A stretch of DNA of 64,000 nucleotides from Candidatus Omnitrophota bacterium. GTDB taxonomy: Bacteria > Omnitrophota > Gorgyraeia > Gygaellales > Profunditerraquicolaceae. How positions within the stretch are numbered: position 1 is the first letter of the stretch; each line of letters opens with the position of its first letter. Of the stretch, positions 1 through 64,000 are shown in pieces. Below the pieces are notes generated by a model, which made no database searches, was not told the origin of the DNA, and saw only the letters and a program-made list of their open reading frames with translations. The stretch lies in contig JBAYMG010000001.1 in NCBI GenBank assembly GCA_041663665.1, positions 1,482-65,481 of the forward strand, written 5' to 3'. Both the position numbers and the translations under genes were made by a program.

Positions 1-253
1 TTTGGATATGTCAGGTTTTGAAGGAAGAGACCCGGTAGATGATTATAAGAATATAAATTTAGAATTAAAAAATTATAGCCAAGAAGTTTACCGGAAGAAG
101 CAAATTATCTGCGCAAATAAAATGGATTTACCGGGAGCTGAGAAGAATTTAAAGCGATTTAAGAAATTAGTCAAGAAACCGATTCTTGCAATCTCAGCTT
201 TAGCGAAAACGAATTTAGGAGAGCTAGTTGATGCAGTCGCGAAAAAATTATAA
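1..253 (+). CDS. obg: GTPase Obg/CgtA, C-terminal fragment (gene starts upstream of window)
   Basis: The translation carries the G4 NKxD motif (CANKMDL) and the G5-like SAL motif (ISALAKTNLGEL) typical of the Obg C-terminus. The ORF is open to the window edge. Confidence 0.75.
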   Translation, partial: LDMSGFEGRDPVDDYKNINLELKNYSQEVYRKKQIICANKMDLPGAEKNLKRFKKLVKKPILAISALAKTNLGELVDAVAKKL

Positions 254-998
254 ACGAATTGTAATTAAAATCGGTTCAAGTATATTTGCTAAGGGCAAAA
301 ATAATCTTGATACCGCTTTGATTAGTAACATTGCAAGCCAGATTTATGATTTATTAAAACAAAACAAAGAAATAATCCTAGTTTCTTCAGGCGCGATTGC
401 TCTAGGTATGTCAATTTTAAAACTTAATAACCGGCCTAAGGATTTAGAGCATCTGCAGGCAACTGCCGCTATCGGCCAGCATGAGTTAATGCATGTTTAT
501 AAAATTGCCTTAAAGAAATACAGTTTAAATTGCGCACAATTACTTTTGACCTGGGATGACTTTAGAGAGAAACGCTATCTTAATGCTAAGCAGACATTAA
601 ATACTTTACTCAAACTAAAGTGTGTTCCGATCATTAATGAAAATGATACCGTGGCTACCGAAGAAATAAAATTTGGCGATAACGATAAGCTTTCGGCACT
701 AGTTTCAATATTAGTTGATGCACAGCTTTTAATTATTCTTTCCGACGTTGACGGTTTATTGGACAAAAATAAGAAGGTTATCCGTTCGGTGGATAGAATT
801 ACTCCGGGAATAAAGTCCTTGGCTTGCCCGAGCAGCAAAAAAACCTGCGTCGGAGGCATGATTACAAAATTGGATGCGGCGCAGATTGCGACAAGTGCCG
901 GAATTCCCTGCGTAATTGCTAACGGTAGTAAAAAAGGGATCATCGCTAAGATTGCAACTAATCCCTGCAGTGAAGGGACTATATTTTTACCTAAATAA
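228..998 (+). CDS. proB: glutamate 5-kinase
   Basis: 256 aa. The amino-acid-kinase fold N-terminus (RIVIKIGSS) and a PUA-like C-terminus are present, and the gene lies immediately upstream of proA as in the conserved proBA operon. Confidence 0.85.
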   Translation: MMQSRKNYKRIVIKIGSSIFAKGKNNLDTALISNIASQIYDLLKQNKEIILVSSGAIALGMSILKLNNRPKDLEHLQATAAIGQHELMHVYKIALKKYSLNCAQLLLTWDDFREKRYLNAKQTLNTLLKLKCVPIINENDTVATEEIKFGDNDKLSALVSILVDAQLLIILSDVDGLLDKNKKVIRSVDRITPGIKSLACPSSKKTCVGGMITKLDAAQIATSAGIPCVIANGSKKGIIAKIATNPCSEGTIFLPK

Positions 999-999
999 A

Positions 1000-2262
1000 A
1001 TGGCCGCACTTCTATTTAAGAAACTTGAAAATATTGCTAAACTTGCCCAAAGTTCATCGCGCAAGTTAGCTTTGCTTTCCTCAGATGCCAAAAATATGGT
1101 GTTAGAGGATATGGCTTGCGCTTTATTGACTAATCAGGCTGCAATTCTTAAGGCCAATAAAAAAGACATTTCAGCGGCTAGCAAGGCCAAGAAGAATAGG
1201 GCTTTTATTGACAGGTTGTCTTTAGATGAAAAAAGAATTAAACAGATGGCATCTCAATTGCTTGAAGTTGCCAGGTTAAAAGACCCGGTTGGCCAGACTA
1301 TCAGTGCCTGGGATGTTCCCAGCGGTTTAAAGATTGAGAAGGTGCGCACGCCAATCGGGGTAATCGCTATTATTTATGAATCCCGTCCGAATGTTACCTC
1401 GGATTGTATCGGTTTGTGTTTTAAATCCGGCAACAGCGTGATTTTACGGGGCGGCAGCGAGTCGTTAAATTCGAATCTGGCAATTTTTAATATTTTAGAG
1501 AGCGTTGTACTTAAGGCCGGGCTGCCCAAAGGCACAATCAATTTAATTGATACTACCGAACGCCTGGCAATTGACCTATTGCTTAAGATGAATAATTACA
1601 TTGACCTGGTTATGCCTCGCGGCGGTGAAGAGCTAATTAAAAAGGTAATCAAAGTTTCGCGCATACCGGTAATTAAGCATTACAAGGGTATTTGCCATGT
1701 TTATGTTGATGAAGATGCGGATTTAAATATGGCTCAAAAAATTTGTTTTAATGCCAAGGTGCAGCGTCCGGGAGTATGTAACGCTATGGAAAGTATGCTG
1801 GTGCATCGCGATGTTGCTGCAAGATTCCTCCCCGGGATGCTTAAGGAATTTAAAGATGCGGGAGTTGAAATTCGCGGTTGTGCCGTAACTCGAAAAATTG
1901 CCAAGTGGGTGAAGCGGGCGACTGAAAAAGATTACCGTACTGAATATTTAGATTTAATTTTATCAGTTAAGGTCGTCGAGGATATCGATCAAGCGATTGC
2001 GCATATTAATGATTATGGTTCGCATCATTCCGACAGTATTGTTACTGATAACCAGGAACAAGCTATAAAATTTTTAAAACAGGTGGATTCAGCCTGTGTT
2101 TATGTTAATGCCTCGACCCGTTTTACTGACGGCAATCAATTTGGAATGGGTGCTGAAATCGGTATCTCAACTGATAAGTTGCATGCGCGCGGGCCGATGG
2201 GCTTAGCTGAATTGACTACTTATAAATACCTGGTTACCGGTGACGGCCAGGTTAGAGTATGA
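1000..2262 (+). CDS. proA: gamma-glutamyl phosphate reductase
   Basis: Aldehyde-dehydrogenase-family sequence with the conserved catalytic Cys region. I set the start at the in-frame ATG directly after the proB stop; the tracker ORF from 916 overlaps proB. Confidence 0.85.
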   Translation: MAALLFKKLENIAKLAQSSSRKLALLSSDAKNMVLEDMACALLTNQAAILKANKKDISAASKAKKNRAFIDRLSLDEKRIKQMASQLLEVARLKDPVGQTISAWDVPSGLKIEKVRTPIGVIAIIYESRPNVTSDCIGLCFKSGNSVILRGGSESLNSNLAIFNILESVVLKAGLPKGTINLIDTTERLAIDLLLKMNNYIDLVMPRGGEELIKKVIKVSRIPVIKHYKGICHVYVDEDADLNMAQKICFNAKVQRPGVCNAMESMLVHRDVAARFLPGMLKEFKDAGVEIRGCAVTRKIAKWVKRATEKDYRTEYLDLILSVKVVEDIDQAIAHINDYGSHHSDSIVTDNQEQAIKFLKQVDSACVYVNASTRFTDGNQFGMGAEIGISTDKLHARGPMGLAELTTYKYLVTGDGQVRV

Positions 2263-2825
2263 AAGTCGGGATCCTTGGCGGAACTTTTAACCCGGTACAC
2301 ATCGGCCATCTGATCTTAGCTGAAGAGGCAAGGGAGAAATTAAAATTAGATAAAATTATTTTTATTCCTACTGCGCTTCCTCCGCATAAGGACAATTTAA
2401 ACATCGCTGCCGCTTGCGATCGTTTATTGATGCTTAAGTTGGCAATTAAAAGTAATAAGTTCTTTTCAGTTTCGGATATTGAAATCAAGCGTTCGGGGCG
2501 TTCTTATACAATCGATACTTTAAATGAATTAAAGGCTAAATATGCGCAGGATGAGCTTTATTTTATTATTGGCTCAGATTTGCTTAAATATTTAAGCGAG
2601 TGGAAAGATTTAAATAAGATAATTCAAATGGTTAATTTTGTGGTGGCTACCCGCCCGGGGTATCCGCTGGAAAAAATACCTCCTTATATGCAGACTATCG
2701 CCATCCGGGCAGTTGATGTTTCAGGTTTTGAGGTGCGTACTTGTATTCAGGAAAATAAATCATTCGGTTATCTAGTTCCGGATAGGGTTTTTGATTATAT
2801 AAAAAAAAGAAAGTTGTATAAATGA
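2259..2825 (+). CDS. nadD: nicotinate-nucleotide adenylyltransferase
   Basis: N-terminal GGTFNPVHIGHL (HxGH nucleotidyltransferase motif) in a 188-aa protein, with an ATGA overlap onto proA. Confidence 0.8.
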   Translation: MKVGILGGTFNPVHIGHLILAEEAREKLKLDKIIFIPTALPPHKDNLNIAAACDRLLMLKLAIKSNKFFSVSDIEIKRSGRSYTIDTLNELKAKYAQDELYFIIGSDLLKYLSEWKDLNKIIQMVNFVVATRPGYPLEKIPPYMQTIAIRAVDVSGFEVRTCIQENKSFGYLVPDRVFDYIKKRKLYK

Positions 2826-3454
2826 TTAAGATAGCTCCGTCAATATTATCGGCAGATTTTAGCAAGCTTGGGAATGAACTTAAGAAAGCCGAGTCTGCCG
2901 GTGCAGATTTAATCCACGTTGATGTTATGGATGGGCATTTTGTTCCTAACATTACTATTGGCCCGGTGGTTGTAAAATATATGCGTAAGGCTACTAAGCT
3001 TGCTTTGGATGTGCATTTAATGATCGAGAATCCTGCTAAATACGTCGATGCTTTTGTTAAGGCCGGAAGCGATATGATCACAGTGCACATTGAGACAGTC
3101 AGCTTGAAAGAATTATCAACTATTGCTGATTTGTTAAAAGCCAGGGGGGTGAAGCTGGGGATCTCTTTAAATCCGGCAACACCTTTAGTTAAAATTAAGA
3201 AAGCTTTAGGGTTAGTTGATTTTGTTTTGATTATGTCAGTTAATCCCGGTTTTGCCGGCCAGGCATTCATACCCGGGGCAATAAATAAAATAAAGCAATT
3301 ACGTGCTGTTTTTAATAAAGATATTTCGGTTGACGGCGGGATTAATGAAATTACTGCAAAGTTAGCAATTGCCGCCGGAGCAAACATTTTAGTTGCCGGT
3401 TCATATATCTTCGGCGCAAAAAATATTAAAAAAGCAATTAACAGCTTAAGATGA
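2822..3454 (+). CDS. rpe: ribulose-phosphate 3-epimerase
   Basis: 210-aa TIM-barrel protein with MKIAPSILSADF, HVDVMDGHFVPN and MSVNPGFAGQ motifs. Confidence 0.85.
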   Translation: MIKIAPSILSADFSKLGNELKKAESAGADLIHVDVMDGHFVPNITIGPVVVKYMRKATKLALDVHLMIENPAKYVDAFVKAGSDMITVHIETVSLKELSTIADLLKARGVKLGISLNPATPLVKIKKALGLVDFVLIMSVNPGFAGQAFIPGAINKIKQLRAVFNKDISVDGGINEITAKLAIAAGANILVAGSYIFGAKNIKKAINSLR

Positions 3455-3512
3455 CACGCCGCGCTTAAAGGAATTGCGCGGGTATGCCTTTTTGGGCAAG
3501 GAGAAAATTAAA

Positions 3513-4901
3513 ATGAGTAATACAGCTTCACAGATTAAGTTTGGTACTGATGGATGGAGAGCAATTATCGCCGACACTTATACTTTGGAAAATGTTAAAA
3601 TTTTAACTCAGGCAGTAGCTGATTACCTGGGTGCCGGAAAAAAAGTCGCAATTGGTTTTGATACACGTTTTATGTCGGAAAAATTTGCGTTAGCCTGCGC
3701 CATAGTTTTTAAAAGTAATAATATCGATGTAATTCTTTCTGACCGTCCCACGCCGACACCGGCGTTGAGCTTTGCGGTTAAATCGCTAAAGTTGGATTTA
3801 GGGATCATGATTACTGCTTCGCATAACCCGGCAGAATATAATGGTTTTAAAATTAAGAACTCAAGCGGAGGCGGGGCAAGCCAGGAGATAACCAAGGCAG
3901 TTGAGTTACTGATTAGCAAAACCCCGGTTAAAGAAAATGTTTTGGCCGGTTCAATTGCGAAAGTTGATATTATCAAAGATTACATAAAGTTTATCCGTAA
4001 TTATATTGATTTGAAGAGAATTAGAAATAAGAAGTTTAAAGTTTTGGTCGATTCGATGTATGGCTCAGGCGATAGTTTTATCGCTCAGGTACTTAAAGGC
4101 ACAAATATAAAATTAGAGTTTATGCGCAATACGATTAATCCATCTTTTGATGGCGGCAGGCCTGAACCGGTTGAAGAAAATTTAAGCGAACTTAAAGCCC
4201 GGGTTAAGAAAGAGAAATTCGATTTAGGTATTGCTCTTGATGGTGATGCCGACAGGATTGCTGCGGTTGCTCCCGGGGGAGTATTTATCCATCCGCAAAA
4301 AATCTTGGGCCTTTTAGCGCTGCATTTAAATCAAGACCGTCATTGGTCCGGCGGTTTAGTTAAAACTATTTGCGGATCTACGATGATGGATAATATCGCG
4401 CAATTTTTAGGAATTAAGCTTTATGAGACGCCGGTTGGTTTTAAATATATTTCTAACCTCATGGAAACTGAAAATATTGTTGCCGGGGGGGAAGAGGCAG
4501 GCGGTATGGGGGTAAAAGGGTACATTCCTGAGCGCGACGGGACTATGGCTGGCTTGCTTTTAATTGAAATGATGGTCTACCGTAACAAAAATATGTTAAA
4601 AATTTTAAATGAAACTGAAAAAAAGTTTGGTAAATTCTATTATGTGCGCCAGGATTTTCATTTGGATAAACGGGTTGAGCCAAAAAAAGAAAATCTGCCG
4701 AACATATTATTAGGCAAGCAGGTTGTGGATATCAAGGATTACGATGGGATAAAGCTTATCTGCGAAGACCAGAGCTGGTTAATGTTCCGCGGGTCAGGCA
4801 CTGAGCCGATTATGCGTTCCTATGCCGAGGCTAAAAGCCTTGCTCAAGCCCAAAAGCTATTAGCTTTAGGTAAGGAAATAATCTTAAAAGCAGGGGTATA
4901 A
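3513..4901 (+). CDS. phosphoglucomutase/phosphomannomutase (alpha-D-phosphohexomutase family)
   Basis: Contains GTDGWRA and the active-site phosphoserine loop TASHNP. I chose the ATG at 3513 because it follows an AGGAGA ribosome-binding site. Confidence 0.75.
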   Translation: MSNTASQIKFGTDGWRAIIADTYTLENVKILTQAVADYLGAGKKVAIGFDTRFMSEKFALACAIVFKSNNIDVILSDRPTPTPALSFAVKSLKLDLGIMITASHNPAEYNGFKIKNSSGGGASQEITKAVELLISKTPVKENVLAGSIAKVDIIKDYIKFIRNYIDLKRIRNKKFKVLVDSMYGSGDSFIAQVLKGTNIKLEFMRNTINPSFDGGRPEPVEENLSELKARVKKEKFDLGIALDGDADRIAAVAPGGVFIHPQKILGLLALHLNQDRHWSGGLVKTICGSTMMDNIAQFLGIKLYETPVGFKYISNLMETENIVAGGEEAGGMGVKGYIPERDGTMAGLLLIEMMVYRNKNMLKILNETEKKFGKFYYVRQDFHLDKRVEPKKENLPNILLGKQVVDIKDYDGIKLICEDQSWLMFRGSGTEPIMRSYAEAKSLAQAQKLLALGKEIILKAGV

Positions 4902-5097
4902 AATTAATAAGTTTTATGCTTTTGAACAAATTCGCGAGGAAAGGGGGAGCCGAATCATGGAATTTTGCTCATGATTTTGGCTGGTTCAAATTATTTTAAA
5001 AATAATGAAATAAAACCGGATTGCTTCAAGCACTTTTAAGCGCTTAGGCAATGATGAAAGTTAAAAAAATAAAAATAAAGAAAGGAAGTAATTTAAA

Positions 5098-6642
5098 ATG
5101 TCAGATGCTACTAGAGCAGAATTAGAACAGTTGTATAACCAAAGTATTAAAGTTTTAAAAGAGGGGCAGGTAGTTAGCGGTAAAATTGTTGGAATTAAAA
5201 CTAAAGAGGTCTTAGTAGATGTTGGTTTTAAGTCCGAAGGTATTGTCGCAATTACCGAATTTAGTACCGGCGATTTAGAAATCGGTAAAGAGATGGAATT
5301 TCTACTTGAGACCATGGAGAATGATGCCGGGGTCATGACTTTGTCACGTGAAAAAGCCATGCGTATGCAGGGCTGGGATAAAATTGTTAAATTATCCAAT
5401 GACGGCACCTTGGTTGAAGGACGCCCGGTTAAGAAAGTTAAAGGCGGATTCTTGGTCGACATTATGGGAATTGAAGGATTCCTTCCGAGTTCACTTTCTT
5501 CTTTCCGTAATATTGCTGATAAGGATATTTTATACAAAGTATTTAAATTCAAAATTGTTAAAGTTAACAACCTTCGTCGTTCGATAATTGTCAGCCGTCG
5601 TGAGGCAGTGCAGGCAGATCGAGATGTAGCTAAAGGCAAAATCTGGGGAGAACTAAAGATTGGAAATATTTATCCCGGATTGGTTAAAGCGATTACTGAT
5701 TTTGGCGCATTTATTGATTTAGGCGGAGTCGACGGGCTATTGCATATTACGGATATGTCTTGGTCAAAGATCAGCCATCCTTCCGAGATAGTAGCCATTG
5801 GAGATAAAATCGAGGTTATGATTTTAAATCTTGATCAGGCTTCGGGAAAAGTTTCCTTAGGATTAAAGCAAAGATTATCTGATCCTTGGAAAGATATCGA
5901 AGGCAAATTCACGATTGGCGCAAAAGTAAAAGGTAAGGTAGTAAATATTCTCCCTTACGGAGTTTTTGTAGAATTAGAAAAAGGCATCGAGGGCTTAATC
6001 CATGTTTCAGAGATTTCCTGGACTAAGCGTGTAAATAACCCGGGCGAAATGTTTGCCGTCGGAGATACTGTTGAGACGCAAATCTTAAGCGTGGAAAAAG
6101 ATTCGCGCAGGATTTCGCTTAGCTTAAAACAGTTAGAAGCTAATCCCTGGTTGGAAGCAGAAGCAAAATATCCGGTTAGTTCAACGATCTCCGGTAAAGT
6201 GCGCGGATTTACTGAATATGGTGCATTTGTCGAGCTGGATTCAAACTTAGAAGGTATGATCCATGTTTCTGATATTTCCTGGACCAAGAGAATCGGGCAT
6301 CCTCAGGATGTTTTGAAAAAAGGACAGAAGATAGATGTTTCAGTGCTTTCAGTTGATTCAAGTAACCGCAGGATTGCTTTAGGACTAAAGCAATTACAGG
6401 AGAATCCGTGGGTGAAAATAGCTGAAAATTATCCTCTGGACACTCAGCTAGAAGTTGAAGTCTCAAGCTTAACTGAGTTTGGCGTATTTGCTAAAATTGA
6501 CGCTGATCTGGAAGGTTTAATTTACTCCAGCGAAATTGAAAAAGAAACAGTTGCCAATTTAAAGCCCGGAGATAAAATTAAAGTTAAAGTAATTAAAGTT
6601 GATGTTGAACAAGCTAAGATTGGATTAACTGCCAGATTATAA
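5098..6642 (+). CDS. rpsA: 30S ribosomal protein S1
   Basis: 514 aa built from repeated S1 domains, each with recurring G-x-V and GLxHxS(E/D)ISW motifs. Confidence 0.85.
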   Translation: MSDATRAELEQLYNQSIKVLKEGQVVSGKIVGIKTKEVLVDVGFKSEGIVAITEFSTGDLEIGKEMEFLLETMENDAGVMTLSREKAMRMQGWDKIVKLSNDGTLVEGRPVKKVKGGFLVDIMGIEGFLPSSLSSFRNIADKDILYKVFKFKIVKVNNLRRSIIVSRREAVQADRDVAKGKIWGELKIGNIYPGLVKAITDFGAFIDLGGVDGLLHITDMSWSKISHPSEIVAIGDKIEVMILNLDQASGKVSLGLKQRLSDPWKDIEGKFTIGAKVKGKVVNILPYGVFVELEKGIEGLIHVSEISWTKRVNNPGEMFAVGDTVETQILSVEKDSRRISLSLKQLEANPWLEAEAKYPVSSTISGKVRGFTEYGAFVELDSNLEGMIHVSDISWTKRIGHPQDVLKKGQKIDVSVLSVDSSNRRIALGLKQLQENPWVKIAENYPLDTQLEVEVSSLTEFGVFAKIDADLEGLIYSSEIEKETVANLKPGDKIKVKVIKVDVEQAKIGLTARL

Positions 6643-6647
6643 AAATC

Positions 6648-6695
6648 GGGGACGCTCCTATTTAATTTCAACCGTAAATAAATAGGAGCGTCCCG
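6648..6695. repeat. Perfect palindromic element, copy 1: GGGACGCTCCTATTT(A)-16-nt loop-AAATAGGAGCGTCCC. Sits just after the rpsA stop and may act as a terminator-like hairpin.
   Basis: A 15/15 inverted-repeat stem at 6649-6663 pairs with 6680-6694. The same arms recur at 11409-11450 and as half-sites at 13485-13559. Confidence 0.7.
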
Positions 6696-6715
6696 GATTT
6701 ACTACTTAGGCTATT

Positions 6716-7885
6716 ATGAATATTGATGAGCAATTAGGCATTATCAAGCGCGGAGTTGTTGAGATAATCTCTGAAGAAGAGCTTCGTAAGAAGCTCGAAA
6801 AGAGCATTGCCTCCGGGCGCCCCTTAAAAATAAAAGCCGGTTTTGACCCGACTGCTCCGGATCTGCATTTAGGCCATACTGTACTTTTGCGTAAACTGCG
6901 ACAATTCCAGGATCTGGGCCATGAAGTTTATTTCTTGATTGGTGATTTTACCGCTCAGATTGGCGATCCTACCGGACGCTCTGAAATTCGCAAGCAGCTG
7001 ACCAAGCAGGAAGTAGCCAAAAACGCCCAGACCTATAAAAAACAAGTGGCTAAAATTCTGGACGTCCGCAAACTAAAAATAGTTTTTAACAGTAATTGGT
7101 TTGAGAAAATGTCCGGAGTCCAGATGCTGGGCCTTACAACGCATGCTTCAGTTTCTCAGATGCTTACCCGGGATGATTTTAAAAAACGTTACACAGGGGG
7201 AGAAAATATTTCTATTTTAGAGTTTGTTTATCCGTTGATGCAGGGATATGATTCAGTGAAATTAGAAGCAGATGTCGAAATTGGAGGTACTGACCAGATC
7301 TTTAATTTATTAGTCGGCAGGCAATTCCAAAAAGACTATAATCAAGCTCAGCAGGTAGTTTTGACTATGCCATTATTAGAAGGTACTGATGGTATCCAGA
7401 AGATGAGCAAGTCTTATGGTAATTATATAGGAATTAGCGAATCAGCAAAAGAAATGTTTGGTAAAGTTATGTCGATTTCTGATGAGTTAATGCTTAAATA
7501 TTATGAGTTGCTTACTGATGAGGATTTAGGAAAAGTTAAAGCAATGCATCCTAAAGAGGCAAAAGTAAATTTAGCTAAAATTATTATTACGCAATATCAT
7601 TCAGCTTTAGATGCGCAAAAAGAAGCTGATGAATTTACGCGGGTTTTTACTCAAAAAGAAGTTCCTCAGGATATGCCTAAGTTTAAAACCGACGGCAAAA
7701 AAAATATTCTACTTATCTTAACTGAGAGCAAGTTAGTGGCAAGCGGCAATGAAGCTCGTCGGTTGATTAGACAAGGCGCAGTGAGTTTTAATGATCGAAA
7801 AATAGAAAAAGATGATTTTGTCCCCAATGAGCCTGGCATCCTTAAGGCCGGTTCACGCAGGTTCCTGAAAATTGCACTCTCGTAG
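6716..7885 (+). CDS. tyrS: tyrosyl-tRNA synthetase
   Basis: HIGH motif (DLHLGHTV), KMSKS motif (KMSKSYGN) and a C-terminal S4-like domain. Confidence 0.9.
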
Positions 7886-8004
7886 ACAGTTTACGTAACC
7901 CCATATTTCCCATCCATATCTGTAAGAAATGTTTCCCATCTAAAATAAATACGGTTAGATTTTTCTCTCCTTTACGTCAATTATAGTAGGAGGAGGGGAA
8001 GGCT

Positions 8005-8691
8005 ATGCCATCATATGCGCGTAAGCATCAACTGCAACAGTCGTTATTGTATCATGCCTTTAGCCGAAGCAATGGACGCAGGGTGATTTTTCAAGAACCA
8101 GGGGATTTTGATCATTTTAAGAAATTAATCGGAGAGTATAATGATAAATTTAATTCAAAAATATATCATTGGGCAATTATGCCGAATCACTACCATCTTG
8201 TAATTGAGCTTGAATGCCCGGAATTAATTTCGAAATTTATGGCAGGATTGCATAGGGCGTATAGCCATTATTACCATAATCAATATAACGCGGTGGGTTT
8301 TTTATGGCAAGGCAGGTTCAAATTGCAGCCGATACAAAAAGAATTATATTTGAAGAGTTGTGGAAGATATGTCGAGAGAAATCCGGTGCGTGCGGGAATA
8401 GCTGCGGAAGCTTTTGAATATGCATATAGCAGCGCGCGATTTTATTGTTTAGGTCAAGAGGATGGCATAACGCGAGTCAGTCCTGATTTTGATGATTTTG
8501 GGAAAGAGGCTACTGGGCGGCAGGTGGCTTATAAGAAATTTCTTAGAGATTTTAACAGTAAAGAAGATGCTTTTTTCTCGAATATAGAGGCTCCTTGTGG
8601 TGATCCGGATTTTATACGGAAGTTGGTGAAAATAGGAAAACATTATTTCCCCAGGAGGAAAGGCCGGAAAGCCAGAATATTTGTTTTGTAA
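8005..8691 (+). CDS. IS200-like Y1 (HUH) transposase, possibly RAYT-like given the 228-aa length
   Basis: HUH motif (MPNHYHLVIE) and conserved downstream Tyr region. A strong ribosome-binding site (GGAGGAGGGGAAGG) precedes the ATG. Confidence 0.7.
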   Translation: MPSYARKHQLQQSLLYHAFSRSNGRRVIFQEPGDFDHFKKLIGEYNDKFNSKIYHWAIMPNHYHLVIELECPELISKFMAGLHRAYSHYYHNQYNAVGFLWQGRFKLQPIQKELYLKSCGRYVERNPVRAGIAAEAFEYAYSSARFYCLGQEDGITRVSPDFDDFGKEATGRQVAYKKFLRDFNSKEDAFFSNIEAPCGDPDFIRKLVKIGKHYFPRRKGRKARIFVL

Positions 8692-8733
8692 CTACCTATC
8701 ATTAATAGGATTGCGTAAACTGTCTATACTATA
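8672..8733 (+). repeat. ~60-bp IS-end-like repeat, copy A (right end of the transposase element)
   Basis: GCCAGAATATTTGTTTTGTAACTACC...ATTGCGTAAACTGTCTATACT. Its 5' box encodes the last transposase residues (ARIFVL*). Confidence 0.6.
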
Positions 8734-8771
8734 TATACATATAAAGATATGTATGATAGTATTGACATTAT

Positions 8772-9083
8772 ATGAGGGATATGTTATATTCTAATCGGAA
8801 CGACAAAATTCATGGAAGCTTTATCTGGGATATTAAGCGTGAGCTAGCAAATATATATAAGCATGGAGTAGGTTTTGCTATTGCTACAGAAGCGTTTAAA
8901 GATCCCAGGAGAAAGATTTATATTGATTCAAAACACAGCTTAGATGAAGAGCGGCTATTTTGTATTGGTAAAGTGGCAAAAAAGATTGTGACTGTAAGAT
9001 TCACTTATAGGGATGGTAAAATAAAGATTTTTGGAGCTGGATATTGGAGGAAAGGAAAGGCCTATTATGAAAAAGAAGATTAG
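8772..9083 (+). CDS. brnT: BrnT-like ribonuclease toxin (DUF497)
   Basis: 103 aa carrying the DUF497 signature FIWDxxKxxxNxxKHGVGFxxAxEAFKD. Its partner gene overlaps the 3' end. Confidence 0.65.
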   Translation: MRDMLYSNRNDKIHGSFIWDIKRELANIYKHGVGFAIATEAFKDPRRKIYIDSKHSLDEERLFCIGKVAKKIVTVRFTYRDGKIKIFGAGYWRKGKAYYEKED

Positions 9084-9306
9084 AGATTCAGAGATGCCTA
9101 TTGGTGGGCTCGCGAGGATTAAAGATTTTCTTCCTTCTCCGGAGGAATTGGTAAATACCGAGAAGACAGTTAAAGTTACTATATCACTTAAAAAAAAGAG
9201 CGTTGATTTTTTTAAACACAAGGCAGGGCAATATCATACAAAATATCAAAAAATGATACGCGAGCTTTTGGACAAATATGCAATGCAATATTCTCAGATT
9301 TCTTGA
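9067..9306 (+). CDS. brnA: BrnA-like antitoxin
   Basis: 79 aa with the KDFLPSPEEL...TVKVTISL...DFFKHKAG...GYQT-like pattern of BrnA-family antitoxins. The gene overlaps the brnT stop. Confidence 0.6.
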   Translation: MKKKIRDSEMPIGGLARIKDFLPSPEELVNTEKTVKVTISLKKKSVDFFKHKAGQYHTKYQKMIRELLDKYAMQYSQIS

Positions 9307-9330
9307 GCTATATAAGTAGTCTGTAAAAAA

Positions 9331-9392
9331 GCCACAATATTTGTTTTGTAACTATCTAAGCTCCATAAAATTACGTATACTGTCTACAGTAT
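9331..9392 (+). repeat. ~60-bp IS-end-like repeat, solo copy B, upstream of the SemiSWEET gene and followed by an extended -10 (TGTGATATAAT at 9393-9403)
   Basis: GCCACAATATTTGTTTTGTAACTATC...ATTACGTATACTGTCTACAG. The first 25 nt match copy A at 23/25. Confidence 0.6.
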
Positions 9393-9411
9393 TGTGATAT
9401 AATATTTTATT

Positions 9412-9669
9412 ATGCTTTGGACATTAATTGGCGCAATCGCTGCAACCCTTACCTCACTTTCCTTTATTCCGCAAATAGCCAGGTCTATAAGAACTAAATC
9501 GGTACAGGATGTCAGTTTGATTACTTTATGCCAATTTCTTTTAGGCGTTTTGCTTTGGATGATTTACGGTATTTCCAAGCGTGATCCGATAATAATCAGC
9601 GCCAATTTTGTAAGCGTTATAACCTTAGTCGTGCTTATTTCTTTATATTTTAAATATAAAAAGAGGTAA
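9412..9669 (+). CDS. SemiSWEET-type small sugar transporter (PQ-loop, 3 TM)
   Basis: 85 aa with three hydrophobic helices and a PQ motif in TM1 (SFIPQIARSIRTKS). No Shine-Dalgarno sequence is visible before the ATG. Confidence 0.55.
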   Translation: MLWTLIGAIAATLTSLSFIPQIARSIRTKSVQDVSLITLCQFLLGVLLWMIYGISKRDPIIISANFVSVITLVVLISLYFKYKKR

Positions 9670-9672
9670 AAA

Positions 9673-10539
9673 ATGAAAGGAATTATCCTTGCAGGTGGTA
9701 AAGCTACGCGGCTTTATCCGATAACTAAAGGCGTCTGCAAACAGATGCTGCCGATTTATGATAAGCCGATGATTTATTATCCTTTGTCGGTTTTAATGCT
9801 GGCGGGAATTAAAGATATTCTGGTTATCTCAACTTCAAAAGATGTTCCAAGGTTTAAGGATTTACTGGGTGATGGTGCAAGCATAGGGATTAAGCTTTCA
9901 TATGCGATTCAGCCTGAGCCCAAAGGGATAGCTCAGAGTTTTATTATCGCTGAGGATTTTATCGGCAAAGACAGTGTCAGTCTTATTTTGGGGGACAATA
10001 TTTTTTACGGTTTTAATTTAAGCGAGCTACTACAACGTTGCGCTAAACTCAAAAACGGAGCAGCGATCTTTGGTTATTATGTAAAAGATCCTCACCGGTA
10101 TGGTGTGTTAGCATTTGATAAAAAGTGTAAAGTAACTTCAATTGAAGAAAAGCCTTTGAAACCAAAATCTAATTGGGTGGCTTCCGGGTTATATTTTTAC
10201 GATAACAATGTGGTTAAAATTGCTAAAAATATTAAGCCTTCTAAACGAGGGGAGCTTGAAATTACGGGTGTGAATAATGAATATATTAAAAAAGGTAAAC
10301 TTCACGCAGAGTTTCTTGGCCGCGGGTATGCCTGGCTTGATACCGGTACTTATGAGTCGTTGATTGACGCTTCAATCTTTATTAAGACAATTGAGGCGCG
10401 GCAAGGGCTAAAGATTGGTTGTATTGAAGAAGTGGCTTATCGTATGGGGTATATTAATAGCAAACAATTGCTTAAGCTAGCTTCTGCTATACCGACTAGT
10501 TATGGCGAATATTTAAAGGATTTGCTTAAAAATGAATAA
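9673..10539 (+). CDS. rmlA: glucose-1-phosphate thymidylyltransferase
   Basis: [44 protein letters not shown] is near-canonical for RmlA. Confidence 0.9.
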
Positions 10540-11353
10540 AAATATCTTAATTCTGGGGAAAGGTTTTATTGGCCAGCGCCTGCAAAAAGAGTTTGGCTGT
10601 AAAATAGACGGCTCCTTGATAAATTGTTTTACGGACGCCTGGAAACTGGTTAAAAAATATAACCCTAAAATAATTATTAATTGCATCGGTACGACCGGTA
10701 AAAACAATGTTGACGGATGTGAACTGGAAAAGGATGCAACCTTGTTAGCGAACAGTTTTATTCCGGTCATATTAGCTGAGGCGGCCCTGCGCAATGATAT
10801 TAAGTTGGTACATATTTCAAGTGGTTGTATTTTTAATTTTGATTATAAAAAAGATAAACCGATTGAAGAATCCGGCCAGGATTATTTTTTTAAGTTGTTT
10901 TATAGCCGGAGCAAGATTTATTCTGAAAGAGCGCTTGAAGTATTGGCAAGAGACTATAATATTTTAATCGCCAGGATTAGAATTCCTTTGCTTAATGCCA
11001 AGCATCCTAAAAATGTCCTGGATAAACTTCTTAAATATAAAAAGGTTATTGATTTGCCTAATTCTGTAACCTATATTCCTGATTTCATCCAGGCAATCAA
11101 GCATTTGATAAAAATTGACGCCCGCGGAATTTATAACGTGGTCAATAGGGGCGGTTTGCGTTATCCTGAACTTATGAATATCTATCAGAAGTATGTTCCG
11201 GAATTTAAATATAAAGTTATTGATTTGGCCGAGATTGGTTTAGAGAGGACTAATTTGCTTTTGTCGACCAGTAAACTTGAGAAATCTGGTTTTAAAGTCA
11301 GGAATATTAACTCGGTGCTTGAAGAATGCGTAAAAGAATACCTAAAATCCTAG
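10532..11353 (+). CDS. rmlD: dTDP-4-dehydrorhamnose reductase (SDR fold)
   Basis: 273-aa Rossmann protein ([13 protein letters not shown]) sitting between rmlA and rmlB, with a C-terminal substrate-binding half like RmlD. Confidence 0.65.
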
Positions 11354-12348
11354 TCACCGGGGGCGCAGGTTTTATCGGCAGTGCTTTTCTTCGCCAGCTA
11401 ATAAATCCGGGACGCTCCTATTTGTTTTCTAAAACAAATAGGAGCGTCCCCGTTTTAATTGATTGCCTTACATATGCAGGGGATCTTAAGCGCCTTGAAG
11501 AAGTAAAAGGCAAATTTAAATTCTATAAAACCGATATCTGCGATAAGAAGAAAATCGAATCAATTTTTGCCAAAGAGAAGCCAGATATTGTAGTTCACTT
11601 TGCCGCTGAAAGCCATGTTGACCGCAGCATTAATGATGCCACGCCGTTTATTGAAACTAATATTAAGGGGACGCAAATTCTTATTGATGCCAGCCGTAAA
11701 TATCATGTAAATAGATTTATTTATATTTCTACTGATGAGGTTTACGGGGAAATAGCTAATGGTAAATTTAATGAAAATTCTCCGATAAGGCCTAACAGCC
11801 CTTACGCAGCTTCTAAAGCCTCAGCCGATCTTTTGGTCCAGTCATATATTCGTACTTATCAATTTCCGGCAATAATTATCCGGCCGTCGAATAATTATGG
11901 GCCTTGGCAGTATCCTGAAAAATTAATTCCATTAGCTATTCTTAAAATATTAAGCGGTGAGAAAGTTCCGGTTTATGGTAAAGGTCTAAACGTGCGCGAA
12001 TGGCTTTATGTTGATGATTGCGTACAGGGTATCATGGCGATTATGCACAAGGGTAAAATCGGAGAGACGTATAATTTAGGCAGCGCTTGCGAGAGTAAAA
12101 ATATTGATACAATAAAATTACTGTTAAAAACTCTGGAAGCCGGACAGGATAGATTTGAGTTTGTTAAGGATCGTTTAGGCCACGATATAAGATATAGCCT
12201 TAACTTTAAAAAAACTACCAGGGATCTTGGCTGGAAGCCGAATATTAAGCTTGCGCAAGGCCTAAAGCTTACCGTAGATTGGTCGCTTAAGCATCAGGAT
12301 TGGCTTAAGAGTAAATTGGGTGAGATAAATAAACTTTATATAAAGTAG
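11326..12348 (+). CDS. rmlB: dTDP-glucose 4,6-dehydratase carrying an in-frame palindromic insertion
   Basis: TGGAGFIGS...DCLTYAG...HFAAESHVDRS...YAASKASADLL are canonical RmlB motifs. An extra ~15 aa (PGRSYLFSKTNRSVP) is encoded by the palindrome at 11409-11450. Confidence 0.9.
   Translation: MRKRIPKILVTGGAGFIGSAFLRQLINPGRSYLFSKTNRSVPVLIDCLTYAGDLKRLEEVKGKFKFYKTDICDKKKIESIFAKEKPDIVVHFAAESHVDRSINDATPFIETNIKGTQILIDASRKYHVNRFIYISTDEVYGEIANGKFNENSPIRPNSPYAASKASADLLVQSYIRTYQFPAIIIRPSNNYGPWQYPEKLIPLAILKILSGEKVPVYGKGLNVREWLYVDDCVQGIMAIMHKGKIGETYNLGSACESKNIDTIKLLLKTLEAGQDRFEFVKDRLGHDIRYSLNFKKTTRDLGWKPNIKLAQGLKLTVDWSLKHQDWLKSKLGEINKLYIK
11409..11450. repeat. Palindromic element copy 2 (GGGACGCTCCTATTTG-loop-CAAATAGGAGCGTCCC), located inside the rmlB reading frame without breaking it
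   Basis: 16-nt perfect arms with a 10-nt loop. The arms are identical to the copy after rpsA. Confidence 0.75.
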
Positions 12349-12364
12349 CGCGTTTTTTGGTTTA

Positions 12365-12420
12365 CTATATTTCTTCTGTAATTATTAGTTATTAAAAGGG
12401 TTACGTACACTGTCTACACT
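12365..12420 (+). repeat. ~60-bp IS-end-like repeat, solo copy D, ending 9 nt before the 12429 start codon
   Basis: ATTTCTTCTGTAATTATTAG...GGGTTACGTACACTGTCTACACT. Confidence 0.55.
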
Positions 12421-12428
12421 ACAAACAT

Positions 12429-13478
12429 ATGGCGATTGTGATTGTTACAGGTTCTTGCGGATTGGTTGGTTCAGAAACAGTTAGTTTCTTCGCGCAAAAA
12501 GGGTTTGATATCGTCGGTATTGATAACAATATGCGCCAAAGTTTTTTCGGCGCAGACGGCTCAACCTTTTGGAATCAAAAACGCCTTCAGAAACTGTACA
12601 AGAATTATCATCATTATTCCGTAGATATCCGCAATCAAAGTAAAATAAATTCCATATTTAAAAAATATAACAAAGACATAGCTTTGGTGGTGCATGCTGC
12701 TGCTCAGCCGTCTCATGATTGGGCGGCCAAAGACCCAGTAGTTGATTTTACCGTTAATGCCCAGGGTACATTAATTATGCTGGAAGCTTTTCGCCAATTT
12801 TGTCCTCAAGCCGTTTTTATTTTTACTTCAACCAATAAAGTTTACGGTGATACTCCTAATCGACTGCCGCTAGTTGAACAAGAAAAACGTTTTGAGATTT
12901 CTCCAGATCATCAATATGGTAAGGGTATAGACGAAGCAATGAGTATTGATCATTCTTTGCATTCAGTTTTTGGCGCTTCCAAGGCTGCTGCAGATATTAT
13001 GACTCAGGAATACGGAAAGTATTTTCATCTGCGTACCGGGATTTTCCGCGGCGGCTGTTTAACCGGGCCGGCGCATTCCGGAGCTGAGCTGCATGGATTT
13101 TTATCTTATTTTATCAAATGCGTGATTACCGGGCGCAAATATGTAATTTACGGCTATAAAGGCAAGCAGGTGCGCGACAATATTCATTCTTATGATTTGG
13201 TTAATGCCTTTTATCATTTTTTTAAATCACCGCGTTGCGGCGAAGTTTACAACATAGGCGGCGGCAGATTTGCTAATATTTCTATTTTAGAAGCAATTGA
13301 ACTTTGCCAGAAAATAACCGGCAAGAAACTAAATTTTGAATATATTGAAAGAAATCGCATTGGCGATCATATTTGGTGGATTTCAGATGTTTCTAAATTC
13401 AGGTCCCATTATCCTGATTGGAATTACAAATTTGGCATAGAGGAGACAATTAAACAGATATTTGATGCACAAGCATAA
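12429..13478 (+). CDS. NAD-dependent CDP-sugar epimerase (CDP-paratose/tyvelose 2-epimerase family, RfbE-like)
   Basis: Extended SDR protein whose motifs [11 protein letters not shown], DNxxRxxFFGxDG, [10 protein letters not shown] and [12 protein letters not shown] match the paratose-epimerase family. Confidence 0.6.
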
Positions 13479-13484
13479 TTTATA

Positions 13485-13559
13485 AATAGGAGCGTCCCCA
13501 GATTATAATTGCGCGGTGGGGATAATTGGAAGGTTACAGAAATAAATAGAAACGTCCCC
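13485..13559. repeat. Two degenerate right-arm half-copies of the palindromic element (AAATAGGAGCGTCCCC and AAATAGAAACGTCCCC)
   Basis: Direct sequence match to the right arm of the 6648 and 11409 copies. No left arms are present. Confidence 0.5.
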
Positions 13560-13574
13560 GCAGGGAGGTAGCGT

Positions 13575-14428
13575 ATGAAAAATAAAATTCTTGAAATAAC
13601 GTCCAGGGGTGAAATTGTCATCTATAGGGCTAAAAACAAAAAATACAGCTTGAGGTTAAACTGGAGCATGAGACTGTTTGGCTAACCCAAAAACAAATGG
13701 CTGATTTGTTTACTAAGAACATCCGAACAGTTAACGAACATATACAGAACGTATTTAAAGAAGTGGAGTTAAAGAAAAGTTCAGTTATCCGGAATTTCCG
13801 GATAACTGCCGCTGATGGTAAAAGTTATGAAACCAATTTTTATAATCTTGATGTAGTAATTTCGGTAGGTTATCGTATCAAATCTCAGAATGGCACTCGG
13901 TTTCGTATTTGGGCAACAAATGTTCTTAAACAGCATCTAATTGATGGATATACATTAAATGAGAAACGCCTAAAAGAACAAGCTCAAAAACTTCAGGCCT
14001 TACAGCGAGCAGTGAAGTTAATTAGCAGTATGAAAGATCGCAAGCAACTTGAATATAAAGAAGCTATGGGGTTGCTTGAAGTTATCAGCGACTACAATTA
14101 CGCGCTTGGATTGTTGGATGATTATGATTATAAGCGGCTCAAAATAAGCCAAATCTCTAAAAAGGAAAGGTTTATCTTAAGCTACAAGTTTGCAATAGAA
14201 GCCGTTAATAAGCTTAAAGAAAGAATTAGTAGTTCAAATCTTTTTGGTGTAGAGCGCGATAAATCATTTAAAAGTTCTGTATCCTCAATTTATCAAACAT
14301 TTGACGCAAAGGAATTATACCCAAGCATTGAAGAAAAAGCGGCGAATCTCCTTTATTTTATTTCAAAAATCATTCATTCGTTGATGGCAATAAGCGAATT
14401 GCAGCCTCGATATTTATATGGTTTTTAG
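13575..14428 (+). pseudogene. rhuM: RhuM-family (virulence/DNA-binding) gene with a frameshift in its N-terminal region; the intact ORF begins at 13697
   Basis: The ORF from 13697 carries the RhuM N-domain (ETVWLTQKQMADLF...IRNFRITAADGKSYETNFYNLDVVISVGYRIKSQNGTRFRIWATNVL). The expected first ~25 aa (MKNKILEITSRGEIVIYRAKNKK) lie in another frame, and the switch is at the A-rich tract at 13632-13643. Confidence 0.5.
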
Positions 14429-14629
14429 AGAAAAATGGTATCTTGCATAAGGAAGACGGCTCAAAGGGGATTGCCGATAATGCTTTAGTTGCTCTGATTT
14501 TAATGATTGCAGAAAGCAAGTCCAGCGAGCGAGAGATCATTGTTACACTGGTTGTGAATTTAATAAATAGAAATAATTGAAGTTAATCGAATAAGCTTTA
14601 ATTGTTTTGTTGATAACTGGTAGCGGATA

Positions 14630-14688
14630 GTAGTATTTCTTTTGTAACTGTTTAGATTCAATTAGGTTGCGTACACTGTCTATTAAGC
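14630..14688 (+). repeat. ~60-bp IS-end-like repeat, solo copy C, ending 2 nt before the ATG at 14691
   Basis: ATTTCTTTTGTAACTG...GGTTGCGTACACTGTCTATTA. Confidence 0.55.
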
Positions 14689-14690
14689 CT

Positions 14691-15437
14691 ATGATTAAGC
14701 CAAAGAAAACCCTGCATAAACGTTTTATCGCCGCAGAATCTGACACCCTCGTAATTGAAACAATCCAAACTGAAAGTTTAACTAATCACCAGAGTTTAAG
14801 AATACTCAAGCTTAAAGGCACTTGGCATGCCAATGAATATAACGAACTTGTATTTGAAGCCATTTTGCGTAAAGGGCCTCCGGAAAATTATACTTTTAAA
14901 GGAAGTTGGAAATTAAACGATAACCAGCAAATTGAATATGCTTCCGTCGATGGTCTGGATACTTTAACTTTCAAAGGTTATTGGCAACTGCGTTCAGAAG
15001 ATCGCTTAGTCTATATTTTCGAAGGTAATTCAGATTCGCGTTTTGAATTTAAGGTCCAGCTTGAATCTTCCACGCTTTATCCTAAGAAAGGCCAGATTCG
15101 TTATCGCATTGGCGTAGGTATGCGCCAAAACCGTTTGAAGTCAGCTGCTCAGGTAATTATTTTATATGGAGAATGGAAGTTTGGCCGCAATTTAGGGTTA
15201 TCTTTCCAAATGGATTATGGCCAGGGAGTAATCAAGTCGATTGAGTTTCAAGCAGTGGTGACCTTTGGCAGGAATAAAGTTATTTTTGCGCTTAAAGATG
15301 AGGTAGGCAAGCCTTTGGGAATAACTTTAACTATGACCTATAAATTTCTAAAGTCTTCTGATGCTGAAGTATTTATCAGGCTTAAATCCCGCAGAAATCA
15401 ACAAAGCATTGAGGCCGGAATAAGCATTCCATTTTAG
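14691..15437 (+). CDS. hypothetical beta-repeat protein (about four units of KG-x-W-x-L...L-x-F)
   Basis: Internal repeats KGTWHANEYNELVFEA, KGSWKLNDNQQIEYAS, KGYWQLRSEDRLVYIF and YGEWKFGRNLGLSFQM. No signal peptide. I use the ATG at 14691; the tracker's 14667 start is a TTG inside the repeat. Confidence 0.45.
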   Translation: MIKPKKTLHKRFIAAESDTLVIETIQTESLTNHQSLRILKLKGTWHANEYNELVFEAILRKGPPENYTFKGSWKLNDNQQIEYASVDGLDTLTFKGYWQLRSEDRLVYIFEGNSDSRFEFKVQLESSTLYPKKGQIRYRIGVGMRQNRLKSAAQVIILYGEWKFGRNLGLSFQMDYGQGVIKSIEFQAVVTFGRNKVIFALKDEVGKPLGITLTMTYKFLKSSDAEVFIRLKSRRNQQSIEAGISIPF

Positions 15438-15446
15438 GGAGAATAA

Positions 15447-16196
15447 ATGAAAAACAAAAAATTTGATTATAGTTATGGTTGGGTTCCGGATGCTCCGGAC
15501 CAGAGGGATTTTCTGTACAAAGCGATTAAGCCTAAAGTGCGGTTAAAGAGGGAGGTAGATTTGAGCAATATTTGCTCGGCTGTTGAGCAGCAGGGCAGGC
15601 TTGGCAGCTGTACGGCACAAGCTTTGGCGGGGAATTTAGAATTTCTAGATAATAAGCTAGACGGTGGATATACGGATGTCAGCCGGTTGTTTATTTATTA
15701 TAATGAACGCATGTTGGCAGATACAATGGAGTATGATTCAGGTGCATCTTTACGCGATGGTATTAAAACGCTAAAAAATAACGGAGCTTGTGCTGAAAAG
15801 CTCTGGCCATATGTAATAAAGCGGTTTGATCAGGTGCCTCCGCTAAATTGCTACAAAGAGGCAAGGGAGCATAGGATTGTTTCCTATCATCGGCTTAAGG
15901 GGGTTCCAGAATTGTTAGCATGTCTGACTGAGGGGTATCCATTTGTATTTGGTTTTACAGTTTATGAAAGCTTTGGAAACGCTAAGGTAACCAAGACTGG
16001 AGTGGCCGAGATGCCTAAAAAGAATGAGCGCGTTGTTGGAGGGCATGCAGTAATGGCGGCAGGATATTCTCAAAAAGAGGAGCGATTTCTAGTGCGTAAT
16101 TCCTGGGGAAAAAAATGGGGTATGGAAGGTTATTTTACCATGCCGTTTAAGTACATAGAGACGCTGGCATCTGATTTTTGGACGATACGAAAATAA
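15447..16196 (+). CDS. papain-like cysteine peptidase (C1A family) without signal peptide or propeptide
   Basis: Catalytic triad contexts are present: QGRLGSCTAQAL (Cys), VGGHAVMAAGY (His) and NSWGKKWGMEGYF (Asn/Trp). Confidence 0.7.
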   Translation: MKNKKFDYSYGWVPDAPDQRDFLYKAIKPKVRLKREVDLSNICSAVEQQGRLGSCTAQALAGNLEFLDNKLDGGYTDVSRLFIYYNERMLADTMEYDSGASLRDGIKTLKNNGACAEKLWPYVIKRFDQVPPLNCYKEAREHRIVSYHRLKGVPELLACLTEGYPFVFGFTVYESFGNAKVTKTGVAEMPKKNERVVGGHAVMAAGYSQKEERFLVRNSWGKKWGMEGYFTMPFKYIETLASDFWTIRK

Positions 16197-16310
16197 ATTA
16201 AAACCCTTAAAAAACTTGTTTTTTTCCGTATAATGAGCTAAAATATTATTTCATGCTTAAGTGGTTATTTTTGATGGAGTTAGCAACATTATGCATACGG
16301 AGAAAACAAA

Positions 16311-17138
16311 ATGAAGGATACCAATATGAACCAATTAAATCAGCAAAATTGTGAAGAAATAGAGATCGATTTAAGGGAATATATAAATGTAATTATTAAG
16401 CACAAAGCTATAATTATAACCACATTCTTCTTATCAATTATTGTTGCTTTTATTCTTAGTTTTTTAAGCCCAAAAGTTTTCGAAACGCATGCCATTATAA
16501 GGCTTGGCAGCATTTCTACAGTATTAATCTCAAAACCTAATGCAATGGCAGAATTGCAGGGCCAAGGATTAATGAATTTAGTCTTGAAGGAAAACAATTT
16601 AAATAATGATAAGGGAGAATTTAGCTCAAAAAAAATATTAAAAGTAGAGGATACTAAAGATACAGAATTTCTTAAAATTACAGTAAGAAATTCTAGTCCT
16701 ATCTTATCCGAGACTATTTGTAATGCCATCGCCAGTAAGTTTGTTTCCGAAAAGAAAGAATTATTTAAGAAGAATATTTTATTTCTAAATGAGCAAATTA
16801 ATGAATTCCAAAAAAGATATCAAATAGTTGTAACCGAGATAGATAATTTTAATAAGAAAATATTAGATTTTACAGTGAATCCCAACTATCCTTTACTTCA
16901 GAATACTATAACTAATTATGAAAGTATTTGTTTTAGTTTAAGAGAAAGAGTCTTCTCACTTAAAGAACAAGAACTTAAATCTCAAGATTTTGAAGTCTTT
17001 GAGCCTGCAGTTATTCCAGGATTTGCTATAAAGCCAAGTGTGCGTAAAAATGTTGCTGTAGCCGGAGCGATTGGGTTAATTTTTAGTTTGTTTTTGGTTT
17101 TTATTATTGAATATTGGAGAAAACTAAATCAAAAATGA
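16311..17138 (+). CDS. wzz: polysaccharide chain-length determinant (Wzz/PCP family)
   Basis: TM helices at the N- and C-termini bracket a coiled-coil-rich periplasmic domain. The 3' end overlaps gmd (ATGA). Confidence 0.6.
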
Positions 17139-18277
17139 AAAAAGCTCTCATTACCGGTATAACTGGCCAAGATGGCTCATATTTAGCAGAATTTTTACTT
17201 TCTAAAGGCTATGAAGTTCATGGGATAAGACGGCGTGCCAGTACTTTTAATACTGGGCGAATCGATCATATATATGTGGATCCTCATGATCCTAACGCCA
17301 AGCTTTTTCTTCATTTTGGTGATTTATCCGATGCCGAACAAATTAATGATTTAGTTTACAATATCAAGCCGGATGAAATTTATCATTTAGCTGCCCAGTC
17401 TCATGTGCGTGTGAGTTTTGATATTCCTGAATATACCGGTAATGTTACAGCTCTGGGTACTGTTCGTATTTTGGAAGCCATCCGTCGTAGCGGACACAAA
17501 ATAAAATTCTATCAAGCGTCCAGCAGTGAAATGTTTGGCGCAGCTCCTGCTTCGCAATCCGAAGCTACTGCTTTTCAACCACAAAGCCCGTATGCTTGCG
17601 CAAAAGTTTATGCCTATTGGATGGTAAAAAACTATCGCGAAGGTTATGGGCTTTTTGCTTGCAATGGCATTCTTTTTAATCATGAAAGCCCCCGCAGAGG
17701 TGAGACGTTCGTTACAAGAAAAATTACTCGTGGCCTGGCTGGTATAATTTCTGGTAAGCAAAAGAAACTTTATCTAGGTAACTTAGAGGCAAAACGCGAT
17801 TGGGGTTTTGCTCCAGAGTATGTCGAGATGATGTGGTTAATGCTTCAACAGAATAAACCCGATGATTATGTTGTTGGCACGGAGGAAACTCACTCGGTTA
17901 AGGAATTTGTTCAAAAAACTTTTGAATATGCAGGAATAAAAATCTCTTGGCAAGGTAAGGGTGTTGAAACCAGAGGGATTATTGAGTCTTTGAGTTTACA
18001 TCTGCAAAGATCTGCATTTTTAAAAAAAGGAGATACTGTCATTGAAGTTGATCAGCGATATTTTAGGCCTAATGAAGTAGATTGTTTGTGCGCAGATATC
18101 GCTAAAGCGAAAAAGCAGCTTCATTGGCAACCAAAAGTTAAATTTGATAGCCTGGTTAAAATTATGGTTGATTATGATTTAAGTGCTGCCGGGATTGAGC
18201 CCCCAGGTGAAGGGGTTAAAATTTATAAACAAAAAGAATTTAGTTTTTTATCAGAAGATTTTTGTGTTAAAGGGTAG
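17135..18277 (+). CDS. gmd: GDP-mannose 4,6-dehydratase
   Basis: [37 protein letters not shown] and [20 protein letters not shown] are canonical Gmd motifs. Confidence 0.9.
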
Positions 18278-18280
18278 CCA

Positions 18281-19537
18281 ATGTTTAAAGAAATTAAAAA
18301 ATGTCTAATCTGTGGTAATAAAAATTTAGTACCAATTCTTAATTTAGGCATGCAATCTTTAACAGGCGTGTTCCCAAAACGGAAAAATATGCTGGTTGAG
18401 CAAGGTCCATTGCAATTGGTAAAATGTGAAGAAGGTCGTAATGGAAAAAATTGTGGTTTAGTTCAGATGCGACATATTTATGATTCAAGGAATTTATATG
18501 GGGAAACATATGGGTACCGCTCGGGTCTAAATGATTCGATGGTTAAGCATTTACACCTTAAAGTAAAACGAATTTTAAAAAAAGTAAAACTGAGTCCTAG
18601 GGATGTTGTGATTGATATTGGTAGTAATGATAGTACCCTTTTACAGGGCTATTCTGGTAAAACTCTTAGACTTTTTGGTATAGATCCGCTTGGTGAGAAA
18701 ATGCGTAAATACTATCCTTCTCATATTCATTTGGTTGCAGATTTTTTTAATAAGAAAGTATTAGAGCAATACATTGGTTCTCAAAAAGCAAAGATTATTA
18801 CCTCTATATCAATGTTTTATGATTTGGCGGATCCACTTGCGTTTATGCAACAGGTTTATGAATTATTATCAGATAATGGCGTGTGGGTTTTTGAACAAAG
18901 CTATATGCCGACAATGCTTGCGATGAATTCATATGATACGGTTTGTCATGAACATTTGGAATACTACCGTTTAAAACAAATTAAGTGGATGACTGATCGG
19001 GTGGGATTTAAAATTATTGATGTGGAATTTAATAAGATTAATGGAGGCAGTTTCTCAGTGATGGTCGCTAAGCAGGGTTCTTCTTACTGTGAGGCCCAGG
19101 TTCTTGTATCGCGAATTTTAAAAACCGAAGAGAAGCTGGGATTAGATACGCTGGCACCGTATCGGGCTTTCCGGAAAAAAGTATCGCAGCATAAGAAAAA
19201 GTTTCAAATACAAATTCGGAAACTAAATAAAAGCGGAAAAAAAGTTTTTGGATATGGTGCTTCTACTAAAGGTAATGTTATTTTGCAGTACTGTGGTTTA
19301 AGGGAAAAGGATATTCCCTTTATTGCTGAAGTTAATGTAGATAAATTTGGTGCTTATGCTCCTGGTACTCGAATTCCGATTATTTCGGAGCAAGATGCAA
19401 AAGCTATGAAGCCGGATTACTTTGTAGTCTTGCCTTGGCATTTTAAGGATAATATAATTTTGCGCGAAAAAAGGTTCTTAAAGGAAGGCGGGAAACTATT
19501 GTTTCCTTTGCCGTACCAGGAAGTCGTGAAATCATGA
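18281..19537 (+). CDS. SAM-dependent sugar methyltransferase with N-terminal Zn-ribbon (TylC3/TcaB9-like C-methyltransferase architecture)
   Basis: N-terminal CLICGN...C Zn-ribbon followed by a class I methyltransferase core (VVIDIGSNDS) and a C-methyltransferase-like C-terminal domain. 418 aa. Confidence 0.5.
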   Translation: MFKEIKKCLICGNKNLVPILNLGMQSLTGVFPKRKNMLVEQGPLQLVKCEEGRNGKNCGLVQMRHIYDSRNLYGETYGYRSGLNDSMVKHLHLKVKRILKKVKLSPRDVVIDIGSNDSTLLQGYSGKTLRLFGIDPLGEKMRKYYPSHIHLVADFFNKKVLEQYIGSQKAKIITSISMFYDLADPLAFMQQVYELLSDNGVWVFEQSYMPTMLAMNSYDTVCHEHLEYYRLKQIKWMTDRVGFKIIDVEFNKINGGSFSVMVAKQGSSYCEAQVLVSRILKTEEKLGLDTLAPYRAFRKKVSQHKKKFQIQIRKLNKSGKKVFGYGASTKGNVILQYCGLREKDIPFIAEVNVDKFGAYAPGTRIPIISEQDAKAMKPDYFVVLPWHFKDNIILREKRFLKEGGKLLFPLPYQEVVKS

Positions 19538-20505
19538 AGCGAGCGATTATTGTTGGCGTTGGTGGTCAAGATGGTCAATTACTTTATGAGTTGTTAACGA
19601 AGAACCGGTATTTGGTGATAGGAATTGATAAAAATAAAATTCAATCTTCTTTCAAAGTTTTATTTAAGCAAGTTAATATTTTGAATTTTATTGATGTCGC
19701 GAATCTTATTAAGAAATTTCAGCCTCAGGAGGTTTATTATTTAGCGGCTTTTCATCATTCAGCAGAAGATTTACCAATTGAAAATGCTGAACTTTTGCAA
19801 CGTAGTTATAATGTCCATGTTGTTGGACTTGTGAATTTTTTAGAAGCCATAAAAAAATTCTCTCTAAAATCGCGGATTTTTTATGCAGCTTCATCACATA
19901 TTTTTGGTGAGACAAAAAATGATATTCAGGATGAAGATACGCCGATTAATCCTAACGGTCTGTATGGCATTACTAAGGCGACTGGGCTAGCTCTTTGTAG
20001 ATTTTATCGCTCTAATTATGATATTTTTGTTTCGGTAGGCATACTTTATAATCATGAATCTGCTTTTCGGACTGGAAATTTTGTTTCTATGAAAATCATT
20101 CAAGGAGCGATTAATATCAAAAAAGGGAAACAAAAGCAACTATTTCTTGGGGATTTGGATGCGGTAATTGACTGGGGGTATGCTCTGGATTATGTTCGGG
20201 CGATGCATCTTACGCTAAAAAGCAGGAAGCCCGATGATTTTATTATTGCTACAGGTAAGCGACATACAGTTTTGGATTTTATTAAAGTAGTTTTTAAAAC
20301 ACTTCAATTGGACTGGAAGTTATATATTAAAGAGGATGGCTCTATTGTGCGTAAACAGAGTTTTTATCGTATTGGTAATTCTGCTAAATTAAGAACTAGC
20401 ACTGGGTGGGGGCCCGAATTTAGTTTTAAAGAAATGATAAATAGGATGATAGAAATGAATTTGGAAAAGTTTTCGCTTAATTCAAAGAACAAAATTAAAA
20501 GGTGA
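19534..20505 (+). CDS. Gmd-paralogous SDR, probable GDP-4-keto-6-deoxyhexose reductase (Rmd/Gts-like)
   Basis: Carries GQDG and a Gmd-like C-terminal half (ILYNHESAFRTGNFVSMKII...LGDLDAVIDWGYALDYV) but lacks a dehydratase-type N-terminus. Confidence 0.5.
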   Translation: MKRAIIVGVGGQDGQLLYELLTKNRYLVIGIDKNKIQSSFKVLFKQVNILNFIDVANLIKKFQPQEVYYLAAFHHSAEDLPIENAELLQRSYNVHVVGLVNFLEAIKKFSLKSRIFYAASSHIFGETKNDIQDEDTPINPNGLYGITKATGLALCRFYRSNYDIFVSVGILYNHESAFRTGNFVSMKIIQGAINIKKGKQKQLFLGDLDAVIDWGYALDYVRAMHLTLKSRKPDDFIIATGKRHTVLDFIKVVFKTLQLDWKLYIKEDGSIVRKQSFYRIGNSAKLRTSTGWGPEFSFKEMINRMIEMNLEKFSLNSKNKIKR

Positions 20506-20507
20506 GA

Positions 20508-21485
20508 ATGAATAAAACAGTTTTAGTAACAGGTGCCGGAGGTTTTATTGGCAGTCATTTAGCTGAGAAATTATCTTCTTCCGGATACAGGGTAAAGGCT
20601 TTTGTGCATTATAACTCCAAGAATTCCTGGGGCTGGCTGGACGCATCTAAATGTAAAGAACGCATAGAAGTAATTTCTGGCGATATTAGGGATGCGGATA
20701 TTGTCCGGTATGCGATGCGTGATGTTGAAATAGTTTTTCATCTTGCCGCTTTAATTGGTATTCCTTATTCATATCATTCTCCCGAAGCTTACGTTGATAC
20801 AAATATTAAAGGAACTTTAAATATCTTGCAGGCAGCAAAAGATTTGGGTGTTAAGAAGACTGTCATTACATCTACTAGTGAAATTTACGGCACTGCTCAG
20901 TTTGTCCCAATTACCGAAGCTCATCCGATTAATCCCCAATCTCCATATGCAGCAACTAAATCCGCCGCAGATCTTCTTGCGCTGTCTTTTTACCGGTCTT
21001 TTAATTTACCCGTAGCTATTGTCCGGCCTTTTAATACTTATGGACCGAGGCAGTCTGCGCGGGCGGTTATCCCTACGATTATTACTCAGATACTTAATGG
21101 TAAAAAAAAGATAAAACTTGGGGTGATATCTCCTACCCGTGATTTAACCTACGTAGAAGATACGGTTAATGGGTTTATCTGTGCAGGTAAATGCCCGAAA
21201 TCAGTAGGAGAAATTATTAATCTTGGCACTCATTCAGAAATTTCAATTGGTGACTTAGCTCGGTTGATTTCTAAATATCTTAATAAAAATATAGAAATTG
21301 AATCTGAAAAAGATCGAAAAAGGCCGGTCAAGAGTGAAGTTGAGCGGTTGATGGCGGATAATACTAAAGCCAAGCGGATATTGAATTGGGCTCCAGAATA
21401 TAGCTTAGAAAAAGGCCTAAAGATGACGATTGAATGGTTTAAGAAAAATAAAGATATCTATAAATCAGAAATTTATAACGTGTAG
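20508..21485 (+). CDS. legB: NAD-dependent nucleotide-sugar 4,6-dehydratase (LegB-like)
   Basis: Extended SDR (VTGAGGFIGSHL, YAATKSAADLL) immediately upstream of a legC-ptmE-legH-legI-legG run. Confidence 0.55.
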   Translation: MNKTVLVTGAGGFIGSHLAEKLSSSGYRVKAFVHYNSKNSWGWLDASKCKERIEVISGDIRDADIVRYAMRDVEIVFHLAALIGIPYSYHSPEAYVDTNIKGTLNILQAAKDLGVKKTVITSTSEIYGTAQFVPITEAHPINPQSPYAATKSAADLLALSFYRSFNLPVAIVRPFNTYGPRQSARAVIPTIITQILNGKKKIKLGVISPTRDLTYVEDTVNGFICAGKCPKSVGEIINLGTHSEISIGDLARLISKYLNKNIEIESEKDRKRPVKSEVERLMADNTKAKRILNWAPEYSLEKGLKMTIEWFKKNKDIYKSEIYNV

Positions 21486-21490
21486 GTGTT

Positions 21491-22663
21491 ATGAAAAATA
21501 TCCCACTTTCTGTGCCTAATTTAAACGGTAGAGAATTGCAGTACATTAAAAAATGCATTGATACTAATTGGATTTCTTCTTCCGGCAAGTTCGTTGTCGA
21601 TTTTGAAGATAAAATCTGTAAATATACTAAAGCTAAATTTGCTGTTGCTTGTGTAAATGGCACATCCGGTTTACACATTGCTTTAAAGGTTTGCGGTGTT
21701 TCCAGGGGTGATGAAGTTATCGTCCCGACTCTTACGTTTATTGCTCCGGTTAATGTAGTTAAATATGTAGGAGCTGAGCCGGTTTTTATGGATTGTGATA
21801 ATTATATGAACATTGATCCTGTTAAGCTGCGGGAATTTTGTTCTAAGGAATGCCGAATTACAAGATCGGGTTTAAAAAATAAAAGAACAGGAAGGATTAT
21901 CCGGGCGGTAATTCCAGTCCATATTTTCGGCAATCCTTGTGACATGGAAGAAATTATGAGTATTGCCCGGCAATATCATTTTAAAGTAATTGAAGATGCA
22001 ACTGAGAGCCTGGGTTCGTATTACACAAGAGGAGCCTATAAAAATAAATTTACCGGTACGGTATCTGATGTTGGAGTTTATTCATTTAATGGCAATAAGA
22101 TAATTACTGCCGGCGGCGGCGGGATGATTGTGACGAATAGCAGGGTCATGTCGGATAAAGCCAGGTATTTGACTAATCAGGCTAAAGATGATCCTGTGAG
22201 GTATATTCATAATGAAATTGGGTATAATTTCCGTTTGACCAATTTACAGGCGGCACTGGGTTTGGCGCAGCTAGAGCAGTTAAAAGGTTTTATTAAAACT
22301 AAGAAGTATAATTATGAATTATATAAAAAGCTTTTAAGTGGCATTCGTGGAATTAATATACTGGATCTCCCAGCAGGTACTGCTCCGAATTATTGGTTCT
22401 ATTCGTTGATTATGGAAAAAAATGAATTTGGTATGAACAGAGATGGTGTTATGGAACATTTACAAACAAAAGGCATCCAAGCAAGGCCGGTATGGTATTT
22501 GAATCATCTTCAGAAGCCGTTTAGAAAGAACCAATCATATAAAATTGAGAAAGCGGCGTGGTTTTGGGAAAGAGTTTTAAATTTTCCTTGTAGTACAAAT
22601 TTAGAAATAAAGCAGGTAAAATATATAGTTTCAGTAATTCGAAATTTACACGGAAATAACTAA
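21491..22663 (+). CDS. legC: DegT/DnrJ/EryC1-family PLP aminotransferase (LegC-like)
   Basis: DegT-fold protein with the catalytic Lys context YSFNGNKIITAGGGG. Confidence 0.7.
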   Translation: MKNIPLSVPNLNGRELQYIKKCIDTNWISSSGKFVVDFEDKICKYTKAKFAVACVNGTSGLHIALKVCGVSRGDEVIVPTLTFIAPVNVVKYVGAEPVFMDCDNYMNIDPVKLREFCSKECRITRSGLKNKRTGRIIRAVIPVHIFGNPCDMEEIMSIARQYHFKVIEDATESLGSYYTRGAYKNKFTGTVSDVGVYSFNGNKIITAGGGGMIVTNSRVMSDKARYLTNQAKDDPVRYIHNEIGYNFRLTNLQAALGLAQLEQLKGFIKTKKYNYELYKKLLSGIRGINILDLPAGTAPNYWFYSLIMEKNEFGMNRDGVMEHLQTKGIQARPVWYLNHLQKPFRKNQSYKIEKAAWFWERVLNFPCSTNLEIKQVKYIVSVIRNLHGNN

Positions 22664-22667
22664 TACT

Positions 22668-23726
22668 ATGGAAAAACTTAAGAAGATACTTATAAATCCT
22701 GAGCAAGCTATTAAACATGTTTTAAAGCACATGGATGCAGTTGGAGAGAAAACCATGTTTGTGGTTGATAAAGAAAATAAGCTTTTAGGTACCGTTACAG
22801 ATGGTGATATCAGGAGATGGATATTAAAGGGGAGAAGTTTATTGGATAATGTCTCAAGCGTTATGAATTGTAAGCCGATAAGCTTAAGCAAGGAGTTCAA
22901 ACAGGAGCAAGCTAAAGTAGTAATGATTAAGAAGGAGCTTGGGTGTTTGCCGGTTATAGATAATGAAGGGAGTGTTGTTTCTGCTGTTTGGTGGGTGGAT
23001 CTTTTTAAAAATAAGTTAAAGAAGCAGAAATCTCTAAAATTACCTGTAGTGATTATGGCCGGAGGTGAAGGCGCCCGTTTACACCCCTTTACTAAGATTC
23101 TTCCTAAGCCATTGATGCCAATAGGTGATAAGCCGATTATCGAATTAATTATAAATAAATTTTTTGATTATGGCTGCCAAGATTTTTACCTCTCTTTGAA
23201 TTATAAATCTAATATAATTAAAGCATACTTCAGCGATTTTGAGCATAAATATAAAATCAATTATATTTTAGAGAATAAGCCTTTAGGCACAGCGGGAAGC
23301 CTGCATTTTCTAAAGAATAGGATCAAAAAGACATTTTTTGTTAGTAACTGCGATATTCTTATTGAGGCAGATTACGCGGATATATTAAAATTCCATCACC
23401 AGCGGAAGAATAAAATTACTTTGGTTAGTTCAATGAAAAATTTCACTATTCCTTATGGTGTATGTAAAATTCAAAATGGTGGAATTTTAAAGAATATCCG
23501 GGAAAAGCCGGAATATGATTTTTTAGTTAATACCGGTATGTATATTTTGGAAGCATCAGTTCTTGTAGATATACCCAGGAATCAATTCTATGATATAACT
23601 GATCTTATAAATGATTATCTTAAAAAAGGCGAAAAAATCGGCGTTTATCCTGTTTCGGAAAAATCATGGCTGGATATGGGGCAGTTTGAGGCTCTTCAGG
23701 AAACATTGAAAAAATTTGAGGTTTAA
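22668..23726 (+). CDS. ptmE: CBS-domain sugar-phosphate nucleotidyltransferase (PtmE-like GlcN/GlcNAc-1-P guanylyltransferase)
   Basis: Tandem N-terminal CBS domains followed by an NTP-transferase domain (VVIMAGGEGARLHPFTKILPKPLMPIGDKP). Confidence 0.65.
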   Translation: MEKLKKILINPEQAIKHVLKHMDAVGEKTMFVVDKENKLLGTVTDGDIRRWILKGRSLLDNVSSVMNCKPISLSKEFKQEQAKVVMIKKELGCLPVIDNEGSVVSAVWWVDLFKNKLKKQKSLKLPVVIMAGGEGARLHPFTKILPKPLMPIGDKPIIELIINKFFDYGCQDFYLSLNYKSNIIKAYFSDFEHKYKINYILENKPLGTAGSLHFLKNRIKKTFFVSNCDILIEADYADILKFHHQRKNKITLVSSMKNFTIPYGVCKIQNGGILKNIREKPEYDFLVNTGMYILEASVLVDIPRNQFYDITDLINDYLKKGEKIGVYPVSEKSWLDMGQFEALQETLKKFEV

Positions 23727-23735
23727 GCTAATTTT

Positions 23736-24383
23736 ATGAAACATAAAATATTACTTATTGGGGCAGGCGGGCATTGTAAGGTAATTTTGGATTTGTTTTT
23801 ACAGATTAAGAAATATGAGATATCCGGTATACTTGATTTGAAAGAGAATCTGGGTAATAAGATTCTGGGAGTTTCGGTTATTGGTACTGATGCAGATTTG
23901 CCGCGTTTTTTTAAAACAGGTATTAAATATTGTTTTATTTCAGTAGGAAGCGTAGGTAATCCCCGTTTGCGTATTAAATTGTATAATTTTGCTAAGCAGT
24001 CAGGGTTTTTGTTTCCGAATTTAATCAGCCCTAATGCTCAGGTGTCTTCGCATGTTATTCTGGGAGAAGGTAACTATATTGCCCCGGGAGTAATTATAAA
24101 TGCCGGAACTCAAATCGGCAATAATTGTATTCTTAATACCGGAGCAATTATTGAGCATGATTGTAAGATCGGTAATTTTGTTCATCTTTCTCCGGGGTCA
24201 GTGTTAAGCGGCGGCGTAAACATAGGTGATAATTGTCATGTTGGGACCGGAAGCGTAGTAATTCAGGGTGTTCAGATTGCCGGGCAAACGATTATCGGAG
24301 CTGGAAGCGTGGTTACGAAAAACATTCTTAAAGGAATGATTGCTTACGGCAATCCGTGTAAAGAAAGAAGAACAAATGGATAA
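23736..24383 (+). CDS. legH: NeuD/PglD-family hexapeptide N-acetyltransferase (LegH-like)
   Basis: N-terminal Rossmann-like KILLIGAGGHCKV followed by left-handed beta-helix hexapeptide repeats. Confidence 0.7.
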   Translation: MKHKILLIGAGGHCKVILDLFLQIKKYEISGILDLKENLGNKILGVSVIGTDADLPRFFKTGIKYCFISVGSVGNPRLRIKLYNFAKQSGFLFPNLISPNAQVSSHVILGEGNYIAPGVIINAGTQIGNNCILNTGAIIEHDCKIGNFVHLSPGSVLSGGVNIGDNCHVGTGSVVIQGVQIAGQTIIGAGSVVTKNILKGMIAYGNPCKERRTNG

Positions 24384-25380
24384 GGTGTTTATTATCGCTG
24401 AAGCCGGAGTCAATCATAACGGTTATCTTAAAATTGCGAAGAAAATGGTAGATGCGGCGGCAGAATCCGGAGCTGATGCAGTTAAATTCCAAACGTTTAA
24501 TGCTGAGTCGCTGGTTTCTAAGTATGCACCTAAGGCTGCATATCAGAAGAAAAATACGGACAAAGGCGAAAGCCAGTTGGAAATGATCAAAAAGCTGAGG
24601 CTAGATTTCAATGCCCATAAGGAATTGATAAGATATTGCCGAATAAAGAAAATTATGTTTCTTTCCTCGCCATTTGATTTAGAGAGTATTGATCTTTTAT
24701 CCGGGCTTGGCCTGGAAATATTTAAAATACCATCTGGAGAAATAACTAATTTGCCTTATTTGCGTAAAATAGGTTCTTTGAGGAAGAAAATTATACTTTC
24801 AGCTGGAATGGCGGATCTTAAAGAGATAGGCATTGCTTTAGAGATTTTAATCTCTTCAGGCACTAAAAAAAGCAACATAACTGTTTTGCATTGTAATACT
24901 GAATATCCTACGCCTTTAGAAGACGCTAATTTAAGGGCTATGCTGACGATCAGAGATAAGTTTAAGGTTAAGGTGGGCTACTCCGACCATACCTTGGGTG
25001 TTGAAGTGGCTATTGCCGCTGTTGCTATGGGTGCTTCGATCATTGAAAAACATTTTACTTTAAATAAAAAAATGGCTGGGCCGGATCATAAGGCCAGCCT
25101 TGAGTGTGATGAATTAAAACAGATGGTTACTTTAGTCAGGAATATCGAAAAAGCGATTGGAAGTGGGATAAAAGAGCCTTCTAAATCAGAAGTTAAGAAC
25201 ATTAATCTTGTAAGAAAAAGTATCGTTGCGGCAAATAATATTAAAAAAGGCGAAAGATTTAATAAAAATAACATTACCGTAAAGAGGCCGGGATTTGGTT
25301 TAAGTCCGATGCTGTGGGACGCAGTTGTTAATAAAAAAGCCAAACAGGATTTTAAGGCAGGCGATTTAATAAAAACATGA
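24376..25380 (+). CDS. legI: N-acetylneuraminate-synthase-family enzyme (legionaminic acid synthase, LegI/NeuB)
   Basis: VFIIAEAGVNHNG opens the NeuB TIM barrel, and a C-terminal SAF/antifreeze-like domain is present. Confidence 0.85.
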   Translation: MDKVFIIAEAGVNHNGYLKIAKKMVDAAAESGADAVKFQTFNAESLVSKYAPKAAYQKKNTDKGESQLEMIKKLRLDFNAHKELIRYCRIKKIMFLSSPFDLESIDLLSGLGLEIFKIPSGEITNLPYLRKIGSLRKKIILSAGMADLKEIGIALEILISSGTKKSNITVLHCNTEYPTPLEDANLRAMLTIRDKFKVKVGYSDHTLGVEVAIAAVAMGASIIEKHFTLNKKMAGPDHKASLECDELKQMVTLVRNIEKAIGSGIKEPSKSEVKNINLVRKSIVAANNIKKGERFNKNNITVKRPGFGLSPMLWDAVVNKKAKQDFKAGDLIKT

Positions 25381-26546
25381 AGAAAAGAATATGGGTAGTA
25401 ACTGGTTCAAGAGCAGAATATGGTTTATTGAAACCTTTAATTAAAAATATAATTGAAGACGGCAAATTTGCCCTTGAAGTAATTGTTACAGGCCAACATT
25501 TAGACAGCCGGTTTGGTTTGACATTTAAGGATATTGAGAAAGATGGTATTAGAATAAGTAAAAAAGTAAGGATGCTTGCTGATGGTGATTCTCAGTATTC
25601 TATTGCTCAATCCGTAGGTTTGGGTATTTCAAAATTTGGAGCAATTTTCGCTAAAGAGAAGCCTGATCTTTTAATTGTGCTTGGAGATAGGTTTGAGATT
25701 TTTGCTGCTACAAGCGCTGCCTTTATTTTCAAAATCCCAATTGCCCATTTACATGGAGGGGAGCTGACTTCCGGATCGATGGATGATGTTTTTAGGCATG
25801 CGGTTACTAAAATGAGCATACTGCATTTTGTCTCTACTTCCGAGTACAAAAGAAGAGTGGTGCAATTGGGGGAGGATCCGCAAAGGGTGTTTAATGTCGG
25901 GGCCATAGGAATAGATAATATTAAACAGGCAAAACTATTACCGATTTTAGAGCTAGAAAAAGAACTTAAGTTTAAACTAGGTAAAAGAAATATTTTGGTT
26001 ACATTCCATCCTGCAACATTAGAGGAAGATAAGTGCGTATCTTCATTTAATCAGCTGCTTTTGGCTTTGGATGATTTTAAGGATGTAAAAATAATTTTTA
26101 CTAAGCCCAATGTTGATATCGGGAGCCTTGAAATCGGTAAGATGATTGATGATTATGTAAAACGAAATGAGGATAGGGCAAAGGCATTTGTTTCTTTAGG
26201 GACATTAAAATACCTTTCATTGATAAAAAACGTAGATGCGGTAATTGGAAATTCGTCTAGCGGAATAATCGAAGTTCCGTCATTTGGTAAGCCTACGGTT
26301 AACATTGGTAATCGGCAAAAGGGCAGAATTAGGGCAAAAAGTGTGATTGATTCTAAGTCGCAAATGAAACAGATTTCAAACTCGATCAAGAAGGCGCTTT
26401 CTCCTGAGTTTGCGGAGTTTTGTAAGTCAGTAAATAATCCCTATGGTAATGGAAATACCGCTAGAAAGATTTATAACTTGATTAAAAGAGATATTAATAC
26501 CTTGAGCAATCTTCAGAAGATTTTTTATACGATGGGAGAAAAATGA
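25377..26546 (+). CDS. legG: hydrolysing UDP/GDP-N-acetylglucosamine 2-epimerase (LegG/NeuC)
   Basis: VVTGSRAEYGLL...GDRFEIFAATSAAFIFKIPIAHLHGGE match NeuC. Confidence 0.85.
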   Translation: MKKRIWVVTGSRAEYGLLKPLIKNIIEDGKFALEVIVTGQHLDSRFGLTFKDIEKDGIRISKKVRMLADGDSQYSIAQSVGLGISKFGAIFAKEKPDLLIVLGDRFEIFAATSAAFIFKIPIAHLHGGELTSGSMDDVFRHAVTKMSILHFVSTSEYKRRVVQLGEDPQRVFNVGAIGIDNIKQAKLLPILELEKELKFKLGKRNILVTFHPATLEEDKCVSSFNQLLLALDDFKDVKIIFTKPNVDIGSLEIGKMIDDYVKRNEDRAKAFVSLGTLKYLSLIKNVDAVIGNSSSGIIEVPSFGKPTVNIGNRQKGRIRAKSVIDSKSQMKQISNSIKKALSPEFAEFCKSVNNPYGNGNTARKIYNLIKRDINTLSNLQKIFYTMGEK

Positions 26547-27313
26547 ATTACAAATCACTTTTTGATTTAAATAATAAAGTAATAGTTGTGGTTGGCGGAG
26601 CCGGATTAATCGGCAGCGAAATCGTAAAGGGCTTAAGGGATTTTGGGGCAGATGTGTATATTGCTGATACTAACGAGGAAACCGGAAAGAAAATAAAAAC
26701 TAAAGGCACTAAGTTTGTTTATTTAGACATAACTTCCGAAGGTTCTATCCATAAGGCTTTAAAACAAATTTGTAATGACACAAAGAAAATTGATGTATTA
26801 ATTAATTGTGCATATCCCAGAACCAGTGATTGGGGATTAAAAATGGAAAAAGTTACTTTTGATTCCTGGAAAAAAAATGTAAATAATCATTTGGGTGGAT
26901 ATTTTCTCTGCTCTAAAGTTACGGCAGAATTGATGAAGAAAGAATCAAGAGGGGTTATTATAAATTTTGCTTCAATTTACGGTGTAGTGGCACCGGATTT
27001 TGATATATATAAAGGCACCAAAATGACAATGCCGGTAGCTTATTCCGCGATAAAGGGAGGAATTATAAATTTTACTAAATATTTGGCTACCTATTATGCA
27101 AAATACAACATTAGGGCTAATGTTGTATCTCCGGGAGGAGTTTTTAATCAGCAATCTGCTTCGTTTCTAAAAAAATATGCCAGTAAAACTCCGCTTAAGC
27201 GGATGGCAAAGCCACAGGATATTGTCGGGGCAGTGATATATCTTTGTTCAGAAGCCTCTTCTTATGTTACCGGCCAGAACATTTTAGTAGACGGCGGATG
27301 GAGTGTCTGGTAA
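26543..27313 (+). CDS. short-chain dehydrogenase/reductase (PtmA-like)
   Basis: Classical SDR with GGAGLIGSEI and YSAIKGG. The position matches ptmA in Campylobacter legionaminic-acid loci. Confidence 0.5.
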   Translation: MNYKSLFDLNNKVIVVVGGAGLIGSEIVKGLRDFGADVYIADTNEETGKKIKTKGTKFVYLDITSEGSIHKALKQICNDTKKIDVLINCAYPRTSDWGLKMEKVTFDSWKKNVNNHLGGYFLCSKVTAELMKKESRGVIINFASIYGVVAPDFDIYKGTKMTMPVAYSAIKGGIINFTKYLATYYAKYNIRANVVSPGGVFNQQSASFLKKYASKTPLKRMAKPQDIVGAVIYLCSEASSYVTGQNILVDGGWSVW

Positions 27314-28251
27314 TGAAAATATTGCTTGTCGGCTGTGGGTCTATTGGTAGAAGACATCTAGAAAACTTAAATCAACTATCTGAAGTCAGCCAGATATTTG
27401 TTTATTCTAAAGTTAAGCATTGCTTAGATTGCCTAGAAGATAAGCATAAAGTTTCAATGGTAAAGTCTTTGAATGCTATTCAGCCCGATGTAGCTATTAT
27501 TGCTAATGAGACTAATAGGCACATAAATACAGCGGTAATTTTAGCAAAAAAAGGAATTCATTTATTTGTCGAAAAGCCGCTTGCGCATAATTTATCCGGC
27601 AAGCTTGAGCTGTTAAAAAAAATTATTAAATTAAAAAAAATAAAGCTTGGGGTTGGATATAATTTAAGATTTTTGGGAGCGTTTGAATTTATTAAAACCA
27701 AACTTTCTCAAGGTGCTATCGGCAAAATATATTTTGCCAAGATCGAAGTTGGACAGTATCTACCTTTTTGGAGAAGTAAATGTGATTATAGCATTTCTTA
27801 TAGCGCTTCAAAAAAACGCGGTGGAGGCGTGGCTTTAGATTTATCGCATGAAATAGATTATATGCGTTTTCTTTTTGGCGACCCTAATTCATGTAAAGTA
27901 GCCAAAGCTAAAGTGAGCAGTCTAAAAATTGATTCAGAGGACGTATTCGAAGGAATTTACGTTTACGATAATTTTATCTGCAATGTCCATATGGATTATT
28001 TGCAGAAAAACAAAAAAAGAGTTATCAGAATAGAAGGTGAAAAGGGGGAGCTTATTTGCGATCTAATCAATAAGAAAATAGTAATAGATGTTTTAGGTAA
28101 GAAAACGATAGTTTCTGATAAAAAACTTTTTGATCTGGATAAAACGTACAAAGATGAAATCTTTAGTTTTATAAAATCAGTAAAATTTAATCGTAAGCCA
28201 GCAGTTACTTTTGAAGACGGAGTAAAAGTGCTCAAGCTTATTGAGGCTTAA
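27313..28251 (+). CDS. Gfo/Idh/MocA-family oxidoreductase (PtmF-like)
   Basis: KILLVGCGSIGRRHL Rossmann N-terminus followed by a GFO_IDH_MocA C-terminal domain. Confidence 0.5.
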   Translation: MKILLVGCGSIGRRHLENLNQLSEVSQIFVYSKVKHCLDCLEDKHKVSMVKSLNAIQPDVAIIANETNRHINTAVILAKKGIHLFVEKPLAHNLSGKLELLKKIIKLKKIKLGVGYNLRFLGAFEFIKTKLSQGAIGKIYFAKIEVGQYLPFWRSKCDYSISYSASKKRGGGVALDLSHEIDYMRFLFGDPNSCKVAKAKVSSLKIDSEDVFEGIYVYDNFICNVHMDYLQKNKKRVIRIEGEKGELICDLINKKIVIDVLGKKTIVSDKKLFDLDKTYKDEIFSFIKSVKFNRKPAVTFEDGVKVLKLIEA

Positions 28252-28252
28252 A

Positions 28253-28969
28253 ATGTATAAAAATAAAAAAATAGTTTGTATTATTCCGGCTAGAGGCGGA
28301 TCAAAAGGTTTGCCCGGCAAAAATATTAAAATGCTTCTTGGTAAGCCGTTGATTGCTTATAGCATCCGGCAGGCTAAGCAATCTGAGTTGATTGATAGAG
28401 TTATCGTTTCTACGGATGATAAAAAGATTGCGAAAATATCAGAAAAGTATGGTGCTGAAGTTCCTTTTATCAGGCCGAAGTCTTTAGCACAAGATAAAAG
28501 CAGCACAATGGATGTTTTATTGCATGCTATGGAGTGGCTTAAGAAAGATAACTATTCGTTTGATGTCCTGGTTTTATTGCATGCAACAGCACCATTAAGA
28601 TTGGTAGGAGATATTAATAATAGTATTAAATTGTTATTCAATAAGAATGTGTCCAATGTTTTTTCTGTTACCGAGGCGCATAGGAATCCTTATTTTAATA
28701 TGGTGGAAGTAAAACGGGGTAGAGTCAAGCTTGTTAAAAAAAGCTGTTTTACCGCCAGGCAAGCAGCACCCGAGGTTTATGATATGAATGCTTCAATATA
28801 CGTCTGGTGGAAGGATGTTTTAATAAAAGGGAAAGGGGTATTCTTAAGCAACAGCCGTATCTATGTTATGCCCAAGAGAAGATCTATTGATATTGATGAT
28901 TATATAGATTTCAGAGTAGCGGAAATACTAATGATTGAACAAAGCATAATAAGGAGAAATAAAAAATGA
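28253..28969 (+). CDS. legF: CMP-nonulosonic acid synthetase (acylneuraminate cytidylyltransferase family, LegF-like)
   Basis: IVCIIPARGGSKGLPGKNIK is the CMP-NeuAc synthetase P-loop. Confidence 0.8.
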   Translation: MYKNKKIVCIIPARGGSKGLPGKNIKMLLGKPLIAYSIRQAKQSELIDRVIVSTDDKKIAKISEKYGAEVPFIRPKSLAQDKSSTMDVLLHAMEWLKKDNYSFDVLVLLHATAPLRLVGDINNSIKLLFNKNVSNVFSVTEAHRNPYFNMVEVKRGRVKLVKKSCFTARQAAPEVYDMNASIYVWWKDVLIKGKGVFLSNSRIYVMPKRRSIDIDDYIDFRVAEILMIEQSIIRRNKK

Positions 28970-29865
28970 AACAAATTCTTAAGGATACAATCCGCCGGAT
29001 ATTTCACATATTTGGTGTTCATCTGTCCCGCTACCCGTTAAAACACAAAACACCTGTTCTTAATAACGTTTTTGGTCATACAGTATTCCAAAATACCCAA
29101 GATATTGGTACAGCCTATGGACGACTCGCTAATGTCGATATTCATGGCCTCGGCAAACTTTGGGAAGACGGCGAAATCAACTTTATTGTCAACGCAGTCA
29201 AGCAGGGAAATACTGTAATTGATATCGGTGCCAACATCGGTATAGTTACGCTCCTATTGGCGAAATTAGTTGGACCAAAAGGGCGCGTGGTGTCATTTGA
29301 ACCAGGGCCGATGAGTTTTGCTTTGTTGACCACAAATGTTCTTGTTAACAACTATAAAAACATCACACTTGTGAATAACGCAGTATCTTCTATAAGTGGT
29401 ACGGAACAACTCTTTATCTGTCCTAGTGGCGAGAGCGACAATCAAGTATCTAAATTGCCTTTGGATTGGGAAGAAGACCGAATCAGTATTCCCTGTCACA
29501 CAGTTAGTTTGGATGATTACTTCAGCAGGGGGGGCAATGATGGAGCAATTGATTTTATCAAGATAGACACGCAAGGGGGAGAGTACAAAGCGTTATTGGG
29601 TATGAAAAATCTTCTTGCCAGGAATAAGAACATCCGGCTGACAGTTGAATATGCGTCATATCTTCCTCTGTGGTTGGAATCAGAAAAGCATGAATTTTTT
29701 GACTTAGTGCGTTCGTTAGGATTTTATATATACGATCTTAAATCTGTAACTCCAAAACTGGTAAGCGAAAAGGATCTTCTGGAAATGTATCCTCGCAACA
29801 CCTATAGATCCACAGGATCCGGTCTATGTACGACTTTGCTTTTGCAAAGAGATAGAAACATCTGA
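28966..29865 (+). CDS. FkbM-family SAM-dependent methyltransferase
   Basis: IDIGANIGIVTLLLAKLVGPKGRVVSFEP is FkbM motif I. Local GC rises from this gene onward. Confidence 0.65.
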   Translation: MKQILKDTIRRIFHIFGVHLSRYPLKHKTPVLNNVFGHTVFQNTQDIGTAYGRLANVDIHGLGKLWEDGEINFIVNAVKQGNTVIDIGANIGIVTLLLAKLVGPKGRVVSFEPGPMSFALLTTNVLVNNYKNITLVNNAVSSISGTEQLFICPSGESDNQVSKLPLDWEEDRISIPCHTVSLDDYFSRGGNDGAIDFIKIDTQGGEYKALLGMKNLLARNKNIRLTVEYASYLPLWLESEKHEFFDLVRSLGFYIYDLKSVTPKLVSEKDLLEMYPRNTYRSTGSGLCTTLLLQRDRNI

Positions 29866-29985
29866 CCCAGTGCAAATATTTTCTCCCTTACCTGGAAGTA
29901 TATAGGGAGATAATATCTGACACACAAGAGGTCTATTTTGGGCATAGAGATATTGATTTTAAGTAGCAGAAATGTTGATTAAAAG

Positions 29986-30843
29986 ATGACTAAAAATATA
30001 CGAATCATCCCTAGGCTTGATATTAAAGGGCCTAACCTTGTTAAAGGTATTCATTTAGAAGGATTACGTGTTCTTGGTAAACCGGAAGATTTTGCCAGGT
30101 TCTACTATGAAAATGGGGCCGATGAGCTTATTTATATGGACGTTGTTGCTAGTTTATATAATCGAAACAGCTTGCACGATATAATTAATAAAACCGCGCA
30201 GGAAATTTTTATTCCTTTGACAGTTGGGGGAGGGTTAAGAACCATAGAAGATATTCGTAGCGTTTTGCGGGCTGGTGCGGATAAGGTTTCTTTGAATACT
30301 GCGGCTATTAGAAATCCTAACTTTATTCATGAGGCATCGCGTATATTCGGCTCTTCCACAATTATTGTTACTATTGAAGCAATTAAGCAGCCTAACGGAG
30401 AATATTTTGCATATATTGATAATGGCAGGGAATATACGGGGATAGAAGTTTCTTTCTGGGCAAAACAGGTAGAGCAGTTAGGAGCTGGTGAAATATTGTT
30501 GACATCTGTAGATCGTGATGGAACAGGAGCAGGATACGATCTTGATCTGGTGAAAACCGTATCCGAATTAGTATCTATTCCCGTGATTGCCTCCGGCGGA
30601 CCAGGAAAAATTGAGGATATTAAACAAGTCGTAACCGAAGGCTATGCTGATGCTGTGGCAATCGCCTCTATGTTGCATTATGATGCTATCAAGTACTTAG
30701 AATCTAATTTAGATTCGTTTGTCGAAGGGAATGTCGAATTTCTTAAGAGCGGCCGTATTCTTACTAAATTTGAGCCTGTATCGCTACCGAGTATAAAAAA
30801 ATATCTTGTTAATCAAGGTGTTCAATGCCGTTTCGCTAATTGA
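29986..30843 (+). CDS. HisF-like cyclase subunit (WbuZ-type) for acetamidino-sugar synthesis
   Basis: (beta/alpha)8 HisF motifs ([18 protein letters not shown]) found in a glycan locus next to HisH-like and amidotransferase genes. Confidence 0.75.
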
Positions 30844-30847
30844 AATA

Positions 30848-31543
30848 ATGCTTATGTTTAATTTAGATGAGAATCAGGTAGCGATTATTGATTATGGCAT
30901 GGGTAATTTGTTTAATGTTCAACGAGCTTGTGCCAAGGTTGGATTACGCAGCGTTATTACCGCGGATAAGAATGTTATTATGCAATCAAACGGCGTAATT
31001 CTTCCCGGGGTAGGAGCATTCGGAGATGCCATTGCTAATCTAAAACGATTGGATTTGATTGGTTTAATAAGAGAGCAGATTAGCCGGAACATACCTTTTT
31101 TGGGGGTTTGTCTGGGAATGCAATTATTAATGACTGAAAGTGAAGAATTCGGCGGGCATAAAGGTTTTGATATTATCAGGGGCAGAGTTGTTAAGTTTAA
31201 TAACTCTGATCAGAGAAATCCAATGATTAAAGTTCCTCATGTTGGCTGGAATCGGATACTTTTTAAAAAAAATCAATCTATGAATTTAGGCGATTCTGTT
31301 TTGCAGGATATATCTAATGGTGAGTATATGTATTTCGTGCATTCCTATTATCCTGTACCTGAGGATGACGCGGTTACTGTTACGACGACCTGTTATGAAG
31401 GCATTGAATACTGTTCATCGTTATCTAGGGGGTCGGTTTTTGCTGTGCAGTTTCATCCTGAAAAAAGCGGATTAGAAGGTCTTAAGGTCTATGAGAATTG
31501 GGCAAATAAGGTGAATCAATATGAGGAGTTGAAACACAAATGA
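30848..31543 (+). CDS. HisH-like glutamine amidotransferase subunit (WbuY-type)
   Basis: Class I GATase with the GVCLGMQ catalytic Cys and a His-Glu pair (FHPEKS). Confidence 0.75.
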   Translation: MLMFNLDENQVAIIDYGMGNLFNVQRACAKVGLRSVITADKNVIMQSNGVILPGVGAFGDAIANLKRLDLIGLIREQISRNIPFLGVCLGMQLLMTESEEFGGHKGFDIIRGRVVKFNNSDQRNPMIKVPHVGWNRILFKKNQSMNLGDSVLQDISNGEYMYFVHSYYPVPEDDAVTVTTTCYEGIEYCSSLSRGSVFAVQFHPEKSGLEGLKVYENWANKVNQYEELKHK

Positions 31544-32760
31544 GCGAAAAATTAGAAGTTAAGTATGGATTGCCGGAAGAAGTCAGGTTTTGTAACCGTT
31601 GTGTTATGTCCAATCAAAGGCCTTCTTCTGCTGTAGAATTTAAACATACAATAAATAGCAAAAAAAATACGCTAAATATCGGAAAAGATGGTGTATGCGA
31701 TGCATGCATGCAGGCAGAAAAAAAAGAAAAAATTGATTGGAAAAAGAGGGAAGAGGAACTTGTTCAATTATTGGATAAACATCGGCGTAACGACGGTTAC
31801 TACGATTGCATTGTCCCTGGAAGCGGCGGTAAAGATAGCGCCTTTCAATCACACATTTTAAAATATAAATATGGGATGCATCCCCTGACAGTAACTTGGC
31901 CGCCAATCATTTATACGGATTATGGATATAAAAATTTTAGGAAATGGATTGAAGTTGGCGGGTTTGACAATTTAAGTTTTAATCAAAATGGGCGGGTTAT
32001 GAAGTTATTAACTCGTTTATCTATTGAAAATTTACTACATCCATTTCAAACGTTCATTTTAGGGCAAAAGAATCTGGGGCCGAAGGTTGCTTTGAAATAT
32101 GATATTCCTTTAATTTTTTACGGTGAAAATGAGGCAGAATACGGAAATCCGATTGCGGATAATGCGACATCGCTGCGTGATAAATCATATTATAGTATGA
32201 AGAATATTGATGAAATGTATCTGGGGGGTGTTTCTGTTAGGGAGCTAAGAGATAAGTATGATATTGATTTAATTGATTTAATGACATATTTGCCTGCGCC
32301 GCATGAACAGTTGGAGAAATCCAAGATTGAAGTACATTATCTTGGCTATTATTTAAAATGGACACCGCAGGAAGTTTATTATTATGCTGTTGAAAATACC
32401 GGTTTTGAAGCTAGGCCGTTTAGAACTCAGGGCACTTACAGTAAATATAATAGCATCGATGACAAAATTGACGATCTCCATTATTATACAACATTTATTA
32501 AGTTTGGTATTGGGCGGGCTACTTATGATGCTTCTCAAGAGATAAGAAATAAGCATCTGACGCGTGAGGAAGGTGTCGCTCTGGTAAAGAAATTTGACGG
32601 AGAGTTTCCGGATAAATATTTTAAAGAAATTATGGATTACATTAGCATCGATCCTAATTATTTTATAGAGCTTTGTGATAAGTTCCGGTCGCCGCATTTA
32701 TGGAAGGAAGAAAACGGTGAATGGAAATTAAGGCATGCAGTTTGGCATGATCAGATCTAA
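31540..32760 (+). CDS. N-acetyl sugar amidotransferase (LfnA/WbuX/PseA-type PP-loop ATP pyrophosphatase)
   Basis: PP-loop SGGKDS (VPGSGGKDSAF). The gene follows the hisH/hisF-like pair exactly as in acetamidino-sugar clusters. Confidence 0.7.
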   Translation: MSEKLEVKYGLPEEVRFCNRCVMSNQRPSSAVEFKHTINSKKNTLNIGKDGVCDACMQAEKKEKIDWKKREEELVQLLDKHRRNDGYYDCIVPGSGGKDSAFQSHILKYKYGMHPLTVTWPPIIYTDYGYKNFRKWIEVGGFDNLSFNQNGRVMKLLTRLSIENLLHPFQTFILGQKNLGPKVALKYDIPLIFYGENEAEYGNPIADNATSLRDKSYYSMKNIDEMYLGGVSVRELRDKYDIDLIDLMTYLPAPHEQLEKSKIEVHYLGYYLKWTPQEVYYYAVENTGFEARPFRTQGTYSKYNSIDDKIDDLHYYTTFIKFGIGRATYDASQEIRNKHLTREEGVALVKKFDGEFPDKYFKEIMDYISIDPNYFIELCDKFRSPHLWKEENGEWKLRHAVWHDQI

Positions 32761-32811
32761 GCTGATGTTTTAATCGGTTTAGGTATAATTTAAAAAAGAG
32801 GGGCCTGTTCA

Positions 32812-33618
32812 GTGTATCAACGAACAATTCAAGATAAATTTATTTCGGGATTCAATGGCATCAGGTATTCGATATCCGAACCTATATTCTTACGCATAGT
32901 ACGTGCCCTATACGAACATCATTATTCTGATTCCCAAGAAACACCTCTCGTATCAATTGCCATTCCGACTTACAACAGGGGAAAATTGTTGGTTGAACGG
33001 ACCCTGCCGTCGATATTTGCGCAGACGTATAAAAATATAGAAATAGTAATTGTTGGTGATTGTTGCCCGGATGATACTGTAAAACTTCTCAGGAAAGTTG
33101 AAGATTCCAGGCTAAGGTTCTTTAATCTTTCCCAACGAACCAAATATCCAAATGACCCCGCATGCAGATGGTTCATTTCAGGATTGGTGCCTCTTAACAA
33201 AGGAATGGAGTTGGCACGCGGGAAATGGATCGCTTATTTTGATGATGATGATATTATGGCACCTGACCATGTTGAAAGCCTGTTGCGGTTTGCTCAACAT
33301 GGGAATTACGAATTTGTAGCTGGACTTTATGAAGAAGAGCGCGATGGCCAAAAACATATTTTAGGGCAAAAAAATGCAGACTATCCTGAGTTCGGCGGGC
33401 ATGGCACGTCGCTATACCGAAGTTACTTGCGTTGTTTTAAGTATAACATAAACAGTTGGCGCAAAGTTTACAATAGACCTCAAGATATCGATAGGCAGCT
33501 CAGGTTGAGGTGTGCAGGAGTTAGAATGGAACTTCTAGAAAAGGTTGTGAGTTGTGTTGCACCAAGGCCGGGATTGAATACGGTTGGATTAGCTGCCAGG
33601 ATGATAAAACCTGAATAA
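32812..33618 (+). CDS. family 2 glycosyltransferase
   Basis: VSIAIPTYNRGKLL...DCCPDDT...DDDD is GT-A/GT2. GTG start after an AGAGGGG ribosome-binding site. Confidence 0.6.
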   Translation: MYQRTIQDKFISGFNGIRYSISEPIFLRIVRALYEHHYSDSQETPLVSIAIPTYNRGKLLVERTLPSIFAQTYKNIEIVIVGDCCPDDTVKLLRKVEDSRLRFFNLSQRTKYPNDPACRWFISGLVPLNKGMELARGKWIAYFDDDDIMAPDHVESLLRFAQHGNYEFVAGLYEEERDGQKHILGQKNADYPEFGGHGTSLYRSYLRCFKYNINSWRKVYNRPQDIDRQLRLRCAGVRMELLEKVVSCVAPRPGLNTVGLAARMIKPE

Positions 33619-33649
33619 CTAAGATTTTTTCCTATTGGAGGTTTATTTA

Positions 33650-34831
33650 ATGATTCCTTTGATGAAAAGCGCTTTTTTTAATGAACGGGATACAAAAAAA
33701 GCGTTATCAAAATTAATTTTAAAAGCAAAACGTTTAAGCATGGGGGAACAGGTTGAAGCTTTTGAGGAGGAATTCGCTTTGTTTCAAGGCGCAAAGAATG
33801 CAATCCTCGTGAACAGCGGAGGAAGTGCTAATCTTGCCATGCTCCAGGTGCTTAAAAATCTTGGCCGGCTGAAAGATGGGGATAAAATTGGTTTTTCTGC
33901 GTTAACTTGGTCTACAAATGTTATGCCTATTCTACAGCTTGGAATGCAACCAGTACCTGTTGATTGCGATAGAAATACTCTCAACGCCATGGCATATCAG
34001 CTTAAACACCGGCTTAATAAGACAGATCTTAAGGCGTTTTTTATTACCAATGCACTTGGTTTTTCCGGCGATCTTGATAAAATTCGTGAGATTTGTAATG
34101 AATCTAAGATTATTCTTATTGAAGATAATTGTGAGGCATTGGGAACGGAATTACCTTCCGGTAAAACCGGTAGTTTTGGGCTAATGTCGTCTTTTTCCTT
34201 ATTTGTCGCGCATCATATGTCCACTATTGAAGGTGGAATAATCTGTAGTAGTGACGGAGATATCGAAGAAATGCTTAAGATTGTTCGAGCTAATGGGTGG
34301 GATCGGAATTTAAAAAAATATCAACAACTTAAGTGGCGCAAAAAACATTGTATTGATTCCGAATTCGAGTCTAAGTATACTTTCTACGATCTTGGTTACA
34401 ATATACGGCCAACAGAAATAACAGGGTTTCTTGGACGTAATCAACTTAAATATCTAAAGCGGAATATAGTGATAAGGGAGAAAAATTATTTAACTTTGGA
34501 AGCCTGTGTGCAGGATAACGCTGATCTAATAAAACTCGACAGATCGCATATTTCACTGCTTTCAAGTTTTGCGTTCCCTGTTCTATGTAAGTCGCCTAAA
34601 CTGAAAAGCAGATATATGGACCGGTTTTTTAGGGCGGGAGTCGAGATCCGCCCTATGATCGCCGGCAACATCCAAAGGCAGCCTTTTTATAAAAAATATG
34701 TAGCAACTTTCTACGAACTTCCGGATACTGATTTCATCAATGAATGCGGATTCTACTGCGGTAATTATCCCGAATTAAGCAAGCCGGATATTAAAACCAT
34801 AATCGGCTGTCTTAGGGGGGATCGATCATGA
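33650..34831 (+). CDS. PMP-dependent nucleotide-sugar 3-dehydratase (ColD / E1-DdhC family)
   Basis: DegT fold in which the Schiff-base Lys is replaced by His (SFSLFVAHHMSTIEGG). LIEDNCEALG and RANGWDRNL match ColD-type dehydratases. Confidence 0.7.
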   Translation: MIPLMKSAFFNERDTKKALSKLILKAKRLSMGEQVEAFEEEFALFQGAKNAILVNSGGSANLAMLQVLKNLGRLKDGDKIGFSALTWSTNVMPILQLGMQPVPVDCDRNTLNAMAYQLKHRLNKTDLKAFFITNALGFSGDLDKIREICNESKIILIEDNCEALGTELPSGKTGSFGLMSSFSLFVAHHMSTIEGGIICSSDGDIEEMLKIVRANGWDRNLKKYQQLKWRKKHCIDSEFESKYTFYDLGYNIRPTEITGFLGRNQLKYLKRNIVIREKNYLTLEACVQDNADLIKLDRSHISLLSSFAFPVLCKSPKLKSRYMDRFFRAGVEIRPMIAGNIQRQPFYKKYVATFYELPDTDFINECGFYCGNYPELSKPDIKTIIGCLRGDRS

Positions 34832-35637
34832 TCATCGTTAGATTGATAGGGGGGCTCGGGAATCAACTGTTTCAGTATGCCGCCGCGCGGCAGTTATCTA
34901 AAATTCATCAAACAGGGCTAAAGATCGATATTTCGGGATTTAAAGAATATAAAAACCATAGATATTCGTTGACGCACTTTAGTATAATCGAAGATTATAT
35001 TTCTAAAGAAGAGACTTTCGGGATCGAAGAAATAAAGGCAAAATATTTTCATTTCGATCCTGAATTTAGGGAAATACCAGATAATATTATTTTAACTGGT
35101 TATTGGCAGACAGAAAAATATTTTATCGGAATATCGGAAATTATCAGAGATGAGTTTACTGTGAAGTATCCATTGAAGGATAAAGATCTTGAAATCTCCC
35201 GATTGATCAAAGATTCTAATTCTGTCAGTATGCACATCCGGCGCTGTGATTATCTCCCTGGCACGTTCAAAGATCAAATTTTCGATTGTTTAAGCCCGGA
35301 TTATTATATTAATGCGGTTAAACGCTTATCCGAAGAAGAGAGTAATTTAGTGTTTTTCATATTTAGCGACGATCCGGAATGGTCCAAAGACAATATTAAA
35401 TTAGAATATCCATGTATATTTGTAGAACATAATACAGCTGATACAAATTATGAAGATCTTCGTTTAATGAGCCTGTGTAAGCATAGTATCATCGCTAACA
35501 GTTCCTTCGGTTGGTGGGGAGCCTGGTTAAATAAAAACCAAAATAAAAAAGTTTATGCCCCGAAAAGATGGTTTAATTCTAATGTCAGGAATTTAGACCC
35601 AAAAGATATCATACCTTCTGCCTGGATTAAGATATGA
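34828..35637 (+). CDS. GT11-family alpha-1,2-fucosyl(-like) transferase
   Basis: N-terminal MIIVRLIGGLGNQLFQYAAA is the GT11 signature. Confidence 0.7.
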   Translation: MIIVRLIGGLGNQLFQYAAARQLSKIHQTGLKIDISGFKEYKNHRYSLTHFSIIEDYISKEETFGIEEIKAKYFHFDPEFREIPDNIILTGYWQTEKYFIGISEIIRDEFTVKYPLKDKDLEISRLIKDSNSVSMHIRRCDYLPGTFKDQIFDCLSPDYYINAVKRLSEEESNLVFFIFSDDPEWSKDNIKLEYPCIFVEHNTADTNYEDLRLMSLCKHSIIANSSFGWWGAWLNKNQNKKVYAPKRWFNSNVRNLDPKDIIPSAWIKI

Positions 35638-37631
35638 AAAAAAAGTATAAAGATAAAGAACCTCTAAAGAAAATCAAAATTCAGGCAGTGCAATTTAATA
35701 ATTCGTACGATAAGAATGTGTTTATTCCCTATAGTGTGGGTGTATTGCAGGCTTTCAGCCAGAAGTACCGGCGGATCAAGGAGCATTTTGAGTTTTTGCC
35801 GTATTTATACCGACGGGGAGCTGTTGAGGAACTTGCGAAAAAAGCCAGTGGTGCGGATATCCTGTGCGTTTCTTGCTATATGTGGAACTGGAAATTGAAT
35901 ATGGCTTTACTCGCACGGGTCCGCCGGCTCAATGAACGCTGCCTTATTATTGTCGGTGGCCCCCAGGTCCCGGACGAAGCGGAGAACTTGTTTAAAGAAC
36001 ACTCGGAGATAGATATTGCTATTCATGGTGAGGGTGAGGAAACATTTCATGAGATCCTCAATACGTATCTTCAGAGGGGGGATTTTCGCGGAGTCAAGGG
36101 GATGTCTTACCATGACCGTCGAACCGGGGAGTTCTTTTATGGAGGAATGCGGCCGGAGATAGCTCGGCTTGATGATATTCCGTCTCCGTATCTAACGGGA
36201 GTTTTTGACCGGTTGATGGCCGATGACAAAGCCGATTGGGTTGCTTCCTGGGAAACCAACAGAGGGTGCCCTTTCTCCTGCACGTACTGTTATTGGGGGC
36301 GGCGCTCGCAGACATTACGCAATTTCAGTATGGACCGGTTGTTTGCGGAGATTGAATGGTTTGGTCAGAACGATATCCCTTTGATCTTTGGCTGTGATGC
36401 CAATTTTGGGATATCGAAACGGGATTTGGACCTGGTGAAACGGCTGGCCGGGACCAAGAAAAAACACGGTTATCCGCAAACCTTCAGGGTTTGCAATATG
36501 AAAAACAGCAATGATGTTGTTTTTGACGTCGAAAAAGTACTGCACGAATCCTGTATGTCTAAAGGGACATCGATAAGTTTCCAGAGTCTTTCTCCGAAAG
36601 TCCTGCATAATGTAAAACGTAAGAATATCCGTATAGATTTATTTCATACACTGCAGAAACGTTATATGAAAGCGGGAATGCCGACCTATACGGAAATAAT
36701 CATTGCCTTACCGGGCGAGACTTATGAGACATTCGTTAACGGCATCAATACCTTGCTGGAGAATGGCCAGCATAGCCAACTTCATCTTTATAATTGCACG
36801 ATTCTTGTGAATTCCGAAATGGGACAGGAAAGTTATTTGAAGAAATACGGGATAAAAACAGTCGAAGGCCCTATCTTTCAACAGCATGTGACGCCGGATA
36901 CATCCGTGGATCGCGTAACTGAGTATGAGAAAATCGTTGTGACCACTGATGCCATGTCTTTAGCTGACTGGCGACGAACTTATGAATTTGCCTGGGCCGT
37001 ACTCTGTTTTCATTGTTTGGGCATATTTCAGATGATTTCGGTTCTCATTTATGGGCGATATAGGATTTCTTACCGCGTGTTTTATGAATCATTAGTCATT
37101 TTTGCAAAAAGTAACCCGAAGAGCCTTATTGGCCGGGAACTCATCGCGCTTAACGATATCCTGGACAATGTTCTTAAGGGGATAGGTTTTGATCAATTCC
37201 TGCCGGAGTTCGGCGAAGTGAACTGGCCTTCTGAGGAGGCCACCTTTTTACGATTATCTAATGGTATTGATTTGTTATACGGGGAATGCAGGCAGTTTCT
37301 TAAATCTTTTTTTAAGGCGCAGCATATAAAACCGGATTTAGATATTCTTAACGATCTTTTAAAATATCAAAGGCAGCGGCTAGTGCATTATGACGACGAT
37401 TATAACTCTGATCATGTCTTTGTGCTTAATTTCAATATCGTAGAATACATTAATGCCGTTATGCAAGGAGAGTCCTGCTCTCTACGCCGCGGGAAAAAAT
37501 GGTATCGCATCGTACGTGATCAGAATTTTAATGGCGATAAAAAGCGATTCGCTCGGGAAGCCGTTTGGTATGGTCGCAAAGGCGGGAAATTTTTGTATGC
37601 GGTTTATTCCATTGCGAAACCGGTAAAATAA
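35634..37631 (+). CDS. cobalamin-binding radical SAM enzyme (class B-like), 665 aa, with an uncharacterised ~300-aa C-terminal extension
   Basis: N-terminal B12-binding-like Rossmann region followed by CxxxCxxC (RGCPFSCTYCYWG). It sits in a GC-richer block. Confidence 0.7.
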   Translation: MKKKYKDKEPLKKIKIQAVQFNNSYDKNVFIPYSVGVLQAFSQKYRRIKEHFEFLPYLYRRGAVEELAKKASGADILCVSCYMWNWKLNMALLARVRRLNERCLIIVGGPQVPDEAENLFKEHSEIDIAIHGEGEETFHEILNTYLQRGDFRGVKGMSYHDRRTGEFFYGGMRPEIARLDDIPSPYLTGVFDRLMADDKADWVASWETNRGCPFSCTYCYWGRRSQTLRNFSMDRLFAEIEWFGQNDIPLIFGCDANFGISKRDLDLVKRLAGTKKKHGYPQTFRVCNMKNSNDVVFDVEKVLHESCMSKGTSISFQSLSPKVLHNVKRKNIRIDLFHTLQKRYMKAGMPTYTEIIIALPGETYETFVNGINTLLENGQHSQLHLYNCTILVNSEMGQESYLKKYGIKTVEGPIFQQHVTPDTSVDRVTEYEKIVVTTDAMSLADWRRTYEFAWAVLCFHCLGIFQMISVLIYGRYRISYRVFYESLVIFAKSNPKSLIGRELIALNDILDNVLKGIGFDQFLPEFGEVNWPSEEATFLRLSNGIDLLYGECRQFLKSFFKAQHIKPDLDILNDLLKYQRQRLVHYDDDYNSDHVFVLNFNIVEYINAVMQGESCSLRRGKKWYRIVRDQNFNGDKKRFAREAVWYGRKGGKFLYAVYSIAKPVK

Positions 37632-37651
37632 CTTTAGCTAGCGGTAGGTAT

Positions 37652-38692
37652 ATGATGAAAAGTAAGCTTAGATGGGGGATTCTTGGTACAGGGAATATCG
37701 CTCGAATCTTTGCTAAAGGTATAGCTGATTCCAGTACTGGTCAGCTTTTTGCGGTTGCCAGCCGGAATTTATCTGATGCTCAAAAATTTGGTGAAGAGTT
37801 TGACGTGCCGGTCCAATATGGCAGTTACGAGGCTCTCATCGCGGATCCCAGAGTTCAGGTAGTCCATATTGCGCTTCCGCATGTTTTTCATGCTGAATGG
37901 GCTATCCGTTCCGCCTATGCAGGAAAACATATCCTTTGTGAGAAGCCTCTCGCTATAAATTATGCTGAGGCCAAAACAATTATCGATGCAGCCAGTCGTA
38001 ATGATGTTTTTTTAATGGAAGCTCTTATGTACCGCTGCCATCCTCAAACCGTGAAGCTTATTGAATTGCTTCGTTCCAAAGTGATAGGAGATATTAGAAT
38101 CATTCAGGCCACATTCAGCTTCCAGGCGGATCGAAATTTTAACAACCGTGCATTGAGCAATGATTTTGGGGGCGGAGGCATCTTGGATGTCGGTTGTTAT
38201 CCGGTTTCTATGGCTCGATTAATTGCTGGAATAGCGCTTAACAAAGAATATGCCGAACCAGTTGAGGTCTATGGTGTGGGGCATGTTGGTTCCGAAAACC
38301 TGATAGATGAATGGGCGATTTGTTGTTTAAAGTTTCCTAATGATATTCTTGCCCAAGTCGCTGCAGGCGTATATCTTGCTCAAGAAAATGTCGTGCGTAT
38401 TTTCGGTTCAGAGGGGCATATATTTATTCCTTCGCCGTGGGTTCCGGGAGGGCGTGAGCCGGGAACCACGAGAATTATTGTATACAAACGTAGTGAAAAT
38501 AAACCTCAAGAGTTCATTACCGAAACCGCGATGGGTTTGTATTCGCTTGAAGCGGATATGGTTGCAAATAATATAAAGATGCGCCAGGCTCCTGTAATGA
38601 AATTGGAAGATAGTCTGGGAAACATGAGAGCGCTTGATCGTTGGAGACAATCCGTAGGTGTAGCCTATCCGCGGGATGGGCAGGTGAGGTAA
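37652..38692 (+). CDS. Gfo/Idh/MocA-family NAD(P)-dependent sugar oxidoreductase
   Basis: WGILGTGNIARIFAKG...EKPLA motifs. Confidence 0.7.
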   Translation: MMKSKLRWGILGTGNIARIFAKGIADSSTGQLFAVASRNLSDAQKFGEEFDVPVQYGSYEALIADPRVQVVHIALPHVFHAEWAIRSAYAGKHILCEKPLAINYAEAKTIIDAASRNDVFLMEALMYRCHPQTVKLIELLRSKVIGDIRIIQATFSFQADRNFNNRALSNDFGGGGILDVGCYPVSMARLIAGIALNKEYAEPVEVYGVGHVGSENLIDEWAICCLKFPNDILAQVAAGVYLAQENVVRIFGSEGHIFIPSPWVPGGREPGTTRIIVYKRSENKPQEFITETAMGLYSLEADMVANNIKMRQAPVMKLEDSLGNMRALDRWRQSVGVAYPRDGQVR

Positions 38693-38693
38693 T

Positions 38694-39608
38694 ATGCGCA
38701 TAACTAAGAATAGTGAGCTTGTTTTAACAGCTGAGTTTAAAAAAACTATCGCTAAAATAGTTAATGATTCTTTAGATAAGAATGCAATCGACGGCGCATG
38801 GCTTACTAATGCCGATCGTTTGTGCCGGAAAATTTTAACCTGTGATCCCGGGGATTTCCTGCAATGGGATGTGATCCTTAGAACAATGGTTGTTGGTAAC
38901 GCTAATTTTGTCCGCGATGAGTTAGATTTTCTCCAGGCTCTTCCTGATTGGGAAAGTCGGTGGAAAGACGCCATTGAAGAATCTTCAGTGGGTAATCCAA
39001 CCTATTACGATGAGTTTCCTTCTAGTAGCGGAAATCTAATCCATCTTGCTTACCATCTGGCGCAGTTTGAGAAGAAAACGGGAATAGATATTAACCGCGC
39101 GGGTTTTATTCTCGAATTTGGCGGCGGTTATGGGGGCATGTGCAGGTTAATCCATAAATTGAATTTTAAAGGCAGGTATATTATTTTTGATCTGCCGCCC
39201 TTGTCCGCCTTGCAGCATTTTTTTATTAATATGAATGGTATACCGGTCGGGTATTATAATAAATTTCTGGAAAAAGATTCAAACGGGGTAATTTGTGTGT
39301 CTGATTTTGCGCATTTAGGAGCCGTTGTTTCTGATTATCCGAACATTGATAATGCCGTATTTCTTGCAACCTGGTCGCTGAGCGAGACGCCGATCAGTTT
39401 GCGGCAGTCTATTTTATCTCTGGTAGAACCATTTAAAGCTTTTCTCCTCGCATACCAGGGATATTTCGGTAATATAGACAATTCAGGATTTTTTTTAGAA
39501 TGGGCTGATGCGATGAATGATATTGAATGGCATAGCTGGAAAATCAAACATCTGCCAAATAAATTATACCGGGATAACTATTATCTGATGGGGAAGAGAA
39601 TATGTTGA
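38694..39608 (+). CDS. hypothetical protein, possible SAM-dependent methyltransferase
   Basis: Contains a motif-I-like EFGGGYGGMCRL, but no other confident motifs. Confidence 0.3.
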   Translation: MRITKNSELVLTAEFKKTIAKIVNDSLDKNAIDGAWLTNADRLCRKILTCDPGDFLQWDVILRTMVVGNANFVRDELDFLQALPDWESRWKDAIEESSVGNPTYYDEFPSSSGNLIHLAYHLAQFEKKTGIDINRAGFILEFGGGYGGMCRLIHKLNFKGRYIIFDLPPLSALQHFFINMNGIPVGYYNKFLEKDSNGVICVSDFAHLGAVVSDYPNIDNAVFLATWSLSETPISLRQSILSLVEPFKAFLLAYQGYFGNIDNSGFFLEWADAMNDIEWHSWKIKHLPNKLYRDNYYLMGKRIC

Positions 39609-40561
39609 AAGTGAGGAACCCAATGGATAAAAAAGATCGCGTATACGTTGCTGGCCATAGAGGTATGCTGGGATCAGCGATCGTGCGTTTACTCAAGAAA
39701 AATGGGTTCGAGAATCTTATTTTATGTAGTCATCGGGAACTTGATTTGAGAGATTTTCGTGCGGTTAAAAATTTCTTCGTGGCGCAAAATCCGGAAATAG
39801 TTATTCTTGCAGCAGCACGGGTCGGGGGGATCCAGGCGAACCTTGAGCATCCCGCGGAATTTCTCTATGACAATCTGGCAATCCAGAATAATGTAATACA
39901 GCAATCATTCTTGAATAAAATCAAAAAGTTTTGTTTCGTTGGCAGTTCCTGCATTTACCCGCGTGAATGTCCACAGCCCATGAAAGAACAGTATTTGCTA
40001 ACGGGGTTGTTAGAGCCGACAAATGAGGGGTACGCGCTGGCAAAGATCGCCGGACTGAAGATGGTTGAATATTACCGCAGGCAATACGCTTTTGGCGGAA
40101 TCAGCGTTATGCCCTGTAATTTGTACGGCACCAATGATAGTTTCGACCCTTTGCACTCGCATGTGCTGGCTGCCCTTATCAGGAAATTTGTTAACGCTGT
40201 AGACACAGGAACAGAAAATGTTACCGTTTGGGGTACAGGTTCGGCAAGGCGGGAGTTTATGCATGTAGATGACGCCGCTCAAGCTATTCTTTTTCTGATG
40301 GATAATTATAATGAACCTGAATTCATTAATATCGGCTGGGGCATCGATATTTCGATCCGTGATTTAGTGGAATTTATAGCCCGAAAGACAGGCTATAAAG
40401 GCTCTATAAATTGGGATACCGCAAAGCCCGATGGAATGCCGCGTAAATGCCTGGATGTTTCAAGGTTAAATGCTTTGGGATATACTCCAAAAATATCATT
40501 AGAAGACGGAATAAAGAAGACGATAGAAGAATATAAAACAGTAGCTTTGCCACTAAAGTAA
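39602..40561 (+). CDS. fcl: GDP-L-fucose synthase family enzyme (Fcl / ColC-like 3,5-epimerase-4-reductase)
   Basis: VYVAGHRGMLGSAI, AAARVGGIQAN and VGSSCIYP are Fcl/WcaG family motifs. Confidence 0.7.
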   Translation: MLKVRNPMDKKDRVYVAGHRGMLGSAIVRLLKKNGFENLILCSHRELDLRDFRAVKNFFVAQNPEIVILAAARVGGIQANLEHPAEFLYDNLAIQNNVIQQSFLNKIKKFCFVGSSCIYPRECPQPMKEQYLLTGLLEPTNEGYALAKIAGLKMVEYYRRQYAFGGISVMPCNLYGTNDSFDPLHSHVLAALIRKFVNAVDTGTENVTVWGTGSARREFMHVDDAAQAILFLMDNYNEPEFINIGWGIDISIRDLVEFIARKTGYKGSINWDTAKPDGMPRKCLDVSRLNALGYTPKISLEDGIKKTIEEYKTVALPLK

Positions 40562-42067
40562 ATGAATCAACTGCGTAATCGGCTTCGTATAATTAAAGAT
40601 GTATTGTATTGCAGCGCTAGCGCATTTGCATCACAGGCCATAGGCCTAGTTGCGGGTTTTTGGGTTGCCCGTTTGCTGGGGCCGCATGATTATGGTATTT
40701 GGAATGCGGTTTCATTAGTTTTAACATATGGGGCTTATACGGAATTTGGCGTACTTGCAGCGATGGGGCGTGATCTACCTTTGTATTTAGGACAAGGAAA
40801 TTTCCAAAAAGCTGCGGCTGCTGATGGTGCGGCTCGGTATACTACAGTTTATGGAGCTATTTTTGCATCTATGGTCGTGCTCGTGTTTTCTTTTTTTTCG
40901 GTCCATTCATCAATGATGGCCTTGGGACTGCGAGTTATGGCAGTTGTTTTGGTTCTGCAGCAAGTTTATACGTATCAACGAATCGTACTGCGATCTCATA
41001 ATCATTTTAAGGAGTTAGGTCAACAGCAAGTTTTATTTGCCATAGCTAGCGCAGGACTGGCAGTATTGTTTGTGGTTTTTAGTGGTTTGAAAGGTCGGCT
41101 AATCGCCGCAATCCTAGCTCAGGCGGTAATTATAATGTACGCTTTATATCGTAATCCCTGGCATCCAGTGCCGAAGTTCAACTTGCCTTTTTCATGGTCA
41201 TTAGTGTGTGTAGGTACACCGATCATACTTTCAGGCTTGATAATAACCATGTTAACATCCGTTGATCGACTTATGGCTATAACTTTCTTGGGCGAGACAC
41301 AATTAGGTTATTTTGGATTGACTCTTTTGTTAGTAAGTGTAATATCTCTGGTACCGGCAATGGCAAGCCAGGTATTGTATCCCCGAATCAACTATCATTT
41401 TGGAAATACAGGAAAGAATATTGAGGCGTTGCGTTCGTATATTCTCATCCCACCTATGGTTTTAAGTTCTTTATTACCTTTGTTAATAGGCCCGCTGTAT
41501 CTAATTCTCCCCTTTGTTGTTAAGACTTTTCTCCCAGCTTATACTCCTGGTATTGTTGCTGCTAGGATTGTTGTTGTAGGAATTTTCTTTTACGGCATCT
41601 TGGGTTTAACCGATTACTTCTTAGTGACTACCGGCAAGTTGAAGCAATATGCTCTTTTTGGCGGTATTGCGCTTGTAATTAACATAATACTGGATTTTCT
41701 GTTTATCCGTATGGGTTATGGGATCGTGGGAATAGCTGTTGGCGGGACCCTACTTACTTATTTTTTTTATTCCTGCATCGTGATCGGGTATGCGTTGTCC
41801 CATTACACAAAGAGATGTAAGGATTGGATCCGGTTTTTTACCCAGCTCTGGATACCGTTTGTCTACATGTTGATATTATTATGGTCTGTTGAGAGAATAG
41901 TGGATTATTTTGCTTTTTTCTACACATATACAGACCCGTTGGTGAACGCTAGTCTTAAAGTAATTCTGTATTTACTCGGCTGCCTACCGCTTATGTATAT
42001 AGTAGGTAGAGAATTGAAACTGGATTTTTCACAAGCAAGTTTGGCGCGTTTCGGCATTATGCGTTAA
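40562..42067 (+). CDS. wzx: oligosaccharide flippase (Wzx / MOP superfamily)
   Basis: 501-aa polytopic membrane protein with about 12-14 TM helices. It has the position and topology of Wzx. Confidence 0.65.
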   Translation: MNQLRNRLRIIKDVLYCSASAFASQAIGLVAGFWVARLLGPHDYGIWNAVSLVLTYGAYTEFGVLAAMGRDLPLYLGQGNFQKAAAADGAARYTTVYGAIFASMVVLVFSFFSVHSSMMALGLRVMAVVLVLQQVYTYQRIVLRSHNHFKELGQQQVLFAIASAGLAVLFVVFSGLKGRLIAAILAQAVIIMYALYRNPWHPVPKFNLPFSWSLVCVGTPIILSGLIITMLTSVDRLMAITFLGETQLGYFGLTLLLVSVISLVPAMASQVLYPRINYHFGNTGKNIEALRSYILIPPMVLSSLLPLLIGPLYLILPFVVKTFLPAYTPGIVAARIVVVGIFFYGILGLTDYFLVTTGKLKQYALFGGIALVINIILDFLFIRMGYGIVGIAVGGTLLTYFFYSCIVIGYALSHYTKRCKDWIRFFTQLWIPFVYMLILLWSVERIVDYFAFFYTYTDPLVNASLKVILYLLGCLPLMYIVGRELKLDFSQASLARFGIMR

Positions 42068-42085
42068 ATTATCATCAACTTGAGA

Positions 42086-43714
42086 ATGAAATATACGACG
42101 CAACCAGATTTCCAAGATACGAAAAAAGACAAACCTAAGCTAAATGCTACGGATGCTCTGAATTATTCTGCTTCTTTAGTCGAGAATTTCGGTAGGACTG
42201 AGCTTTCTAACGGAAAAACCCTGGCAGAAATACTTACTGTGGAAGGCATCTCTTTCTGGGATGTGTTTTCTGCCGAATTCGCGCATAGTCATATCCCGAC
42301 TTTATTAGCGTCCGAAGCTTTACCCGAGACCATAATACAGCGGATAAGGCCGGACTTGATACGATTGAAGTATACGGTTAAGGATTTAATTTGTAACCGC
42401 CGTAATACATATGGATGCTCAACGTGGCCAACAGGGCAAACTTTTCTTTGTCTTGGCTTCACTAATCAGATGTATAGGGATGTTCTTCATCCGGTAGTCG
42501 CCCGTCTGGTGCTGCGTGAAGATTGTTACGTAGTGGTGCTGAGCGATCAATATTTGCCTGGCATGAAGCCGTTTTTCTCTGAGAATTGTAAATATCAAAC
42601 ATTATGGCAGCATTGGAATGAACAAGTAAGAAAGCAGGTTTCTGAACTACAGAAATCAATTTACCATATTGAAGCAGATATTCAATTATCGAGCTTTTTA
42701 TCGCGGATAATACCTGATGTTGACCGGCGGCTGGCAACTAATTTCAAAAACCTCTTTGACCGGTTTTTCCGGGCCTATTTACCTCACATTATTCCGCATG
42801 TTGCCGTGGCCCGGCATATTTTAGAGAACCACCGCCCCGCGATGATAATTACGTCTGATACGGCCGATCCCCGGACTAGGGTTTATGCTTTACTTTGTCG
42901 TCTTATGAATATCCCTTGTATGGATGTTCAGTTCGGTCTAGCCGGTGATGAAGGGGTTGAGTGGCGTTTCCTTGCGGCTGATCGCGTTGCCGTTTGGGGG
43001 GATACTTCGAAAGAGTCCATGTTGAAACAGAAAGTTTCCGAAGAGAGAATAATTGTAACAGGTTCGCCGCGTCACGATTGTTTGGTCAATTCGTCTAAAG
43101 CGGAAATAAGGTTAAAACGAGCCATGCTGCGTATTCCGGAAAAAAGCGCACTGGTTGTGATGGCCTCCACTTATCATTTTAAGGTCCATGACAAATACTC
43201 AAATCCGGAACTCTTGCGTTCAATGAAGCGCGCAGTATTCGAGGCGGCCGATAAAACGGAAGGAATATGCCTTGTGGTTAAGCCTCATCCGGTTGAAAAT
43301 GTGCGTGAGACGCGAGCACTGTTGGGAAAATTCCGGAATGTTATTTTTGTTGAACGGCAGTCTGATATCCGGGAGTTGATCAGAGTTTGTGATGCTTTCA
43401 TTTCATTTGGTTCCACAGCGACTATTGATGCGCTTATTGCCGGTAAGCTTACTATTTGTCCCATTTTTCCGAGCTGGGTTTTTAGCGATACTTTTAGAAG
43501 AAGTGGGGCAACTCTTGTTCCTGAATCAAGCGAGGAGATTATAAATATATTCAAGATGATTGCAAGTGGTTCTGATGTTAATACTAAGGCAAGGCTTGAG
43601 TCTGCACGTCAGGATTTTTTAAAGCATTATGTGTATCAGACAGACGGAATGGCTGCCGCCCGCGTTGAAGCGCTGGCATTAAAGATGGTCGATATGAATC
43701 GCGAGCATGGATAA
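42086..43714 (+). CDS. hypothetical GT-B-like transferase (capsule-synthesis / CDP-glycerol glycerophosphotransferase-like); candidate nonulosonic-acid transferase
   Basis: 544-aa soluble protein with a Rossmann-like C-terminal half (VVMASTYHF...VVKPHP...FISFGSTATIDALIAGK) reminiscent of GT-B or Capsule_synth folds. No confident family assignment. Confidence 0.3.
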   Translation: MKYTTQPDFQDTKKDKPKLNATDALNYSASLVENFGRTELSNGKTLAEILTVEGISFWDVFSAEFAHSHIPTLLASEALPETIIQRIRPDLIRLKYTVKDLICNRRNTYGCSTWPTGQTFLCLGFTNQMYRDVLHPVVARLVLREDCYVVVLSDQYLPGMKPFFSENCKYQTLWQHWNEQVRKQVSELQKSIYHIEADIQLSSFLSRIIPDVDRRLATNFKNLFDRFFRAYLPHIIPHVAVARHILENHRPAMIITSDTADPRTRVYALLCRLMNIPCMDVQFGLAGDEGVEWRFLAADRVAVWGDTSKESMLKQKVSEERIIVTGSPRHDCLVNSSKAEIRLKRAMLRIPEKSALVVMASTYHFKVHDKYSNPELLRSMKRAVFEAADKTEGICLVVKPHPVENVRETRALLGKFRNVIFVERQSDIRELIRVCDAFISFGSTATIDALIAGKLTICPIFPSWVFSDTFRRSGATLVPESSEEIINIFKMIASGSDVNTKARLESARQDFLKHYVYQTDGMAAARVEALALKMVDMNREHG

Positions 43715-43831
43715 CAATATTATTCTATATTGGCATACCATATTCAAGCGCATTGTTTTTTTAGATAAATGTTAAGTCTCATTATTAAGTGGTTTTATCT
43801 ATATATTAAAATAAGATAAAGGGGGGGTAGG

Positions 43832-44776
43832 ATGTATGAGAATTTTGATGAACTAAAACAAGCAGAAGCTAGATATTTTGATTATATTGCCGATATACGA
43901 ACTCTTAATGGACATATTCCTATGGAAGCTGATATTCGTCGAGCAACAAAATTTATTCCAAAACGGACAGATGTGAACAGGTTGCCTATGGTTGATCCGG
44001 AAATGGTAGCTATTCTGGATGGATACGCTCGAGATAAATATATTAGCTGGGTTGCGCATAAGCCAGGAGGACGAGTTCTTGATATCTGCTGTGGTTCGGG
44101 GTGGTTGGCGTTGGAATTGGGGAGGCGTGGCCAACACGTTGATGCCTATGATATATCACCGAAAGCTATTGTTCTGGCAAAACGTATGCTTTTAGAGAAT
44201 CCTTACCGTGATGGATTTGGCCAGGTAAATTACTATTTGCAGGATGTTACAAAAGTAGATTTGGGCGTAGAAAAATATGATGCGGTTTCTGGGTGGTCAG
44301 CTTTTCATCATCTTCCTAATTTGCCGGTTTTTATGGAAAAAGTTTTCCGCGCGCTGAAGCCTGACGGGATCGTGGCAACAATGGATGACATGCCAAGAAA
44401 TATGCTAGAAAAGTATCTTGAGTATTTCTTATTGTTAGTTCTGCCAATTTATCCATTATCGTATGTGAAAAAAATTTCTTTTGCTTTTCAATTAGTTATG
44501 GGGAAAAAGCAGTTTCCGGTTGAGTTCTTTACTCCTATGGAGAAGGCAAAACATTCAAGCGTTGATGATATTGATAAGATATGGCATGAGCAATTTGAGA
44601 TTGTTATGAGTGTGCGGCAAAATGCTTTTGCTCCAGCGCCGTCCTCATTTCTTCTTGGTCCGGATAGTTTTCGATATACTACAGCTCGAGTGCTTGTTGC
44701 CCTTGATAGATTATTTTGCCGTCTTGGTATTACCAAAGGTTTTGATCGCAAAATGATTGCACGTAAACGAACTTAA
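43832..44776 (+). CDS. class I SAM-dependent methyltransferase
   Basis: Motif I VLDICCGSGWLALEL and motif post-I DAYDIS. Strong ribosome-binding site. Confidence 0.6.
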   Translation: MYENFDELKQAEARYFDYIADIRTLNGHIPMEADIRRATKFIPKRTDVNRLPMVDPEMVAILDGYARDKYISWVAHKPGGRVLDICCGSGWLALELGRRGQHVDAYDISPKAIVLAKRMLLENPYRDGFGQVNYYLQDVTKVDLGVEKYDAVSGWSAFHHLPNLPVFMEKVFRALKPDGIVATMDDMPRNMLEKYLEYFLLLVLPIYPLSYVKKISFAFQLVMGKKQFPVEFFTPMEKAKHSSVDDIDKIWHEQFEIVMSVRQNAFAPAPSSFLLGPDSFRYTTARVLVALDRLFCRLGITKGFDRKMIARKRT

Positions 44777-44980
44777 AATAAAAGTGCAAAAGGGAGCTAT
44801 GGATAAATCTTACAGAGACAATCCTTTTAACATTATCGCTATATTTGGCAGTGTTCTTGTGGGGGGGATATAAGATTGTTGTTACAAATTAGATCGAATA
44901 CTTGTTTTTTGAATCAGTTTATCTTCTTAACAATGAACTGTGAACAAGTGTTATATATATTATAAAAGAAAGACATTAAT

Positions 44981-46015
44981 GTGAACAAGATCCGTTTATC
45001 CATATGTATAGCTACATATAATCGTGGCAAGTACATCAGTGCAACTTTGGAAAGTATTATTTCGCAAGTGACCGATGAGGTTGAAATTGTTATTGTGGAT
45101 GGAGGGTCGACTGACGATACGAGAGTAGAAGTTGAGCAGTATATTGCGACCGGTAAACAGGTACGCTATATACGACTTCCAGTAAAAGGCGGGGTTGATC
45201 AAGATTATTGTCGTGCGCTTGAATTAGCGCGAGGAGAATATTGTTGGTTATTCACCGATGATGATATTTTAAAATCGGGTGCAATTCAGGCCGTATTGGT
45301 TGCGATGGAGTATGATTATGGGCTGATTCTTATAAATGCTGAAGTAAGAGACATAAATCTTTCTAGGATTCTGAATAGTCGGTTGCTGCATCTTACAAGC
45401 AATATGATTTATCGAAAGCTGGATTTTGAGCGGTTTTTTGTTGATACTGCAGATTATCTATCTTTCATTGGGTGTGTTGTTATCAAACGCTCGCTATGGA
45501 ATGAGCGAGAAAAAGAGAAATATTTTGGAACCGTTTTTGTTCACGTTGGTGTTATTTTTCAAAAACCACTGGATGATAAAATATTAGTAATTGTTGAACC
45601 ATTGATATCAATTAGATATGGAAACGCTTTATGGACATCTAAAAGTTTTGAAATATCCTTTTTCAAATGGCCTGAGTTAATTTGGTCATTTTCCCTATTT
45701 TCTGATATAGCAAAGCGGCAAGTATGTAAACGTGAACCTTGGCGAAGCTACAAAGCTTTGTTAATTTGTAGGGCACGAGGTGTTTTTTCTTTAAAAGAGT
45801 ACCGAATGTTAGTTGAGTCGAATTTGCGCTCTAATATGAAACGTTTATTTGTTTGGATAATTGCACAATTTCCAGGCCACTTGCTTAATTTAAGCCTATT
45901 TATTTATTTTTCTATTTTTCGTAATTTTTATTCTAAATCAAGCATTCGTTTGGATGATTTAAAAAACAGCCGATTTTATTATAAGAACCACATGAATAAA
46001 AAGATTAGAGAATAG
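44981..46015 (+). CDS. family 2 glycosyltransferase
   Basis: LSICIATYNRGKYI...VIVDGGSTDDT...DDD motifs. GTG start. Confidence 0.7.
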   Translation: MNKIRLSICIATYNRGKYISATLESIISQVTDEVEIVIVDGGSTDDTRVEVEQYIATGKQVRYIRLPVKGGVDQDYCRALELARGEYCWLFTDDDILKSGAIQAVLVAMEYDYGLILINAEVRDINLSRILNSRLLHLTSNMIYRKLDFERFFVDTADYLSFIGCVVIKRSLWNEREKEKYFGTVFVHVGVIFQKPLDDKILVIVEPLISIRYGNALWTSKSFEISFFKWPELIWSFSLFSDIAKRQVCKREPWRSYKALLICRARGVFSLKEYRMLVESNLRSNMKRLFVWIIAQFPGHLLNLSLFIYFSIFRNFYSKSSIRLDDLKNSRFYYKNHMNKKIRE

Positions 46016-46056
46016 TTTGTGAATGCAATAGGGCATGGAATAAATTAAATAATTCT

Positions 46057-47076
46057 ATGGATATATGTCACTCAAAATCGAACAAAGAAGATATTGATTT
46101 ATCCATTGTTATTGTAAGCTGGAATTCCTGGATCTATCTGCAGAAATGTATTATGTCTGTTATGGAAAATACTGGTAAATTACAGTATGAAATAATCGTT
46201 GTGGACAATTGTTCTTCTGATAATTCGGTTGAAAATATTATTGGTTGTTTTCCCAATGTAGTATTAATTAAGAATAAGAATAATGTCGGTTTTCCTATAG
46301 CAAACAATCAAGCTTTTAATATTGCCCGCGGCCAATATTTTCTTATGCTTAATCCTGATACTTTAGTCAGGCAGGATACTCTTCAGGAGTCCCTGCGTGT
46401 TTTAAAAAATGATGTTTCTATTGGTTGTGTTGGTGTTAAAACACTTAAGGGTAATGGCGAAGTTTTGTTTTCTTGTGCCAGATCGGTTCCATCGATATGG
46501 AGTACATTCTGGCATCTTTTTTATATTGATATGGTATTTAAGAATTGGAAGTTTTTTGGATCTTCAGATATGCCATATTGGGACCATAATAATAGTTGTG
46601 AAGTAGATTTGCTTCACGGCGGGTATATGATGTTCCCAAATTCTATTTATAAAAAATTAGGCGGATTGAATGAAGAAATACCGATGTTTTATGAAGATGT
46701 CGAATATTGCTGTAGGATAAAGAAAGCTGGTTTTAAAATTTATTATTTGGCAGATGTTGAAATAGTGCATTTTGTAGGGATAAGTTGTTCTAAGGCGGAT
46801 CCAAAATGGATAACAAATTTGTATTTTGAAACCGATTACCTTTATTTTTTAGAGTATGGGGGAGGCAACAAAACAGCTTTATTTTACGCATTGATGATTC
46901 TTTTATGTTTTCCTCTTCGTATTCTATATAGTCCTATTATATGGTTAGGGTACTTAATTAAGAATAGAAAAATTAAAAAAATGACTCTAATAAATTTACA
47001 AATTATAGCTTCAGGCGCATGGGCTGCGAAAAAATTGCAAAGTATTCTGGGTACAAGATTCTCTGTTGAAATCTAG
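46057..47076 (+). CDS. family 2 glycosyltransferase (WbbL/rhamnosyltransferase-like)
   Basis: LSIVIVSWNSWIYL...VVDNCSSDNS...NPDT motifs. Confidence 0.7.
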   Translation: MDICHSKSNKEDIDLSIVIVSWNSWIYLQKCIMSVMENTGKLQYEIIVVDNCSSDNSVENIIGCFPNVVLIKNKNNVGFPIANNQAFNIARGQYFLMLNPDTLVRQDTLQESLRVLKNDVSIGCVGVKTLKGNGEVLFSCARSVPSIWSTFWHLFYIDMVFKNWKFFGSSDMPYWDHNNSCEVDLLHGGYMMFPNSIYKKLGGLNEEIPMFYEDVEYCCRIKKAGFKIYYLADVEIVHFVGISCSKADPKWITNLYFETDYLYFLEYGGGNKTALFYALMILLCFPLRILYSPIIWLGYLIKNRKIKKMTLINLQIIASGAWAAKKLQSILGTRFSVEI

Positions 47077-47092
47077 AATTAGAAGGAATGTT

Positions 47093-48097
47093 ATGTCGTA
47101 TAATTTGAAAGAAAAGGAAATATCCTTATTGTCATTTTTAGCCTGTCCTTTGTGCCGGGGAGGATTGACGAGTATTGGGGTTAATCAGATGGAATGTTTA
47201 TCCTGTAAAACGGTGTATCCTGTGGAAGATAGAATTCCGATTATGTTGCCGCCGAAAATGGATAAGTTTAAAACACTTGAGGCTGAGTTTCATTCAAAGG
47301 AAGCTGATGAATTTGTAGAGCGCCACATGAAGCATTCGTACCGCGTTGCCCGATATCTTAATGATTACCTGAAATGTTTTAATGGTTGTCAAAAAGGGGC
47401 TGTTATCCTTGAGGTAGGAGGAGGAGGAGGACTTGAAGCTGTCTATCTGAAAAATATGGGGTTTACACTTATCGAGAGCGATATTTCTGTTGGCATGGTT
47501 AAAACAGGGCGAAGGCGGGCAATTGCTGCTGGACAAAATTCTGCTTCGTTATTTGTTGTTTGTGATGCTGAACAGTTGCCATGTCTGGATCAGTGTCTAG
47601 ATGTAATATTGATCGTGGGGGCGCTTCATCATCTTCCTTCTCCTGAACGTTTTTTTGCAGAAGCTAAACGTGTTCTTAAACCGGGTGGCCGGCTGGTTAT
47701 TGGTTTTGAGCCTAATCGATGGCCTTATCTTACCATTTATCCGGCATTGCGTTTGCTCAGAAAGCTTTTATACCCTAGTAAAGTTGTTGCTGGAGGAATA
47801 TCAATAGGTGATATGGTAAGTACCGGGTTTACTGAGGCAGATTTCGAGCGTTTTCTTAGAATAGCTGGTTTAAAAAAAGTTAGTTTGCAGCGTATTTGGT
47901 ATATTGATGGATTTATACAATTGGCTATGGAGCAAATTAATAGGAGACGGCCGGTTGGACGGTTATTAGACTTACCAGATACATTGCAGCGCGTATTTGT
48001 CGCTGTTGATAATTTCTTGTCGCGAATTCCCCTTTTGTGTAGATTGTGTTGGCATTGGACATTGGTGGCACAGCAGCCTTGTTCGGACTCAGACTGA
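47093..48097 (+). CDS. methyltransferase with N-terminal Trm112-like Zn-ribbon
   Basis: CPLCRGG...CLSCKTVYPVEDRIPIML (Trm112-like) followed by VILEVGGGGGLEAVYL and LKPGGRLVIGFEPN (class I methyltransferase). Confidence 0.55.
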   Translation: MSYNLKEKEISLLSFLACPLCRGGLTSIGVNQMECLSCKTVYPVEDRIPIMLPPKMDKFKTLEAEFHSKEADEFVERHMKHSYRVARYLNDYLKCFNGCQKGAVILEVGGGGGLEAVYLKNMGFTLIESDISVGMVKTGRRRAIAAGQNSASLFVVCDAEQLPCLDQCLDVILIVGALHHLPSPERFFAEAKRVLKPGGRLVIGFEPNRWPYLTIYPALRLLRKLLYPSKVVAGGISIGDMVSTGFTEADFERFLRIAGLKKVSLQRIWYIDGFIQLAMEQINRRRPVGRLLDLPDTLQRVFVAVDNFLSRIPLLCRLCWHWTLVAQQPCSDSD

Positions 48098-48142
48098 TCA
48101 TGAACCTTTTATTTTTAAACATATAGGATTCTGGAGTAATTT

Positions 48143-49348
48143 ATGGATATTCAAAATCATAATCAGTTGAATTGTGCAGGCGAATCAAATGCTATTTTTT
48201 CTTCAAGTTATAATTTTAATAAATTATTTTTTACTATACTTTATTCGCTTTTTCTTGTTTTATCGTTAACTTCTTTTATCTGGGATATTGATACGCTGAT
48301 TAAAGTAAATGCCTTTATTGGTGTGTTTGTCTTTATCCTTTTAAACATCAGGATTAAAAAGGAATATATTCCGATATATGCGTATATCGGAATTCTTATC
48401 GCATCTTTTCTTGTTTCATCATTTTTTGTTGACCGGACAGGATGGCGATTTTTTACTCCGATTATTTTTATTTTGTCTAGTATTGGTCCTGCCATGATCC
48501 TGCTCAAGAGGTATGTTTATAGCTGGGGTGGATATGTGGTGTTTTATAGCTTAACTGGATATTTTTTGATGTTAATGTTATCTGGCGTTGATGGCAATTC
48601 TGCTTTGAGATTCTGCAGCTTTAATGGTATTTCGATTGTTATGCTGATCGCCTGTATCTCTTTATATATTATTTTGAACATGGAAGGTAAAAGAATTGAT
48701 CTAAAACCGGCAGTAATTACTTTTATTATTTTAATTTGGGGAATTGGCCGCTCTGGAATTATTTCAAGTTTTATACTTTTGCTTGGCCTATTGTTTATCA
48801 GGTTTCGGGCTAAGAAAAAATATATTTATATTATGATAATTTGTTTGTCCGCTCTTTTAATTCTCGCCTATTTGCGCTGGGAAACTTTGCTACTGTTTTT
48901 TAGGGATAACTCATTTTTAAAGAATGCGATTGATCATTATTTTAGAAGAGGAGGAGGTTGGGATTCTGTGCGTACGACTATTTGGATGAACTATTTTAAT
49001 AATTTAGATATATTCCGGGTTATGTTCGGCGTTAATGTAGTTACAGATCCATGGCCTGCTGGTGAACTTAACGAATATAATTATCACAATTCGTTTATAA
49101 ACCTTCATTCGCAAACGGGATTTATGGGTCTAGTTACCTTGGGAATAATGATTTTTGCGGCTTTTAAATTTTATAACACTAATAAGGCTTTTTTTATTTT
49201 ATTGTTGGTTCTAATTTTACGTTCTTCTACCGATTTGTTAATTTTCTTCGGCCGTTTTGATTTTATTCCATTTTTCTTTATCTTCTATTTTTTAAAAAAC
49301 CGGTCAGTTAAGGAACCTGCTACAGGAAATAGACTCAATCTAAACTGA
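48143..49348 (+). CDS. polytopic membrane protein, probable O-antigen polymerase (Wzy-like)
   Basis: 401 aa with about 10-11 TM helices and a periplasmic loop near the C-terminus. No enzymatic motifs. Confidence 0.45.
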   Translation: MDIQNHNQLNCAGESNAIFSSSYNFNKLFFTILYSLFLVLSLTSFIWDIDTLIKVNAFIGVFVFILLNIRIKKEYIPIYAYIGILIASFLVSSFFVDRTGWRFFTPIIFILSSIGPAMILLKRYVYSWGGYVVFYSLTGYFLMLMLSGVDGNSALRFCSFNGISIVMLIACISLYIILNMEGKRIDLKPAVITFIILIWGIGRSGIISSFILLLGLLFIRFRAKKKYIYIMIICLSALLILAYLRWETLLLFFRDNSFLKNAIDHYFRRGGGWDSVRTTIWMNYFNNLDIFRVMFGVNVVTDPWPAGELNEYNYHNSFINLHSQTGFMGLVTLGIMIFAAFKFYNTNKAFFILLLVLILRSSTDLLIFFGRFDFIPFFFIFYFLKNRSVKEPATGNRLNLN

Positions 49349-49349
49349 T

Positions 49350-50426
49350 ATGAAAAAAATATTGTTTGCTATCGGTTATTCAGCCCAGCTTGGGGGCGGC
49401 CAAAAAGTATTTGTAACTACTATTAAAGAGTTGTTAAAGATGGGTTGCCAGATTACTGTTATATTGCCTGATAAGTCTTTGGCCTCTTTTTTAAAATCGT
49501 TGGATATAAAAATTTATATCATAGATTTTCGTTCGATAAAATGCCTAGCCTCAATATGTAAAATATTAAAAGAGAGCGATTTTGATATTATTAATACTTA
49601 TCTACCCAAATGTAGCTTGCTTGTTTCGTTTGTTAATTTATTCTATCGCAGGCCTATTTGTTGTACTTTGCTTAATGCCATTATACATGAGAAGTTGAAT
49701 TGGTTTCAGAAGAATATTTATCCTTTATTATATTTTATCCTATCTAAGATGTGTGATGGGTTTATTGTAAATTCAGAGCACAATAAACAACATTTTATGA
49801 AAGTTTCCGGGATAGATGGTAATTTCATTAAAGTTATATATTCCGGAATTGATCTGGATGAATTTATGAATGTTCCTGAAGAAGTAAGGATGAAGGGTAA
49901 GCTCGTTTTAGGTTATGTTGGCCGGCTGTCACCTGAAAAAGGTCCTGATTACTTGTTAAAGTCTCTTGCTTATTTAAAAGATATTAATTATGAATGTTTA
50001 ATAGTTGGGGATGGTCCAATGAGGGGTGAGTTGGAGAAATATGCAGTAGTTAACGGGCTTGGAAGAAGGGTAAAATTTCTAGGCTACCAAGATGAGATTG
50101 CCCGGTTTATCAATAAGATGGATATTGTAGTAGTTCCTTCATTGAATGAAACGTTTGGATTGACTATTATTGAAACCTTTGCTTTAAAGAAGCCGGTAAT
50201 TGCATCTAATGTGGGTGGGATTCCGGAAGTAGTTATTCAAGGAGTGACTGGTTTTCTTTTTCCGGCAAAAGATCCTTTGGCTTTATCTGAGTGTGTGCTT
50301 CGCGCTTATAATAACAAAGAAGAAATTAAGGTAATGGGATCGCGGGCTTACGAATATGTTGTGCAGAACTTTTCAAGTTCAATTATGGCAAAAAATACGT
50401 TTGACTATCTTAAAACATTAGTATAA
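49350..50426 (+). CDS. family 4 (GT-B) glycosyltransferase
   Basis: GRLSPEKGPDYLL...PSLNETFGLTIIETFALKKPVIASNVGGIPEVV is the GT4 E-x7-E region. Confidence 0.75.
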   Translation: MKKILFAIGYSAQLGGGQKVFVTTIKELLKMGCQITVILPDKSLASFLKSLDIKIYIIDFRSIKCLASICKILKESDFDIINTYLPKCSLLVSFVNLFYRRPICCTLLNAIIHEKLNWFQKNIYPLLYFILSKMCDGFIVNSEHNKQHFMKVSGIDGNFIKVIYSGIDLDEFMNVPEEVRMKGKLVLGYVGRLSPEKGPDYLLKSLAYLKDINYECLIVGDGPMRGELEKYAVVNGLGRRVKFLGYQDEIARFINKMDIVVVPSLNETFGLTIIETFALKKPVIASNVGGIPEVVIQGVTGFLFPAKDPLALSECVLRAYNNKEEIKVMGSRAYEYVVQNFSSSIMAKNTFDYLKTLV

Positions 50427-50492
50427 TGGCGTATCTTGATAATTATTAAAGAAATTATAATTTGGTTAAATTGAATAACGGAGACTAATGTT

Positions 50493-51932
50493 ATGAAGAT
50501 ATTGATGTTGAATCCCCCATTTCTTCCTAAATTTTCGCGATTTTCCAGGAGCCCGGCAGTCACTAAAAGCGGAACAATTTATTATCCGATATGGCATGCC
50601 TATGCTACGGGTGTCTTGGAAAAGGAAGGGCATGAGGTGCGGTTAGTTGATGCTCCGGCAGAGAGGTTATCTAGAGAACAGTGTTATCAAATTGCCAAAG
50701 AATTTCAGCCCAAACTGGTTGTTATCTACACATCTACGCCAAGTATATATAATGATATTGAGATAGCCGGCCAGATTAAAGATTTATTAAAAGACAGCTT
50801 TATTGTTTTAACAGGCCCCCATGTTTCAGCTTTACCTGAAGAGTCTCTGAAAATAGATAAGAGGATAGACGCCATAGCGCGGCGTGAATACGATCAGACA
50901 TTAGTTGAATTAGCCGGAAAACTGGAAGCTAGGCAAAGTCTGATTGACCTTCGGGGGCTTACTTTACGGCTTGACCAAGAGATAAAATCAAATCCGGACA
51001 GAGAGTTGATTAATGATTTAGATTCTATTCCGTTTGTATCAGATGTTTATAAACGGCATTTAAAAATTGAAAACTATTTTTATGCTCACTGTAAGTATCC
51101 GGTAGTTTCTATATTTACTAGCCGGGGCTGCAATGCTCAATGTGATTACTGTGTTTATCCGCAGCAAATGTTTGGCAGACAGCAAAGACAAAGAATGCCT
51201 GAAAATATAGTTGCTGAATTTGAATATATTGAAAAAGAATTGCCTCAGATTAAAGAGGTGCTTATTGATGATGATACGTTTTCATTTAATCAAGAATATA
51301 TTATAAAATTTTGCCAGCTTATGCTACAAAAGAAAATTAAGCTTTCTTGGATTGTTGAGTGCCGTGCTAATTTAGGATATAAAACGATGGTGATGATGAA
51401 AAAAGCAGGGTGCCGGTTAATTGTTACCGGTTTTGAAAGCGCTGATAACCAAGTATTAAAGAATATTAAAAAAGGTCTGACGTTCGAAAGAATGAGGCAG
51501 TTTGTTCAGGATGCAAAGAAGGCGAAAATAGCTATTCATGCTTGTTTTATGGCTGGTAATAAGGGTGAAACAAAGGAAACATTGAAGAAATCTTTAAAAT
51601 TTGCCAAAGAAATTAATGCGGATACTTGTCAGTTTTTTCCCCTAATGGTTTATCCCGGTACGGAAGCTTATGATTGGGCAAAGACTAATAATTATTTAAC
51701 AACTGAAGATTTCAGGAATTGGTTAACTAGCGAGGGATTACATAATTGTGTAGTGAGCACTCCTGAGTTAAGTGCTAAAGAATTAGTCGATTTTTGCGAT
51801 CACGCAAGGAAGAATTATTATTTAAGCCTGAAATATATGGTGCATAAGTTTAAACAAGTATTATTTGTTCCGGGAGAATTTAAGAAAACTTTTAAATCTG
51901 CGAAAATATTTTTAAAATATTTGTTTCGTTAG
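50493..51932 (+). CDS. cobalamin-binding radical SAM enzyme (class B-like), 479 aa
   Basis: N-terminal B12-binding-like domain followed by the CxxxCxxC cluster motif (SRGCNAQCDYCVYP). Confidence 0.7.
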   Translation: MKILMLNPPFLPKFSRFSRSPAVTKSGTIYYPIWHAYATGVLEKEGHEVRLVDAPAERLSREQCYQIAKEFQPKLVVIYTSTPSIYNDIEIAGQIKDLLKDSFIVLTGPHVSALPEESLKIDKRIDAIARREYDQTLVELAGKLEARQSLIDLRGLTLRLDQEIKSNPDRELINDLDSIPFVSDVYKRHLKIENYFYAHCKYPVVSIFTSRGCNAQCDYCVYPQQMFGRQQRQRMPENIVAEFEYIEKELPQIKEVLIDDDTFSFNQEYIIKFCQLMLQKKIKLSWIVECRANLGYKTMVMMKKAGCRLIVTGFESADNQVLKNIKKGLTFERMRQFVQDAKKAKIAIHACFMAGNKGETKETLKKSLKFAKEINADTCQFFPLMVYPGTEAYDWAKTNNYLTTEDFRNWLTSEGLHNCVVSTPELSAKELVDFCDHARKNYYLSLKYMVHKFKQVLFVPGEFKKTFKSAKIFLKYLFR

Positions 51933-51948
51933 GTAATAAGGAGGTAGG

Positions 51949-53109
51949 TTGATTCTGCTTGAAATAACTTTTTGGTTTGGTTTATTTTTATTATTTTATT
52001 CCTATATTGGTTATCCTTTGGTACTTATGTTTTTAAATAAAGTACTGGTCCGTAAAATTGCACTTAAGACGGAAACAATGAGGCAATTAACCGTGAGCAT
52101 CCTTATTGCTGCTTACAATGAAGAAGCAGTAATAAGGGGCAAGTTAAATAATTGCTTAGCACTTAATTATCCTTTTGAGCTTCTAGAGATTTATGTTGCC
52201 TCTGATGGTTCTTTGGATAGAACCAATGAAATTGTTAAAGGTTACATTCTGAAAGATAAAAGAGTCAAGCTATTAGATTTTTCTAGAGTTGGCAAAGCCA
52301 ATGTTTTGAATCAGGCAATGCCCAATATAAAAAGCGAGATTGTAATTTTTTCGGATGCTAATACGGAATATCTGCCTGATGTATTAATAAATTTGGTTAA
52401 GCACTTTACGGATGAAAAAGTAGGTTGTGTTTGCGGAAGGCTAATTTATAGAAATCCCGGAGAAATTGTCAGCGGTAAGGGAGAGAGTGCCTATTGGCGC
52501 TATGAAACTACATTGAAGAAGATGGAAAGTAGGCTTGGATATGTTGCTGGGGCTAACGGCGCTATTTATGCAATTAGGAGAGAGTTGTTTGATTCGTTAC
52601 CCTCAAAAACAATTAATGATGATTTTATGATTTCTATGAAAATTGTTGAGAAAGGATTCAAATGCATTTACGATGAAAATGCAGTTGCCTTTGAATATGT
52701 TGCCCCGACTATTGGTGGGGAATTTAAGCGGCATATCCGCGATGGCGCTGGCCACTATCTTGCAATTGGAAATCTTTTAGGGCTTTTAAATCCTTTTTTA
52801 GGGATAAGGGCCTTTATTTTTTGGTCGCATCGTATTCTAAGGTGGCTGGCTCCATTCATTCTTATTGTTCTTTTGTTGGCCAATGTTTTTCTTGCTAGCT
52901 TAAATTTCTATCAACATGTTTTGTATTTACAGGTGTTATTTTATGTTTTAGCTATAAGTGGATTATTGTTGGTTAAATATAAAAAGATTCCATTTATATT
53001 ATATGTGCCATTTTATTTTTGTAGCCTTAATTTGGCTCTTCTTATCGGTTTTGTAAAGGTAATTTCAGGCAATCAGAAGGTAACGTGGGACAGAACCGAA
53101 AGATTATAA
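51949..53109 (+). CDS. membrane-embedded family 2 glycosyltransferase (processive/NodC-IcaA-like architecture)
   Basis: An N-terminal TM helix and C-terminal TM bundle flank a GT-A domain (SILIAAYNEE...ASDGSLD...SDANTEY). TTG start after an AAGGAGG ribosome-binding site. Confidence 0.6.
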   Translation: MILLEITFWFGLFLLFYSYIGYPLVLMFLNKVLVRKIALKTETMRQLTVSILIAAYNEEAVIRGKLNNCLALNYPFELLEIYVASDGSLDRTNEIVKGYILKDKRVKLLDFSRVGKANVLNQAMPNIKSEIVIFSDANTEYLPDVLINLVKHFTDEKVGCVCGRLIYRNPGEIVSGKGESAYWRYETTLKKMESRLGYVAGANGAIYAIRRELFDSLPSKTINDDFMISMKIVEKGFKCIYDENAVAFEYVAPTIGGEFKRHIRDGAGHYLAIGNLLGLLNPFLGIRAFIFWSHRILRWLAPFILIVLLLANVFLASLNFYQHVLYLQVLFYVLAISGLLLVKYKKIPFILYVPFYFCSLNLALLIGFVKVISGNQKVTWDRTERL

Positions 53110-53202
53110 AGATATAAGTTTCTTATGAAATAGTTAATTCCAATTATTTTAGTTAGATCTTGTCTTCTTTTCTGTCTATTGGTAATAGAAAGGAAGGCGA
53201 AG

Positions 53203-53484
53203 ATGAATGATAAAGAGATTTCGATAGAACTATTGGTAACTAAAATTTTGTTGGTGAGAGGTAAAAAAGAAGCGGTAGACGATATGCTCCATATGTCTTT
53301 ACAGAGCAAGGGGTTGCAATGCTCTCAGTAGTTTTGAATTCTGAACGACTTAGCCGAAAAACTCGATGAACTAAACCGTAAATATCAATTGCACGAAACT
53401 GATATTCAAGTAATATCCGAAGCAATTAAGAAATTACTTGAGCCTCCACCTGAACCGCCAAAACCACGCTTTGGATTAAATTAA
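53203..53484 (+). pseudogene. disrupted small ORF (~93 codons) with in-frame TAG (53329) and TGA (53335) inside a 414-bp gap
   Basis: [91 protein letters not shown] all lies in one frame and is preceded by an AAGGAAGG ribosome-binding site. Confidence 0.25.
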
Positions 53485-53523
53485 AAACTAGACGCGTCCC
53501 CTGATTTTTAGTATACTATTTCA

Positions 53524-54084
53524 ATGAAACGTATTATTGATTTAATCACCGCAGTTTTCCTATTGGTATGCTTGAGTTTACCGTTAATTGTGCTTGCCGT
53601 AATTATTAAATTGACCTCCCCTGGGCCGGTGTTATACTGGTCTGATCGCGTTGGAAAGAATAATCAGATATTTAAAATGTGTAAATTCCGTACAATGCGC
53701 ATGGATGCTCCGGCAGTTGCCACCCATCTTTTTAAGGACGCTGAGCATTATCTTACTTTCGTCGGTTCATTTTTACGTAAATTTAGTTTAGATGAACTGC
53801 CGCAATTGTTTAATATAGTATTAGGCAATATGACTTTTGTAGGGCCCCGGCCGGCATTGTTTAATCAGGATGATTTGATAACGTTAAGGACTCAAAAGAA
53901 GGTGCATTTTCTTACCCCGGGAGTTACCGGATGGGCGCAGATTAATGGTAGAGATGAGCTGCCGATTCCTGTAAAAGTTGAATTTGATGAATATTATTTA
54001 AAGAATAAAAGCTTATTTTTAGATGCAAAAATTATAATGCTCACAGTGTTTAAGGTTATAAAAAAAGAAGGCGTAGCTCATTAG
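53524..54084 (+). CDS. small monotopic phosphoglycosyl transferase (PglC/WbaP C-terminal-domain family), initiating enzyme
   Basis: Single N-terminal membrane helix followed by the bacterial sugar-transferase motifs (DELPQLFNVLxGxMSxVGPRP-like: DELPQLFNIVLGNMTFVGPRP). Confidence 0.75.
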   Translation: MKRIIDLITAVFLLVCLSLPLIVLAVIIKLTSPGPVLYWSDRVGKNNQIFKMCKFRTMRMDAPAVATHLFKDAEHYLTFVGSFLRKFSLDELPQLFNIVLGNMTFVGPRPALFNQDDLITLRTQKKVHFLTPGVTGWAQINGRDELPIPVKVEFDEYYLKNKSLFLDAKIIMLTVFKVIKKEGVAH

Positions 54085-54089
54085 TAATT

Positions 54090-55937
54090 ATGAAAAAAGC
54101 TTACAAGGCATTTATATTAAAATATCGCCGCTGGATTATTATATCTACGCATGTGTTTTTGGTGGCATTGTCTTACTATTTCTCTTTTGTTTTACGATTT
54201 GATTGTAATTTACCCGCCGATTATTTCAATGTTTTTATTAAAACATTGCCTTTCTTGCTACTGATTAAACTTTCAATTTTTTATTATTTTGGTTTATTCC
54301 GCGGGCTTTGGAAGTATGTCAGCATGTACGATCTTAAACAAATAATAAAAGCTAATATAATCGCTACTGTGGTTTTTATTTTGGGTGCTGTTTTTCTATA
54401 TGGAACTAGTATTATACCAAGGTTCATCTTTGTAAACGATTTCATTATCTGTTTATTTTTTATCGGCGGGATACGTTTTTTAACCCGCATTATCCGGGAG
54501 CGATACCGCTCTCCGCTTTTAAAAAATGAGCAGATTAATGTTCTTATTGTTGGGGCTGGTGAGGCTGGCATATTGCTTTTGAAAGAATATAAGCGTAACC
54601 CGGCGTTGGGAGAGGTGGTTGGTTTTATTGATGATGATAAATCAAAGCTGAATGAAGCTATCGAAGGGGTGCGGATTTTAGGGAATAGGAATGCTATTTC
54701 CAAGGTGGCTAAGGATTATGATGTAGATGAAATTGTTTTAGCTATTCCTTCAGCCAAGGGCGAGGTAGTTAGGGATTTAATTGCTTGCTGCAATGCGCCC
54801 AATATTAAGTTAAAAATTGTTCCGGGTTTAAGTAAAATCATTAGTGGCGAAATAAAGATAAACTTAAGAGAGGTAAGGCCCGAGGATCTTTTGGGCAGGG
54901 AAACCGTAAATATTGATGAGTGTCAGATAGCTAAATATTTAAAAGATAAGAAAGTGCTAGTTACCGGTGCTGCCGGCTCAATCGGTTCGGAGCTGTGCAG
55001 GCAGGTAGCTTTACGTTTCCATCCGGCAGAACTTATTTTAATTGATCATAATGAAAATAATCTTTATTTTTTAATACTTGAGCTTAAAGCTAAGTTTAAG
55101 GATTTAAACATCAAATCAGTTATCGGAGACATCACTGATATCGGCCTCTTAAAGAAAGTTTTTTCTGAATGCAAGCCTCAGGTAGTTTTTCACGCCGCAG
55201 CTTATAAGCATGTGCCGCTGATGGAGGAAAATCAGATATCCGCGGTAAGGAATAATGCTTTGGGTACCAGGAATATGATTTATGCAGCGCATCACTATAA
55301 GGTGGATAGATTTGTTTTGATTTCAACTGATAAAGCTGTAAATCCGGTAAATGTGATGGGATTAACTAAAAGATTAGCCGAAATATTCCTGCAGGCCAAA
55401 GCCCGGAACAGCAAAACTAAATTTATGGCAGTGCGTTTTGGCAATGTTTTGGGTTCTGACGGAAGCGTTGTGCCTTTATTTAAAAAACAAATAGAAGCCG
55501 GCGGGCCGATAACTATTACCCATCCGGATACTACGCGTTATTTTATGAGTATAAAAGAAGCCGTGCTTTTGGTGCTGCAGGCAGGAGCCATTGGAGTAGG
55601 CGGTGAGATATTTATTCTGGACATGGGAGAGCAAATTAAGATCCTTGATTTAGCCCGCGATTTAGTTTCGTTGTCCGGGTTAGAGCTGGGTAAAGATATT
55701 GGTTTAGAGTATATCGGTTTGCGCCCGGGAGAAAAAATCCGGGAGGAACTATTACTGGATAGGGAAAAGGACAAAGTTACAAAGCATAATAAGATTTATG
55801 TCAGCCAAGCTGATGAGCTTGATGTTGTTGCTTTAAGGAAACAAATGAAAGAATTAGAGGGGTATGTTAATTTAACAGATGTCGAGAAGGCTGTTAAGAA
55901 AATGAAAGAAATAGTCGGCAAAAGCCATGTTAAATAA
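54090..55937 (+). CDS. membrane-anchored UDP-HexNAc 4,6-dehydratase (PglF/CapD/WbpM family)
   Basis: Four N-terminal TM helices and two Rossmann domains (VLIVGAGEAG; VLVTGAAGSIGSEL...YKHVPLME). Confidence 0.8.
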   Translation: MKKAYKAFILKYRRWIIISTHVFLVALSYYFSFVLRFDCNLPADYFNVFIKTLPFLLLIKLSIFYYFGLFRGLWKYVSMYDLKQIIKANIIATVVFILGAVFLYGTSIIPRFIFVNDFIICLFFIGGIRFLTRIIRERYRSPLLKNEQINVLIVGAGEAGILLLKEYKRNPALGEVVGFIDDDKSKLNEAIEGVRILGNRNAISKVAKDYDVDEIVLAIPSAKGEVVRDLIACCNAPNIKLKIVPGLSKIISGEIKINLREVRPEDLLGRETVNIDECQIAKYLKDKKVLVTGAAGSIGSELCRQVALRFHPAELILIDHNENNLYFLILELKAKFKDLNIKSVIGDITDIGLLKKVFSECKPQVVFHAAAYKHVPLMEENQISAVRNNALGTRNMIYAAHHYKVDRFVLISTDKAVNPVNVMGLTKRLAEIFLQAKARNSKTKFMAVRFGNVLGSDGSVVPLFKKQIEAGGPITITHPDTTRYFMSIKEAVLLVLQAGAIGVGGEIFILDMGEQIKILDLARDLVSLSGLELGKDIGLEYIGLRPGEKIREELLLDREKDKVTKHNKIYVSQADELDVVALRKQMKELEGYVNLTDVEKAVKKMKEIVGKSHVK

Positions 55938-57195
55938 AGATAAGATTTTTTTATATCTAGATTGGGCAATAATCGCTTCTTTGTGTATTTTGTTTTTTTG
56001 CCTGCCATTTGCAAAGGCCGGAGCCGAAAGTTTTACTCTGCTTGCCTTTTTCTTATGGATAATAAAGAAGATATTAGGGTACCGCGTCGAGGCACTATGG
56101 GGGATGTTGCCTAGAACTGAATTAAACAAAGTTTTGGCGATATTTATCGCAGCTAACGCGTTATCAGTGATTTTTAGTTCTCATCTGGGTTTATCTTTGC
56201 GGGCATTTTTCGGTAAAGAATTGAAATTTCTAGCTATATATTTTATGTTGGTTGAAGTTATTAATAGTAAGAAACGCCTTAAAGTTGTTTTAATTACAGT
56301 TATTGTTTCTGCGCTATTGTTAGTTCTTGATGCCGGTGTGCAGTATTCTAGAGGATTAGATTTTTTAAGAGGTTTCCCGTTAAACCGGCTTACTGCTTCT
56401 TTTCAAACCGCGAACGGTTTTGCTGGTTGGTTAATTGTAGTTATTTTATTGTTTTTAGGCCTGTTAATTTCAGATAAAATTATAGGTAAGGGATTAAAGG
56501 TTCTATTATTAATGTTAATCCCGTTGTTAGGGGGTTGCTTATTAGGAACTTACGCGCGTGGTGCCTGGTTGGGTTTTGCAATCGGAGTTTTTTTCATAGT
56601 TGTATACGCTTTTAAAGGTTTTTCATTCAAAATTAAGTTATTATGCGTATCTATTAGTGTGTTTTTTTTAGCTACCTGTTTAATTTTTCCGCAGGCTTTG
56701 TTGTCTAGGGTTAAGGCTCTTGGCCGGATTAATTTTAAATCCAGCGAAACAGTTAATGCACGAGTAAAATCAACATTAAAAATTGATGCAGGCTCAACCC
56801 CGATTAGATTAAAGCTCTGGAAGGAAGCTTTGAGGATAACCAGGGATTATCCTCTCTTTGGCTGTGGATTAAATACTTATTCTAAAATTGGGCCAAAGTA
56901 CAAAAGTTTTGATTGGGGAGGAGTGTATCCGCATAATTCTTATTTGCAGATGTCAGCGGAAATTGGTTTAATCGGTTTATTTGCTTTTCTTTGGGTTTTG
57001 TTTAGTTTTTTTAAGGTAGGGCTGCGGCATTTTAACCAGAAAAAAGATTATCTGGCTTTGGGGCTTTTAGCCGGTATTTTAGCATTTTTAGTACATGCTT
57101 TTTTTGACACACATCTTTATTCTTTACAATTAGTAGTTTTATTTTGGTATATGCTTGGATTGACGGTTGCAGTGATTAAGCTAAATCTTGAATAA
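55927..57195 (+). CDS. O-antigen ligase family (Wzy_C domain) membrane protein
   Basis: 422 aa and polytopic, with a large periplasmic loop before the last TM helices, which is typical of WaaL or Wzy_C proteins. Confidence 0.5.
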   Translation: MLNKDKIFLYLDWAIIASLCILFFCLPFAKAGAESFTLLAFFLWIIKKILGYRVEALWGMLPRTELNKVLAIFIAANALSVIFSSHLGLSLRAFFGKELKFLAIYFMLVEVINSKKRLKVVLITVIVSALLLVLDAGVQYSRGLDFLRGFPLNRLTASFQTANGFAGWLIVVILLFLGLLISDKIIGKGLKVLLLMLIPLLGGCLLGTYARGAWLGFAIGVFFIVVYAFKGFSFKIKLLCVSISVFFLATCLIFPQALLSRVKALGRINFKSSETVNARVKSTLKIDAGSTPIRLKLWKEALRITRDYPLFGCGLNTYSKIGPKYKSFDWGGVYPHNSYLQMSAEIGLIGLFAFLWVLFSFFKVGLRHFNQKKDYLALGLLAGILAFLVHAFFDTHLYSLQLVVLFWYMLGLTVAVIKLNLE

Positions 57196-57226
57196 AGAGA
57201 TTATCTATGGTTTAAAAAAAAGTATT

Positions 57227-57955
57227 ATGAAAAAAATAAAACCGAATCATTTGCTTGAAGCAGTAGTTAATATTTTTGCCAATCTTCCAAGAGGTAAGGT
57301 ATTAGATTTAGGTTGTGGTGATGGAGATTATGCCAAGAGATTAAAAGATCTGGGTTTTGATGTTATTGCAGGCGATATCGATTTAGATAGGTTTAAATAT
57401 AGAAATGATATCGAATTTAAGCTTTGCGACATAACCAGGGAAATGCCGTTTGTTGCTAATTATTTTGATTATGTTTTATTAATGGAGGTCGTAGAGCATT
57501 TAAGAAATCCGTATATAGTTATTCCTGAGATTAATAGGATTATTAAGAATAACGGCTCCTTGGTTTTATCAACTCCTAATATATTAAATCTTAAATCAAG
57601 GTTTCGTTTTCTCTTTGAAGGTGCTTATGAGTATTTTAGAGAGCCGCCGTTAGATCAAGCGAAAAACAAAAAAGAAGTTATTTTTAATTTACATCTTGTC
57701 CCATATAGATATCAGGAATTAGAGTATTTATTGTCGGTGAGCGGATTTAAGGTTTATAAAATTTTTACTAGTATCTATGAATGGTTTGGTTTAGGGTTTG
57801 TTCTTCCAATTATTTTTTTCCAAGCCTGGATAAAAGAAAAGCGAGCAATAAAAAAAGGCGGTATAGATTATAAAAGAATAAATAAAAATTTATTATCCAA
57901 GGAGTTGCTTTTTGGCAGGCATTTAATTGTGCAGTCCAAGAAATATTCGGTTTAA
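57227..57955 (+). CDS. class I SAM-dependent methyltransferase
   Basis: VLDLGCGDGDYAKRL and DVIAGDID motifs. I chose the ATG at 57227; the tracker's TTG start at 57188 overlaps the preceding stop. Confidence 0.55.
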   Translation: MKKIKPNHLLEAVVNIFANLPRGKVLDLGCGDGDYAKRLKDLGFDVIAGDIDLDRFKYRNDIEFKLCDITREMPFVANYFDYVLLMEVVEHLRNPYIVIPEINRIIKNNGSLVLSTPNILNLKSRFRFLFEGAYEYFREPPLDQAKNKKEVIFNLHLVPYRYQELEYLLSVSGFKVYKIFTSIYEWFGLGFVLPIIFFQAWIKEKRAIKKGGIDYKRINKNLLSKELLFGRHLIVQSKKYSV

Positions 57956-57972
57956 AATTATCGGAGGCACTA

Positions 57973-58749
57973 ATGAAAGTTGTAATTTTAGCAGGCGGCA
58001 GGGGCACGCGGATTAGCGAGGAAACAGAGGTTTTACCAAAACCGATGGTTGAAATCGGCGGCAAGCCGATGCTTTGGCATATTATGAAGATATATTCCAG
58101 TTATGGATTTAATGAATTCATAATTTGCCTAGGCTATAAAGGTTACCTGGTAAAAGAATATTTTTCCCATTATCTTATGCATATGAGCGATATTACGATC
58201 GATTTATCTAAGAATAAAACTGAGATTCATTCTACTGTTTCTGAGCCTTGGAAGATAACTTTAGTAGACACGGGGTTAGATTCTATGACCGGCGGAAGGT
58301 TAAGAAGAGTTCAAAAATATATCGGCAATGAACCGTTTTTGCTTACCTATGGCGATGGTTTGTCGGATGTGAATATAGGCAAACTGGTTGATTTTCATAA
58401 AGAAAGTAATAATTTAGCTACTTTAACTGCAATACAGAATGCCGGAAGATTTGGCGTATTAGACCTGGATTCGAAAGCTAAAGTTACTTCGTTTCTTGAG
58501 AAGCCAAAAGATGAAAGCGGGTGGATTAACGGTGGATTTTTTGTTTTAGAGCCTAAGGTTTTTGATTTTATTCCTAATAGCGATTCTGTTGTTTGGGAGA
58601 GAGAGCCATTGGAAAATCTAGCTAAGCAGGGCAAGCTAAACGCTTTTAAACACAATGGTTCTTGGAGCTGCATGGATACTTTAAGAGATAAAATTGAATT
58701 GGAGCGGACTTGGCAATCCGGCCAGGCTTTCTGGAAAGTTTGGGAATGA
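57973..58749 (+). CDS. rfbF: glucose-1-phosphate cytidylyltransferase
   Basis: MKVVILAGGRGTRISEETEVLPKPMVEIGGKPMLWHIMKIYS is canonical RfbF/DdhA. GGAGG ribosome-binding site. Confidence 0.85.
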   Translation: MKVVILAGGRGTRISEETEVLPKPMVEIGGKPMLWHIMKIYSSYGFNEFIICLGYKGYLVKEYFSHYLMHMSDITIDLSKNKTEIHSTVSEPWKITLVDTGLDSMTGGRLRRVQKYIGNEPFLLTYGDGLSDVNIGKLVDFHKESNNLATLTAIQNAGRFGVLDLDSKAKVTSFLEKPKDESGWINGGFFVLEPKVFDFIPNSDSVVWEREPLENLAKQGKLNAFKHNGSWSCMDTLRDKIELERTWQSGQAFWKVWE

Positions 58750-59738
58750 TAACTATCAATAAAGAGTTTTGGAAGAATAAAAAGGTTCTGATAACTGGTT
58801 TTGAGGGTTTCTTGGGTTCGCATTTGACCAAAGTGATACTTAAGACCGGCGCTAAAGTTGTCGGTTTGGATATTAAAACCTGCCGTAAACAAACCATTTT
58901 TACTCCCCAAGATTATAAGAAAATAACTATTTTTAAAGGGAGCGTTGCAAATCGTAAGTTTGTTCGCGGTATCTTAGCTAAGCAGCCAATTAATATAATT
59001 TTTCATTTGGCTGCTGAAGCTATAGTCAGCCGGAGCCAAGAGAATCCTCTTGAGGCGTTTGAATCTAATATCTCCGGGACTTGGGAAGTTCTAGAAGCTG
59101 CGCGATTGAATAAAAATATTCTGGCGGTGATCGTTGCTTCAAGTGATAAAGCTTATGGCAGCCATAAAGTGCTTCCTTACCATGAAGATGCTCCGTTAAT
59201 TGCAAACCATCCTTATGATGTCTCTAAAAGCTGCGCGGATTTAATCGCTAAAACATATGCTCATACTTACGGTTTGCCGGTGGCAGTTACCCGCTGTGGT
59301 AACATTTATGGCCCGGGAGATTTTAATTTTAGCCGGTTAATACCTGATGCATTAAGATGTGTAGCTTTAAATAAAAAATTAGAGATACGCAGCGATGGGA
59401 AGTTTGTGCGTGATTATGTATATGTAGATGATATTGTCTCCGGTTATATTCAAATAGCCCAGGAGTTTAAACGGCGCAAGCTTTCCGGGGAAGCTTTTAA
59501 CCTAAGTGATGAGAAGCCGATAACCGTAATTAAATTGTTAAATGAACTTGAGAAATGTGCTTTTGGAGTAAAAAAATTAAATTATCAAATTATGAATACG
59601 GCTAAATATGAAATAAAGAAACAATATCTTGCCTCATCTAAGGCCAGAAAAATTTTGGGCTGGAAGCCTGAGTGCAGCTTAGAAGAAGGCCTTAAAAATA
59701 CAAGCAGATGGTACGCACAATATTTTAAACAAATATGA
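58746..59738 (+). CDS. rfbG: CDP-glucose 4,6-dehydratase
   Basis: VLITGFEGFLGSHL, SSDKAYG, YDVSKSCADLI, RCGNIYGPGD and RLIPDALR all match RfbG/DdhB. Confidence 0.8.
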   Translation: MITINKEFWKNKKVLITGFEGFLGSHLTKVILKTGAKVVGLDIKTCRKQTIFTPQDYKKITIFKGSVANRKFVRGILAKQPINIIFHLAAEAIVSRSQENPLEAFESNISGTWEVLEAARLNKNILAVIVASSDKAYGSHKVLPYHEDAPLIANHPYDVSKSCADLIAKTYAHTYGLPVAVTRCGNIYGPGDFNFSRLIPDALRCVALNKKLEIRSDGKFVRDYVYVDDIVSGYIQIAQEFKRRKLSGEAFNLSDEKPITVIKLLNELEKCAFGVKKLNYQIMNTAKYEIKKQYLASSKARKILGWKPECSLEEGLKNTSRWYAQYFKQI

Positions 59739-60475
59739 AGCTGCATTTTTTAGGGACTAACGGTTGGTATGACACGCAACTGGGTAATACGCTTTCAGTT
59801 TTATTGGATACGGATCAGGCTTATATTGTTTTTGATGCCGGCACCGGATTTTACAAGCTGGATCAGTATGTAAAAGGGAATAAGCCGATAATAGTTTTAC
59901 TCAGCCATTTTCATTTAGACCATATTATTGGCTTACATGCTCTGGCTAAATTTAATTTTGCTCAAGGAATTAAGGTTTTTGGGCCGCCGGGAATAAAGAA
60001 ATTATTTAGCCAGATTATTAACAGCCCTTATTCTATGCCGCTTAATCAGCTTAAGACTAAAGTTACGGTAAAAGAATTTTCGAATAATTTAAAACTGCCT
60101 GTAGATATTCAATATCGGAAGTTACGCCATGTTGGAGTTTGTTATGGATATAAAGTAACAGCGGATAATAAATCAATAGTTTTTTGTACAGATACCGGGC
60201 CATGTAGTAATTTTAACCGGCTAGCTAAAGGCGCGGATATTTTAATAACTGAGTCTTCTTTACCTGCGGGGAAAATAAATAACAAATGGCCGCATCTTAA
60301 TCCGGAACAAGCGGCCAGGTTAGCTAAAATTGCAAAAGTTAAGAAATTATTCCTGGCTCATTTTGATGCCAGTATTTATTTTGATATGGGGGATAGGATG
60401 GATGCGGCAATGGTTGCTCGAGAAATATTTAGAAATACATTGGTAGCAGTTGACGGATTAACTATAAATTTATAA
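59735..60475 (+). CDS. metallo-beta-lactamase-fold hydrolase
   Basis: HxHxDH metal-binding motif (SHFHLDHIIG) in a 246-aa protein. Confidence 0.6.
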   Translation: MKLHFLGTNGWYDTQLGNTLSVLLDTDQAYIVFDAGTGFYKLDQYVKGNKPIIVLLSHFHLDHIIGLHALAKFNFAQGIKVFGPPGIKKLFSQIINSPYSMPLNQLKTKVTVKEFSNNLKLPVDIQYRKLRHVGVCYGYKVTADNKSIVFCTDTGPCSNFNRLAKGADILITESSLPAGKINNKWPHLNPEQAARLAKIAKVKKLFLAHFDASIYFDMGDRMDAAMVAREIFRNTLVAVDGLTINL

Positions 60476-60476
60476 A

Positions 60477-61364
60477 ATGCGGAAAGTAAAAGTAGGCATA
60501 ATTGGAACCGGAAATATCGGTACAGATCTTTTAATTAAAATACAAAGATCGAAGTTTTTAGAATGTGGTATTTTTGTTGGAAGAAATGCTGATTCTGAAG
60601 GGATAAGAAGGGCTGAATTAATGGGGATTAATACTTCTTGTGAATCTATTGAAGCCATTTCAAAAAATCCAGGCTTGTGTGAAATTGTTTTTGATGCTAC
60701 TTCTGCAAGTGTGCATTTAAAAAATGCCCCGATTTTGAAGAAATTGAAAAAATACACTATTGATTTAACTCCTTCAAGGATTGGGAAAATGTGCGTGCCG
60801 GCGATTAATATGAAAGAATGCCTTGATGTTAGCAATATTAATTTAGTCACCTGCGGAGGACAGGCGGCAATTCCAATTATGGTTGCGATTATGAAAGTTC
60901 ACCCGGATACTGAATATATTGAGCTAGTATCTAGCATTGCTTCAAAATCAGCAGGTTCTGGAACAAGATTGAATATTGATGAGTTTACGCAGACAACTAT
61001 AGACGCGATAGAGAGTTTTACGAAAGTTAAAAAGGCAAAAGCAATTATTATTCTTAATCCTGCTGAACCTCCGGTATTAATGCACAATACTATTTATGCA
61101 AATATTAAAAAACCGAATCTAGCGAGATTAAAAAGGGAAGTTAATAAAACTGCGAATGTGATTAAAAAATATGTTCCGGGATATAAAATTACTCTGGGGC
61201 CTGTATTTGAGAATGATAGAGTGACAACTATGATCGAAGTTATTGGCTTGGGTGATTATCTGCCCAAGTATTCAGGAAATCTTGATATTATTACTTGCGC
61301 TGCTGTTAATATGGCCGAGGAATACGCTAAGCGGAAACTATTATCAAAAACTATGAATAATTAG
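60477..61364 (+). CDS. acetylating acetaldehyde dehydrogenase (DmpF/MhpF type)
   Basis: VGIIGTGNIGTDLLIKI, FDATSASVH, VTCGGQAAIP, SKSAGSGTRLNIDEFT and AIIILNPAEPP closely match DmpF. Confidence 0.85.
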   Translation: MRKVKVGIIGTGNIGTDLLIKIQRSKFLECGIFVGRNADSEGIRRAELMGINTSCESIEAISKNPGLCEIVFDATSASVHLKNAPILKKLKKYTIDLTPSRIGKMCVPAINMKECLDVSNINLVTCGGQAAIPIMVAIMKVHPDTEYIELVSSIASKSAGSGTRLNIDEFTQTTIDAIESFTKVKKAKAIIILNPAEPPVLMHNTIYANIKKPNLARLKREVNKTANVIKKYVPGYKITLGPVFENDRVTTMIEVIGLGDYLPKYSGNLDIITCAAVNMAEEYAKRKLLSKTMNN

Positions 61365-61370
61365 AATACT

Positions 61371-62414
61371 ATGAGTGAAATAATATTTTTTGATTCAACT
61401 TTACGCGATGGTTCCCATGCAATAGGCCATCAATTAAGCGCTGGCAATATTAAAGAATATTGCAGGCAAATAGATGATGCCGGTTTGTATACTACTATTG
61501 TTGGCCATGGCAATGGACTGGGAGCCTCATCGCTGCAGGTTGGGCTTTCAGCCATAACTGATAAGGATATGCTTAAATGTGCTCGCAAAGAACTTAAAAA
61601 AACTAAATTAGGCGTATTTTTAATTCCGGGTTTTGGGACTATAAATGATGATATTAATCCGGCTATAGATGTTGGAGTTGATTTATTTTGCGTAGCTACC
61701 CATTGCACAGAAGCAGATGTTACAAGACAGCATATAGAATATTTGAGAAAGAAAAATAAAGAAACTTATGGCGTATTAATGATGTATCATATGACGTCAA
61801 AAGAAAAACTAGTTGAAGAAGCTTTAAAAATGCAAAGCTATGGCGCGCAGGGCGTAATTATTATGGATTCTGCGGGCGCTTCAACTCCAGAAATGGTTTC
61901 TGACACAGTTTCGTATCTTTCCCAAAATATTGAAATCAAGCTTGGATTTCATGCCCATAATAATCTTGGTCTTGCTGTAGCAAATTCATTAATTGCTATC
62001 CAAAACGGAGTTTTAATTATAGATGGGACTTTACGCGGATTTGGTGCGGGAGCGGGGAATTGTCAATTAGAGGTATTGATTGGGCTTTTGTTAAAGATAG
62101 GGATTTCTACTAATCTTGATCTCTATAGAATGATGGATGTAAGCGATAATATTGTTGCAAAAATAATGAAAAAACCGCAGGAAATTTCTTCAATTTCTTT
62201 AATAAGCGGTATTGCCGGAGTATTCTCAGGATTTGCTAATCACGTAAAACAAGCAGCAGAGAGATTTAAGGTTGATCCAAGGGACATTTTTATGGAATTG
62301 GGTAAGCGTAAGATGGTTGCCGGACAAGAGGATTTTATTGTTGATGTAGCGATGTATTTGGCCAGCAAAAAAGGCTCAGAGAAAGAAAGTTATGATATTG
62401 AATCTTTGCTCTAG
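61371..62414 (+). CDS. 4-hydroxy-2-oxovalerate aldolase-type class II pyruvate aldolase (DmpG/MhpE type)
   Basis: DSTLRDGSHAIGHQ, CVATHCTEADVTRQHIEYLR, FHAHNNLGLAVANS, GAGAGNCQLE and RKMVAGQEDFIVDVA closely match DmpG. Confidence 0.85.
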   Translation: MSEIIFFDSTLRDGSHAIGHQLSAGNIKEYCRQIDDAGLYTTIVGHGNGLGASSLQVGLSAITDKDMLKCARKELKKTKLGVFLIPGFGTINDDINPAIDVGVDLFCVATHCTEADVTRQHIEYLRKKNKETYGVLMMYHMTSKEKLVEEALKMQSYGAQGVIIMDSAGASTPEMVSDTVSYLSQNIEIKLGFHAHNNLGLAVANSLIAIQNGVLIIDGTLRGFGAGAGNCQLEVLIGLLLKIGISTNLDLYRMMDVSDNIVAKIMKKPQEISSISLISGIAGVFSGFANHVKQAAERFKVDPRDIFMELGKRKMVAGQEDFIVDVAMYLASKKGSEKESYDIESLL

Positions 62415-62431
62415 CTTTACGGAGGTATTTT

Positions 62432-64000
62432 ATGAGAGTTGCTGATTTCATTTTTAAGTTTTTATCTGATAGGGGAGTTGAGACTATATATATGGTTTCT
62501 GGCGGGCAAGCGATGTTTTTGGTTGATGCCGTTTATCAAAACAAAAAGCTTAAGGCAATATGCACACATCATGAGCAGTCAGCTGGGATGTCTGCAGATG
62601 CATACGGTAGATTAACCGGTAAGTTAGGTGTTGCTTTGGTTACTGCTGGTCCAGGTGCAGTAAATATTACTAATGGCGTAGTTGGGGGCTGGACTGATTC
62701 TGCCCCAATGATGGTTATCTCAGGACAATCTAGTTTGTCCTGTGTCCGGTATCAGCAGGAACATCCTATTCGACAATTTGGTATTCAAGGTATTAACATT
62801 AAGCCGTTAGTGGAAGACGTAACTAAATATTTTGTTACAATAGATGATCCGGCAAAGATTCTTTTCTATATGAGCAAAGCTTATTATTTAGCTTTAAATG
62901 GCAGGCCTGGGCCAGTATGGATTGATGTTCCTCTTGATGTGCAAAAAATGGAGGTTCCTGCCGGATTGTTAGAAGAATACCAGCCTCCTCTAGAAAAAAC
63001 AAATAATGATATTTTAAATAAAGAAGTTGAGGAACTATTGGTAATGCTCTCTAAGGCGAAACGGCCAGTTATATTAGCTGGGCAAGGAGTAAGGTTATCC
63101 CATGCACTTAATGATTTTTTAAACGTTGTTGACAGATTAAAAATCCCTGTTTTAACATCAAGGTTGGGTATTGATTTAATAAACAGTGATAACCAACTGT
63201 ATGTTGGCCGGCCAGGTAATTATGGGGAAAGAGCAGCAAATTTTGCAATTCAAAATTCAGATTTGATTATCTCGATGGGCTGCCGGCTGGCTTCAGCGTT
63301 AGTTGGACATGATGCTAAAAATTTTGGAAAATATGCGAAAAAAGTAGTTGTGGATATTGATAAGGAAGAGCTGGAAAAACCGGGGTTTAAAATAGATTTA
63401 AAAATTAATTTTGATCTAAAAAGAGTTTTGCTTGAAATTCTTAAAACGTTAGATAAAGAAAATATTTTAAAATATAAGAATTGGGTTGATCAGTGTAATC
63501 ATTGGAAATTAACTTATCCGGTAGTTTTGGATAGCTATAAACATGAGAAACCCGTAAATTCGTATTATTTTACGGATAAACTTTCTGATTATGCCACTAA
63601 AGATGATGTGGTTATTGTGGATACCGGCACTTGTTTTCATGTTGCTTGTCAGACTTGGAAGATAAAAAAAGGCCAGAGATTTCTTACTACTGGCGGGTTG
63701 TCTTCTATGGGGTACTGGGCAGCTTCCATAGGTGGTTGCATAGCTAATAATCGGAAAAGAACAGTGGTTATCACAGGAGATGGAAGCCTGCAAATGAATA
63801 TTCAGGAGCTGGCTGTGATCAAGCATAATAACTTACCAATTAAAATTGTTATTTTTAATAATAATGGCTATTTGCTTATTCGCCATACCCAGAAGAATTT
63901 TATGGCAGGCAGGTTGTTGGGGGAAGGGCCGGATACAGGAGTATGGTGTCCGGATTCACTGAAAGTTGCTCAGGCATATGGAATAAAGGGGGTAAGGATT
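62432..64000 (+). CDS. thiamine-diphosphate enzyme of the acetolactate-synthase/YerE type (partial; runs off the 3' edge)
   Basis: It was absent from the ORF track because no stop codon falls in the window. My own translation is open from the ATG at 62432, which follows a GGAGG ribosome-binding site. It carries the Pyr domain (GVETIYMVSGGQAMFL), a central domain and the ThDP-binding GDGSLQMNIQEL...NN motif. Confidence 0.75.
   Translation, partial: MRVADFIFKFLSDRGVETIYMVSGGQAMFLVDAVYQNKKLKAICTHHEQSAGMSADAYGRLTGKLGVALVTAGPGAVNITNGVVGGWTDSAPMMVISGQSSLSCVRYQQEHPIRQFGIQGINIKPLVEDVTKYFVTIDDPAKILFYMSKAYYLALNGRPGPVWIDVPLDVQKMEVPAGLLEEYQPPLEKTNNDILNKEVEELLVMLSKAKRPVILAGQGVRLSHALNDFLNVVDRLKIPVLTSRLGIDLINSDNQLYVGRPGNYGERAANFAIQNSDLIISMGCRLASALVGHDAKNFGKYAKKVVVDIDKEELEKPGFKIDLKINFDLKRVLLEILKTLDKENILKYKNWVDQCNHWKLTYPVVLDSYKHEKPVNSYYFTDKLSDYATKDDVVIVDTGTCFHVACQTWKIKKGQRFLTTGGLSSMGYWAASIGGCIANNRKRTVVITGDGSLQMNIQELAVIKHNNLPIKIVIFNNNGYLLIRHTQKNFMAGRLLGEGPDTGVWCPDSLKVAQAYGIKGVRI

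Follow-up and report, generated by a model that had tools for sequence, protein, structure and literature searches.

A probable legionaminic acid module with acetamidino-forming genes and an added FkbM methyltransferase gene in an Omnitrophota O-antigen-type cluster

The 64,000-nucleotide stretch of DNA analyzed here (the window) belongs to an environmental metagenome-assembled genome of an uncultivated Candidatus Omnitrophota bacterium. Window ORFs and profile searches place 13 mostly overlapping genes, all on the + strand, between positions 20508 and 32760, in the order LegB, LegC, PtmE-like, LegH, LegI, LegG, PtmA-like, PtmF-like, LegF, FkbM, HisF-like, HisH-like, and WbuX (Table 1). This is the known gene set for a sialic-acid-like surface sugar, probably of the legionaminic (Leg) type and in acetamidino form. 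A preliminary description of this DNA had given the same genes, coordinates, order, and limits, which were borne out by independent gene calling: on the identical public contig, a second gene caller had LegB begin at window position 20508 and WbuX end at 32760 (offset +14339). Families were called by bit score against the curated cut-offs of TIGR, NF, PRK, and Pfam models; motifs are intact in the genes checked, and synteny is conserved in related cassettes. The longest ORFs of the PtmF-like, LegF, and HisH-like genes are probably overextended, with true starts further downstream (for HisH, whose TIGR01855 match begins at residue 25, probably some 40 to 70 nt downstream of 30806), and LegI probably starts at 24376, from the NCBI call of 334 amino acids.

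Table 1. Genes of the module and of the surrounding polysaccharide cluster (window positions)
Feature	Position	Strand	Model or domain support
Wzz-like chain-length regulator, head of polysaccharide cluster	16311..17138	+	Pfam, NCBIfam matches
legB, NAD-dependent short-chain NDP-GlcNAc 4,6-dehydratase (retaining)	20508..21485	+	TIGR04180, 495.5 bits (cut-off 475)
legC, PLP aminotransferase (4-amino-4,6-dideoxy intermediate)	21491..22663	+	TIGR04181 LegC family, 485.4 bits (cut-off 420)
ptmE-like, candidate GlcN-1-P guanylyltransferase	22668..23726	+	CBS pair, NTP_transferase
legH, NeuD/PglD-family N-acetyltransferase (4-N-acetylation)	23736..24383	+	TIGR03570 (NeuD/PglB family), 223 bits (cut-off 161)
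legI, NeuB-family nonulosonate synthase (PEP condensation)	24340..25380	+	TIGR03569, 501 bits (cut-off 400)
legG, hydrolyzing NDP-sugar 2-epimerase, NeuC family	25377..26546	+	TIGR03568, 464 bits (cut-off 236)
ptmA-like SDR oxidoreductase	26543..27313	+	PRK09186, 271 bits (cut-off 255)
ptmF-like Gfo/Idh/MocA oxidoreductase	27313..28251	+	GFO_IDH_MocA domains
legF, CMP-nonulosonate synthetase (cytidylyltransferase)	28253..28969	+	PF02348 CTP_transf_3
FkbM-family SAM methyltransferase, between legF and amidino trio	28966..29865	+	TIGR01444, 93.5 bits (cut-off 37.7)
HisF-like (WbuZ/AglZ-type), amidotransferase partner	29986..30843	+	WbuZ model, 280 bits, narrowly under cut-off 299.7
HisH-like glutaminase, ammonia donor	30806..31543	+	TIGR01855, 203 bits (cut-off 105)
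WbuX/PtmG-type PP-loop N-acetyl sugar amidotransferase (acetamido to acetamidino)	31540..32760	+	TIGR03573, 353 bits (cut-off 203)
Wzx	40562-42067	same strand-run	Pfam, NCBIfam matches
TagB/TagF-like, candidate CMP-Leg-dependent transferase	42080..43714	+	NF046086, PF04464
Wzy-like	48143-49348	same strand-run	Pfam, NCBIfam matches
Phosphoglycosyltransferase	53524-54084	same strand-run	Pfam, NCBIfam matches
O-antigen-ligase-like	55927-57195	same strand-run	Pfam, NCBIfam matches

LegB and LegC pass their specific cut-offs while the models specific for pseudaminic acid (Pse) fail (PseB on LegB, just 78 bits; PseC on LegC, 234 bits against a cut-off of 423), which favors a Leg-type pathway, as in the preliminary description, and not one to N-acetylneuraminic acid (Neu5Ac) or Pse. 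The PseI model gives LegI only 306 bits, and the PseF model gives LegF 187 bits, under its cut-off of 206. LegB has its GxxGxxG motif at residue 11, its YxxxK motif at residue 149, and is 59 to 62% identical to the LegB of the cassettes L173 and L174; LegF is 39 to 44% identical to its counterparts there and 40% to the Escherichia coli O108 enzyme, and LegH has PglD_N and hexapeptide domains. The best solved relative of LegG is the hydrolyzing GDP/UDP-N,N'-diacetylbacillosamine (diNAcBac) 2-epimerase (PDB 5zlr/5xvs, 316 bits), with human GNE at 175 bits. Every Leg cassette that was examined has a gene of the same CBS plus NTP-transferase architecture as the PtmE-like one. Among solved structures, the PtmE-like protein is nearest to mannose-1-P guanylyltransferases and to the GDP-heptose enzyme HddC (78.7 to 75.4 bits). 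A UTP-Glc-1-P enzyme scores 72.3 bits, about 6 bits under the guanylyltransferases, and it is on this difference that the call of a probably GDP-linked product hangs. Tannerella forsythia LegB accepts GDP-GlcNAc alone (PMC5378307).

The block running from LegB to LegF-HisF-HisH-WbuX recurs in three other loci (a Smithellaceae contig, a Bacteroidota chromosome, and a JGI metagenome contig), where the order LegB-LegC-LegH-LegI-LegG-PtmE-...-LegF-HisF-HisH-WbuX is kept; a 9- to 12-gene block is also found on two plasmid records. This recurrence links the three amidino genes to Leg biosynthesis, as the preliminary description had proposed, and so does WbuX, which aligns with the Legionella pneumophila enzyme LpNASAT (PDB 8WEX) over 385 columns at 58% identity (552 bits). 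WbuX has an intact PP-loop (SGGKDS, 95 to 100) and a Zn-Cys4 set (Cys18/21/53/56), the HisH-like protein shows the nucleophile motif GVCLG as well as HPE in its C-terminal part, and the HisF-like protein scores 211 bits with the AglZ/HisF2 model and is 68 to 69% identical to the HisF-like proteins of L173/L174. In Legionella, ORF 28 of the LPS locus is a ptmG homolog proposed to act in the formation of Leg5Am7Ac (PMC3766260).

The FkbM gene is a lineage-specific insertion, found in none of the three otherwise syntenic cassettes, and its translation is coupled to that of legF: the start codon of FkbM and the stop codon of legF share the sequence ATGA (28966 to 28969), AAGGAG lies 9 nt upstream, and a 120-bp gap follows on the 3' side of the gene; the AF2 model of the protein (pLDDT 88.5) has a generic class I fold. 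Orthologs 53 to 54% identical to FkbM occur within or next to nonulosonate clusters in which a WbuX-like gene is found as well (L004, L168/169). Such a gene is seen in two of six independent contexts of close orthologs, whereas the 73 distant FkbM loci with a length of at least 12 kb have none (Fisher p = 0.005). At 44 to 51% identity, the orthologs lie in clusters without visible nonulosonate genes, three of which have Gmd-like and/or C-methyltransferase genes nearby; the ortholog context L003 has neither. Close orthologs are thus found in some cases in nonulosonate clusters and in others in GDP-6-deoxyhexose clusters, and since the window itself has a Gmd/C-methyltransferase/reductase set 9 kb upstream, the target of FkbM may instead be a 6-deoxyhexose.

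All 13 genes form part of a long O-antigen-type cluster of the Wzx/Wzy kind that runs along a single strand. The candidate transferase encoded there, a TagB/TagF-like protein, scores 80 bits with NF046086 (BFO_1060-family glycosyltransferase), far under the cut-off of 200, and 42 bits with PF04464; its KPHP motif is conserved, and homologs adjoin FkbM orthologs in L004 and L166. Knock-outs identified BFO_1060 and its relatives as transferases of Pse/Leg derivatives in T. forsythia (PMC5420450). Given the environmental source, the spread of the same Leg cassette through environmental phyla, and the O-antigen-type setting, the earlier suggestion that the glycan might mimic a host finds no backing.

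By homology to Campylobacter jejuni and T. forsythia enzymes, we infer a route in which the PtmE-like enzyme would supply an NDP-hexosamine, LegB would take the first committed step by C4/C6 dehydration of NDP-GlcNAc, LegC would aminate C4 ahead of acetylation by LegH, LegG would remove the nucleotide and epimerize C2, LegI would condense the product with PEP, and LegF would yield the CMP-sugar. Ammonia from the HisH-like glutaminase would reach WbuX with the help of the HisF-like partner, and WbuX would use ATP to activate one N-acetyl carbonyl and convert it to an acetamidino group, so that the end product would most likely be CMP-Leg5Am7Ac, as in Legionella and Campylobacter. FkbM most likely adds one methyl to the nonulosonate or a neighboring sugar, and because of the precedent of its family, O-methylation would be likelier than N-methylation. 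The TagB-like protein would probably transfer the sugar into a lipid-linked repeat unit, which would then be exported and polymerized by Wzx and Wzy. The pathway, described earlier as complete, is so from GDP-GlcNAc onward, but GlcN-1-P supply and the N-acetylation steps are encoded outside 20508 to 32760. Elsewhere in the window, a GlmM/PgmL-like mutase gene lies at 3474-4901.

Is the nonulosonate truly Leg? LegI has homologs in more than 120 clusters at 68 to 79% identity, several of them named N,N'-diacetyllegionaminate synthase by JGI, and in a neighbor-joining (NJ) tree it joins homologs with LegB/LegC neighbors (window, L173, L174, L177, and L178), a clade that leaves out the enzymes of E. 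coli O104 and Neisseria meningitidis, both true Neu5Ac synthases (67% NJ bootstrap at the node splitting LegI from O104 NeuB). The phylogenetic check thus speaks for Leg in its grouping, but NeuB-family trees separate Leg from Neu poorly, with LegI 51% identical to the O104 Neu5Ac synthase (49% to the O108 enzyme) and Bacillus subtilis SpsE, genetically shown to be a Leg-pathway enzyme, outside the clade, so the refutation test put forward in the preliminary description is a weak one. That identity to the O104 synthase and the NCBI name of LegI, N-acetylneuraminate synthase, would suit two adjacent separate pathways, with NeuC/NeuB/NeuA making Neu5Ac from UDP-GlcNAc and LegB/LegC/LegH making a diNAcBac-type sugar used alone; we give this next to no credence, since the gene order is kept as a single block across the three loci and the plasmid records, LegG is closest to a diNAcBac-specific epimerase, LegI groups as described, and genes for a dehydratase, an aminotransferase, and PtmE are all absent from the O104 Neu5Ac cluster. 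With Leg as the preferred reading, the configuration at C-8 leaves more room, as the SDR and Gfo/Idh/MocA proteins would be accessory, serving either precursor supply, a role proposed in Campylobacter, or C-8 epimerization, with the SDR as an ElaC-like partner. The product may therefore be Leg or 8-epi-Leg, and the sequence fits both. The SDR scores 186 bits with the PtmA model, under the cut-off of 350. A product with the 8-epi configuration, or another C-4/C-8 isomer, made by Gfo and SDR proteins acting like Acinetobacter baumannii ElaA/ElaC in C-8 oxidation and reduction, strikes us as rather unlikely. It is favored by the E. coli O108 cluster, whose O-antigen we take to contain 8-epi-Leg and which has homologous NTP-transferase, Gfo/Idh/MocA, cytidylyltransferase, and SDR genes (31 to 40% identity; Gfo, 31%; SDR, 37%), and by the Bacteroidota cassette L174, which lacks the ptmF-like gene and has no adjacent SDR/Gfo pair, so that the core pathway can do without them. 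The 8-epi-Leg of A. baumannii is specified by lgaABCDEF plus elaABC, with ElaA a putative oxidoreductase (PMC9676051). However, the O108 proteins share little identity with those of the window, and PRK09186, the model passed by the SDR, is broad and uninformative on stereochemistry. Campylobacter, moreover, has the same PtmF/LegF/PtmA genes and makes D-glycero-D-galacto Leg.

WbuX-family enzymes are also known for FucNAm- or ManNAc3NAmA-type sugars, as in E. coli O145 or Pseudomonas aeruginosa O5 (PMC10607449), and the cluster encodes several further sugar pathways, but it seems very improbable that the trio amidinates such an N-acetyl sugar and not the nonulosonate: it lies directly 3' of legF in the three other cassettes, the Legionella enzyme so similar to WbuX comes from an organism whose O-antigen is a Leg5Am7Ac polymer (PMC3766260), and the window genes scanned contain no UDP-GlcNAc 6-dehydrogenase domain and no above-cut-off match to the FnlA model. 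The preliminary description had further proposed that FkbM gives an N-methylacetimidoyl derivative (Leg5AmNMe7Ac), as would PtmH of Campylobacter coli/jejuni and ORF 8 of L. pneumophila serogroup 1. Precedent exists in ptmH (Cj1325) and Legionella ORF 8, methyltransferases linked to N-methylated Leg5Am (PMC3766260), and it is tempting to add the position of FkbM exactly between legF and the trio, its coupling to legF, and the two close orthologs that share a cluster with a WbuX-like gene. Nevertheless, we find N-methylation unsupported and rather doubtful, as FkbM is missing from the conserved cassettes, the other four of the six close-ortholog contexts show no WbuX-like gene, and the WbuX-like proteins of L004 and L169 are only 30 to 31% identical to that of the window. 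In a RAST-based table, Cj1325/6 is annotated as a hypothetical protein and the label "FkbM family" goes to Cj1426c only, so that nothing there hints at PtmH being an FkbM-family member. The characterized members of the family (FkbM, NoeI, and RfbT) are, to our knowledge, O-methyltransferases.

Taken together, we consider it likely, judging from sequence, that the module makes a CMP-activated, legionaminic-type 5,7-diamino-3,5,7,9-tetradeoxy-nonulosonic acid by the whole route proposed, including the FkbM and transferase steps. [quoted passage not shown]

An independent gene call, taken for comparison from a public 114-kb metagenome contig that includes the window (ENA ERZ27247350 k141_505116), agrees with the limits 20508-32760 that the preliminary description had set for the legionaminic acid (Leg) module, and profile matches bear out the order and the families of its 13 genes: LegB, LegC, PtmE-like, LegH, LegI, LegG, PtmA-like, PtmF-like, LegF, FkbM, HisF-like, HisH-like, and WbuX. 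Most of these genes overlap or abut in an operon-like manner, and all sizeable ORFs of the 64-kb window lie on the + strand, at a GC content of 0.32 to 0.44. Promoter and terminator counts between 16 and 34 kb equaled those of shuffled sequences, and the 120-bp gap after FkbM contained neither. Housekeeping genes (proA, nadD, rpe, a GlmM/PgmL-like mutase, rpsA, and tyrS) precede the polysaccharide cluster to which the module belongs. Ahead of the module this cluster holds rmlA, an rmlD-like gene, rmlB, Wzz, Gmd, a C-methyltransferase, and a reductase. Its further contents are glycosyltransferases, an RfbH-like enzyme, a GT11 glycosyltransferase, two B12-radical-SAM proteins, an Fcl-like enzyme, Wzx, a TagB-like protein, several methyltransferases, a Wzy-like protein, a phosphoglycosyltransferase, a PglF-like dehydratase, an O-antigen-ligase-like protein, and a CDP-glucose branch. 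The cluster is interrupted by a transposase, a RhuM-family gene, and a C1 peptidase, which suggests a mosaic assembly of the locus.

Features of the window and their positions
Feature	Position	Remarks
REP-associated tyrosine transposase, RhuM-family gene, papain-like (C1) peptidase	8005-8691 and 13697-16196	Between the rml genes and Wzz
Polysaccharide cluster	~9.7 kb to nearly the window end	
Gmd, TylC3-like NDP-hexose C-methyltransferase, Gmd-like reductase	17114-20505	Directly upstream of legB; C-methyltransferase with Pfam Methyltransf_13/23/14
Leg-amidino module	20508-32760	13 genes, + strand
SDR (ptmA-like)	26543-27313	
Gfo/Idh/MocA oxidoreductase (ptmF-like)	27313-28251	
FkbM methyltransferase	28966-29865	
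WbuX amidotransferase	31540-32760	
B12-binding radical SAM protein	35634-37631	
Protein of 304 aa	38694-39608	No Pfam hit; NanM putative sugar O-methyltransferase match of 36.9 bits, under the cut-off of 44
TagB/TagF-like protein	42080-43714	544 aa; PF04464; weak BFO_1060-family match of 80 bits, under the cut-off of 200
Other methyltransferases	43832, 47066, 57188	
B12-binding radical SAM protein	50493-51932	
CDP-glucose branch	57973, 58710	
MBL/RNase-Z-like protein, acetylating acetaldehyde dehydrogenase, 4-hydroxy-2-oxovalerate aldolase	59735-62414	At the 3' end of the run; 384 bits for the dehydrogenase and 392 bits for the aldolase (cut-offs 282 and 286, respectively)

Several neighbors of the module deserve mention in their own right. 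By sequence, the trio directly upstream of legB resembles a pathway branch to a GDP-6-deoxy-3-C-methyl-hexose (virenose/evalose-type); FkbM orthologues in two metagenomic loci (L166 and L170) have related genes as neighbors, and a further locus (L082) has all three again. One of the radical SAM proteins resembles KedN5-family C-methyltransferases (272 bits) and the other HpnJ (415 bits), both below cut-off, and radical SAM genes also directly follow WbuX in two loci with the same Leg-amidino cassette, a JGI contig and a Smithellaceae contig (L173). With FkbM, the C-methyltransferase, the 304-aa candidate, and three more, methyltransferases are unusually numerous in the cluster. The genes that come right after the CDP-glucose branch are unusual company in an O-antigen locus. 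They may have nothing to do with it, or they may provide a branched sugar with a two- or three-carbon unit.

The assignment to the Leg pathway is carried by LegB and LegC, the two most diagnostic genes, both of which score above their specific curated cut-offs. LegB is a short SDR 4,6-dehydratase of the LegB equivalog (TIGR04180, 495.5 bits against a cut-off of 475; PseB model, 78), and LegC reaches 485.4 bits with TIGR04181 (cut-off 420) while its PseC score of 234 stays under the cut-off of 423. LegG is a NeuC-type hydrolysing 2-epimerase and not a PseG-type hydrolase (TIGR03568, 464 bits), its best solved relative being the GDP/UDP-N,N'-diacetylbacillosamine 2-epimerase 5zlr (316 bits; human GNE, 175). 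LegH (TIGR03570, 223 bits, cut-off 161) and LegF (PF02348 cytidylyltransferase) are assigned at the family level; to our knowledge, no LegF- or LegH-specific model exists. The PtmE-like protein has the CBS-plus-nucleotidyltransferase architecture, and its nucleotidyltransferase domain is nearest to mannose-1-P/heptose-1-P guanylyltransferases, by a margin of ~6 bits over a UTP enzyme. The LegB of Tannerella forsythia, which comes from the same kind of locus, takes GDP-GlcNAc only (PMC5378307). Given this specificity and the marginal guanylyltransferase affinity of the PtmE-like domain, the pathway of the window likely uses GDP-linked sugars.

Two other nonulosonates, pseudaminic acid (Pse) and true sialic acid (Neu), had to be weighed against Leg. 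The Pse pathway is excluded by the far lower scores of the PseB, PseC, and PseI models together with the presence of a NeuC-type hydrolysing 2-epimerase; LegI in particular scores 501 bits with the NeuB-family model and 306 bits with PseI. The gene pattern of a true sialic acid cluster (NeuA/NeuB/NeuC) was not found, since the operon also has LegB, LegC, LegH, and the PtmE-like gene, whereas the Neu5Ac cluster of Escherichia coli O104 lacks genes for a dehydratase, an aminotransferase, and PtmE. LegI is 68-79% identical to at least 120 metagenomic clusters, several of them named N,N'-diacetyllegionaminate synthase by JGI, 58-62% identical to the synthases of two syntenic cassettes, and 57% identical to homologues on Ensifer and Subdoligranulum plasmid records, both with LegB/LegC neighbors. 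We rejected plain identity as a test of Leg versus Neu because LegI is 51% identical to a true NeuB, the Neu5Ac synthase of the O104 cluster, and 49% identical to the synthase of the E. coli O108 cluster. In a neighbor-joining tree whose Leg-type homologues are recognized by their gene neighbors, LegI groups with all those that have LegB/LegC-type neighbors; the O108 type is their sister, a node with 67% support sets the O104 NeuB just outside, and Neisseria meningitidis NeuB, Bacillus subtilis SpsE, and Campylobacter jejuni PseI lie further out. As B. subtilis needs SpsE for Leg synthesis (PMC7439481), a Leg-pathway enzyme falls outside the LegI group, and Leg synthases do not form one clade. 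The NeuB phylogeny that the preliminary description had proposed as a check thus places LegI with the Leg-type homologues and not with NeuB, but with the 67% node and SpsE outside the group it is a weak test. Better evidence for Leg over Neu comes from the affinity of LegG, the contrast with O104, and the recurrence of the whole block in other genomes.

That recurrence also bears on the HisF/HisH/WbuX trio, which would turn an acetamido into an acetamidino group. WbuX scores 352.7 bits with TIGR03573 (cut-off 203) and is 58% identical to the N-acetyl sugar amidotransferase of Legionella pneumophila (PDB 8WEX) across 385 aligned columns (552 bits). Its PP-loop SGGKDS at residues 95-100 and the zinc cysteines Cys18/21/53/56 are all intact, in keeping with the SGGxDS and CxxC...CxxC motifs defined previously (PMC10607449). 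The adjoining HisH-like glutaminase (203 bits, cut-off 105) has GVCLG and HPE motifs, and the HisF-like protein, at 280 bits slightly under the WbuZ cut-off of 299.7, is 68-69% identical to its partners in the Smithellaceae contig and in a 4.2-Mb Bacteroidota contig (L174). All three WbuX relatives that we looked up, on these two contigs and the JGI contig, lie in the same cassette, LegB-LegC-LegH-LegI-LegG-PtmE-(SDR)-(Gfo)-LegF-HisF-HisH-WbuX. No other evidence in our analysis speaks as strongly for a modification of the nonulosonate by the trio as this synteny across phyla, and, together with the likeness of WbuX to the Legionella enzyme, it upholds the earlier link between the trio and the Leg pathway. 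From both we infer that the acetyl acted on would be the N5-acetyl of (CMP-)Leg, giving acetamidino-legionaminic acid (Leg5Am7Ac). The Leg-plus-amidino module is common. The best 120 relatives in each of the LegI and WbuX protein searches are all metagenomic, and the trio had no match in E. coli genomes in a distant DNA search. We also observed that WbuX is 79-85% identical to its counterparts at L173:10001-11209 and L174:10001-11227, far above its operon neighbors in the same loci (LegC, ~40%; LegF, 39-44%; HisH, 49-53%), and that at least 120 protein clusters match it at 79-90% identity.

The configuration at C-8 is a separate matter. The nonulosonate module of E. coli O108, whose O-antigen we take to contain 8-epilegionaminic acid, includes homologues of the NTP-transferase, Gfo/Idh/MocA, cytidylyltransferase, and SDR genes of the window, and Campylobacter, which makes Leg, has the same accessory genes; sequence therefore cannot decide between the two epimers. 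In Acinetobacter baumannii, 8-epi-Leg is made via elaABC, ElaA being an oxidoreductase (PMC9676051). We noticed that in the O108-type module within the O-antigen cluster of E. coli ECZP248 (NZ_CP034784.1) the ElaC/PtmA-like SDR is split into two ORFs (11740-12503 of the extracted locus); should C-8 epimerisation depend on the SDR, the product of this strain might be Leg and not 8-epi-Leg.

The only non-standard element of the module is the insertion of FkbM (TIGR01444, 93.5 bits, cut-off 37.7; also PF05050). The gene is missing from all three syntenic cassettes, where hisF directly follows legF or, in the Smithellaceae contig, an SDR gene that trails legF. In the window it starts with an ATG that shares bases with the legF stop (ATGA) and is preceded by a Shine-Dalgarno sequence, and the 120-bp gap comes after it; taken together, these observations mark FkbM as an inserted, co-translated accessory gene. 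Its orthologues (44-57% identity) were found in metagenomes only, the nearest (57%) on contigs of about 2 kb without informative neighbors, and their neighborhoods could be read in six independent contexts. One (L168/169, 54%) lies within a nonulosonate cluster with LegG, LegH, PtmE, LegB, and a WbuX-like gene. Another (L004, 53%) sits between Wzx and a TagB-like gene, with a CMP-transferase/SDR/HisH/HisF/WbuX-like set 3.5 kb upstream, and a third (L166, 51%) lies next to this TagB-like gene and to a pair of Gmd-like and C-methyltransferase genes. No nonulosonate genes are visible around the remaining three: L003 (50%), L005 (45%), where the orthologue is fused to Gmd, and L170 (44%), where it adjoins a C-methyltransferase and a Gmd-like gene. 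As background we used distant FkbM proteins (≤44% identity) from profile scans of genome and metagenome contigs with the FkbM-orthologue alignment. A WbuX-like neighbor is present in two of the six close contexts and in none of 73 distant loci of at least 12 kb (Fisher p = 0.005), nor in any of the 160 distant loci among the matches listed. The nearest relatives of FkbM thus lean to nonulosonate clusters, and the linkage is not obligatory.

FkbM may act on the nonulosonate or on another sugar of the cluster. The preliminary description had proposed that it yields an N-methylacetimidoyl derivative, for which PtmH of Campylobacter (Cj1325/6) and ORF 8 of Legionella are the precedents (PMC3766260). 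The constant company of a WbuX-type gene that would be expected of an N-methylase of this kind was not seen, neither in the three cassettes, which lack FkbM, nor beyond two of the six contexts. Characterised FkbM-family members are O-methyltransferases, and the target could instead be the GDP-6-deoxy-C-methyl-hexose encoded 9 kb upstream in the window, in line with the Gmd-like and/or C-methyltransferase genes that adjoin the orthologues in L166, L005, and L170. Structure did not separate these readings: an AF2 model of FkbM (pLDDT 88.5) retrieved from the PDB by Foldseek generic class I methyltransferases only (TM about 0.4), with no hint of a substrate, and a PDB sequence search with FkbM returned nothing informative. 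We consider N-methylation of the acetamidino group quite improbable. A wider reading, in which FkbM is dedicated to the nonulosonate, either N-methylating the acetamidino group or O-methylating Leg5Am7Ac, with the TagB-like protein of its nearest orthologues as partner, is also unlikely, if a little less so. If it were true, Omnitrophota would show methylated Leg5Am on their O-antigen. We know of no description of an O-methylated Leg5Am7Ac. The N-methyl variant would be convergent with PtmH and ORF 8, assuming that those two come from a different family of methyltransferases; the literature that we found describes what they do and names no family for them.

As for the destination of the sugar, an O-antigen-type polymer is indicated by the genes for Wzz, Wzx, the Wzy-like and ligase-like proteins, and the phosphoglycosyltransferase, and no flagellin or Maf gene occurs in the 64 kb. 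A reasonable but unproven candidate for the Leg transferase, judged by homology, is the TagB-like protein. The BFO_1060 family that it weakly matches includes the T. forsythia transferases of Pse and Leg derivatives, as shown by knock-out (PMC5420450); its KPHP motif is kept, and homologues accompany the FkbM orthologues in L004 and L166. The three copies (~540 aa; the others at L004:10984-12582 and L166:1888-3495) are 38-40% identical and conserve KPHP. The suggestion of host mimicry found no support: the source is an environmental MAG, and MAGs of Smithellaceae and Bacteroidota have the same cassette, a conserved module of distant environmental phyla with an unusually conserved amidotransferase, which argues against a mimicry of animal hosts. 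With this module, Candidatus Omnitrophota joins the lineages predicted to bear acetamidino-legionaminic acid on their surface, a link that no paper in our literature search had made. In practical terms the region offers little beyond a compact 12-kb operon for heterologous CMP-Leg5Am7Ac production and a candidate methyltransferase/transferase pair.

The system belongs to an already known kind. It shares the same enzyme family at every step with the flagellin-glycosylation locus of Campylobacter jejuni/coli (LegB, LegC, LegH, LegG, LegI, LegF, PtmE, PtmF, PtmA, PtmG [Cj1324], and PtmH), including the short LegB-type dehydratase, the CBS-nucleotidyltransferase, and a WbuX-type amidotransferase with a methyltransferase beside it; the Campylobacter products are CMP-Leg5Ac7Ac, CMP-Leg5Am7Ac, and CMP-Leg5AmNMe7Ac (PMC3766260; PMC5378307). 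Unlike that locus, the module is one tight operon within a Wzx/Wzy O-antigen-type cluster, its amidotransferase has adjacent HisH and HisF partners, its SDR reaches 186 bits with the PtmA model, under the cut-off of 350, and its methyltransferase is an FkbM-family protein that may or may not be related to PtmH. The LPS locus of L. pneumophila (ORFs 22-28, with NeuC/NeuB/NeuA, and the methyltransferase ORF 8) shares the O-antigen context, and its solved amidotransferase has the same PP-loop and Zn-Cys4 motifs as WbuX. There, the ptmG homologue ORF 28/lpg0748 is proposed to convert CMP-Leg5Ac7Ac to CMP-Leg5Am7Ac, and the accessory methyltransferase acts on the amidino sugar (PMC3766260). However, Legionella starts from UDP-diNAcBac and exports by Wzm/Wzt, whereas the window is of the LegB/LegC/PtmE type with Wzx/Wzy.

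T. forsythia FDC 92A2/UB4 has the same LegB/LegC/LegG/LegI/LegF/PtmE set in its CMP-Leg locus (BFO_1063-1074), with the GDP-GlcNAc-specific LegB, and a methyltransferase between this locus and the TagB-like nonulosonate transferase (BFO_1060/TFUB4_00887) whose family the TagB-like protein of the window recalls; in contrast, its sugar goes onto an S-layer protein O-glycan, and no PseA/PtmG homologue was found there. E. coli O108 and A. baumannii (lgaABCDEF/elaABC) likewise combine NTP-transferase, Gfo/Idh/MocA, cytidylyltransferase, and SDR genes with LegC, NeuC, NeuB, and an acetyltransferase, but use a PglF-like UDP-GlcNAc dehydratase for LegB and a KpsS-like transferase, and have neither the amidino trio nor FkbM. 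Finally, the combination of a PP-loop amidotransferase with a HisH-like glutaminase and a HisF-like partner is that of WbuX/WbuY/WbuZ of E. coli O145, WbpG of Pseudomonas aeruginosa, and AglX/Y/Z of Methanococcus; while those enzymes act on FucNAc or 2,3-diacetamido-uronic acids, the trio of the window is wired to a nonulosonate pathway.

What the first reader, a model, noticed from the sequence alone, without database searches (positions are those of the whole stretch)
35634..37631. Large cobalamin-binding radical SAM enzyme with an unknown C-terminal domain inside the glycan locus
The 665-aa protein has an N-terminal B12-binding-like fold followed by a canonical CxxxCxxC radical SAM core, then about 300 residues with no recognisable motifs. 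It sits between a GT11 transferase and sugar oxidoreductase/Wzx genes, in a block that is clearly GC-richer than the host. Class B radical SAM enzymes methylate unactivated carbons. Such chemistry on nucleotide sugars in surface glycans is rare, so this is a candidate for a novel sugar C-modification (methylation, epimerisation or rearrangement).
Basis: partly seen in the sequence, partly recalled or inferred. Interest (0 to 1): 0.7.

Follow-up and report, generated by a model that had tools for sequence, protein, structure and literature searches.

The report
TokK-like B12 radical SAM glycan enzyme
This gene encodes an intact vitamin-B12-dependent radical SAM enzyme with the same three-domain fold as the antibiotic methylases TokK and CysS; it belongs to a large, uncharacterised branch found in bacterial surface-sugar gene clusters, where it probably adds methyl groups to an unreactive carbon of a deoxy-sugar.

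Summary
The 665-aa ORF at 35634-37631 (+) is real and intact, and 100% identical to a protein of a Candidatus Omnitrophota MAG. It has a B12-binding Rossmann domain, an invariant CxxxCxxC radical SAM core and a conserved C-terminal domain.

That C-terminal domain is not unknown. The AlphaFold model (pLDDT 90.8) superposes over its full length on TokK (TM 0.88) and CysS (TM 0.75), both iterative B12-dependent methylases. Both signature tryptophans are kept (W84, W221).

The enzyme belongs to a distinct clade that I call type A. Its markers are R285, C287, C388, R648-K649 and the motif WYGRKGGKF. TokK's pantetheine-binding loop is missing, and TokK's Tyr652 aligns with an Arg.

Every type A context I looked at except one (L098) carries glycan genes, though no single partner gene is fixed. 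GDP-6-deoxyhexose genes recur in several phyla: Gmd, a ColD-type 3-dehydratase, Fcl/ColC-like and GT11/GT10. Here it is embedded in such a cassette.

Best reading: a methylcobalamin-dependent radical C-methylase acting on a GDP-linked 6-deoxy or 3,6-dideoxy-hexose, or on a substituent of it. The substrate and the chemistry are inferred, not shown. I found no published glycan example. It is a new variant of a known kind, of moderate interest.

The parts
35634..37631 (+). TokK/CysS-fold cobalamin-dependent radical SAM enzyme, 665 aa, 'type A' glycan clade
   Evidence: ORF. 100% identical to an Omnitrophota MAG protein. phmmer hit to TokK at 2.7e-100. Model pLDDT 90.8. TM 0.88 to 7KDY.
35829..36056 (+). 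Core of the B12-binding Rossmann domain (aa 66-141), including W84, the equivalent of TokK Trp76 under the cobalt
   Evidence: Pfam PF02310, 35.6 bits. W84 is conserved in 114/114 close relatives and 116/116 TokK-clade sequences. The role of Trp76 is described in the TokK paper.
36255..36740 (+). Radical SAM core (aa 208-369), with R285 at the TokK Arg280 / CysS Trp271 substrate position
   Evidence: Pfam PF04055. Residue mapping from the alignments. Roles of the TokK and CysS residues from the papers.
36267..36290 (+). [4Fe-4S] cluster motif C212-P-F-S-C216-T-Y-C219, followed by W221 (TokK Trp215)
   Evidence: The three Cys are invariant in 304 relatives and W221 in all but three.
36924..37628 (+). 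C-terminal TokK-type substrate-binding domain (aa 431-665). No Pfam model covers it.
   Evidence: Full-length structural match to TokK and CysS. The profile aligns to TokK up to residue 590. On its own the domain finds 490 cluster representatives, always at the C-terminus of B12 radical SAM proteins.
37566..37592 (+). Clade signature motif W645-Y-G-R648-K649-G-G-K-F653. R648 aligns with TokK Tyr652, a substrate contact.
   Evidence: Invariant columns. Clade comparison. Alignment to TokK.
33635..34831 (+). ColD-type PMP-dependent sugar 3-dehydratase (DegT fold, His-His in place of the PLP lysine)
   Evidence: Sequence FVAHHMSTIEGG. Best PDB hit is ColD/WbdK, 2.7e-62. The Lys-to-His hallmark of dehydratases is described in a paper.
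34828..35637 (+). GT11-family (fucosyl-type) glycosyltransferase, translationally coupled to the radical SAM gene
   Evidence: Pfam PF01531, 7e-32. It stays next to the radical SAM gene in L081, L082, L088 and L006.
37652..38692 (+). Gfo/Idh/MocA NAD(P) sugar oxidoreductase. The likely start is the ATG at 37652, not the TTG at 37565.
   Evidence: Pfam. PDB hits include the sugar 3-ketoreductase KijD10, 2e-29.
38694..39608 (+). Putative class I SAM methyltransferase (weakly NanM-like sugar O-methyltransferase)
   Evidence: TIGR04371, 36.9 bits, below the cutoff of 44. Glycine-rich motif ILEFGGGYGG. No PDB hit.
39602..40561 (+). Fcl/ColC-like GDP-4-keto-6-deoxyhexose epimerase/reductase
   Evidence: NF047922 GDP-L-fucose synthase, 430 bits (cutoff 500).
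17114..18277 (+). GDP-mannose 4,6-dehydratase (Gmd), which would supply the GDP-4-keto-6-deoxymannose precursor
   Evidence: TIGR01472, 548 bits, above the cutoff of 415.

Best explanation
The gene encodes a functional three-domain cobalamin-dependent radical SAM enzyme with the TokK/ThnK/CysS fold. It most likely works as those enzymes do. One SAM methylates cob(I)alamin to give methylcobalamin. A second SAM is cleaved at the [4Fe-4S] cluster to give a 5'-deoxyadenosyl radical. That radical abstracts a hydrogen from an unactivated sp3 carbon, and the resulting substrate radical takes the methyl group from methylcobalamin. The cycle may run more than once on the same carbon.

The substrate is not a pantetheinylated metabolite. 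It is probably an anionic sugar intermediate of this glycan locus. The most likely candidate is a GDP-linked 6-deoxy- or 3,6-dideoxy-hexose (fucose or colitose type). That sugar would be made by Gmd, the adjacent ColD-type dehydratase and the Fcl/ColC-like reductase, and then transferred by the translationally coupled GT11.

I propose that R285, R648 and K649 hold the diphosphate or another anionic group. These occupy positions near the TokK carboxylate contacts Arg280 and Tyr652.

Shown here: fold, cofactor motifs, clade membership and genomic association. Inferred: methylation as the chemistry, the identity of the substrate, and the role of the basic residues.
For: Fold and cofactor motifs:
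- The full-length match to TokK has TM 0.88 at 30% identity, and to CysS TM 0.75. phmmer gives 2.7e-100 to TokK and the family profile gives 3.4e-154.
- The CxxxCxxC motif is invariant, and W84 and W221 are conserved. These correspond to TokK Trp76 and Trp215. The TokK paper says those tryptophans are shared by TokK, ThnK and CysS but not by the other known B12 methylases it aligned.
- A hydrophobic residue under the cobalt is reported to be typical of radical methylases.

Substrate pocket:
- R285 aligns with TokK Arg280 and CysS Trp271, which are substrate-binding or gating residues.
- R648 aligns with TokK Tyr652.
- The 12-residue TokK loop carrying the pantetheine contact Asn515 is absent.

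Context in the window:
- Gene order is ColD-like, GT11, radical SAM, Gfo, methyltransferase, Fcl-like. Gmd lies upstream.

Context elsewhere:
- Almost every type A context examined carries glycan genes. L098 is the exception: only one GT2 gene, about 7 kb away.
- Gmd orthologues (55-60% identity) occur next to type A enzymes in L001 (adjacent), L006, L007 and L085. None occurs in the 41 type B loci.
- In L007 the radical SAM gene lies between Gmd and an Fcl-like gene.
- In the Nomurabacteria locus L006 it lies next to GT11 (44% identity) and a ColD-like gene (61% identity).
- In L083 the order is Fcl-like, a short 54-aa ORF, DegT, radical SAM, GT10.
- In all, 23 of 33 DegT-family neighbours of these enzymes are the His-type dehydratase form.
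Against: - There is no biochemical evidence for any member of this clade, and I found no publication.
- Type A enzymes have no fixed partner gene. Only about 7 of roughly 25 independent lineages show GDP-6-deoxyhexose genes within 10 kb, and Fcl-like genes are equally common near the sister clade.
- L081 keeps the radical SAM gene, GT11 and Gfo but lacks ColD and Fcl. L098 has almost no sugar genes nearby.
- The clade-specific cysteines C287 and C388 point into the predicted active site. A methylase would not need them, so other chemistry is possible.
- Some cobalamin radical SAM enzymes do not methylate at all (OxsB, BchE).
- Residue equivalences in the C-terminal domain rest on an alignment with only about 20% identity.
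- My ORF calling in the related loci was crude, so the counts are approximate.
Confidence: 0.5

Rival explanations
1. It has the same fold and cofactors but does not methylate. It would catalyse a radical epimerisation, dehydration, ring contraction or rearrangement of a sugar. The clade-specific active-site cysteines C287 and C388 would act as hydrogen-atom donors or as a redox pair.
For: - C287 and C388 are conserved in about 90% of type A sequences. Both are replaced (Q/N and L/F) in the TokK clade and in type B.
- C388 sits at the position of TokK Leu383, next to the substrate.
- Inteins in relatives are inserted exactly at about 385-388, as well as inside the cluster motif. Such insertions typically mark functionally critical sites.
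- A Gfo/Idh/MocA oxidoreductase is the conserved downstream neighbour in this lineage.
- Non-methylating cobalamin radical SAM enzymes are known, such as OxsB.
Against: - C388 is replaced by S, L or V, and C287 by S, A or N, in roughly 10% of otherwise typical type A sequences. That argues against an essential catalytic thiol.
- The Trp-under-cobalt and Trp215-equivalent pair are features of the radical methylases TokK, ThnK and CysS. OxsB and TsrM have polar residues there instead.
- The nearest characterised relatives are all methylases.
Confidence: 0.2
2. It is a methylase, but it acts on a substituent rather than on a ring carbon. As CysS (shown) and KedN5 (proposed) extend alkoxy groups, it would extend an O-methyl, C-methyl or N-acyl/acetimidoyl group already placed on a sugar by the conventional methyltransferases of the locus, giving ethyl or isopropyl-type groups.
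For: - CysS converts methoxy groups to ethoxy, isopropoxy and butoxy groups.
- The best NCBIfam hit is the KedN5 family.
- The locus is rich in class I methyltransferases (28966, 38694, 43832, 47066, 57188). It also has a TylC3-type sugar C-methyltransferase at 18281-19537, next to Gmd.
- A class I methyltransferase lies directly upstream of type A genes in L084 and L098, and close by in L096 and L097.
Against: - Methyltransferases are not among the recurrent immediate neighbours in the 19 genome-derived type A loci.
- To my knowledge, O-ethyl or O-isopropyl sugars have not been described in bacterial glycans.
- The KedN5 match is far below cutoff (272 versus 700 bits) and does not cover the C-terminal domain.
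Confidence: 0.2
3. It acts late, on the lipid-linked oligosaccharide or the finished polymer, not on a nucleotide sugar. In that case the neighbouring sugar-nucleotide genes are only bystanders in the same locus.
For: - There is no fixed biosynthetic partner across type A loci.
- The gene is often next to Wzx, Wzy or glycosyltransferase genes (L085, L099 and the P0009 contig).
- In candidate-phyla-radiation (CPR) bacteria it lies next to a small GT2-like gene (L004, L005, L007, L040).
Against: - The protein is predicted to be soluble, with no membrane segment evident in the model.
- It is sandwiched between Gmd and Fcl-like genes in L007 and is adjacent to Gmd in L001.
- The substrate channel of this fold suits small molecules with a tail.
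Confidence: 0.1

Closest known systems
TokK / ThnK (carbapenem C6 methylases; PDB 7KDX, 7KDY)
   Same: - Same three-domain architecture over the full length: TM 0.88, rmsd 2.8 Å, 30% identity.
- Same CxxxCxxC motif.
- Trp under the cobalt (W84 = Trp76) and active-site Trp (W221 = Trp215).
- Arg at the substrate-anchoring strand (R285 = Arg280).
   Different: - Separate clade: about 31% identity overall and about 20% in the C-terminal domain.
- The loop carrying pantetheine-binding Asn515 is deleted.
- Tyr652 aligns with Arg, and Leu383 with Cys.
- Different C-terminal motif (WYGRKGGKF versus G-x-SYP...H-Y-x-H).
- Glycan locus instead of a carbapenem cluster.
CysS (cystobactamid alkoxy-extending methylase; PDB 9N1B)
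   Same: - Same fold (TM 0.75-0.80), with a phmmer E-value of 3.8e-55.
- Same Trp under the cobalt.
- Belongs to the iterative methylase class.
   Different: - Only 22% identity.
- The gating Trp271 is an Arg here.
- The CysS substrate is a pantetheinylated or carrier-bound aminobenzoate. No carrier protein or NRPS genes lie near this gene.
KedN5 family (NCBIfam NF033712)
   Same: Best-scoring NCBIfam model, 272 bits, covering aa 31-412.
   Different: The score is far below the family cutoff of 700, and the C-terminal 220 profile positions do not align.
GenK / GenD1 (gentamicin sugar C-methylases) and Fom3 (a B12 methylase that acts on a cytidylylated substrate)
   Same: These are functional analogies from established knowledge and the gentamicin papers listed. 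They are B12 radical SAM enzymes that methylate unactivated sugar carbons. Fom3 shows that such enzymes can accept a nucleotide-linked substrate.
   Different: They are not the closest relatives by sequence or structure. They act in antibiotic pathways, not surface glycans. I did not test homology to them here.
'Type B' sister clade found here (S285/Q287/L388/N648)
   Same: - Same length and fold family.
- 34% identity.
- A related C-terminal motif (WWGNKKGAY).
- Found in glycan-type loci that also carry ColD/E1-type dehydratases.
   Different: - Has a fixed cassette: an adjacent aldo/keto reductase (24/41 loci), TPP-dependent E1 alpha and beta subunits, a GHMP kinase and a nucleotidyltransferase. 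All of these are absent from the window.
- No Gmd nearby.

Membership tests
Radical SAM superfamily | CxxxCxxC motif that binds the [4Fe-4S] cluster, within a partial TIM barrel | tested here: met
   C212, C216 and C219 are invariant in 304 relatives. Pfam PF04055 scores above cutoff. The barrel superposes on TokK.
Class B (cobalamin-dependent) radical SAM enzymes | N-terminal Rossmann-type cobalamin-binding domain | tested here: met
   PF02310 scores 35.6 bits, above the cutoff of 32.1. The domain superposes on TokK and CysS.
Class B (cobalamin-dependent) radical SAM enzymes | Actually binds and uses cobalamin | not testable with these tools
   This needs purified protein and cofactor analysis.
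TokK/ThnK/CysS structural class of iterative methylases | Three domains, including the large C-terminal substrate-binding domain | tested here: met
   TM 0.88 to 7KDY and 0.75-0.80 to 9N1B over the full length.
TokK/ThnK/CysS structural class of iterative methylases | Trp below the cobalt (Trp76) and Trp beside the cobalamin and substrate (Trp215) | tested here: met
   W84 and W221 are conserved. Their roles are described.
TokK/ThnK/CysS structural class of iterative methylases | Pantetheinylated substrate and the elements that bind it (TokK Asn515 loop, Tyr652) | tested here: not met
   The Asn515 loop is a 12-residue gap here, and Tyr652 aligns with R648. No carrier-protein, NRPS or carbapenem genes were found among the annotated ORFs of the window; small ORFs under 100 aa and the first ~9.6 kb were not annotated.
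TokK/ThnK/CysS structural class of iterative methylases | Sequential methyl transfers to one carbon | not testable with these tools
   This requires enzymology.
NCBIfam NF033712, KedN5 family C-methyltransferase | Whole-protein score of at least 700 bits | tested here: not met
   272 bits, covering only profile positions 16-401 of 624.
   65.3 and 35.8 bits. By contrast, the second radical SAM gene of the window (50493-51932) scores 415 bits to HpnJ.
'Type A' glycan-locus clade (defined here) | Signature R285/C287/E354/Y386/C388/R648/G650 plus the C-terminal motif W-[YF]-G-R-K-G-G-[KR]-[FY] | tested here: met
   The window sequence carries RCEYCRG, identical to 89 of 114 close relatives.

The most novel reading that the evidence does not exclude
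Type A enzymes could be a widespread, unrecognised class of glycan-tailoring enzymes. They would perform TokK-style single or iterative radical methylation on GDP-linked deoxyhexoses. Examples are extending the C6 methyl group or a C-methyl branch to ethyl or isopropyl, or methylating the C3 methylene of a 3,6-dideoxy sugar. The result would be C-alkylated or chain-extended sugars in the surface glycans of Omnitrophota, candidate-phyla-radiation (CPR) bacteria, Planctomycetota, Magnetococcales and others. No biosynthetic route or structural report for such sugars exists yet.
Probability: 0.25. Interest if true: 0.75.

Novelty: new variant of a known kind. Interest (0 to 1): 0.5.

Why it matters
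All structurally characterised enzymes with the TokK fold act on pantetheinylated antibiotic precursors. This work points to a sister clade, represented by hundreds of sequence clusters across many phyla, that sits in surface-glycan loci and has a rebuilt, basic substrate pocket.

If these enzymes methylate nucleotide sugars, three things follow:
- They would define a new route to C-alkylated deoxysugars.
- They would explain unassigned 'radical SAM' genes in O-antigen and capsule loci.
- They would offer new biocatalysts for alkylating unactivated sugar carbons.

The window gives a compact, testable cassette: Gmd, ColD-like, GT11, radical SAM, Gfo, methyltransferase and Fcl-like.

Tried and rejected
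- **Aldo/keto reductase cassette.** Family-wide neighbour clustering on 80 genome loci first suggested a conserved cassette of an aldo/keto reductase, TPP-dependent E1 subunits, a GHMP kinase and a nucleotidyltransferase. Signature-residue analysis showed that this cassette belongs to a sister clade (type B), not to the window's clade. The window has none of those genes.
- **Gfo/Idh/MocA co-occurrence.** It holds only within the same lineage.
- **Fcl-like co-occurrence.** It is not clade-specific.
- **Informative domain fusions.** The longer proteins that carry the C-terminal domain turned out to be intein-bearing versions or a tandem duplicate, not functional fusions.
- **Last 106 residues against the PDB.** No significant hit. 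Homology of that segment to TokK is seen only by structure and by multiple alignment.
- **Metagenome scan for close relatives.** It gave only 10 loci, few of them informative.
- **Literature.** Searches for B12 radical SAM enzymes in O-antigen, capsule, nucleotide-sugar, legionaminic acid or colitose contexts found nothing relevant.
- **Not attempted.** I did not predict a structure for the 304-aa neighbour.
Full report
**1. Observation**

The ORF at 35634-37631 (+) is present exactly as described. It is 665 aa long, and its ATG overlaps the stop of the upstream GT11 gene by 4 bp. Pfam finds a B12-binding domain (aa 66-141) and a Radical_SAM domain (aa 208-369), both above their cutoffs, and nothing after aa ~412.

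The motif C212-PFS-C216-TY-C219 is canonical. In a 304-sequence alignment of relatives the three cysteines are invariant. The protein is 100% identical to a protein annotated from a Candidatus Omnitrophota MAG, on a 280-kb contig.

The GC claim is real but modest. The gene has GC 0.438 and GC3 0.477, the highest GC3 in the window. Genes from 35.6 to 43.7 kb have GC 0.40-0.45, against a median gene GC of 0.38.

**2. The 'unknown' C-terminal domain**

The domain is neither unknown nor motif-free.
- In an alignment of 33 homologues (40-74% identity) it is conserved to the very end, with invariant W645, G647, R648, K649 and G651.
- phmmer against PDB sequences gives TokK at 2.7e-100, aligned over aa 27-510, and CysS at 3.8e-55. 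A family profile extends the TokK alignment to residue 590.
- An AlphaFold2 model built on the alignment is confident (mean pLDDT 90.8, pTM 0.89).
- Foldseek superposes the whole chain on TokK (7KDY: TM 0.88/0.89, rmsd 2.8 Å, 30% identity) and on CysS (9N1B: TM 0.75/0.80). Other B12 radical SAM enzymes (TsrM, OxsB, AprD4, MgmA) match only the first two domains, with TM of about 0.5 or less.
- In TokK this third domain forms part of the substrate channel and contacts the substrate. The same is true in CysS.
- Searched alone against 1.84 billion cluster representatives, aa 430-665 finds 490 proteins at E ≤ 1e-3 and 257 at E ≤ 1e-10. The match is always at the C-terminal end of a B12 radical SAM protein.

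**3. Family position**

The best NCBIfam model is the KedN5 family. It scores 272 bits against a cutoff of 700 and covers only the N-terminal two domains.

I aligned 304 full-length relatives: hits to the window protein, hits to a TokK fragment, and ORFs from 80 genome loci. They split into at least three clades that share about 30-34% identity with one another overall and 15-23% in the C-terminal domain.
- **Type A** (my label; the window's clade). Signature R285/C287/E354/Y386/C388/R648/G650 and motif W-[YF]-G-R-K-G-G-[KR]-[FY]. 89 of 114 close relatives carry exactly this signature.
- **Type B.** Signature S/Q/D/N/L/N/K.
- **TokK clade.** R at 285, Q or N at 287, L or F at 388, Y at 648.

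All three clades keep W84 and W221, the equivalents of TokK Trp76 and Trp215. The TokK paper describes these tryptophans as shared by TokK, ThnK and CysS but not by the other known B12 methylases it aligned. A recent review links a hydrophobic residue under the cobalt with radical methylation.

Mapping of TokK and CysS substrate residues onto the window enzyme:

| TokK / CysS residue | Window enzyme |
|---|---|
| TokK Arg280 (carboxylate anchor) = CysS Trp271 (gate) | R285 |
| TokK Leu383 | C388 |
| TokK Tyr652 | R648 |
| TokK 12-residue loop carrying pantetheine-binding Asn515 | absent |

The pocket is therefore rebuilt. It is more basic, carries two clade-specific cysteines, and lacks the pantetheine-binding element. 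These equivalences in the C-terminal domain rest on a low-identity alignment and could be off by a residue or two.

**4. Local context**

The whole window is one + strand glycan super-locus. In order along the window:

| Coordinates | Assignment |
|---|---|
| 9673-12348 | RmlA, an RmlD-like reductase (weak match, 47 bits vs cutoff 224), RmlB |
| 17114 | Bona fide Gmd (548 bits) |
| 18281 | TylC3-type sugar C-methyltransferase |
| 20502-28969 | Complete legionaminic-acid-type cassette: LegB, an aminotransferase, a PtmE-like gene, an acetyltransferase, NeuB, NeuC-like, an SDR, a Gfo gene and a CMP-transferase |
| 29986-32760 | WbuZ/Y/X-type amidotransferase set |
| 32812 | GT2 |

Then comes the cassette that contains the finding:

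| Coordinates | Assignment |
|---|---|
| 33635 | DegT-fold protein with His-His in place of the PLP lysine (FVAHHMSTIEGG). Its best PDB hit is ColD/WbdK, 2.7e-62, so it is a sugar 3-dehydratase, not an aminotransferase. |
| 34828 | GT11 |
| 35634 | The radical SAM gene |
| 37652 | Gfo/Idh/MocA oxidoreductase (PDB hits include the sugar 3-ketoreductase KijD10) |
| 38694 | Weakly NanM-like class I methyltransferase |
| 39602 | Fcl/ColC-like (430 bits to GDP-fucose synthase) |
| 40562 | Wzx |
| 42080 | BFO_1060-like transferase |

Gmd, ColD and an Fcl-like reductase together make up the GDP-L-colitose (3,6-dideoxy-L-hexose) route. That assignment rests on established knowledge. GT11 enzymes use GDP-fucose-type donors.

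**5. Context elsewhere**

*Close homologues (70-74% identity: L081, L082, L088)* are syntenic. They keep the radical SAM gene, GT11 and Gfo. ColD-like and Fcl-like genes are present in L082 and L088 but absent from L081.

*More distant type A members (34-59% identity)* lie, in all but one context examined (L098), among glycan genes, but without a fixed partner. In L098 the neighbours are mostly unannotated, and only one GT2 gene lies about 7 kb away. GDP-6-deoxyhexose genes are the recurrent theme:
- Gmd orthologues (55-60% identity) lie next to type A genes in L001 (Magnetococcus, adjacent), L006, L007 and L085. None occurs in the 41 type B loci.
- In L007 (Patescibacteria) the radical SAM gene sits between Gmd and an Fcl-like gene.
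- In L006 (Nomurabacteria) it sits next to GT11 (44% identity) and a ColD-like gene (61% identity).
- In L024 and L028 (Planctomycetota) an Fcl-like gene is directly upstream.
- In L083 the order is Fcl-like, a short 54-aa ORF, DegT, radical SAM, GT10.

Across all 99 loci, 23 of 33 DegT-family genes within 10 kb have His at the lysine position, which marks the dehydratase type. Most DegT-family enzymes are aminotransferases, so this proportion is unusual. That background statement comes from general knowledge and was not measured here.

*Negative results:*
- The Gfo/Idh/MocA neighbour is lineage-restricted.
- Fcl-like genes are no more frequent near type A than near type B.
- The striking cassette of an aldo/keto reductase, E1 alpha/beta subunits, a GHMP kinase and a nucleotidyltransferase belongs to type B only.

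**6. Mechanism**

The best-supported reading is a TokK-type ping-pong radical methylation. SAM methylates cob(I)alamin. A second SAM gives the 5'-deoxyadenosyl radical at the cluster. After hydrogen abstraction from an sp3 carbon, the substrate radical takes the methyl group from methylcobalamin (mechanism as described).

Fold, cofactor motifs and clade-level conservation are shown. Methylation itself is inferred from the nearest characterised relatives and the two conserved tryptophans.

The substrate is inferred from context and from the basic pocket. It is most likely a GDP-linked 6-deoxy or 3,6-dideoxy-hexose, or an intermediate of that route. The site of attack is unknown. It could be C6, C3, or an existing methyl branch or O-methyl group.

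Rivals are non-methylating radical chemistry that uses C287 and C388, alkyl extension of a substituent in the manner of CysS, and action on the lipid-linked or polymeric glycan.

**7. Novelty**

Two recent papers were consulted: a 2026 review and the CysS structural paper. In the review, a term search for 'polysaccharide', 'glycan', 'sugar' and 'aminoglycoside' gave no occurrence. The passages of the CysS paper that I read concern a pantetheinylated substrate. Targeted full-text searches also found nothing. That library is incomplete, so absence is not proof.

The enzyme is a new variant of a known kind: known fold and probable chemistry, but a distinct clade, pocket and pathway context. Interest is moderate, because it offers a concrete, testable lead rather than a demonstrated new chemistry.

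Noticed in passing
window 50493-51932 (+): A second B12-binding radical SAM gene (479 aa) lies in the same locus. It is closest to HpnJ (415 bits, cutoff 577.6). A similar second B12 radical SAM gene lies 4.5 kb from the type A gene in L083, and directly upstream of it on the P0009 contig. A possible functional pairing is unexplained.
   Followed up: partly
proteins P0252, P0258, P0263, P0265, P0276, P0278, P0282, P0293, P0308 and others (relatives, not in the window): Many relatives of this family (about 18 of 150 representatives) carry inteins, some with LAGLIDADG endonucleases. The insertion points map to three sites: inside the CxxxCxxC motif (query aa ~216-219), at ~250-256, and at ~385-388, which is the clade-specific Cys388. 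P0263 has two inteins.
   Followed up: partly
loci L011-L080 (41 'type B' loci), e.g. L012:9980-13006: A sister clade of TokK-like enzymes has a conserved cassette: a directly adjacent aldo/keto reductase (24/41 loci), TPP-dependent E1 alpha and beta subunits, a GHMP kinase, a nucleotidyltransferase and ColD/E1-type dehydratases. It looks like a yersiniose- or avilamycin-style branched-chain deoxysugar route with an added radical SAM step. As far as I could find, it is uncharacterised.
   Followed up: partly
L030:1251-11893, also L029, L052, L068: Clostridia-type MAG contigs carry tandem arrays of TokK-like paralogues. L030 has five full-length copies in a row, and seven ORFs in the cluster.
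   Followed up: no
window 18281-19537 (+): A conventional TylC3-type NDP-sugar C-methyltransferase (Methyltransf_13/23/14) sits between Gmd (17114) and a Gmd/Rmd-like reductase (19534). The locus therefore probably already makes a 3-C-methyl-6-deoxyhexose by the classical route.
   Followed up: no
window 20502-32760 (+): A complete legionaminic-acid-type nonulosonate cassette (LegB above cutoff, NeuB, NeuC-like, CMP-transferase and others) is followed by WbuZ/WbuY/WbuX-type amidotransferase genes. This suggests an acetamidino-modified nonulosonic acid in the glycan.
   Followed up: partly
window 57973-62414 (+): Glucose-1-phosphate cytidylyltransferase and a CDP-glucose 4,6-dehydratase-like gene are followed by a metallo-beta-lactamase-fold protein and a DmpF/DmpG-like pair (acetaldehyde dehydrogenase and aldolase). 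This is an unusual set for a glycan locus.
   Followed up: no
window 37565-37651: The mechanical ORF for the Gfo/Idh/MocA gene starts at a TTG that overlaps the radical SAM gene by 67 bp. The Pfam domain begins at residue 35, and an ATG at 37652 is the more likely start.
   Followed up: partly
P0056, P0061 (relatives): A few type A sequences have Ala at position 285 and Arg at position 650 (signature ACEYCRR). This may relocate the pocket arginine as a compensating change.
   Followed up: no
window 1-64000: Nearly all of the roughly 58 long ORFs are on the + strand, with positive GC skew throughout. The window is essentially one very large glycan super-locus, with two Wzy-like genes, one Wzx gene, a Wzz-like gene and an initiating sugar transferase.
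   Followed up: no

What the first reader, a model, noticed from the sequence alone, without database searches (positions are those of the whole stretch)
50493..51932. Second cobalamin-binding radical SAM enzyme between a GT4 and a membrane GT2
This is a 479-aa rSAM with a B12-binding domain. It lies in the same operon as the glycosyltransferases and the Wzy-like polymerase. Two B12-rSAM enzymes in one O-antigen or capsule locus is unusual and suggests that radical chemistry decorates the repeat unit.
Basis: partly seen in the sequence, partly recalled or inferred. Interest (0 to 1): 0.65.

Follow-up and report, generated by a model that had tools for sequence, protein, structure and literature searches.

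The report
HpnJ-like radical SAM enzyme paired with glycosyltransferase
The gene is real and encodes an uncharacterised radical enzyme whose closest studied relative is HpnJ (thought to contract a sugar ring on hopanoid lipids); across many anaerobic bacteria it sits directly upstream of one particular membrane glycosyltransferase in surface-sugar gene clusters, which suggests an unknown radical modification of a surface sugar.

Summary
ORF 50493-51932 (+) encodes a 479-aa protein with a B12-binding-type Rossmann domain, a radical SAM domain and a CNAQCDYC cluster motif. It lies in a roughly 53-kb one-strand Wzx/Wzy-type glycan locus of a Candidatus Omnitrophota MAG.

The interpretation needs changing. 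The two B12-type rSAMs in the window are unrelated: the first is KedN5-like (a methylase subfamily). The target is closest by far to HpnJ, the proposed hopanoid ring-contraction enzyme (415 bits; next family 158). It falls below the HpnJ cutoff (577.6), is about 37% identical to true HpnJ, and has no hopanoid genes nearby.

The target belongs to a very large clade that is 69-82% identical across phyla. It forms a tight pair with the downstream 4-TM GT2 (51949-53109):
- The GT2 follows the rSAM in 23 of 25 loci that include downstream DNA, usually after a gap of 0-30 nt.
- In the reciprocal search, all nine loci with a close GT2 homolog and usable upstream DNA carried the rSAM.
- A natural rSAM-GT2 fusion exists in Megalodesulfovibrio gigas, in a related clade.

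Most likely the rSAM radically modifies the sugar that this GT2 installs on a lipid-linked glycan. An HpnJ-type rearrangement is favoured over C-methylation, but neither is proven. Cobalamin binding is also untested.

The parts
50493..51932 (+). HpnJ-like two-domain radical SAM enzyme (479 aa), the finding itself
   Evidence: TIGR03471 HpnJ 415.4 bits over the full length (cutoff 577.6). AF2 model pLDDT 89.1.
50553..50912 (+). N-terminal Rossmann 'B12-binding' domain (aa 21-140)
   Evidence: Pfam PF02310, 54.3 bits against cutoff 32.1. Profile alignments to TokK and CysS reach into this domain, whereas AprD4 aligns only from aa 199. Cobalamin binding itself is untested.
51114..51605 (+). Radical SAM core (aa 208-371)
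   Evidence: Pfam PF04055, 66.5 bits. The SAM-motif positions D259-D261, G313/E315 and G355/G358/E359 are invariant in both the target clade and HpnJ.
51129..51152 (+). CxxxCxxC [4Fe-4S] motif, CNAQCDYC (aa 213-220)
   Evidence: C213, C217 and C220 are invariant in 89 aligned sequences.
51949..53109 (+). Partner membrane GT2 ('GT2m', 386 aa; 1 N-terminal + 3 C-terminal TM helices)
   Evidence: Pfam Glycos_transf_2, Glyco_tranf_2_3 and Glyco_transf_21. TM prediction. AF2 pLDDT 89.6; best fold match PcManGT 6yv7, then BcsA and hyaluronan synthases. Lies directly downstream of the rSAM in 23 of 25 loci.
49350..50426 (+). GT4 glycosyltransferase directly upstream
   Evidence: Pfam. Homologs of 50-65% identity sit directly upstream of the rSAM in L009, L018, L030 and L032. 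A GT4-rSAM fusion, P0164, exists.
53524..54084 (+). Small PglC-type priming phosphoglycosyl transferase (186 aa)
   Evidence: Pfam Bac_transf, 196 bits. This or a WecA-type PGT follows GT2m in about 20 related loci.
54090..55937 (+). PglF/WbpM-type membrane UDP-HexNAc 4,6-dehydratase (615 aa)
   Evidence: Pfam Polysacc_synt_2, 384 bits, plus CoA_binding_3. Conserved in 18 of 28 loci one gene beyond GT2m.
48143..49348 (+). Wzy-like polytopic membrane protein
   Evidence: Weak Wzy_C match, 28.5 bits, below cutoff 31.7.
55927..57195 (+). Wzy_C-domain protein (O-antigen ligase, polymerase or O-oligosaccharyltransferase-like)
   Evidence: Pfam Wzy_C, 75 bits. Weak NCBIfam matches to IctB and TfpM.
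35634..37631 (+). The 'first' B12-type rSAM (665 aa), KedN5-like and unrelated to the target
   Evidence: CPFSCTYC at aa 212. NCBIfam KedN5 subfamily 272 bits (cutoff 700) against HpnJ 65 bits.

Best explanation
SHOWN. The ORF is a genuine, intact gene for a soluble two-domain enzyme (Rossmann B12-type domain plus radical SAM barrel with all cluster and SAM motifs). It belongs to a very large, uncharacterised and strongly conserved clade of HpnJ-like enzymes. In a related clade a natural fusion shows the same rSAM-then-GT2 arrangement. The pair usually sits just upstream of the priming phosphoglycosyl transferase and a PglF/WbpM-type dehydratase in Wzx/Wzy-type surface-glycan loci of anaerobic bacteria from several phyla. 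It is co-inherited as a tight, probably translationally coupled pair with one specific 4-TM, minimal cellulose-synthase-like GT2.

INFERRED. At the cytoplasmic face of the inner membrane, the GT2 adds a hexose or HexNAc-type residue to a lipid-linked acceptor. That acceptor is most simply the Und-PP-linked first sugar made by the adjacent PGT. The rSAM then reductively cleaves SAM, and the 5'-deoxyadenosyl radical abstracts a hydrogen atom from that newly installed residue.

By analogy with its closest characterised relative HpnJ, and with the mechanism proposed for calditol synthase, I favour a redox-neutral rearrangement. In that scheme H-abstraction at C5 opens the pyranose, and C1-C5 recombination gives a carbocyclic five-membered cyclitol. 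This turns the glycosidic acetal into an acid- and glycosidase-resistant ether.

The claim that the rSAM modifies the sugar handled by its partner GT2 in a lipid-linked glycan pathway deserves about 0.75-0.8 confidence. The specific ring-contraction chemistry deserves about 0.35-0.4. The confidence figure given below is for the whole statement.
For: HpnJ is by far the closest curated family: 415 bits over the full length (1-477 against 1-467 of 472), with the next family, BchE, at 158 bits and methylase families at 119 bits or less.

The target is 36-40% identical to bona fide HpnJ. P0152 scores 776 bits on the HpnJ model, and sources name its relatives HpnJ. Ninety-two alignment columns are conserved in both clades, many of them polar (H110, H199, R291, H349, Q380, Y387-T390).

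Pairing with GT2m is strong:
- GT2m (41-69% identity) lies directly downstream in 23 of 25 genome or metagenome loci that include downstream DNA, with a typical gap of 0-30 nt.
- In the reciprocal search starting from GT2m, all nine loci with a homolog of at least 56% identity and usable upstream DNA had the rSAM upstream.
- Percent identities of the two proteins co-vary, r = 0.88 over 22 pairs, not corrected for phylogeny.

A natural rSAM-GT2 fusion in the same order exists in the closed genome of Megalodesulfovibrio gigas (P0127, WP_021761728.1). It has C-terminal TM helices and lies next to Wza- and Wzz-like genes.

The GT2m fold best matches PcManGT, then BcsA, hyaluronan synthase and Chs1. 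It passes the Pfam Glyco_transf_21 cutoff (41.3 bits against 21.7), and its homologs carry Chitin_synth_1 hits. PF13506 was built around ceramide glucosyltransferase, a lipid glycosyltransferase (my own knowledge).

The HpnJ precedent is a radical SAM enzyme that acts after a GT2 (HpnI) has put a hexosamine on a membrane lipid (PMC13459092, PMC9204698).
Against: The target fails the HpnJ trusted cutoff (415 against 577.6). True HpnJ ranks only 32nd among the 50%-identity cluster representatives, so many uncharacterised clades are nearer.

HpnJ itself has never been reconstituted. Ring contraction is inferred from a deletion phenotype (PMC13459092).

Published similarity networks place the methylases Fom3 and MoeK5 in the same sub-cluster as HpnJ (PMC9204698). 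I could not obtain their sequences to compare.

GT2m is not an HpnI ortholog: HpnI scores 16-25 bits against 79-86 for PgaC. No HpnK-like or other deacetylase is present in the 64-kb window or conserved in related loci, whereas Geobacter hpnJ is followed by a YdjC gene.

The best structural match is AprD4, a sugar diol dehydratase that does not use cobalamin.

The acceptor of GT2m and the order of the two steps are not established by anything done here.
Confidence: 0.42

Rival explanations
1. It is a cobalamin-dependent (class B) radical SAM C-methyltransferase. It would put a methyl group on an unactivated carbon of a sugar, either on the nucleotide sugar used by GT2m or on the lipid-linked residue. 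MoeK5 does this on a lipid-linked uronic acid, and GenK does it on an aminoglycoside sugar.
For: Most characterised B12-rSAM enzymes are methylases (PMC9204698, PMC12931638). The B12-type domain passes the Pfam cutoff, and profile alignments to the methylases TokK and CysS reach into the Rossmann domain. A published SSN co-clusters Fom3 and MoeK5 with HpnJ at a stringent threshold (PMC9204698). The locus is rich in methylation functions: five class I methyltransferase genes (28966, 43832, 47066, 57188 and the NanM-like 38694), a sugar C-methyltransferase (18281), and a KedN5-like rSAM.
Against: Every curated methylase family scores far below HpnJ: PhpK 119, HpnR 102, Sden_1168 90, KedN5 51 and TsrM 23 bits against 415. 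The locus already has a separate KedN5-like candidate C-methylase and a TylC3-type C-methyltransferase. In two independent 50%-identity clusters, relatives are fused to a class I SAM methyltransferase (P0123, P0161). That fusion is easier to explain if the rSAM does something other than methylate.
Confidence: 0.25
2. It is a cobalamin-independent sugar radical enzyme of the AprD4/DesII type. It would act as a 1,2-diol dehydratase, deoxygenase, deaminase or epimerase on the GT2m sugar, and the Rossmann domain would serve only as a scaffold.
For: AprD4 bound to its aminosugar substrate is the best sequence hit in the PDB (68 bits; 105 bits with the profile) and the best fold hit (TM 0.71-0.78 over the full length). 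AprD4 carries a Rossmann-like domain but does not bind cobalamin (PMC12931638).
Against: Identity to AprD4 is only 21-22%. The AprD4 NCBIfam model scores 79 bits against a cutoff of 500 and covers only aa 196-432. The sequence alignment to AprD4 stops at aa 199, whereas the N-terminal domain matches the Pfam B12-binding model above its cutoff and aligns to TokK and CysS. No conserved partner reductase (AprD3-like) accompanies the pair.
Confidence: 0.13
3. The pair does not decorate the repeat unit. Instead it makes a separate membrane glycolipid. GT2m would glycosylate a membrane lipid alcohol, and the rSAM would convert the head group into an ether-linked cyclitol. This would be a hopanoid-independent analogue of BHT cyclitol ether or calditol lipids, possibly serving as a glycan anchor.
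For: Both known or proposed ring-contracting relatives (HpnJ, Cds) act on lipid head groups (PMC13459092). GT2m passes the cutoff for Glyco_transf_21, a family built around ceramide glucosyltransferase (my own knowledge), and weakly matches CruG and HpnI, which glycosylate lipid alcohols. The pair moves as a cassette independent of the variable GT, Wzy and Wzx genes.
Against: The pair is embedded in glycan loci in every case examined, almost always immediately upstream of the priming PGT and PglF-type genes or next to export genes. A frequently adjacent GT4, and a GT4-rSAM fusion, point to further glycosyl extension. No lipid-synthesis genes are conserved nearby.
Confidence: 0.12

Closest known systems
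[quoted passage not shown]
   Same: Same two-domain architecture and length, colinear end to end. 36-40% identity. 92 columns conserved in both clades, including the cluster and SAM motifs and many polar residues. By far the best-scoring curated family at 415 bits. Both are functionally tied to a membrane GT2 that acts at the membrane.
   Different: The target scores below the equivalog cutoff (577.6). It sits in Wzx/Wzy glycan loci rather than hopanoid loci. The partner GT2 is PgaC- or PcManGT-like, not HpnI. No YdjC (HpnK) deacetylase is nearby. There are 64 fixed residue differences, including the QFFPLM 380-385 segment against QASLAS in HpnJ. TIGR03471 hits above the cutoff are reported only in genomes that have SHC and HpnH (bioRxiv 10.1101/2025.07.29.667474).
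Calditol synthase Cds (Sulfolobus acidocaldarius)
   Same: A radical SAM enzyme proposed to contract a lipid-linked hexose into an ether-linked cyclopentane polyol after glycosyl transfer. This is the same chemical logic proposed here (PMC13459092).
   Different: It is an archaeal GDGT-lipid head-group enzyme.
AprD4 (PDB 6fd2), the radical SAM 1,2-diol dehydratase of apramycin biosynthesis
   Same: It is the best solved-structure match by sequence and by fold, and it acts on an aminosugar ring.
   Different: Only 21-22% identity. Sequence similarity is confined to the rSAM and C-terminal halves. AprD4 does not bind cobalamin (PMC12931638), whereas the target's N-terminal domain matches the B12-binding model.
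Class B rSAM sugar C-methyltransferases (GenK, MoeK5) and KedN5-type methylases
   Same: Same superfamily architecture. They act on sugars, and MoeK5 acts on a lipid-linked sugar. The first rSAM of the window belongs to the KedN5-like subfamily.
   Different: The target's scores against methylase models are 23-119 bits against cutoffs of 500-700. No direct comparison with GenK or MoeK5 was possible.
PcManGT (PDB 6yv7) and the minimal cellulose-synthase-like membrane GT2s; PgaC and NodC
   Same: The partner GT2m shares the GT-A domain plus a 4-helix membrane bundle (TM-score 0.70-0.78 to PcManGT). PgaC is its best NCBIfam match.
   Different: GT2m scores 86 bits against the PgaC cutoff of 422. 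The Q(R/Q)xRW position reads RHIRD, with R264 and D265 invariant across 55 homologs (read from the sequence). This argues against a processive synthase. Donor and acceptor are unknown.

Membership tests
HpnJ equivalog (TIGR03471) | Whole-protein score at or above the curated cutoff of 577.6 bits | tested here: not met
   The target scores 415.4 bits. A true HpnJ control, P0152, scores 776 bits.
HpnJ equivalog (TIGR03471) | Full-length colinear B12-type Rossmann plus radical SAM architecture of about 470 aa | tested here: met
   The alignment covers 1-477 against 1-467 of 472. Identity to HpnJ sequences is 36-40% over the full length.
HpnJ equivalog (TIGR03471) | Genomic association with hopanoid genes (shc, hpnH, hpnI, hpnK/YdjC) | tested here: not met
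   None is present in the 64-kb window or among the gene families recurring in related loci. The G. metallireducens hpnJ control is followed by a YdjC gene.
HpnJ equivalog (TIGR03471) | Catalyses pyranose-to-cyclitol ring contraction | not testable with these tools
   This needs biochemistry. It has not been shown in vitro even for HpnJ (PMC13459092).
Radical SAM superfamily | CxxxCxxC [4Fe-4S] motif and SAM-binding motifs in a partial TIM barrel | tested here: met
   C213, C217 and C220 are invariant, as are DDD 259-261, G313/E315 and G355/G358/E359. Pfam PF04055 scores 66.5 bits. The AF2 model shows the barrel.
Cobalamin-dependent (class B) radical SAM enzymes | N-terminal Rossmann domain matching the B12-binding family | tested here: met
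   PF02310 scores 54.3 bits against cutoff 32.1. Profile alignments to TokK and CysS extend into the domain.
Cobalamin-dependent (class B) radical SAM enzymes | Actually binds and requires cobalamin | not testable with these tools
   AprD4, the best fold match, has a Rossmann-like domain without cobalamin (PMC12931638), so the domain match alone is not proof.
Class B rSAM methyltransferases (PhpK, HpnR, KedN5, TsrM, Sden_1168 models) | Score above a curated cutoff for any methylase family | tested here: not met
   Scores are 119/600, 102/650, 51/700, 23/500 and 90/575. GenK, Fom3 and MoeK5 could not be compared directly.
AprD4 family diol dehydratase (NF033070) | Score at or above 500 bits over the full length | tested here: not met
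   79 bits, covering aa 196-432 only.
Wzx/Wzy-dependent surface glycan (O-antigen or EPS) locus | Co-located flippase, polymerase or ligase, chain-length regulator, priming PGT and nucleotide-sugar genes | tested here: met
   Wzz 16311, Wzx-type 40562, Wzy_C 55927 (and a weak one at 48143), Bac_transf 53524, PglF-like 54090, rml, GMD and nonulosonic-acid genes. Whether the product is an O-antigen, a capsule or a protein glycan was not resolved.
HpnI (TIGR03472) and PgaC (TIGR03937), for the partner GT2 | Score above the curated cutoff | tested here: not met
   HpnI scores 16-25 bits against 310. PgaC scores 79-86 bits against 422.

The most novel reading that the evidence does not exclude
Surface polysaccharides or LPS of many uncultured anaerobes (Omnitrophota, Desulfobacterota, Ignavibacteriota, Planctomycetota, Bacillota and others) may contain a carbocyclic, ether-linked cyclitol residue. 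It would be made after glycosyl transfer, when this HpnJ-like enzyme contracts the ring of a sugar on the lipid-linked intermediate. That would be the first carbasugar-forming step found in a Wzx/Wzy-type glycan pathway. It would also mean that HpnJ/Cds-type chemistry is a general glycan-hardening strategy rather than a speciality of lipid head groups.
Probability: 0.3. Interest if true: 0.8.

Novelty: new variant of a known kind. Interest (0 to 1): 0.6.

Why it matters
HpnJ-type enzymes are known only from hopanoid side chains, and only genetically. This work identifies a much larger, very strongly conserved sister group that has been recruited to surface-glycan assembly and is locked to a dedicated membrane glycosyltransferase.

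This matters for three reasons:
- It defines a tractable two-protein system, and even a single-polypeptide fusion in the cultured, fully sequenced Megalodesulfovibrio gigas, for finally working out what HpnJ-like chemistry is and what cobalamin does in non-methylating class B rSAM enzymes.
- It predicts an unrecognised sugar modification in the envelopes of abundant anaerobes. If the modification is a ring contraction, the linkage would resist acid and glycosidases, with consequences for phage and immune recognition and for preservation of glycans in sediments.
- It shows that generic or misleading database names for these proteins, such as 'BchE', 'YgiQ' and 'radical SAM protein', hide a coherent functional module.

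Tried and rejected
1. Are the two rSAMs of the window paralogs? Rejected. The first is KedN5-like, and the two aligned only below the 50% coverage filter.
2. Is GT2m an HpnI ortholog, making the pair a displaced hpnIJ pair? Rejected. HpnI scores 16-25 bits against 79-86 for PgaC.
3. Is there an HpnK-like, PIG-L or Polysacc_deac_1 deacetylase in the window or conserved near the pair? None was found. Only L003 and L004 carry a Polysacc_deac_1 gene, about 8 kb upstream.
4. Promoter and terminator scans of 44.7-58 kb gave only chance-level counts, so they say nothing about operon limits.
5. The 414-nt gap between GT2m and the PGT gene has no ORF of 80 aa or more, no blastx or blastn similarity to related loci, and no repeat elsewhere in the window.
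6. A sequence search of the PDB found nothing closer than AprD4.
7. A literature search for cobalamin rSAM enzymes in O-antigen clusters found nothing relevant.
10. Exceptions to the pairing are L020 (followed by a GT9 gene and another rSAM) and L021 (GT4, a soluble GT2 and a methyltransferase). Both are still glycan loci. Distant GT2m relatives (36-41% identity) in L040 and L042 lack the rSAM.
Full report
OBSERVATION. The ORF at 50493-51932 (+) is present exactly as described: an ATG start, 479 codons, and a GGAG sequence about 9 nt upstream. Pfam finds a B12-binding domain (aa 21-140, 54.3 bits, cutoff 32.1) and a Radical_SAM domain (aa 208-371, 66.5 bits, cutoff 29.5). The cluster motif is CNAQCDYC at aa 213-220. 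The protein is 100% identical to an NCBI entry named 'radical SAM protein [Candidatus Omnitrophota bacterium]' on a 280-kb MAG contig. The neighbours are as stated. A GT4 lies upstream (49350-50426, gap 66 nt). A GT2 lies downstream (51949-53109, gap 16 nt) with one N-terminal and three C-terminal hydrophobic helices. A weak Wzy-like gene lies at 48143-49348.

THE LOCUS. All 58 sizeable ORFs of the window are on the + strand.
- Positions 1-8.7 kb are housekeeping genes: proB, proA, nadD, rpe, a phosphomutase, ribosomal protein S1, TyrRS and an IS200-like Y1 transposase.
- From about 9.7 kb to at least 62.4 kb runs one very large glycan locus.
- It begins with rml-type genes, Wzz (16311), a GDP-mannose dehydratase and a TylC3-type sugar C-methyltransferase (18281).
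- Next comes a complete legionaminic-type nonulosonic acid block (19534-28969), followed by FkbM, HisF, HisH and WbuX.
- Then GT2, DegT and GT11 genes, a first B12-type rSAM (35634-37631), and a GFO-type oxidoreductase.
- Then a NanM-like O-methyltransferase, an epimerase, a Wzx-type flippase (40562) and several further GT and methyltransferase genes.
- The block of interest follows: Wzy-like, GT4, rSAM, GT2m, PglC-type PGT (53524), PglF-type dehydratase (54090) and a Wzy_C protein (55927).
So 'O-antigen or capsule-type locus' is confirmed, but which kind of glycan it makes is not resolved. Promoter and terminator scans are at chance level. Co-transcription is therefore inferred from spacing only.

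WHAT THE PROTEIN IS. Against NCBIfam the best hit by a wide margin is TIGR03471 HpnJ: 415.4 bits, E 3e-124, colinear over the whole length. It is nevertheless below the equivalog cutoff of 577.6. The next family is BchE at 158 bits. All curated methylase families score 23-119 bits against cutoffs of 500-700.

An exhaustive search of representatives clustered at 50% identity found 4161 clusters with E below 1e-30. I scanned ten representatives of different sub-clusters. Only P0152 is a true HpnJ (776 bits); the others score 253-435 bits. P0152 is 100% covered by proteins that sources name HpnJ, from Geobacter, Geotalea and Trichlorobacter. It is 36-37% identical to the target and ranks 32nd in the representative list. 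The target therefore belongs to one of many uncharacterised HpnJ-like clades. It is not the HpnJ equivalog.

A preprint reports that TIGR03471 hits above the cutoff occur only in genomes with SHC and HpnH (10.1101/2025.07.29.667474). This supports the specificity of that cutoff.

In an 89-sequence alignment (54 from the target clade, 35 HpnJ), 92 columns are conserved in both clades. They include the Cys triad, DDDTF 259-263 at the GGE position, G313xE315, the GxIxGxxE-like 352-359 motif, and many polar residues. Sixty-four columns are fixed differently in the two clades, for example QFFPLM 380-385 against QASLAS.

STRUCTURE. An AF2 model is confident (pLDDT 89.1, pTM 0.89). Against the PDB the best match is AprD4, a radical SAM 1,2-diol dehydratase bound to an aminosugar (TM 0.71-0.78, 21-22% identity). 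The genuine cobalamin enzymes TsrM, MgmA, CysS, OxsB and TokK follow. AprD4 does not bind cobalamin (PMC12931638). By sequence, AprD4 aligns only to aa 199-431, whereas the CysS and TokK alignments reach back to aa 85-97 in the Rossmann domain. Cobalamin binding is therefore plausible but unproven.

THE KEY FINDING IS AN OBLIGATE PARTNER. It is also unusually conserved. The 120 best hits are all full length and 69-82% identical, and those with a source name include Omnitrophota, Smithella and 'Deltaproteobacteria'.

A scan of one genome per species found 21 loci, all from MAGs. They include Melioribacter (82%), Omnitrophota, many Desulfobacterota or 'Deltaproteobacteria', Bdellovibrionales, Phycisphaerae (55%), Bacillota (53%) and Nitrospirae.

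In 23 of 25 genome and metagenome loci that include downstream DNA, a homolog of the window's GT2 ('GT2m', 41-69% identical) follows the rSAM directly. The gap is mostly 0-30 nt. The percent identities of the two proteins co-vary (r = 0.88, 22 non-redundant pairs, not corrected for phylogeny).

The reciprocal test started from GT2m in metagenomes. All nine loci with a GT2m homolog of at least 56% identity and usable upstream DNA carry the rSAM upstream. At 36-41% identity, one of three does.

Downstream of the pair there is usually a priming transferase (PglC-type in 6 loci, WecA-type in 14) and a PglF/WbpM-type dehydratase (18 loci). Upstream genes vary and include GT4, Wzy_C, GT9, Wzx and DUF218. 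The two exceptions, L020 and L021, are still glycan loci.

Natural fusions reinforce the link. P0127 (842 aa, 43% identical to the target) is an rSAM-GT2 fusion with C-terminal TM helices. It comes from the closed genome of Megalodesulfovibrio gigas DSM 1382 (WP_021761728.1) and lies next to Wza-like and Wzz-like genes. P0164 is a GT4-rSAM fusion, in the same gene order as the window. P0123 and P0161 are rSAM-class I methyltransferase fusions.

THE PARTNER GT2. GT2m is not HpnI (16-25 bits) and not a PgaC equivalog (79-86 bits against 422). It passes the Pfam Glyco_transf_21 cutoff, and its homologs carry Chitin_synth_1 hits. Its AF2 model (pLDDT 89.6) best matches PcManGT. From my own knowledge, that protein was described as a non-processive, minimal cellulose-synthase-like membrane GT2 acting on lipid-linked acceptors. 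BcsA, hyaluronan synthases and Chs1 follow. The QxxRW position reads RHIRD, and R264 and D265 are invariant in 55 homologs. This argues against a processive synthase; that last step is my inference.

MECHANISM. Shown: an intact radical SAM enzyme of the HpnJ-like group, genetically locked to a membrane GT2, inside surface-glycan loci and next to the priming enzymes.

Inferred: GT2m installs a hexose or HexNAc-type residue on a lipid-linked acceptor at the cytoplasmic membrane face, and the rSAM modifies that residue by 5'-dA radical chemistry. The chemistry is not determined.

I favour an HpnJ/Cds-type redox-neutral ring contraction. In that scheme C5-H abstraction, ring opening and C1-C5 coupling give an ether-linked cyclopentitol (mechanism as proposed in PMC13459092). 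My reasons are that HpnJ is the only characterised relative within reach and that the GT2-then-rSAM logic is shared.

The case is weak in several ways:
- HpnJ has never been reconstituted.
- Fom3 and MoeK5, both methylases, co-cluster with HpnJ in a published SSN.
- No deacetylase accompanies the pair, whereas Geobacter hpnJ is followed by a YdjC gene. The mechanism proposed for Cds on glucose needs no amine, so this is not decisive.
- The best fold match is a dehydratase.
I therefore give about 0.75-0.8 to 'modifies the GT2m sugar in a lipid-linked glycan pathway' and about 0.35-0.4 to ring contraction specifically. C-methylation gets about 0.25, AprD4-like chemistry about 0.13, and a separate glycolipid pathway about 0.12.

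THE FIRST rSAM. ORF 35634-37631 (665 aa, CPFSCTYC at aa 212) matches the KedN5 methylcobalamin-dependent C-methyltransferase subfamily (272 bits, below cutoff 700) and HpnJ at only 65 bits. The two rSAMs of the window are thus independent recruitments. About ten related Desulfobacterota loci carry yet another B12-type rSAM immediately upstream of the HpnJ-like gene. It is 25-28% identical to the target, and BchE and ApyD are its best-scoring families. Multiple B12-type rSAMs per glycan locus are therefore a recurring feature of these anaerobes.

NOVELTY AND VERDICT. Nothing in the searchable literature describes this clade or its pairing. Source annotations are generic or wrong: 'YgiQ', 'anaerobic Mg-protoporphyrin cyclase', 'radical SAM protein'. 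It is best described as a new variant of a known kind, namely an HpnJ-like enzyme recruited with a dedicated membrane GT2 to surface-glycan assembly. Interest is moderate to high (0.6). The chemistry is unknown and could be unusual, and a cultured organism with a single-polypeptide fusion makes it directly testable.

Noticed in passing
window 35634-37631 (+): The first B12-type rSAM is 665 aa long. Only aa 31-412 match the KedN5-like C-methyltransferase model, so a C-terminal extension of about 250 aa has no family match. It sits in a stretch of higher GC (0.42-0.44 at 36-44 kb, against 0.32-0.39 elsewhere), which suggests the locus is a mosaic.
   Followed up: partly
representative proteins P0131, P0138, P0144, P0170 (not in the window): Several HpnJ-like rSAM representatives carry LAGLIDADG-type inteins inserted just after the CxxxCxxC region of the radical SAM domain. 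Finding inteins in a glycan or lipid tailoring enzyme family is curious.
   Followed up: no
representative proteins P0123, P0161 (725 aa) and P0164 (814 aa): Relatives of the target occur fused to a class I SAM methyltransferase. That domain is 29% identical to the window's methyltransferase at 57188-57955. Another relative is fused to a GT4, in the same order as the window's GT4-rSAM genes.
   Followed up: partly
L003 6578-8020 and equivalent positions in L009, L011, L013, L014, L016, L017, L019, L022, L026, L029: A second, distant B12-type rSAM lies immediately upstream of the HpnJ-like gene in many Desulfobacterota-type loci, often after a GT9 gene. It is about 480 aa long and 25-28% identical to the target. 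BchE and ApyD are its best-scoring families.
   Followed up: partly
window 53110-53523: There is a 414-nt non-coding gap between GT2m and the PGT gene. It has no ORF of 80 aa or more, no similarity to related loci and no repeat in the window. In relatives, the PGT gene follows GT2m closely or overlaps it in some loci (e.g. L005, L036). In others (L007, L008, L030) 1.3-3.4 kb of extra sequence lies between them. The gap may hold an internal promoter.
   Followed up: partly
window 19534-32760 (+): A complete legionaminic-type nonulosonic acid pathway is present: a dehydratase, an aminotransferase, a CBS-NTP transferase, a PglD-like acetyltransferase, NeuB, NeuC, an SDR, a GFO-type oxidoreductase and a CMP-synthetase. 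It is followed by FkbM, HisF, HisH and WbuX, an acetamidino-forming set.
   Followed up: no
window 57973-62414 (+): The 3' end of the glycan locus carries an NTP-transferase, a 4,6-dehydratase-type SDR, a metallo-beta-lactamase-fold protein and a DmpF/DmpG-like acetaldehyde dehydrogenase plus 4-hydroxy-2-oxovalerate aldolase pair. This is an unusual set for a sugar locus and may build a branched or C-extended sugar.
   Followed up: no
window 8005-8691 and 13697-16196 (+): An IS200-like Y1 transposase sits at the boundary between housekeeping genes and the glycan island. A RhuM-family protein, an ORF with no family match and a papain-like cysteine protease are inserted between the rml-type genes and Wzz.
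   Followed up: no
window 48143-49348 and 55927-57195 (+): There are two Wzy_C-type polytopic proteins in one locus, one weak (28.5 bits) and one strong (75 bits, with faint IctB and TfpM similarity). One may be the polymerase and the other a ligase or an O-oligosaccharyltransferase.
   Followed up: no
window 1-64000: Every sizeable ORF is on the + strand, and GC skew is positive in every 2-kb window. This fits a single long co-oriented stretch on the leading strand.
   Followed up: no
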